DNA from: Antedon mediterranea
Taxonomy: Eukaryota; Animalia; Echinodermata
DNA: 64,000 nt
Direction of reading: 5' to 3'
NCBI RefSeq assembly: GCF_964355755.1
Contig: NC_092673.1
Coordinates: forward strand, 29,757,648-29,821,647
Shown here piece after piece: positions 1 through 64,000 of the stretch; the first letter of the stretch is position 1, and every line of letters starts with the position of its first letter. The notes under the pieces are model-generated. The model did not search any database and was not told the DNA's origin. It saw only the letters and a program-made list of their open reading frames with translations. The position numbers and the translations under genes are program-made.

Positions 1-185
1 CATTGATGAATTGAAGTTAACAGCTCTCTTTTGATTTGTGGAAGGTTAATATCGCCGACAGAAGTTGTAGCGGCAAGAGGGATTGGAATTGCCGCCATCT
101 TTAATCAAAGATATGTTTTTAACACGCCCTCTATAATTGCGATTACCGACGTGTGATCTTCTTGACGGGATCCAGGGGGGCGCGC

Positions 186-2970
186 CGGGCCGCGATTTTT
201 TTTTTCGTACATAAGTTGGGGACCCCTCATGAAACGTCACAAAATAAACATGAATAATTCATCAGTTAAATTTGTTGTTCCGTGTGCACCCAAGCGTATA
301 GCAACAAGAAGTGATTACACAACTGCGATACGATACTTTCTACAGTAGGCCTAGGATTGTAAGTCAATTCACGTGATTGCCTTCGCGCACTCTTCTTCAC
401 ACAAAATGTGTCGAGTCGAGGCTAATCGACAGCTAGGCAAGACATTAAACTAAGTAGTAATTCATTGGACATTGCCCAAAGAAAGCTTAGACCCACAAGA
501 ATAAAGAATGTGTATAATTTGTGTACTGTATTTTTTTAATTCTGCTATTTTATTATCAAACAATATGCATGTACTCAAAGGAACTTTAAAAATGCGCGTA
601 CACATGAGATGGGAAGATTTGACCCACGAGAATAAAAAATGTATTTTTGTGTAATGTTTATTGTTTAATTTTGCTGACTTATTACTCGGATTGTGTCATA
701 CCAAAGATAGTGTAACTATCTTTGGTCATACCTAACACACACACACACGTCACACACATCCACACAGCTACTACTAGAATAGACATGGGTTTAGAGACTA
801 ATAATTAGGCCTAATAGTATTAATAGAAACTATAATTTTAACACGTAATTCTTTAGTAATAAATTATATTAAAAACACCATAAACTAAAGGCCGATTATT
901 TCGACAATCCACACAAAACTCCGCTATTCTATTATGAAATCAGCGGAGATAGGCCTAGAATCGTACCGCACTTGTGTAATCACTTCTTGTTGCTATACGC
1001 TTGGGTGCACACGGAACAAGAAAATTTAACTGATGAATTATTCATGTTTATTTTGTGACGTTTCATGAGGGGGTCCCCAACTTATGTACGAAAAAAAAAA
1101 TCGCGGGCCGGGGGCGATTTTTTTTTTCGTACATAAGTTGGGGACCCCCTCATGAAACGTCACAAAATATACATGAATAATTCATCAGTTAATTTTTCTT
1201 GTTCCGTGTTCACCCAAGCGTACGTATAGCAACAAGAGTGATTACACAAGTGCGGTACGATTCTAGGCCTATCTCCGCTGTTGTTGCGGCGTGCGATTTC
1301 ATAGAAGAATAGCGGCGTTTTGTGTGGATTGTCGAAATAATCAGCCTTTAGTTTATGGTGTTTCTAATATAATTTATTACTAAAGAATACGTGTTAAAAT
1401 TATAGTTTCTATTAATACTATTAGGCTAAACATTAGTCTCTAAACCCATGTCTATATCTAGTACACTAGTAGTAGCTGTGTGGGTGTGTGTGACGTGTGT
1501 GTGTGTTAGGTATGACCAAAGATAGTTACACTATCTTTGGTATGACACAATCCGAGTAATAAGTCAGCAAAATTAAACAATAAACATTACACAAAAATAC
1601 ATTTTTTATTCTAGTGGGTCAAATCTTCCCATCTCATGTGTTCATATACGCGCATTTTTAAAGTTCCTTTGAGTACATGCATATTGTTTGATAATAAAAT
1701 AGCAGAATTATAAAAATACAGTACACAAATTATACACATTCTTTATTCTTGTGGGTCTAAGCTTTCTTTGGGCTATGTCCAATGAATTACTACTTAGTTT
1801 AATGTCTTGCCTAGCTGTCGATTAGCCTCGACTCGACAAATTTTGTGTGAAGAAGAGTGCGCGAAGGCATCACGTGAATTGATTTAGAATCCTAGGCCTA
1901 CTGTAGAAAGTATCGTATCGCAGTTGTGTAATCACTTCTTGTTGCTATACGCTTGGGTGCACACGGAACAACAAATTTAACTGATGAATTATTCATGTTT
2001 ATTTTGTGACGTTTCATGAGGGGTCCCCAACTTATGTACGAAAAAAAAAATCGCGGGCCGGGGAGCGATTTTTTTTTTCGTACATAAGTTGGGGACCCCC
2101 CCCCCCCCTCATGAAACGTCACAAAATAAACATGAATAATTCATCAGTTAAATGTTCTTGTTCCGTGTGCACCCAAGCGTATAGCAACAAGAAGTGATTA
2201 CACAAGTGCGGTACGATTCTAGGCCTATCTCCGCGCTGTTGTTGTTGTTTCATAGAAGAATAGCGGCGTTTTGTGTGGATTGTCGAAATAATCAGCCTTT
2301 AGTTTATGATAGTGTTTTTAATATAATTTACTAAAGAATTACGTGTTAAAATTATAGTTTCTATTAATACTATTAGGCCTAGGCCTAATTATTAGTCTCT
2401 AGACATTATGTCTATTCTAGTAGAGCTGTGTGTGTACTGTGTGTTATAGGTATGACACAATCCGAGTAATAAGTCAACAAAATTAAACAATAAACATTAC
2501 ACAAAAATACATTTTTTATTCTCGTGGGTCTAATCTTCCCATCTCATGTGTTCATATACGCGCATTTTTAAAGTTCCTTTGAGTACATGCATTGTTTGAT
2601 AATAAAATAGCAGAATAAAAAAAAAATACAGTACACAAATTATACACATTCTTTATTCTTGTGGGTCTAAGCTTTCTTTTGGCTATGTCCAATGAATTAC
2701 TACTTAGTTTAATGTCTTGCCTAGCTGTCGATTAGCCTCGACTCGACACATTTTGTGTGAAGAAGAGTGCGCGAAGTCAATCGCGTGAATTGACTTACCT
2801 AGGCCTACTGTAGAAAGTATCGTATCGCAGTTGTGTAATCGCTTCCTTTGTTGCTATACGCTTGGGTGCACACGGAACAACAAATTTAACTGATGAATTA
2901 TTCATGTTTATTTTGTGACGTTTCATGAGGGGGTCCCCAACTTATGTACGAAAAAAAAAATCGCGGCCGG
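186..2970. mobile_element. Three adjacent copies of a ~930-bp non-autonomous element with ~150-bp terminal inverted repeats (orientations +,-,-)
   Basis: TIR GCGATTTTTTTTTTCGTACATAAGTTGGGGACCCCTCATGAAACGTCAC... occurs at 192, 1114 and 2065, and as its reverse complement ending near 1104, 2054 and 2964. The interiors of units 2 and 3 are the reverse complement of unit 1. No long ORF. Confidence 0.8.
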
Positions 2971-3109
2971 GGATATACGCTGCCAGGTGCGGATGCATGC
3001 ATGACGACTGTGCAGATGTGCAATTCCACAGGTCCTGACAGACACGATCAGAGCAGCCATATCTTTTACTGTATGTACGTAGTGTACTGATTTTGAAGTC
3101 TTCCGAAAA

Positions 3110-4048
3110 ATGGTATATCCTGTTTTAGAGGAATTAAAAGAACAAGCGCTAACGTGTCAATTGTGTTTTGAGATTCCCGACGGAGGTCGAGGTGAATCAA
3201 ATGTTTTTAAACAGCTAAGTTGTTCTCACACATTCTGTAAATTGTGTATTGAGAAGTTGATAGATTCTAATGGCGGTAAATATAAATTCCTCTCAACCCT
3301 TATTAATTGCCCTAATTGCAGGGCTCTTACCCATATAAAAGAGGGGAATGTAGACGCACTTCCGTCGGCATTTCAATTTAATAATGTGATAGAATGGATA
3401 AATAAGAAACAAGAAAAAACAAATCGAGTTTGTCGCGAGCACGGAGTACAATTGAATTTCTTCTGTCTAAATTGCCTTCAATTCGTTTGTGGTGATGATT
3501 TGAGATTAACAGAAAATCACGAGGAACACACAACTTTGTATGTGAAAACCGAAGCAGAACCAATACGTAAGGCAGCTCATGATATGATGGAAGAAATTGG
3601 ATGTCAACTGGGCCACTGGAAGAAAGCTCATGAAGAAGTCGAAGCAATGATATCTATTATTGACGATGATACCTCAAAATCAATTCAACTATTAGAAAAG
3701 TATACGGAAGAAATAAAAAGGAGTTTGATTTCAGCACAAGATCGTCTAAAGGAAACAATAATGAACACACAGAAGAAAAAGATTCAACTACTAGAAAAAG
3801 ATAAAGATGCAATCATGACGAAAATTCAGGAAGTCGAGAAGAAGATTTCGGAACACAAAGTATCAATGAAAAATGCTGACAGTTTTGAAACATTTATTGA
3901 ATATGTTGCGATCACTGAAATTCATGAATTTTGTGCAGACGAACACGCAGGTGGCCAAACAAACAAAGCAAGATTCCCTGGACCTTTCTCCAAATTTCAT
4001 CTCACTCAAACGTTTGAAGAAAGATATTGCTCATTTTGGAGAAGTTAA
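3110..4048 (+). CDS. TRIM-like RING/B-box/coiled-coil protein, copy 1 (truncated, possibly a pseudogene)
   Basis: C3HC4 RING (CQLC...CSHTFCKLC...CPNC), B-box (CREH...CLNC...C...HEEH) and coiled coil. A frameshift near 3935 moves the conserved PNFISLKRLKKDIAHFG motif into another frame. TAA at 4046-4048 precedes a GC-type donor at 4068. Confidence 0.75.
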   Translation: MVYPVLEELKEQALTCQLCFEIPDGGRGESNVFKQLSCSHTFCKLCIEKLIDSNGGKYKFLSTLINCPNCRALTHIKEGNVDALPSAFQFNNVIEWINKKQEKTNRVCREHGVQLNFFCLNCLQFVCGDDLRLTENHEEHTTLYVKTEAEPIRKAAHDMMEEIGCQLGHWKKAHEEVEAMISIIDDDTSKSIQLLEKYTEEIKRSLISAQDRLKETIMNTQKKKIQLLEKDKDAIMTKIQEVEKKISEHKVSMKNADSFETFIEYVAITEIHEFCADEHAGGQTNKARFPGPFSKFHLTQTFEERYCSFWRS

Positions 4049-4127
4049 GTGCACAAGAAATCTGAAAGCAAGTACAGTATAGTATACACAATAATATTTA
4101 ATAAATCTAACAGCAGGCCTACAATCC

Positions 4128-4430
4128 CGGAGAGGTTCCATGGTTCTGGTGGTAGAACAAGTTCTTCTCGGATAAGGACTATAAACCGTAGGTCCAGTGT
4201 ATGCATATTGCTCGTGTGCACTTTAAAGAACCTATAACCTGTACATCTTTCGAGACGAGTAGGGGGTTACCCCCGGTGTAATAGTACACACACACACCCA
4301 CACACACACTGTCGTGGACAGACGTAATGGCACCGTAGTTGGCTGCCGATGACACGATGTGACCCTTAGGGGAGAAGAATGTTGTTGAAAAGGTGTAACA
4401 TCTCAAGTCCACAGCGTTCTGATCTTCATG
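4128..4430 (+). mobile_element. SINE fragment with a Nin-like core
   Basis: GATAAGGACTATAAACCGTAGGTCC...GCACTTTAAAGAACC resembles the Nin SINE domain. Related copies at ~47890-48020 (+) and ~26090-26265 (-). Confidence 0.55.
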
Positions 4431-4654
4431 AAATAGCGCTATATAAATGTCGCATTATATAAGTTCAATTCCTTGCTATTGTCTCTTCGGCTTAACAGTA
4501 ATATTGATATTCTGTAGCTAAAACTATGAACCTGGATTATTAGTATTATGTTGTTATACAGTGGAGAAAATAAATTTGAATACATAATTAGAAATTCATA
4601 AAAATTGGAAAAAGAACTTTTCATTGAATGTATAAATATCTTCTTTTTTTTCAG

Positions 4655-4797
4655 AATCCTATACTAAAAAGATGTACAAAGAAGACAAATATGCGGGAGA
4701 AGTAGACTCATATGATGGTTACAACAACTGTAAAGGTTATAATAGGAAAAGCCTTCGTAAGATATGCACAGTACTTACAAAGAAGAACATGCTTTAA
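4655..4797 (+). pseudogene. Residual exon 2 of TRIM copy 1 (tail only, LC8-like domain missing)
   Basis: Same acceptor context as the paralogs (TTTCAG|AATC). Phase-1 frame SYTKKMYKEDKYAGEV...RKSLRKICTVLTKKNML* resembles the copy 4 tail (EDNYAREV...KKSYRRLYRK). Confidence 0.5.
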
Positions 4798-5065
4798 TTT
4801 ATGAGAGCCTCATCTGTCTGCATGTTGTCAAATGTAAATGGTATTCTATTACGGTATTGTTGAAAAAAACGTGTATGATTAAAATGTGCTTGGATTCTTA
4901 AATTTAAGTTGGCTTCTAACAAATAAATTTATTAAAAAACAATTTAGTGCATGTCCGTGTTTTCCTGCGGCAAAGGCCCCCGGTGTTTTGTTCTGACTGA
5001 ACGATACGATAAGCTACGTGATAATGCTGTTGTTGATCACGCCCTCTATTATAGTTTGTATTAAT

Positions 5066-5094
5066 GGGGAATCCCCTTTTAGATGGGGAATTCC
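5066..5094 (+). promoter_or_regulatory. Paired NF-kB-type sites upstream of TRIM copy 2
   Basis: GGGGAATCCCC (5066-5076) and GGGGAATTCC (5085-5094), about 90-120 bp before the ATG at 5186. Confidence 0.7.
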
Positions 5095-5185
5095 ATTTGT
5101 ACACCCGACGCCATTTAGAGTATTAACCGTTCAGTCCTAGGCCTAAATTAGCGTTAGCCGCTCGCGGGCTGTGTCTTTCAACAAA

Positions 5186-7468
5186 ATGGCTTATGCCGTG
5201 TTAGATGAATTGAAAGAACAAGCACTAACATGTGAATTGTGTTTTGAGGTTCCTGGAGGAGCACAAGGTGATACCAATGTTTTCAAACAGCTAAGTTGTT
5301 CTCACATATTTTGTAAATTATGTATTCAGAAGTTAGCAGACACGCAAGCAGATCCTTCAGGTATTTGTCGACATATACGTATTTCTTGCCCTAATTGCAG
5401 GGTTTTTACCTCTATACATGAGGGTGATGCAGAAACACTTTCATCCGCATTTAAAGTTACAAATGTAATCGATTGGGTAAATACGAAGCAAGAAAAGGAG
5501 GAGAAAGAAAAGAAAGATCGGGTGTGCAATGAGCACGGAGTACCATACAATTTCTTCTGTCTGGATTGCTCTAAATTTGTATGTGGTGATGGTTTGATAT
5601 TAACACATAGTCACGAGGGACATACTCCATTGTATATTAAAATCGCAGCAGAACCAGTACGCAAGGCAGCTCAAGATATGATGGAAGAAATTGAATTTCA
5701 ACTGGGCCACTGGAAGAAAGCTCATGAAGAAGTCAGGGGAATGATATCGCGTATTGATGATGATACATCAAAAGCAATGGAACTATTAAACAAATATACG
5801 GAAAAAATTTGTTTGAGTTTGATTTCAGCTCAAGAACGGTTAACAGAAAAAATAATGAACACACAGAAGAATAAGATTGAAGTACTGGAAAAAGAAAAAG
5901 ATGCGATCATGAGGAAAATTCAGGACATTGAGAATAAGATGTCAGAACACCAAGAAACAATAAAAAATGCAGATAAATATGAAGTGTTCAATGAACACGT
6001 TGCAATCACTAAAATGCGTCAAGAATTCCTGAGAGATCAACTTCCAGACATGACACGGATGACCAAACAAACAGAAGATGATTCATTGAGGTTTGCACCA
6101 AATTTCATCTCTCTCAGACGCCTGAAAAATGATATTGCTCATTTTGGTAAAGTGCATAATAAATCTGAAAGTAAGTATAGATTATACATAAACTTCGATA
6201 ATTTAATTCATATATATTATAAAGTAGAGCTAATACATACAGTATCAGTAAATACAGAAGAGTATTAAATAACTACAGTAAATTTCTTGTACTCGAAGTT
6301 CACTTTATGTTGTCCATATTTTTTTTTATTGTTAAATGGTTATTTAACTTATCAATTTTAGGTCACCTTTTTTCTATCTGTATCTAATTCTTTTAATTAA
6401 CTAATTAGGCCTAATTGATTTAAAATATGTTCTTCTACCTATATCTTGACCTGTTGAGCTCCATTACAAGAAAGTATGTGCCTAAATTACTGTAGTATTA
6501 TGTTTGAGCACAGCAAATTCAATAACTTTATTTAATATTGCGTTGCTATTACTAAAATGAGTCAAGAATTTCTGATAAATGATGACCCGACAAGCAGAAG
6601 AATCACTGAAGTAACTAAAAGTTTACTCCAAATTTAATCTCTCTCAAACGCTTGAAAAATGATATTTCTCATTTTGGAAAAGTACACAAACAATCTGAAG
6701 GTAAAATAAATTTACAGTACGTTTTCCCTACAGTAAATTAATACTTTATTCAAATTAAATTAATTTTGAACTTGATTGAATGTGGAATAATAATTACTAT
6801 TTATAATATAATCACTAGTGTATCATGATTGATATTGAAAATAATTGTTAATAGTATAGTGGTAAATTTTAAAGAATACTGTACATTGAATTAAACTGTG
6901 ATGTTTTTTTTAAGATTCATTTTCTGTAACAATTTCACATTCTGAAGGATTATCTCGAGAAGTGTTGAAAACCATGGAAGATGTCGTCAAGGAAGCATAT
7001 GAATTAGATATATCAAATATGGACAAAGTTAAAGACAGAAGAACCAAACTGACATTTATTGTAAAGCATTTGGAAGATGTTCTTGAAGGAGAATGGAAAT
7101 GCATTTTAGGTGATTTTGAAAGATCGCAATGGCCAGTGCAAGTTAACAAAACTGTGTCATTCTTTGTAAATGACACAGATAATGTTACTATTTATAATTT
7201 AGTGAAAGAGGTATACAGTGGCTACAAATATTATAACGTAGCAGAATGGGATAATAATGAAATGAAAGTATGTGAAGAAGAGGAAGAAAGTGACAAAGAG
7301 GATGAAAGTGACAAAGAGGAAGAAAGTGAAAAAGAGGAAGAAATTGACAAAGAGGAAGAAAGTGAAAAAGAGGAAGAAAGTGAAAAAGAGGAAGAAAGTG
7401 ACAAAGAGGAAGAACATGAAACATATGGTGAGGAAGTAGAAGTGATCAATATCCCTTGGCAATGGTAA
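5186..7468 (+). CDS. TRIM-like protein copy 2 (RING/B-box/coiled-coil + LC8-like domain + acidic tail), 2 exons, ~512 aa
   Basis: Exon 1 5186-6170 (donor GTAAGT), exon 2 6915-7468. The phase-1 intron joins the two ORFs in frame. Tail of (EEESEK/EEESDK)n 18-bp repeats. Confidence 0.85.
6541..6730 (+). pseudogene. Relic of a paralogous exon-1 3' end inside the intron of copy 2
   Basis: Matches the copy 4 exon-1 end and donor (...CTCTCAAACGCTTGAAAAATGA...CAATCTGAAG|GTAAAATAAA), with indels. Confidence 0.75.
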
Positions 7469-8677
7469 TCATGTCACAGAAGTACACAGTGCAGAGAGAG
7501 TAGGCCTACGTCAGTACTACAATATTCTTTGAACAGAGAGGAAAAGTGTACAAGTAGGCCTATGAGAAAACTAAAAAAAAAACAGATTTGCAAGAAACAT
7601 GCCAGAGAAGTGGAAAGGGTGAAACAAAAAGACAATTCATTTCATCATTGGCGAAAAAATGTTTCTTAAAAGATTCGAAAAGTGCAAAATGGATCAATGA
7701 CAAAGTTGTACACTATGAATTATGTAAAATACAAGAATTAGATTAAAACTTAGCAAGAGAAAAAAATTGTAATGAATAACAAGATTTGAATCATGTTTCT
7801 TTGATGACCAAATAAAACTACAATAATAATGTCATGTAGTTTCAATATTATTGAAAATAAACATTTTAAAAACATGTATTAATACTTGTTACAAGTTCTC
7901 TAGTAGGCCTATAGTGACAACTTACCGTAAAAAATTCACTGTAAATAAAAGATCCAAATATTAAATCTGAATATTAAATTTTAACATTTTTATAAATAAA
8001 TAACACATTTTATTTTATATAGTGTTATTTTTTAGAGATTTCAACATTAGAATGAAAATAATCTTAATTTAAATAAAACGATAAATCAGAGTATTTGGCT
8101 ATTCATTTACTATAGTTAAAATAAAAATAGACTAATTTTATTTAAGTATAACATATTTAATAATATCAAATACACAAATTAATTTTTAAGTTCTGTCCCA
8201 ATCATAACATGGTATTATTATCCACCCATATATGTGGTAAAAAAGATGAATGAAAGTAATTTGATGTGTTTATTAGTTTTTAAAAAGTTAGTTTTTATGT
8301 CACTTTAATTTATTACATAGCTGCTGAAAAAAAAGATTGCCTTGTTTTCGACTTGCTTGTGTATATAATTATATATATTTAGTTATTATAAAAAATAATA
8401 TAAAATCTGCATTGTTTATTTAACTTTCCTAATTTCAGACATGAGTAATAAACAATATAAAACAAATATATAAGAGGATGGAAATAATTATTATATCTTT
8501 AAAGATATTGAAAAAAACGCCCTTAATTGTGGCAGTGAGTTAAGTTGTATTGTTTATTATACAATAATATATGTATACAACAATTCTAAATGCATTTAAT
8601 ATTTAACAGATTGGAAATTCCAAAGTTTGCCTAACTGTCGCCATTATTATTGCTGAATGATCGTTTTTTAAAAAATA

Positions 8678-9843
8678 AATAGCATATCAAGTTTTACTTG
8701 AATTAAAGGTAAAACAAATGTTTTTAAACAGCTATGCTGTGTTCTCACACATTTTGTAAATTATGTATTAAAAAGTTAAACTGGAGTTGAATGCCATGCC
8801 AACATTTATATTTAATATCACTTGCCCTACCTGTAGAATGGAAACCCACTAGACAAATTCTGTCAGCATTTCATTTACAAATGTGATAGAATAGATAAAT
8901 AAGAAGCAACAAGTAAAAGAACAAGGCCAACAGCCATTAAGTCGCGTGCTACAATGCACAATGCATAGTGATACCGGACCGACAGACAGACCGACAGACA
9001 GACAGACAGACAGAGAGACCGACCGACCGACATAGTGAACTATACTGACCGAAATTACTGAACATGTTTAAAAATGTTGAAATGTTTAAAAACATTTATT
9101 TTTTTTTAATTTACACGTGCGTAGCCTGTCACTTTCGACGTGCTCGTATAACGTAATTTCGAGTTGAAAAGTAAGTCAAGAAAACAGAAATCGGGCAAAA
9201 AGAGTGCGCAATAACATTTAACGCGCAGTGCGCGCGCAAAAATATGCGCACTCATGGCAATTTTGTAAACGCTTAAAATTGCCTAAAATGTACTCTTATT
9301 TCATCGAAAATCAATTTTGAAAATGTTAAGCGCGCGTACGCATGCGTTACATGCGCTACGCACGTAATTGTATTGCCATATGATGATTTATGCCCTGAAA
9401 TTTATGAGTACCAAATTTTATTTAATTGTGATTCATGGTTGTGAAGATATATGATTACAAACGTGATTTCGTTAAATCGTGCGTAGACCGCGTAATGTTT
9501 TATTGCGCACCGTGAAAACATAACCACATTGATTCCTGGCCATAAGGAATATACTGTGAAAAATTGACCTAGCTTAAACTGATATCAAGATAAGGTCAGA
9601 AAGCGATAAAACGCATAGTGATACCGGACCGACAGACAGACAGACAGACAGACAGACCGACAGACAGACAGACCGACCGACATAGTGAACTATAGAGTCG
9701 CTTCCACGCGACTAAAAAGGGTCGATAACCGAGTTTGTCGCGAGCTTGGAGTAAAATTGAATTTCTTCTGTCTTAATTGCTCTAAATTAGTTTGTGGTGA
9801 TGATTTAAGATTGTGTGTTAGTGAAAACCGAAGCAGAACCAAT
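8678..9843 (+). pseudogene. Decayed TRIM exon-1 fragment (RING and B-box) split by a transposon
   Basis: AATGTTTTTAAACAGCTA...TTCTCACACATTTTGTAAATTATGT, TGCCCT and CGAGTTTGTCGCGAG...TTCTTCTGT match the paralogs but carry deletions and stops. Confidence 0.75.
8921..9718 (-). mobile_element. Helentron-associated (HINE/DINE-like) non-autonomous element
   Basis: On the minus strand: 5' TTTTTAGTCGCGTGGAAGCGACT hairpin/subTIR, (GTCT/GTCG)n microsatellites, 3' subTIR CACGCGACTTA followed by a GGCTGTTGGCC stem and TTGT, inserted in a T-rich site. Confidence 0.7.
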
Positions 9844-9899
9844 AGTTTCAATTGAAAATAAACATTTAAAAAAACATGTATTAATACTTACAGAAACAT

Positions 9900-10420
9900 T
9901 GAGAGAAAAGACAAGAAAAGCTATCGAAGATTTTACAGAAAACAAAAAATGAATAAAAGATTAGCAGGTCGTGATATGGATCAATTATAATATGTGTGCT
10001 ATACTGTGACGTGTAGGTTCAGATGTCACTGTAACTGCCATCCCTTTCATCAATTTTTAAGTTTTATAAACACTAAGTCTCAGATTTTCATAATATGGCA
10101 GAAAAAATTAAAATAATCTGTTAAATTGTTGCATAAATCCCAAAAGAACATAAAAATGAAGAAATGCACAATATTGGATATAGCTAACAAAGACAATCAT
10201 ATTAGCACATTAGTAGTTAAGATAATATAATTCTGGTGATATAGCATCGTGCAAGAACCCTGTTTTATTGTGTTTAGTTCATATATCAGGGTAAAAATTA
10301 CTTTTGGAATTACAAACAATCGTGAAACAAAAAACGTTGATTGCAACAATAATTTCATTCAGTTTCAATATTATTGAAAATAAACATTTTAAAAATGTGT
10401 ATTAATACTTGCTTTAGGTT
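9900..10420 (+). pseudogene. Duplicated C-terminus and 3' UTR of a copy-4-like TRIM
   Basis: GACAAGAAAAGCTATCGAAGA...GATATGGATCAATTATAA and the following UTR match 18290-18690. Confidence 0.75.
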
Positions 10421-10576
10421 CTTTAAGTAAAAAAAAACATTAATCAGATTTGTTTGATATGAAGAAACATCAGAGTGGTATTATTTTCTAAAAAGATGTA
10501 CAAATAAGACAAATATGCTTGAGAAGTAAATTCATATGATGGTAACTGTAAAGGTTATAATAGGAAAAGCCTTCGT

Positions 10577-10817
10577 AAAATATGCACAGTACTTACAAAG
10601 AAGAACATGTCAACGAAATAGAATAACATTTTTAAAATATGCATAGTACTTACAAAGAAGAATATGTCAACGAAATAGAATAACATTGTAAGATAACCCA
10701 GTACTTACAAAGAAGACCATGTCAACGAAATAGAATAACATTTGTAAGATATACACAGTACTTACAAAGAAGAACATGTCAACTAAATAGAATAACATTT
10801 GTAAGATATGCACAGTA
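10577..10817. repeat. 57-bp minisatellite, ~4 copies
   Basis: Same unit as the 14713-16010 array. Confidence 0.85.
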
Positions 10818-11141
10818 AAATACATTACAAAAAAGTAAAAAAAACATGTCTAGGCCACCTCTATAGAACTTTAATTTATGAGAGCCTCATCCGTCTGCAT
10901 GCCATAGTTGTCAAATGTAAATTGTATTCTATAAATACGGTATTTTTTAGAGGAAAACGTGTATGATTAGTAAATATGCTTGGATTCTTCAATTAAAAAA
11001 TATCATGTATTGTTTAAGGCCTGTTTTTTTTTCTGGCTGTACGTCATCGGCTACTGTAATCATAGTCTTAGTAAAGTAACTATGGGCCTCACCAGAAACA
11101 AACATTTACATCACGCCCTCTATAATAGTATTGTAAGAACA

Positions 11142-11174
11142 GGGGAATCCCCTTTTAGATATTGGGGAAAGTCC
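11142..11174 (+). promoter_or_regulatory. Paired NF-kB-type sites upstream of TRIM copy 3
   Basis: GGGGAATCCCC (11142-11152) and GGGGAAAGTCC (11164-11174, reverse complement GGACTTTCCCC). ATG at 11267. Confidence 0.7.
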
Positions 11175-11266
11175 ATGTTGACACCCGACGCCATTTACAG
11201 TTCAGTAACTAAGCCTCTATCTAGTCTTAGCGTTAGCCGCTCACGGCCTATGTGTCTTTCAACAAA

Positions 11267-13358
11267 ATGGCTTATCACTTGCTAGATGAATTGAAAGAAC
11301 AAACACTAACATGTCAATTATGTTTTGAGGTTCCCGGAGGAGGAGCACAAGGTGATACAAATGTTTTCAAACAGCTAAGTTGTTCTCACATATTTTGTAA
11401 ATCATGTATTCAAAAGTGGACAGTAGCAGAAGGCTATTGTCGTGGAATTATCACTTGCCCTAATTGCAGGAAGAAAATCAGGGGGAATGTAGACGCACTT
11501 CCGTCAGCATTTCAGGTTACAAATGTGATCGAATGGATAAATAAGAAACAACAAGATAAGTCGACAAATCGAGTTTGTCGTGAGCATGGAGTACAATTGA
11601 ATTTCTTCTGTCTCGATTGCTCAGCATTTGTATGTGGTGATGGTTTGAGATTATCACAAAGTCACGAGGAGCACACAACATTGTATGTTAAAACCGAAGC
11701 AGAACCAATACGCAAGGCGGCGCAAGATATGATGGAAGAAATTAAATTTCGAATGGGCCACTGGAAGAAAGCTCATGAAGAAGTCAGGGGAATGATATCG
11801 AGTATTGATGATGATACATCAAAAGCGTTGGAATTATTAGAGAAATATACGGAAGAAATAAAAAAAAGTCTGATATCAGCTCAAGATCTTTTAAGAAAAA
11901 CAATAATGAACACACAGAAGAAAAAGATTGAAGTACTGGAAAAAGAAAAATATGCAATCATAAGGAAAATCCAGGAAATTGAGAAGAAGATATTAGAACA
12001 CCAAGAATCAATGAAAAAAGCAGATGAATTTGAGGTATTCAATGAACACGTTGCAATCACTAAAATGCGTCAAGAATTCCTGAGAGATCAACTTCCAGAC
12101 ACGACACAGATGACCAAACAAACAGAAGATGATTCATTAAGGTTTGCACCAAATTTCATCTCTCTCAGACGCCTGAAAAATGATATTGCTCATTTTGGTA
12201 AAGTGCATAATAAATCTGAAAGTAAGTATATATTATACATAAACTTCGATAATTTAATTTATACATATTATAAAGTAGAGCTAATACATACAGTATCAGT
12301 AAATACAGAAGAGTATTAAATAACTATAGTAAATTTTTTTTACTCGAAGTTCACTTTATGTTGTCCATATTTTTTTTATTGTTAAATGGTTATTTAACTT
12401 ATCAATTTTAGGTCACCTTTTTTCTATCTGTATCTAATTCTTTTAATTAACTAATTAGGCCTAATTGATTTAAAATATGTTCTTCTACCTATATCTTGAC
12501 CTGTTGAGCTCCATTACAAGAAAGTATGTGCCTAAATTACTGTAGTATTATGTTTGAGCACAGCAAATTCAATAACTTTATTTAATATTGAATGATAATT
12601 AGATATAATTTATTTAATAATCAATGATTAATATCAATTAACCAGTTGAATTTGGATGTTCTACAAGATTGTTGGTCTATATGATCGTATATGATCTAGA
12701 AATATGGAAAGTGGATTCACAGAAAACTGTTGACTTTTATTTTTCAGAATCATTAAAATTCATATCAACTTCATATTCTAAAGGATTATCTCGACAAGTG
12801 TTGAAAACCATGGAAGATGTGGTAAAGGAAGCCTACGAACTAGACTTATCAAATATGGAAAAAGTTGAAGACAGAAGAACCAAACTGACATTTATTGTAA
12901 AGCATTTGGAAGATGTTCTTGAAGGAGAATGGAATTGCATTTTAGGTGATTTTGAAAGATCGCAATGGCCAGTGCAAGTTAACAAAACTGTGAATTTCTT
13001 GGTAAATGACACAGACAATGTCATTATTTATAAATTAGTAGGAGTGGAAGAGCAGAAAAAATATGAAAAAGAAGTAATTTTAAAAAAAGAAGAATATTCC
13101 AGAGTAGAAGTGTTGAACCCAGCTTTAAAAGAGGTATACAACAACGCGCCGAGCCAGTGGCAAAATGTTAAACAAAGCAACACGTCACAACGAAGTTATT
13201 CTAAACAACAGCTTTTGGATATGAATGCGAATCATTCTATTTCTGATGATACTTACCGCGTTTTAAATGGTTTTGGAATTTTGCGTCATTCTCGTCGAAA
13301 AGCAGGTAATAACAAGGCCATGTACATGGCTGCAGTCGCGTGCTCAAATTTGAGTTAG
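11267..13358 (+). CDS. TRIM-like protein copy 3 (RING/B-box/coiled-coil + LC8-like domain + unique tail), 2 exons, ~521 aa
   Basis: Exon 1 11267-12221 (donor GTAAGT), exon 2 12748-13358 (TTTCAG|AATC). Phase-1 intron, frame open throughout. Confidence 0.85.
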
Positions 13359-14575
13359 TGTACCAACCAACATAGTGAGCTGTAAAAAACGTATATATCA
13401 TGTACCTAGGCCTAAAAACATTAGAAACATTGTAAAATATAATAATCTTGCTCCTGGTAGGAAAAATAAAGAAAATCTTCGTGCTATTCTCTGCGTGAAT
13501 CAAATTTTGAATATCAACGTTCACCTGTGAACGAATTAAGACCGTCATCTTCGCCGATCACGTCCTGCTTTACGATGTTAACATACTACTGGTTACTATA
13601 GACGTGGTTGACTATTGATGATCAGAGCCACTAACAACTATGGGGAATCAGGTATACAGGTTACTTCATAAAAATCACTAAATGTATCCCTATCTTCATC
13701 TTCCTATACTTACGCGAGTTTTGAACATTGTGTTATTAGCGTACAGAATAAAGTTAAACTAGTTGGTATTTTTTTTATATATGTGATTTTATTCAATTAA
13801 TTATACATTTTTTGGTATTATAATGGTAACCATAATAACGTGTATTTACAGTGATTTTTACCCCAAAAAAATATAAATTATAATATATACAGTGATTATT
13901 TACAGTAATAATAATAAAAATTAATAGTTTTATAGACTTTATTCAAACAGAAGTTGAATAATAAAATACTGAATAAATACAAAGTTTCATTAGAGGTTTA
14001 CAATCAATAGAAAAGATGAATACATATAATATTCTAAGTATCAAAACTAGCAGATAGTGTTTAGGAAGATTACACGGTATATTGGCAGCGGCCTACAAAA
14101 TGAACATGGTTATAAGCAAAATTTACGTATTGATTGATTGATTGAATCGGGCATCACTATAAGCAAAGCTTTAAAATGTGATGTCCTATTTAACAATTAA
14201 AAATTGGGAAAAAAAAATAATTTTAAAAAATATATAAAAAAAAATTTACGCCCTCCACCATCTCGAGCAAATGGTCTCCGGACTAGTACATTTCTAGCAG
14301 AAGTATAATTTTTTTCGAAGAAATTGTTGTTATTCCTAATGATAATTAATTAAATGATTAATGGTGATTTCAACCTACATGTGGACATTCCCGGAAAGTG
14401 GGAGACTGCCGAATTTATAAATATACCGACTCAAACAGGATTTCATCAATACATAAATCAACCGACGCATAAAATGGGTCACATCCTGGACTTAGTTATA
14501 TCTCGTACAGAAGATAATGACATTGAACGTGTACAGGTGTATCCTTTAGAATACTCGGATCATCAAGTTGGATGT
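13175..14575 (+). mobile_element. Degenerate 5' part of a CR1/L2-type LINE (leader and AP endonuclease remnants)
   Basis: YSKQQLL...GILRHSRRKAG leader; KTVIFADHVLLYDVNILLVT..WL at ~13540-13615; RPP at ~14250; GDFNLHVD...PTHKMGHILDLVIS at 14354-14520. Confidence 0.7.
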
Positions 14576-14712
14576 ATAGTGCCGAGAGGTATACATTATA
14601 CAACACTGTATAAAAAGGGTGCTCAATCTTATTTGGCAATAATTTTCCGGAGAGTAATGATGTAAATATTCTCGTAGATTCCTTTGTCTCGATGACATAC
14701 ATAGTAGGGCCT

Positions 14713-16010
14713 ACTTACAAAGAAGAACATACCAACGAAATAGAATAACATTTGTAAGATATGCACAGTACTTACAAAGAACAACATGTCAACGAAATAG
14801 AATAACATTTGTAAAATATGCACAGTACTTACAAAGAACAACATGTCAACGAAATAGAATAACATTTGTAAGATATGCACAGTACTTACAAAGAACAACA
14901 TGTCAACGAAATAGAATAACATGTGTAAGATATGCACAGTACTTACAAAGAAGAACATGTCAACGAAATAGAATAACATTTGTAAGATATGCACAGTACT
15001 TACAAAGAAGACCATGTCAACGAAATAGAATAACATTTGTAAGATATGCACAGTACTTACAAAGAAGAACATGTCAACGAAATAGAATTAGATGTGTAAG
15101 ATATGCACAGTACTTACAAAGAAGAACATGTCAACGAAATAGAATAACATTTGTAAGATATGCACAGTACTTACAAAGAAGACCATGCCAACGAAATAGA
15201 ATTAGATGTGTAAGATATGCACAGTACTTACAAAGAAGAACATGTCAACGAAATAGAATAACATTTGTAAGATATGCACAGTACTTACAAAGAAGACCAT
15301 GCCAACGAAATAGAATTAGATGTGTAAGATATGCACAGTACTTACAAAGAAGACCATGCCAACGAAATAGAATTAGATGTGTAAGATATGCACAGTACTT
15401 ACAAAGAAGAACATGCCAACGAAATAGAATTAGATGTGTAAGATATGCACAGTACTTACAAAGAAGACCATGTCAACGAAATAGAATTAGATGTGTAAGA
15501 TATGCACAGTACTTACAAAGAAGACCATGTCAACGAAATAGAATAACATTTGTAAGATATGCACAGTACTTACAAAGAAGACCATGTCAACGAAATAGAA
15601 TAACATTTGTAAGATATGCACAGTACTTACAAAGAAGACCATGTCAACGACGAAATAGAATAACATGTGTAAGATATGCACAGTACTTACAAAGAAGACC
15701 ATGTCAACGAAATAGAATAACATTTGTAAGATATGCACAGTACTTACAAAGAAGACCATGCCAACGAAATAGAATAACATTTGTAAGATATGCACAGTAC
15801 TTACAAAGAAGACCATGTCAACGAAATAGAATAACATTTGTAAGATATACACAGTACTTACAAAGAAGAACATGTCAACGAAATAGAATAACATTTGTAA
15901 GATATACACAGTACTTACAAAGAAGACCATGCCAACGAAATAGAATAACATTTGTAAGATATGCACAGTACTTACAAAGAAGACCATGCCAACGAAATAG
16001 AATAACATGT
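14713..16010. repeat. 57-bp minisatellite, ~23 copies
   Basis: Unit AAGATATGCACAGTACTTACAAAGAAGA(A/C)CATG(T/C)CAACGAAATAGAATAACATTTGT. Confidence 0.95.
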
Positions 16011-16377
16011 GAATGCACAGAGATCACACAAAAAAATCCAGAATTAAAAAACAAACAAACCATGTCTACGCCGCCTCTAGGCCTATAGAAAACTTTAATT
16101 CATCTGCATGTCTTAGCTGTCAAATGTAAATTGTATTCTATAAATACGGTATTGTTAAAAAAACGTGTATGATTAGTAAATATCTGCTTGGATTCTTCAA
16201 TTTAAGTTGGTCTAACTGTGTTTTGTAAATAAATTTATTAAAAAAATCATGTATTGCGTCCGTGTTTTCCTATCTGAAATGGCCTAGCTTTCATTGGCTG
16301 ACTATGGTGTGATAATGGTGGTGCCAGAAACAAACATTTACATCACGCCCTCAATAATAGTATAAATTATAAGAACA

Positions 16378-16410
16378 GGGGAATCCCCTTTCAGATATTT
16401 GGGAAAATCG
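16378..16410 (+). promoter_or_regulatory. NF-kB-type site plus degenerate partner upstream of TRIM copy 4
   Basis: GGGGAATCCCC (16378-16388) and GGGAAAATCG (16401-16410). ATG at 16501. Confidence 0.65.
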
Positions 16411-16500
16411 ATTTTGACATCCCACGCCATTTACAATTCAGTAACTAGACCTCTAGTCTTAGCGTTTAGCCGCTCACGGCCTATATGTTTTTTCGTTAAA

Positions 16501-18371
16501 ATGGCTTGTGCCGTGTTAGATGAATTGAAAGAACAGGCACTAACATGTGAATTGTGTTTTGAGGTTCCTGGAGGAGCACAAGGTGACACAAATGTTTTCA
16601 AACAGCTAAGTTGTTCTCATGCATTTTGTAAATTATGTATCCAAAGGTTGGCAGAACAAGTACGAGTAGAAGAAGTACTACCGTTAAGCGAAATATTGCA
16701 CAGGTATAGATATCATGATCAAGATAATTATGGTTGGCGTCGAAATATTGCTTGCCCTAATTGCAGGGCCATTACCTCTATAGAAGGAGAGGATGTAGAC
16801 AACGGGGTAGACAAACTTCCATCCGTATTTAAAGTTACAAATGTGATCGATTGGGTAAATAGGAAGCAAGAAAAGGAGAAAGAAATGAAAGATCGAGTGT
16901 GCAGTGTGCACGAAGGAGTACCATACAATTTCTTCTGTCTCGATTGCTCTAAATTTGTCTGTGGTGATGGTTTGAGATTAACAGATAGTCACGAGGAACA
17001 CACAACGTTGTATGTGAAAACCGAAGCAGAGCCAATACGTAAGGCAGCTCAAGATATGATGGAAGAAATTGGATGTCAACTGGGCCACTGGAAGAAAGCT
17101 CATGAAGAAGTCGAAGCAATGATATCTATTATTGACGATGACACATCGAAAGCAATGGAATTATTAGAGAAATATACAAAAGAAATAAGAAAAAGTCTTA
17201 TTTTAGCTCAAGATCTTTTAAGAAAAACAATAATGAACACACAGAAGAAAAAGATTGAAGTACTGGAAAAAGAAAAAGATGCAATCTTGAGGAAAATCCA
17301 GGAAATTGAGAAGAAGATATCAGAACAACAAAAATCAATAAAAAAAGCAGACAAATTTGAGGTATTCAATGAACACGTTGCGATCACTAAAATGCGTCAA
17401 CAATTTCTTGCAGACAAATGTCCTGACTTAGCACCAATGATGGCCCAACAAGCAGAAGAATCATTAAAGTTTGAACCAAATTTCATCTCTCTCAAACGCT
17501 TGAAAAATGACATAGCTCGTTTTGGAAAAGTACACAAACAATCTGAAGGTAAAATAAATTATACAGTATGTTTTCCCTACAGTAATACTTTATATTTTTT
17601 TTAACTTGATTGAACCTGGATTAATAATTATTATTTATATCATCAACATTGTATCATGTTTGATGATGTTTGAAAATAATTGTTATTAGCAAATGGCAAA
17701 TTAAACTGTGATGTTTGTTTTTTTTTTAATTTTCAGAATCATTTTCTATAACAACTTCATATTCTGAGGGATTATCTCCAGAAATGTTGAAATCCATGGA
17801 AGATGTGGTAAAGGAAGCCTACGAACTAGACTTATCAAAAGTAGAACAAGTTGAAGACAGAAGAACCAAATTGACATTTATTGTAAAGCATTTGGAAGAT
17901 GTTCTTGGAGAAGAATGGAATTGCATTTTAGGTGATTTTGAAAAATCAATACGACCAGGGGAATTTAACCAAACTGTGACATTCCTTGTCAATGAAGTGG
18001 ACAATGTGACTATGTGTAGCAGCTTTAGCTTTATAAATGAAGAGGAAGAATATGAGTGTGAAGAGGAAGAAGAAGAGGAAGAATATGAGTGTGAAGAGGA
18101 ACAGCATGAAGAACAAAGGTATACCAGAAATGTTAAACTAGGGGAATATTTGCAAGAAATGGCTAGAGAAGTAGAACAGGTGGAACAATTGCAAGATAAA
18201 TATTGTGTTAACGATGAAGACAATTATGCCAGAGAGGTGCAACATGCAGAACACTTAAAAGATATGAAGGAAGAAGTAAATGGAAGAAGAGACAAGAAAA
18301 GCTATCGAAGACTTTACAGAAAACAAAAAATGAATAAAAGATTGGCAAGGCGTGATATGGATCAATTATAA
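16501..18371 (+). CDS. TRIM-like protein copy 4 (RING/B-box/coiled-coil + LC8-like domain + acidic then basic tail), 2 exons, ~560 aa
   Basis: Exon 1 16501-17548 (GAAG|GTAAAA), exon 2 17737-18371 (TTTCAG|AATC). Phase-1 intron, frame open. Confidence 0.85.
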
Positions 18372-19124
18372 TATGTGTGCTGTACTGTGACGTGTAGGTT
18401 CAGATGTCACTGTAACTGCCCTCTCTTTAAATCCATCAACATTAAGTATCAGATTTCCTTAAAATGGCAGAAAAAAAATTTGTTGCACAAACCCCAAAGA
18501 ACATACAAATGAAGAAATTCACAATATTGGATGTAGCTTCTGTAGGAAATTCATATACTTTTAATGATATAATTCTGGTGATATAACATCCTGCAAGAAC
18601 CCTGCTTTATTGTGTTTAGCTTAGGCATAAGAGAATTACAACAAATTGTGCAACAGTTTCAATATTATTGAAAATAAACATTTTAAAAATAAAACATCTA
18701 AAATATCATTCTAAATAAAATCATTAGTTTAAAAGAAACATTCATCAGAATTGTTTGATATGAAGAAACATCAGAGTGGTATTTGCTGAATGCTCTCAAA
18801 AAACATTATGAATGACGCATTGAAGCAGCAGAACATCATCATTATATAAACTTCTTTCAGATTATATTTTATCAAATTTGATTACCAAACACATTATTCA
18901 AAATCAACGCGTGTATATTATATAATTTACTATAATAGTTGTATACAAATAAATAAATGCTGTTAATAATCATTTTTTTAATTCAATTCATGTATTTAAC
19001 AGCAAGTTTGTAAGATCTTTATAAAGAATCACTATGGTTACGACGCAGAAGCCAAACAAACAAAGCAAGATTCGTTGGACCTTTCTCTAAATTTCATCTC
19101 TCTCAAACGTTTACATTATATACA

Positions 19125-19460
19125 TTATTACATTATATAGGGGGTCTCTGTTTTCGAGTTTTTGTCGAAAACAGAGACCCCCACTAAAACGTCTCAATAT
19201 TACATTATGTAGGGGGTCTCTGTTTTTGAGATTTTCTCGAAAACAGAGACCCCCTATATAACGTAATATTGACTTAATATTGAGACGTTTTAGTGGGGTC
19301 TCTGTTTTCGAGAAAAACTCGAAAACAGAGACCCCCTATATAATGTAATATTGAGACGTTTTAGTGGGGGTCTCTGTTTTCGAGAAAAACTCGAAAACAG
19401 AGACCCTGGGTCTCGGGTCTCTGGTCTCTGTTTTCGAGGTCTCTGTTTTCGAGACACCCA
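19125..19460. repeat. Foldback cluster of short inverted repeats
   Basis: Repeated GGGGTCTCTGTTTTCGAG / CTCGAAAACAGAGACCCC hairpins in both orientations. Confidence 0.85.
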
Positions 19461-20655
19461 AATTTGAAGTGTTTAATGAACACGTTGCTGTCACTAAATT
19501 ACGTGAAGAATTCCTGACAGATCAACTTCCTCACACAACAAAGATGACCAAAGAAACAAAGCAAGAATCATTGAAGTTTTCACCAAATTTCATCTCTCTC
19601 AAACGTTTGAAAAATGATATTGCTCATTTCGGAAAAGTACATAAGAAATCTGAAGGTAAATATTGAAATCTATAAGTTTATAAAAACACAAACTTATATA
19701 TAAATATGCATATAGACAAAATAATAAACTTGATTGGGAAAATAATATGAAATTTAATTTATTTATGTAACAGCCAAACTGATAGCGGAGTATTTCGACT
19801 ACGAGTAATAACATAAATAGTAATCGGTTGTAAAAGCATTTTTTTACGTCTACCGTTATATAATGGTAATAAAAATGTCACGGTGAAAATAAAGCATTCT
19901 AAGAGTAATTGTAGACACTTACTTCACATACTGTAAAATTATAATCTGAACTCACATAGTAAATATTACATTATTTTTGTAGAATAACAAAATTTCATTT
20001 ATTTATTTGCATTTATTTATGTTGTTTTTAGAATTATCGATTGTCATAAAGCATTTAAATTTTGAGGGAGTAACACCAACTTTGTTGAAATGGATGCAGA
20101 ATGCTATATATAAAGCATACTCACTAGATGTATCAAAATTATCTCACCTTGAAGAAAGAAAAACAAAAATTAGATGTATTGTTAATCGTTTGATACATGA
20201 CCTTGGAGAAAAATGAAATTGTTGTATTGGTGATTTTACACAAGTTCATTGGTCAGGCATGAAAGGTCAGGTGTTTACTGTAAATTATGTGGATAGTGTT
20301 AGTATCTACAAGAGTGAAGCAATCATGGAGGAGCATAAAGTGTCGCCAAAAAAAGAAGCAACAATATTGCACAGTAGTTATAAAACAGAAACAGATGAAA
20401 AACGTCAATAAATATCAGTTTACTGGTGATACAGCCTTCAATATCTCTCAGTGAGAAGTTTTGACATTTTTTGTTTTTATTTTGGAAATGAGTGCTTTGA
20501 TGAAAACACCTTGGCAGTGCATCATTCACAATAATGCTAGCATTGGCTTAAGTAAACAGCACATTGAAAGAATGAGGATTGATATACCATCAATGGTGAC
20601 GGTGAGAATTAATGGTAAAGATGTTTGGTTGTTAAAAATGATTAGCTTTGAGTGA
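19461..20655 (+). pseudogene. 5'-truncated TRIM relic with two tandem LC8-like domains
   Basis: Exon-1 3' end 19461-19655 (PNFISLKRLKNDIAHFGKVHKKSE|GT). Exon 2 from 20032, with TGA at the conserved Trp (GEK*NCCIGDF) and a second, frameshifted unit ending PWQCII...VTVRINGKDVWLLK. Confidence 0.75.
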
Positions 20656-22941
20656 ATTAATTTTTAAGCTTCAGATCCTTTCAATATTTCTGTTCATAAC
20701 AATTGAACATTTTTATAATTAGACATTTTCACAAATTTTAATTTTCTGACTGTTGGGTAAAAGACTAGTAAATGCAATATAGCGAATTATCAATTATATT
20801 TTCCTGTTCTATAGTTAAATTTTTCTGATTTGTGTAAAATGTAAAATGCTTGAAATTTTTATGTCAGGCAATATATAAGACAACCATTGTTATTATTAAT
20901 ATTATTATTATTTGCTTTTAAATGTATATTTTATTTAAATTCAATATTTAATTCACAGGCTTGTTTTGAGATGTATTAAATAGCATCTTTGAATGTGGTA
21001 GTGTATGACTAGATGTATAATAGTAATACTGTACAATTTAGGATGAAAACTAGGGAAAAGAAAAAATGTATAGTTGCTAATGAATTTGATAATTCTGTAG
21101 TAACTAAATCATAAATAAAACAACATTAATTCCATTTAGTTTCAATTATTATTGAAAATAAACATTTTTAAAAACATGTATTAATACTTGCTTAAGTGAC
21201 ATCTTACGGTAACATTCACTGTAAATAAAAAAGATCTAAAACATCATTGTAAATAAAATCATTATTTAGAAAATAAATACTAAAAAAATAAAATTGAAAA
21301 AAAAGTATGTTTGATATGAAGAAAATAATAATACAGTACTAATACTCACTACAGAATAATGATATTGTAAATCTGTACGATGGATGTTACCATCATATTT
21401 CTTTTTACATTATATTTTAACAAATAACAGCTACAGTAACATTTGATTATAAACACATTATTCTAAATTAAAGCTTTATTTATATAATTTACTATAAGAA
21501 TTGTATTATAACATTATAACAATTAAACAGTTTATGTTATCATGATCTGGATATGTTTGACTTTTATAAAACTGTGTATGGGGTGCCAGAAGTGTCAAAA
21601 TTATATTACATCAATTTACCATACATTTGATAAACTATTAAGTTGCTTAAGACACCCTAACGCAACTTATATTTTGTTCTGAAATATTAAATTTTAACAT
21701 TTATAAATAAATAAGACATTTTATTTAGTAATATATTGTTTAGCGATTTCAACATTAGATTGAAAATAATCTTACCAAAAATATAAATAAATCTTTCAAA
21801 ATTAAACAATAAAATCAGTCTTTGGCTATACATTTAGTTTTCTGTTCTTTTGACTAAAAAAGAATAATATTGTGTAAGTATAATTATGAAGTATGATTTA
21901 TTAAAAAGAAAAACAAAAAGATTTGAATAAATATCAATATATATATATATATATATATTGAAATTTGATATGTACAAAGAAAATAAAGGAATTGTCAGTC
22001 AATTTAAAAATTAATTTTAGGTTTTGTACCAATCACAACAAATAAAATAATGTACACTATGTTGTTATTGACCCTCCTAAATTAAAAACACACATTTATA
22101 TGTGGTCATATAAACAATTAATTTGATGTGATGTGCCTTTCCAAAATTCATAATTTGATAATGATATTTTTAGTAGTATGTATGAGTTAAAAATATAGGT
22201 TGAAATAAACATTGAATAAAAACATTAACAAACATAACAAATACAGTAATTGAACCCTAAAGCACAACCCTAGCTAAACTTTCTTTTTTACTATTGCACA
22301 ATGTTGGCATGTATAAACATTTTAAAATTAGAATTAAACAAATTCGTTTCAGTAAGTAAATTGATTAAAATACAAAAATTACAGATAAATTATGGAAGTG
22401 TTTTTGTTAATAATGGATTTTAAAATTTAAATTAAAACAAACTCCTAGAATAAAACAATTGATTTTAATTAACATTAGAGTGTTTTAAATAGTTTAAACA
22501 CAGACAAGATTTTTAGAATATGTTATTAAAATACACAATATTCACTGCATTTGATATCTTATCCATTTAAACAAACAGTGTATAATACACAAATTCAATT
22601 GGAGGGATGCTTTTTTTAAATGTTTGCAATACACAGAGGTGGCAGTAGGGGTCAGTAGGGTTCAAGGGGAGAAGGCATTTAATAGCTTAATTATGGAACC
22701 ATACTACAGGGGTCTGGGGCCACTTATTGATTTAATTCATCATAAATCAATAAATAAAAGAGGCCCTATTAAGTTGGCAATGCCATAATCTTAAGAACAA
22801 AAACTGCCTGTCTGACACTAACCCTGATGTAAATGGATGCGAGAACAAAATGTTTGCGTTACCACCTCCTGCACTAGGCTGTCATTACACGACCAAACTA
22901 GGTGCCTTTGTGATGCTACTGGAAGCTGTGAAAGGTATGTA

Positions 22942-52976
<30,035 letters not shown>

Positions 52977-53338
52977 TTTTTCTTGGTTGTTGTTTTTTTT
53001 TTTGTGAAAATCTCTTTCGTGTTTTTTTAGGAAGTGACACTAAAAAGAATGAAAATCATTCTCAAAACAAACAATTTATTCCACTTTTAGCATGTCTTTA
53101 ATGATCAAATTCATCTTTAAAAAATGCATAAAGTTCTTATTTAGCATATTCAACATTTTAAAAATGTTACTTGAGTGTGTTTGAAGGCATTAAAAAAAAT
53201 AATAAGGTACTTTATTATTATAATTGAAGACGACTTTCAGTGTAAAGATCATCGTATTTCGCGCGCGAAACTCAACAATAACAAACACAGTTCTTCCTCT
53301 TTCTCCCCGAATACTGTATTAATTAATAAAAATTGATA
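52977..53338. promoter_or_regulatory. Bidirectional promoter between TNKS and GINS4 with a palindromic double E2F site
   Basis: 362 bp separate the divergent ATGs. TTTCGCGCGCGAAA at 53257-53270 gives TTTCGCGC on both strands. Confidence 0.75.
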
Positions 53339-55616
53339 ATGGTAAACATATCTGATGATGATTTTGATGAAAATCTTAGTGATGAAGAAGATGAAGAAGT
53401 TGAGATGACAGCGGCAGATTTACTTACAAAATTAAAAGAAGTATGCCTCGGCTTTAGAGACAAATTGTAGGCTAGGCTAGTGAGATAGAGAGAGAGAGAG
53501 GGGTAGGCTAGAGCTAGCCTAGCTAGTAGAAAGAATAGACAGACTACTTAGCCTCCTACCTAGCTAGGCCTATAGGGGGTCTCCTAGGCCTGCCAGCTAG
53601 AGATCTAGCCTAGCTTAACTTTACCTTTAATGTTCTTCCATTTTTATTTTATGATAATAATATATTTTATTATAATACATACAAATATTTATAATTTTCT
53701 TTATATTTTTAGGCATGGCAAAACGAAAAATTTGCTCCTGAATTGCTGGAAACAAAAATAGAATTAGTGGAATGTATGCTGGAACAATTAAAGCATATGG
53801 AAGATAATATTAAAAGCTGTAAAAAGGAAGATTTTAGGATTATTCTTCATAGAATAGAGGTATAAATATTCATGAATCATATACAATGATAAAAAAAATT
53901 GTGTGCAAATGTTGTAGTAATGTTAACTTAATGATTTATTTTTGGTACCGTGAATTCTTCCAAAACCAAAGGGTCCTCAATTCTGTATTACTATTATTTA
54001 TTGATAAAACACATTGGAATTGATTTTTGAGATATTAGTCCAGTACAGGGAGAATTGACTGGGAACAATTAGTGCTATTGTATAGTAAGAAAAATCGGAA
54101 ATAATATACAATGGATATTTATTTCAGATTGATCGAATAAGATATGTGATTAGCAGTTACCTTAGAATACGACTTCAAAAGGTAAGTAATCTTTGTTCTT
54201 AATGATGTTCTTTCATATTGTATCTCTTAAGCTCTAAAAAATGTGATATGAACATGATGTGCATATACAGTATTTGAACATGATGATGTCATATTACAGT
54301 ACTACCATATTTGGGCATATCACACTTTTTTTGTTAAACTAGTTAGATAGTGTAAACAGAGCTTTATGTAAATTTTTTGTTAACAGATAGAAGAATATGT
54401 AGAACACATACTGGAAAACGAGAGGAAGCGTAAAGAGGATGAGCCATCGTGTTTGTCACCCGAGGAGATGACGTATGCTAAAGAGTGAGGGGTTTTCTTA
54501 ATAATGTCATTTCTGTATTGGAGATGGAGATTCAATCAATGAAATGTTATTCTACTATTACAACATATAACATCACTTGCACACCATTCTGCCCACAGGA
54601 AGAACTGCTTTAACATACTTTTTGTTTATTTCTTTTAGATTTTCTGAAAGTCAAGAATTGCATTTCAAATCAGTTGTATTAAACCATGCACCTCCAAATT
54701 TACAAGGTCTAGAAAAAGAAAAAACAGGTAAGAAACAATTACTTGAAACAATTATTATGATTTCCATGTTGTTTTAAGCTGTTAGGTTTAAATATTAACA
54801 TATTTTTATTGTCTGCTTCTATAGTTTTTGCTCCAAAACCAAATATGGATTCTTATGTTTTTCTGCGAGTTAATGAAGCTCAGGATCAAGTCCTTGTGGA
54901 AGCTGAAACAGATGAACAACAGTAAGTTAGCAATACAATGTCATCATTGTATTGATCAAAGAAAGCTCTGTCTACACTATTAAATTTTATGTGACCAAAA
55001 ATTGTGATGTGCCTATACTGTAAACCCCAACATTTTCACGCGCCCTTTATATTCGCCGACCGAAAATCCTAGCTAGGCCCAGCTAGGGCCCTACTCAGGG
55101 CCCTACTCAGCCTCGCTCAAAACAATGAAGAAATTCCTCGTATTATGTGACAAGGAAATGTGATGTGCCCGTATATGGACATGATGTCATATCACTACCA
55201 TATTTGGGCACACTACACTTTTTTCAAACTAATTTGAGAGTGTAGACAGAGATTTAAGTGACTATAAAATATATATTAACCTCTGGACATTCCAAATACT
55301 TGACAGTAGGTGTCTGTTAATGTGAATGTATTTATTTTATTATTTATTACTAAAGATTGCATGGTGTTTCATTTGTAAGTGTGTAGAGAGTTTAACATCT
55401 CATCTGAAGGATGGTGTCCTATTAAGCAAAATAACCAAATTTATTCTTTTTAAAGGCTTTTAGCTAACTTGTTGCAGTTTTTCTATTTGTTTTATTATCT
55501 TTATTGTTTTCGTTCACAGGGCAGATGTTGTTGACTTTGAAAGAGGGTCACAGCATATAATGAGGTACAAACCAATAGCTGAGTTGGTGGCAAACAACGC
55601 ATTTTCACTCATATAA
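53339..55616 (+). CDS. GINS4: DNA replication complex GINS protein SLD5, 7 exons, ~227 aa
   Basis: Exons 53339-53440, 53713-53859, 54128-54181, 54387-54484, 54639-54727, 54825-54921, 55520-55616 (684 nt, consistent phases). Motifs AWQNEKFAPELL, RIRYVISSYLRIRLQKIE, LSPEE, PKPNMDSYVFLRV and GSQHIMRYKPI. Not in the ORF track as a whole. Confidence 0.93.
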
Positions 55617-55626
55617 ATATCTGTCA

Positions 55627-55763
55627 AGCTCTGTCTACACTATCAAACTAGTTTGACAACAAAGTGTGATGTGCCCAAATATGGTAGTGATACGACATCA
55701 TCATGTCCATATATGGGTACATCTCATTTTTTTCACATAAAGTTTGATAGTGTAGACAGAGCT
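55627..55763. mobile_element. Short MITE in the GINS4 3' UTR (same family as 26707)
   Basis: Near-perfect TIRs starting 10 bp after the GINS4 stop codon. Confidence 0.85.
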
Positions 55764-57103
55764 TTATATTATAAATGTACACTTGATATACATTGCCTAT
55801 ATTTATATAATAATGTATAAAATGTAAATATGAAATGGTTTTAAACCATTTAGTAGGCAATTCTAAAAAATTGTTGTATCATTTTCAATAAAGCTGGAAG
55901 ATTCAATTATCTTTTTATGTAATTTAATAAAAAAATCAAATACAAGATGAAGTGCTATTAATTTTTATTTACAACTACAAATTAACATTCATCTTATTCA
56001 AGTATTAATTTATTATCACAGATAACATTTTACAATTGTAGTTATTAAGTAATAATTGAATGTTCACACAACAAGTCACAATAAAGGACATTATCTCATT
56101 TCTTGTACAAAGTACATCCACCTGCGCTGCCTACAATAATGATTATAAGCCGTCAGGTGCTTTCCATTTACAATTTAATTAATATTCAATAATAATCTTT
56201 ATGTACTTGTGTATTCAGGGAAGAGTTAAATTACTCTTCCCTGGCTGATGTTTGTCCCCTTTTCAGAATTCTCGTTTTCGTATTTTATATATTCTCTTCA
56301 AAGCGACTGTTGTAAGCGTTAATTTTTTTTAAACAAGTTAATGTACGTTAATACTAATATACCTGATATACTTTTTAATAAATGGCATTACTAATATTAA
56401 TTTAAATACAATAAACAATATCGATTTGCAAACTTCATTTTATATTACACTTTCAATTTCAACTATCTAAATAAACTACAATATTTTCGATTGTAAACTT
56501 AACCTTCAATATTTCCGGTTTATCGTGAACGTTTCCGATTTATCGTGGACTGTATTTATCCGAAATCTAGGTCATAATTTGAGAATGTGCCAAATAATCC
56601 AGAAGCTGATAACCCACTCATCCATCCTTTCTGTGTAGCCACGAACGTTTACAACTATCGGGGATAAATACAAGATTTCCCTATAATCACCTTAGGACGT
56701 AACATTGCACGAGAAAACGAGCGTGCATTAGTACATTGACGCCATGTAAATTAATAACCTTTGAAGGAATATTTATATTACGTCGATAACAATAATGAAC
56801 ACTATAATTACTATACAATCATTTCGTGCAAAAAGTTCGAAGTATTTGTTACTACAGTACTATTGAAAGTATATGATTGGTTCCCGCTTGGACGCAATAA
56901 TGCACGCGGACGTACACGCAACGCAAGTGAGTTGGCCAATCACAAGCTTAACTACACAATATATTAAACCGACGTAAAAATGCAGTGTCTTGATTGGTTA
57001 ACATTCTTGTTTATCATTCCCAGGGTCCTCGGTTCAAATCCACTGTTACACACACAGTACAGTAGGCCTACTTTAAAATCAAGTCAAGAAATAGTGCAAC
57101 TTA

Positions 57104-57266
57104 ATCTTTGTCTACACTATCAAACTATTATGTGACAAACAAATGTAATATGCCCATATATAGACATGATGATGTCATATCACTACCATAGTTGGACATA
57201 TCACTACCATATTTGGGCACGTCACACTTTTTGTTATCAAACTAGTTTGATAGTGTAGACAGAGCT
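57104..57266. mobile_element. Short MITE (same family as 26707)
   Basis: TGTCTACACTATCAAAC...GTTTGATAGTGTAGACAGAGCT. Confidence 0.8.
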
Positions 57267-58302
57267 TTAACCTTGGTTTTTGATCAACTAAAAAGAGAGG
57301 ACGTTTGACCACTCAGAAATAAGATAAACAGTTACGCTATAAAAATACCACCATTTTAGATACTGTTAAGTATCTATTAAATAAATAAAGTAAATTCATT
57401 AGGTGAACTTTAACAGTTACTTAGTTGACTTTGAGAACACATTTGGTTGGAGTTTTAGTTAAATGTACCTTGAAGATGACCGATGACAACGATTGGTTGT
57501 GGAATCTTTCAGATTACTCCAATAGTTAATATATCTTTAAAAACATGTTTGTTTAATACTGTATTTATGTTTAGTACGTCATTTCGAAGCCTATTATACC
57601 AAACATTAAAATACATGTACAGTTTGTGAGCTGCTTATCGGTAAACAATTAATGAGATCATACTGTTCGTTTCGTTTATATCGCTAAATCCAGGTTGGCA
57701 AATGAGTTTACGAGTCAAAAGTTAACGCCGAAAATAATCAGTAAACGCATTTTGCGTCACAAACGATTTAACGACATCTCATTTGTTACAAACGAAAATT
57801 GTACATAATACGCTACCTTTATAATGCCGATTTATTTAACGCTTTTTCAATTGAATTTGTTCCAATTATCAAATTATTGCTGCAAAAACCATTATACAAA
57901 TTAGGCTACAAATCGATGTTTTGATGAATTTTAATAAAATAACATTTATCTCGAGCAGACGACAATGTATAGTTCGGTAGCACATGACTCATACACAGTA
58001 GTCACGCACATTTGCTCAAACAACATTCAATTCTGCAGGCGTCAGTGTAGTAGTTCACTATTTAAACTATTGTCCTTCTAATTTTGTTGAAACATTTTTA
58101 AACGAGACATTCTTTCTTAAAACAGCCTACCAAGTACTCCTAAAGTGTCTTTCATTCAATAAATTTAACGTGCGCAGCATTTTTAACAATGAGCATTTTT
58201 ATTCACTTAACTATCCAATATTTCAAAAAAGCCTTTCACCAAATTTAATACAATAACAAATAGTGAATACTTTCCACAAATGTTGTTTACAGTACAGTCC
58301 TT

Positions 58303-58716
58303 TCAAATCTTTTTGAAGATGCGCGTACACTTGACGTCATCTTTAATACATTGTACCATCATATCGCCAGACTCTAGAATTTCTCTGATAATTCGATGTG
58401 GTTTATTCTGATTCGGATCAACATCTTCAAACACTAGCTTATTACGGCCCATCCAGTTAACGATTACGACGCGTTTCTCACACGTTGGCGAGATATCATC
58501 AAACGGTTCACCAACACTAAACTTCTGAATGTGCACTCCAAGAACCGGTACCACCATTTTAATTACAAAATTGTCACCAGACTGTTGAATGTCGCACGTT
58601 GGGGACATTACTACCGCTGTTTTGCGGACGTTTTCGTTAACACCCATCTTCACCATATATTCATCAAAGTTGTCGCTTTTGCAGAGTTGGTATTTTCCCG
58701 AGAAGTCAGCTGCCAT
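58303..58716 (-). CDS. Fatty acid-binding protein / intracellular lipid-binding family protein, intronless CDS, 137 aa
   Basis: MAADFSGKYQLCKSDNFDEYMVKMGV (iLBP GxY/W...NFDEYM signature), F.VGEPFD, and C-terminal VKCTRIFKK. AAAATGG start context, TATAAA on the minus strand near 58933-58938, AATAAA near 58200. Confidence 0.88.
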   Translation of the reverse strand: MAADFSGKYQLCKSDNFDEYMVKMGVNENVRKTAVVMSPTCDIQQSGDNFVIKMVVPVLGVHIQKFSVGEPFDDISPTCEKRVVIVNWMGRNKLVFEDVDPNQNKPHRIIREILESGDMMVQCIKDDVKCTRIFKKI

Positions 58717-59324
58717 TTTGTTAATGAATGTAATATTGTTTTTAAAAATTGAAGATATTAAATTGTTTGTTGTCGAAGTAAAAAGCTCACCAGGTGTTGT
58801 GTATCTGTATTCGTCGACAGTGGGTTGTGTGTGTGAGCTATTCAATAGTGATTGTGTTCTTTTCAATGCGGTAAAGAAAACGTAATCCACGCAGAATCTA
58901 TACAAGAAATAACTAAATCCGTATGATTCATATTTATAAGAAGGGACCTGAACTATTGATTTCACAATCTCGCAAAAATCACTCTTATTACGACAAAGGC
59001 AATTTACTACACCCGCCATCCACAATTGATCGCCTGCCGAATGTTATTTTAACAATGCATTCTCAAGATATTCATTACCATCAATTGAATACACTTGTAC
59101 AAATTGTTTTATTCTCCCTGATCGTGGTCATGTACTTTTCCCATCGGGAGACGTACATCATATTAAACCCTCTGGCTATGTTTCGTGCACTTTTCACGTC
59201 AAAAGACTAGACTGATCATGAATATTAGTCATCTTATCCATAATATTAAAATGTGCATAATTCGAACACAAAGCCGAAAAGCAACGTTGTTCGATTTACA
59301 GACCCCAATATGCAACATCTCATT

Positions 59325-59435
59325 TGACCAATCACAATCGATGAATTATTCGAACTGTCGCTTGTCATTGGTCAACTCGCTTGCGTTGCGTCTACTATGT
59401 CCTTGCGTTGTGTCCTTAGTGGGAACCAAGCTTAA
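59325..59435. mobile_element. Second dispersed MITE-like repeat (partial copy)
   Basis: GACCAATCACAA..GATG.ATTATTC.AACT...CTTGCGTTGC...TAGTGGGAACCAAG recurs at ~61285-61378 and ~62668-62766. The opposite end is at ~56878. Confidence 0.6.
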
Positions 59436-59864
59436 GTGAACAATACGCGCGAATCGAACGAGCTGTGATTGGTTACACCTTTAACTCGCGTAGTGGGAAA
59501 ACAGCTTAATGGTGTGAGATAGTCAAGCGCGCACGAAAATATATCCTTGTTTGATTGAATCAGGGAAGATTAATTGGAATCATAATGGATCTGGTAATTT
59601 GTCCTAAAGCAACCTTAAATTAAGACACGATTGATTGAATGAGACAGACCATTGCCAAATTATTAACAAGTATAAATTGATGAAATATTCGCTTTTTAAT
59701 TATTCTCACTCTCGGTTTGTTAACCGATAAGATTACTTACGATTGGACACTAATTGGGGAGAAAGGGAGAAATGCGTCGTAAAAGTACATTATGGTATGA
59801 TCGCGTGTCCTTAACTTCGGCAAAGATGATGATCAGTAAGACATACGGTAATTCACCATACAGA

Positions 59865-60750
59865 CCCGATAATGATGATATTACGATGATGATGATGATA
59901 GCGATGATATGATGACATTACGACGATGATGATGGTGATGACGATGATAATGACATTACGACGATGATGATGATATTACAACGATGATGATGATGACGAT
60001 GATGACGACGACTATGACGATGATGATGGTGATGACGATGATAATGATGACATTACGACGATGGTGATGATGATGAAAATGATGATGATGGCATTACGAT
60101 GATGATGGTGATGATGACGATGATACTGATGAAATTACGATGATGATGATGATGATGAAAATGATGGTGATGACGACGATGATAACGATGATGATGGTGA
60201 TGACAATGATAATTATGAAATTACGATGATGGTGATGATGACAATGATGATGATGACATTACGATGATGGTGATAATGACAACGATGATGACATTACGAT
60301 GATGGTGATAATGACAATGATGATGACATTACGATGATGGTGATAATGACAATGATGATGACATTCCGATGATAATGATGACGACGATGACTATGACATT
60401 ACGATGATTATGACATTACGATGATAATAATGATGGTGATGATGACGGTGATGACGATAATTTATTACGACGATGATGGTGAAAATGATGACTACGACGA
60501 TGATGATGATGATGATAATGATGCCGATGATGATAATTCATTCCAACGATGATGATGATAACAACACTACGACGATGACGATGATAATGACATTACGGTG
60601 ATGATGATGGTGGTGATGATGATCCTATGATGATGTTGATGATGATGATGACATTACGACGAAGATGGTGATGGTGACCGTGATGATGACGATGATTATG
60701 ATGACATTAAGACGATGATGACGACCGTGATGATGACGATGATGATAGCG
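59865..60750. repeat. Degenerate (GAT/GAC)n microsatellite with recurring GACATTAC punctuation
   Basis: About 880 bp of GAT/GAC/GGT/AAT triplets. The register shifts at each ATTAC, so there is no long ORF. Confidence 0.9.
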
Positions 60751-63429
60751 TATAGGTCTGTGTGTTAATGATATAAGTACAAAACTAAAATCGGTATATC
60801 AGCCATGATACCCTATGTATGTATGTTTTACAAAAAACAAACGTAGCATCAATACATTATTAAATCATTACGTATTAATAATAACACATTCCATATACAA
60901 TTTCTGCATGGTCTGGTAAGAAAAGAGATTAACATAAAATGAAATATCATAGAGTATATTGTAATTGGTCTATTAATAGATATAAGATAATACAAAACAT
61001 TTGAATGCTCAACATTCATACTAACATCTAAACAGACACCACTGGGGAAAAGCAACGGACTCGATTATCAATGACGTAAGCAGTTCATGTGTACCATGAA
61101 TCAGTATCCAGAATGTAATGAAAAAATAAAATCGTATCTTTGGCAACGTATTTTAATGTAAATATATGGCAGGCTTTTATAAATTTGTCAACAAATACGT
61201 TTTAGAATAACGTCCATGACGTCTATTGGTTCACGGTTGGATGGACCGTAACAACGTACGCGCAATGTAACAACGTACGCGCAAGTTGACCAATCACAAG
61301 CGATGGATTATCCAAACTTTCTCTAGTTATTGATCAACTCGCTTGCGATATGCTTCGGTCCTCGTGGGAACCAAGCAATCATCAAAATGCAATGCAAAAC
61401 TTTTGATAAACAAAGAGTTAAAAAAATTGTTTACAACGAAAATTTTCGGAATCGAATTTGCATACGTCATTGTTAATTGAAAACTGCTTATAAAGTAAAA
61501 CTTTAAAAATAACGATCACATTCTTAGATATGTATGCCAATTAATATAATATCACCTATGACCAACTAAACGTCTAAACAAGAGGGCGTTACAGCCTTAA
61601 ATCAAAACCAATCTGGAATGTTTATGGAGTTAATGATTGGTCCATATTGGTCACATGGCACAGATTTTAAATTCCTAATATCTAACTATCACGCATGTGT
61701 AAATTACGGGAGACAGTAACACATATTATAAAAACTTAACAGAAATCTGATACAAATCTCAAAATAGAATATTTTCATTATTAGACACAAAACAATTAGT
61801 ATTAATTAGAATATGCAAGAATGAGGCAACAGTATTCTTAAAAGTGATTAGGTGACCCCTACTGTATCAGGTGACACTCTATCAGGTGACCCTTAGACAC
61901 CCTCCTATCAGGTGACCCCTGTCAAGCAACTCCCTTAACACATATATACATACAATAATTGTGTATCATCTGAATTAGTACCCAATAATTTTAAAAATAC
62001 AATACAATAATAAAAAAATTATTTATAAATGTAACGACGACAAATTATTTGGACAGAAAAAATGGACAAAGCCGAAACCAAAAATTAATATTATCAGCAA
62101 AAAGATAAAAATGATTTTGATTAGGTTAGGCTTACTTCTAATTATCAACCTCCTCAATATCCCTCCTTCCAATATATAACTGTATTGCACATGTCTTTGG
62201 CAAACTAAGAGATGATAAAAACATTTGTTTTGTCCACAACATGAAAAATAATTTTATTTCAGCCAAAGGAGGGCAGTAGACATGATATAGTATCATTGGC
62301 TGGCTAGTGTCAGATGACAACATGTCTCTTAGCAACACTTACAATAGTTAGTACACCTGATATGATACAGCAACACACTTAAGTTGAACAATTTTCTTTC
62401 AAGTAGGCAAGTATGCAAAACAATTAACCATAAGCATCATAGTAAATAGACTAATTACAATAACGGTATGACTAGTACAAAAGGTAAATCTTAAAATTTA
62501 GGCTAAAAGGTTTAAAATATGGGTAAAATTTAAATTTGGCATATTTGAGAGATGGTTTTATTAACAATGTCACTTATTAATTATTTCTGAATCGTATTAA
62601 GACAAATACTTAAGTGGCCCTACAAGACGCATCTCATTAGGATGCAATGAAGCACGATGCAAGCTAGTTGACCAATCACAAGCGATGGATTATTCAAACT
62701 GTCATTTGGCCAACTTGCCTGCGTTGCACGTTCATCCTTCCGTTGCTTCCTAGTGGGAACCAAGTTTAAAAGCAATTCATTTAATATACCTAATAATAGT
62801 TTTTATGGAGAAATTTCCCTTTTAAGGTCGTTTTAGTTTTAATATATAATTTACTTTCTCCAAATTTGAAAGCATATCAGAATTTGCATAGTTTTTACCA
62901 TTTCAGCCAAATAGATTGAATTAGCCTATAGTTAAAACTACCACAAATCATAATAGAACAAATAAACAAACAGACAGACAAACAGACAGTATCAAAAATC
63001 AATGAAAGCTTATGCAAACACTTATTAGTAAAAAAAAACCAGCAAAACTACCTTATCTTCTTAAAAATTGTTTTTATACCCATTATAGCAAAATTTGTAT
63101 CATCATTATTTTCATATCAAATATCACATAATATGTACAATACATTATATATACATATATCATCATCAACAACCATTAACATATATCACATTTCTACCCC
63201 ATAATAATAATACTGATTGTCAATCACTTACAACATTGCATCATGTAAACAAGCCTATGCAAATAAGTACATTCTTAATTTTGACTTAAGATAATTGGTG
63301 GAGAGACTTAAAAAAGACAATTTGTTATAAAAATAAATTTGTGAGTCTTATTACTGTATTTACAGCAGATTACTGATTGAGAAGTGAGGCTTGAGGCTTG
63401 TGAGAGGTGGGATAACGTCAGGAAGGTGG

Positions 63430-63498
63430 TCAACTTTTAGTGTCTTTTCTGTGTACTGGTGGAGAGTATGCTGCCTTCACAGGGAGCGGTGGAGGCGG
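63430..63498 (-). CDS. Possible terminal exon of a minus-strand gene starting beyond the window
   Basis: Strong acceptor TTTTTTCAG followed by a GC-rich stretch (PPPPLPVKAAYSPPVHRKDTKS* in phase 0). The phase cannot be determined. Confidence 0.3.
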   Translation of the reverse strand, partial: PPPPLPVKAAYSPPVHRKDTKS

Positions 63499-64000
63499 CT
63501 GAAAAAAATATATTAGAAAATAAAACACGGAAAAATATTGTTTATCTTTATTTTTCTGCGTTTTATTGTCTTAATTATGCCAAGCAAAACGAATTTTCAA
63601 TTTAAATAAAAAATTTCTTTAATCATTCAACTAATCATTTATATGGAGAACAAGCTAGTAGTCAGATTATTTTTTTCATTAAAAGTGCATAGACAAGCAA
63701 GCACTACATAGACACTACATAGCTATGGCTCACACCCATTAATTTACATATGCCTACACTACAGTAGTAACTTGTAGGTATAATTGCCAAAAAAATCAAC
63801 ATGAGCTAGATAGGCCTGTTTACTGGCACTTCCACTGTATATCGAGTATACAATTTCAACATACTCCAGGGAGAAAAGGGATTCATATGAACACTGCCTA
63901 CTAATTTTTATTAAATGTTTTTTATTTATTCAATGTTCTGCCATATACAATACAAAGAAGACAAAACAATTATAAAAGGCAAGGAAATACCAAACAGGTG

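What the first reader, a model, noticed from the sequence alone, without database searches (positions are those of the whole stretch)
3110..20655. Tandem TRIM family whose C-terminal domain looks like a dynein light chain (LC8) fold
Seen: the ORF track lists the RING/B-box/coiled-coil ORFs and the downstream ORFs separately, but a conserved phase-1 intron joins them in copies 2, 3 and 4. Exon 2 begins with a ~95-aa conserved block: VTISHSEGLSREVLKTMEDVVKEAYE...KLTFIVKHLEDVLEGEWKCILGDF...TVSFFVNDTDNVTIY. By eye it follows LC8/DYNLL element by element ([25 protein letters not shown]...[25 protein letters not shown]...FIYFYLGQVAILLF), including W-x-C-I-x-G. Known: TRIMs usually end in PRY-SPRY, NHL, PHD-bromo, filamin, MATH or ARF domains, and LC8 is a dimeric peptide-binding hub that several viral proteins bind (e.g. 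rabies P, Ebola VP35). I know of no described TRIM-LC8 architecture. Inference: a lineage-specific E3 ligase family using an LC8-like groove as substrate receptor or as a decoy for pathogen LC8-binding motifs.
Basis: partly seen in the sequence, partly recalled or inferred. Interest (0 to 1): 0.9.

Follow-up and report, generated by a model that had tools for sequence, protein, structure and literature searches.

The report
Feather-star TRIM genes ending in LC8
Feather stars carry a tandem family of spliced TRIM genes whose last domain is predicted to fold like the dynein light chain LC8, a pairing our literature searches did not find, and that domain likely grips targets for ubiquitin tagging, possibly in immunity.

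Summary
Window 3110-20655 is a tandem array of three intact two-exon genes (c2, c3, c4) and three broken copies. Exon 1 encodes RING, B-box2 and coiled coil; exon 2 begins with a ~95-aa domain. My c3 and c4 models are identical to two unnamed RefSeq proteins of the crinoid Antedon mediterranea. One RNA-like run shows the c3 splice exactly. For c2 it shows donor 6700, not 6170. c4 is not covered. A model built without any LC8 sequence matches dynein light chains (Z 11.4; top 7 hits all LC8-type). Three Anneissia japonica proteins share the architecture, and one has a second LC8-like domain whose remnant ends at 20655. No other taxon was found. The decoy idea is weak: the beta3-equivalent strand, strictly conserved in LC8, is the most variable part of the folded domain. 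Each intact copy has a kappaB-type site about 120 nt upstream of its ATG. Best reading: a crinoid TRIM E3 family using a re-specified LC8-type dimer groove as substrate receptor, possibly immune-inducible. Dimerisation, binding and ligase activity are untested. New variant of a known kind.

The parts
3110..4070 (+). Copy 1: RING-B-box2-coiled coil exon, frameshifted near 3944, donor changed to GC, no LC8-like exon; truncated or pseudogene
   Evidence: (tblastn switches frame at 3943/3945)
5066..5094 (+). Two kappaB-consensus sites 120 and 101 nt upstream of the c2 ATG
5186..6170 (+). Copy 2 exon 1 (RING, B-box2, coiled coil, linker); its last ~150 nt and the following ~370 nt are a near-identical copy of c3 sequence
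6541..6700 (+). c2's own older exon-1 end with donor at 6700, the donor used in run X1
6915..7468 (+). Copy 2 exon 2: LC8-like domain (6917-7198) plus acidic tail (18-nt repeat 7278-7414)
8705..9990 (+). Decayed copy: RING and B-box fragments with stops, split by repeats; 3' end resembles the c4 tail
11142..11152 (+). kappaB-consensus palindrome 125 nt upstream of the c3 ATG
11267..12221 (+). Copy 3 exon 1 (RING, B-box2, coiled coil, linker)
12222..12747 (+). Copy 3 phase-1 GT-AG intron, 526 nt, skipped in an X1 contig
12748..13358 (+). Copy 3 exon 2: LC8-like domain (12750-13031, the modelled sequence) plus polar/basic tail
16378..16388 (+). kappaB-consensus palindrome 123 nt upstream of the c4 ATG
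16501..17548 (+). Copy 4 exon 1 (RING with long insertion, B-box2, coiled coil, linker)
17737..18371 (+). Copy 4 exon 2: LC8-like domain (17739-18020) plus acidic then basic tail; junction in the RefSeq model, not covered in X1
19053..19655 (+). Copy 5 remnant of exon 1 (linker end and donor only, no RING or B-box), interrupted by an inverted-repeat element
20032..20408 (+). Copy 5 exon 2: first LC8-like domain with an in-frame stop at the conserved Trp (20214-20216); pseudogene
   Evidence: an X1 contig over 19975-20840 shows no difference
20419..20655 (+). Copy 5 remnant of a second LC8-like domain, 61% identical over 77 columns to the C-terminus of Anneissia XP_033107691.1

Best explanation
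This is a spliced, tandemly expanded crinoid TRIM family (RING, B-box2, coiled coil) whose C-terminal domain is predicted to have the LC8 dynein-light-chain fold and likely acts as the substrate receptor of a ubiquitin ligase. Shown: the gene structure, the c3 splice, the RING and B-box motifs, the same architecture in a second feather star, and a hypervariable beta3-equivalent segment. Predicted: the LC8 fold and a ~105-residue coiled-coil helix. Inferred from TRIM and LC8 biology: the coiled coil would dimerise the protein and bring two LC8-like domains together. They would pair through beta2/beta3 as LC8 and flatworm TAL domains do, forming grooves that bind extended peptides by strand addition, with the variable beta3 giving each paralogue its own non-TQT preference. 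The RINGs would then ubiquitinate the bound protein. The kappaB-type promoter sites and birth-and-death turnover point to a likely inducible, immune role.
For: Splice joint in X1; RefSeq identity. All seven family proteins fit the C3HC4 RING pattern with Arg after the last Cys. Domain model pLDDT 81, pTM 0.76, from six family sequences and no LC8. Foldseek: 38 matches at E<=0.001, and every listed row is a dynein light chain. VIA-align over 48,161 chains: ranks 1-7 are LC8/TAL-type (Z 9.9-11.4), and the best non-light-chain hit is 6.1. The Anneissia orthologue's model gives Z 11.7 on residues 314-414 and Z 7.1-7.6 to TRIM B-box/coiled-coil structures on residues 100-285. The domain sits where TRIM substrate-recognition domains sit (PMC7752041). 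CsTAL3 keeps the LC8-type dimer and groove with unconserved interface sequence, through backbone H-bonds (PMC5431922). beta3 is unstructured in monomeric LC8 (PMC12017986), as in our monomer model. One Anneissia protein has two LC8-like domains in tandem, which would suit a built-in pseudo-dimer. kappaB-consensus sites lie at -120/-101, -125 and -123, against 0.9% of 200-nt windows outside the array; the same 11-mer is an EMSA probe from Nematostella IkB (PMC2751831). Each species expanded the family separately (RBCC tree 100/100).
Against: No dimer, ligand or ligase data exist. Identity to the LC8-type chains listed is only 9-21%. No single domain reaches Pfam's cut-off: P0006's 36.2 bits come from two stretches. 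Divergence of beta3 could equally mean the groove is lost. dN/dS among c2-c4 is 0.27-0.93 by region with no sign of positive selection; beta3-beta5 gives 0.40-0.68, on small counts disturbed by gene conversion. The window copies have lost one B-box2 Cys ligand (Gly or Asp) that Anneissia keeps. Three of six copies are broken. The three promoters share one ancestor, so the kappaB sites are one event, and their invariant run is one of six such runs. The full-length model is poor (mean pLDDT 50) and the second domain there is low-confidence.
Confidence: 0.5

Rival explanations
1. The LC8-like domain is a structural clamp or localisation module: it stiffens the TRIM dimer, builds higher-order assemblies or tethers the protein to dynein, cilia or cytoskeleton, and substrates are recognised by the variable tail or coiled coil.
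For: Conservation is in the helices and beta2 core, not the groove edge. LC8's accepted role is a dimerisation hub (PMC12017986). Tails are unrelated between copies (0 of 222 invariant columns). The Antedon B-box has lost a zinc ligand, so another self-association element could compensate (inference).
Against: TRIMs already dimerise through the coiled coil, and their C-terminal domains generally recognise substrates (PMC7752041). A pure clamp does not explain paralogue-specific beta3 or repeated expansion.
Confidence: 0.25
2. The domain is a decoy that binds canonical LC8 motifs (TQT) of pathogen proteins and routes them to degradation.
For: LC8 fold; kappaB-type promoter sites; solved LC8 complexes with viral peptides exist (listed).
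Against: The partner-binding site and beta3 are strictly conserved in LC8 (PMC6607443), but here the equivalent has 0 of 12 invariant columns and varies in length. A mimic of host LC8 would be expected to stay close to it.
Confidence: 0.1
3. The array is mostly relaxed, decaying duplicates; the fusion is old but these copies have little specific function.
For: Three of six copies are broken; B-box ligand loss; dN/dS up to 0.9; mosaic gene conversion; c5 is apparently transcribed despite its stop.
Against: The architecture is kept in two crinoid species at about 40% identity with intact frames. The domain core shows dN/dS 0.19 (c2-c3) and 0.37 (c2-c4). c2 and c3 are spliced in X1.
Confidence: 0.15

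Closest known systems
TRIM/RBCC E3 ligases, classes defined by C-terminal domain (PMC7752041, PMC3137616, PMC3503706)
   Same: N-terminal RING, one B-box2, long coiled coil and linker; C-terminal domain on a separate exon; tandem, species-specific expansion like class IV RBCC-PRYSPRY genes; new classes arise by gaining a C-terminal exon (PMC3137616).
   Different: The C-terminal domain is LC8-like. 'dynein' does not occur in the main text of PMC3137616 or PMC3503706. Window copies lack one B-box2 Cys.
LC8/DYNLL dynein light chains (Pfam PF01221)
   Same: Predicted fold with beta1, two helices, W-x-C-x-x-G beta2 and two closing strands; Z about 11, rmsd 2.1-2.7 over about 85 residues.
   Different: Fused rather than stand-alone; 9-21% identity; longer loop between the helices; groove strand hypervariable instead of invariant; below Pfam cut-off as a single domain.
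Flatworm tegumental allergen-like (TAL/CaBP) proteins: EF-hand + DLC-like domain (PMC5431922)
   Same: The clearest precedent found for a diverged DLC-like domain fused C-terminally in a lineage-specific family; among the top structural hits (Z 9.9-11.7).
   Different: The partner is a calcium-binding EF-hand pair, not RING-B-box-coiled coil; different phylum, so most likely an independent fusion (inference, no tree made).
Branchiostoma RBCC-MATH TRIMs (PMC3503706)
   Same: Lineage-restricted invertebrate-deuterostome TRIMs made by recent capture of a peptide-binding domain.
   Different: Different captured domain; MATH was already known in TRIM37.

Membership tests
TRIM/RBCC | N-terminal C3HC4 RING | tested here: met
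   Pattern met in 7 of 7 proteins; Pfam zf-C3HC4 above cut-off in c1, c3 and the three Anneissia proteins, below it in c2 and c4
TRIM/RBCC | B-box after the RING | tested here: met
   Pfam zf-B_box above cut-off in c1-c4 and the three Anneissia proteins; one Cys ligand is Gly/Asp in the window copies
TRIM/RBCC | Long coiled coil after the B-box | tested here: met
   Helix 148-252, pLDDT mostly 68-86, in the orthologue's model; aligns to TRIM5alpha, KAP1 and 7xz1/7xyz at Z 7.1-7.6, which is middling for helices
TRIM/RBCC | Antiparallel homodimer | not tested
   Inferred from PMC7752041
TRIM/RBCC | E3 ubiquitin ligase activity | not testable with these tools
   Zinc ligands and the Arg after the last Cys are kept (its role as linchpin is recalled); some TRIM RINGs are inactive (PMC7752041)
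LC8/DYNLL fold (PF01221) | Fold: two helices packed on an antiparallel sheet | tested here: met
   Predicted models; Z 11.4 and 11.7
LC8/DYNLL fold (PF01221) | Pfam Dynein_light at the curated cut-off | tested here: inconclusive
   6 of 6 domains hit, best E 8.7e-6, window domains 16-18 bits against 29.1; whole P0006 passes with two stretches
Canonical LC8 hub (DYNLL1/2 type) | Strictly conserved beta3 / partner-binding site | tested here: not met
   0 of 12 invariant columns, cross-species identity 0.04, against PMC6607443
Canonical LC8 hub (DYNLL1/2 type) | Stand-alone ~10 kDa protein | tested here: not met
   Fused to RBCC by a spliced junction
Canonical LC8 hub (DYNLL1/2 type) | Homodimer with two grooves that bind TQT peptides | not tested
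Flatworm TAL proteins | N-terminal EF-hand pair | tested here: not met
   No EF-hand family in Pfam scans of exon 1 or whole proteins

The most novel reading that the evidence does not exclude
Crinoids turned the LC8 hub, one of the most conserved eukaryotic proteins, into a diversifying recognition head on an NF-kappaB-inducible ubiquitin ligase: the normally invariant groove strand became the variable loop, giving a new TRIM class that senses foreign or stress-induced peptides by strand addition, with a two-domain single-chain form in the family's ancestor.
Probability: 0.25. Interest if true: 0.85.

Novelty: new variant of a known kind. Interest (0 to 1): 0.62.

Why it matters
TRIM classes are defined by their C-terminal domain, and no LC8-type class turned up in the searches made. 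LC8 is normally a stand-alone, near-invariant hub, so a fused and diversified form is a natural experiment on how far its groove can be re-specified and whether it works when tethered by a coiled coil. If the groove recruits substrates, it is a small, peptide-programmable E3 recognition module and a lead into crinoid innate immunity.

Tried and rejected
No whole genome was held, so other paralogues and the animal's own LC8 genes were not examined. Complex prediction of the domain homodimer was not available: no verdict. P0004 and P0005 (2 of 4 hits) were dropped: repetitive proteins with four short stretches each and no RING or B-box. The single metagenome locus L001 (1 of 341 pattern matches) is an off-frame match inside another gene. 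A near-length search for stand-alone relatives gave 0 of 3026 candidates, so the donor light-chain subfamily is unresolved and no origin tree was made. No viral structural match (best E 0.045). No fused c2 protein was returned; both searches are word-limited. No run on record as RNA was listed; X1 is judged RNA from its two GT..AG joints and near-empty introns. X1's lack of cover on c4 says nothing on expression. Positive selection not shown. No tankyrase-binding motif and no convincing internal TQT motif in five proteins; no IRF or GAS motif within 400 nt upstream. Profile comparison of the first against the second LC8-like domain was weak (probability 4%), and the second domain had no sequence hit among solved structures. 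ESM Atlas showed no cluster with RING/B-box plus Dynein_light among the rows listed, but it holds only large clusters. No earlier findings.

Full report
Setting. The window is AT-rich animal DNA (GC 34%). The array lies on the + strand, tail to tail with a tankyrase-like gene on the - strand (Ank, SAM and PARP exons). No whole genome was held. Proteins identical to my c3 and c4 models are labelled Antedon mediterranea, 'uncharacterized protein', by NCBI, so the source is a feather star.

Anatomy. Six copies lie between 3110 and 20655. c2 (5186-6170/6915-7468), c3 (11267-12221/12748-13358) and c4 (16501-17548/17737-18371) give open frames of 512, 521 and 560 aa across GT..AG phase-1 introns. 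c1 is frameshifted near 3944 and has no LC8-like exon. A decayed copy lies at 8705-9990. c5 lacks RING and B-box and has a stop at the domain's conserved Trp. Exon 1 carries a C3HC4 RING and a B-box2; the window copies have Gly or Asp at one B-box Cys that Anneissia keeps. Tails after the domain are unrelated (0 of 222 invariant columns).

Splicing. Five runs were listed, none on record as RNA; four were laid and X1 again alone. X1 behaves as RNA: it has a joint 12221->12748 (GT..AG, 181 nt on the short side) and near-empty intron bins, whereas X2-X4 cover introns. For c2, X1 joins 6700->6915 and replaces 6052-6577. In the assembly that stretch is nearly identical to c3 (96% over 640 nt), so the assembled c2 looks like a recombinant allele that would need donor 6170, which is not shown in RNA. 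c4's exon 1 has no X1 cover. The evidence is contigs from one run, not reads.

The domain. Pfam Dynein_light hits the window domains at E 0.004-0.013, below cut-off, and 6 of 6 family domains overall (best 8.7e-6). The family profile hits solved light chains at E 6e-5. The ESM Atlas feature search ranks Dynein_light-bearing clusters first (0.93; family on 15-22% of members). AlphaFold2 on six family sequences, none an LC8, gives pLDDT 81 and pTM 0.76. Foldseek returns only dynein light chains in its listed rows. VIA-align over 48,161 chains ranks LC8- and TAL-type chains 1-7 (Z 9.9-11.4, rmsd 2.3-2.7), then three more at 6.5-7.3 that include Tctex-1 and Tda2, with other folds at 6.1 or below. 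A second model, of an Anneissia orthologue, repeats this (Z 11.7). The fold is predicted, not solved.

Distribution. HMMER over 1.84 billion representatives gave 4 hits: c4, an Anneissia japonica TRIM, and two repetitive proteins that I dropped. A search with that TRIM gave 5 of 4251 candidates at E<=1e-10: three Anneissia proteins (XP_033125567.1, XP_033107691.1, XP_033125495.1) plus c3 and c4. All have the same architecture at about 40% identity across species. RBCC sequences group by species (100/100), so the fusion predates the split and each lineage expanded it separately. XP_033107691.1 has a second LC8-like domain at its C-terminus (Pfam E 0.0015, profile positions 2-57; matching secondary structure at low confidence). 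Its remnant is c5's 20419-20655 (61% identity). Its precomputed Pfam list already shows RING, B-box and PF01221, so the pairing is visible to automatic annotation.

Mechanism. TRIM coiled coils form antiparallel dimers and the C-terminal domain generally recognises substrate (PMC7752041, passages). That the two C-terminal domains sit near the dimer's centre is recalled from TRIM structures, not tested here. In LC8, beta3 is unstructured in the monomer, pairs with beta2 of the partner and lines the groove (PMC12017986, passages), and it is the most conserved region (PMC6607443, passages). Here beta2 and the helices are conserved (5 of 8, 5 of 16 and 5 of 20 invariant columns), while the beta3 equivalent has 0 of 12 and cross-species identity 0.04. 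This argues against mimicry of host LC8. It does not exclude a dimer and groove, since CsTAL3 keeps both through backbone H-bonds with unconserved interface sequence (PMC5431922, passages). I therefore favour a re-specified groove acting as substrate receptor (0.5), over a structural clamp (0.25), relaxed duplicates (0.15) and a TQT decoy (0.1). dN/dS among three copies is below 1 in all regions but one (1.64 on 1.5 synonymous changes), so diversifying selection is not shown; gene conversion is evident.

Regulation hint. c2, c3 and c4 each have a kappaB-consensus palindrome 120-125 nt upstream of the ATG, and c2 has a second consensus site. Outside the array 0.9% of 200-nt windows hold such a site. 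The same 11-mer is the kappaB probe from the Nematostella IkB upstream region (PMC2751831, one passage). The three promoters share one origin, so this is a single observation, and binding is untested.

Novelty. Seven searches aimed at prior description showed no TRIM with a dynein-light-chain domain in their listings. Word look-ups found no 'dynein' in PMC3137616 or PMC3503706 and no 'dynein light' in PMC8195603 (main text, passages only). The library lacks most subscription papers, I did not open supplements (TRIM surveys or crinoid genome papers could list the architecture there), and InterPro could not be queried. The proteins meet the sequence criteria for TRIMs and fail those for canonical LC8, while working like an LC8 domain remains likely. 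Verdict: real, a new variant of a known kind, interest 0.62.

Noticed in passing
window 5066-5094, 11142-11152, 16378-16388: kappaB-consensus palindrome upstream of all three intact copies, with a TATA-like stretch about 25 nt before it; absent in this form from c1.
   Followed up: partly
window 6020-6700: c2 carries about 520 nt of c3-like sequence (exon end, donor, intron start) in front of its own older exon end; run X1 lacks it, suggesting a structural polymorphism or recent unequal exchange.
   Followed up: partly
window 11930-11994: X1's c3 contig has c1-type letters at several positions, a sign of gene conversion between copies.
   Followed up: partly
window 19975-20840: Pseudogene c5 region is covered by an 866-nt X1 contig with no differences, so the stop is shared and the region seems transcribed; its second LC8-like half is much closer to Anneissia (61-71%) than the first domain (about 33-35%).
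   Followed up: partly
window 23167-52183 (-): Multi-exon tankyrase-like gene (ankyrin, SAM, PARP) facing the array tail to tail; no tankyrase-binding motif found in the TRIMs.
   Followed up: partly
window 185-2972: Large inverted repeat (about 1.1 kb arms) of fold-back type just upstream of the array.
   Followed up: no
window 10575-10817 and 14712-16008: 57-nt tandem repeat upstream of c3 (4.3 copies) and c4 (22.7 copies), giving a spurious 475-aa repetitive ORF.
   Followed up: no
window 19123-19453: Short element of 72-nt palindromic units inserted into the c5 exon-1 remnant.
   Followed up: no
window 38826-40127 (-) and 14354-14665 (+): Non-LTR retroelement pieces: a reverse-transcriptase ORF inside a tankyrase intron and an endonuclease-like fragment between c3 and c4.
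   Followed up: no
window 58303-59043 (-): Apparently single-exon fatty-acid-binding-protein-like ORF (Pfam Lipocalin_7).
   Followed up: no
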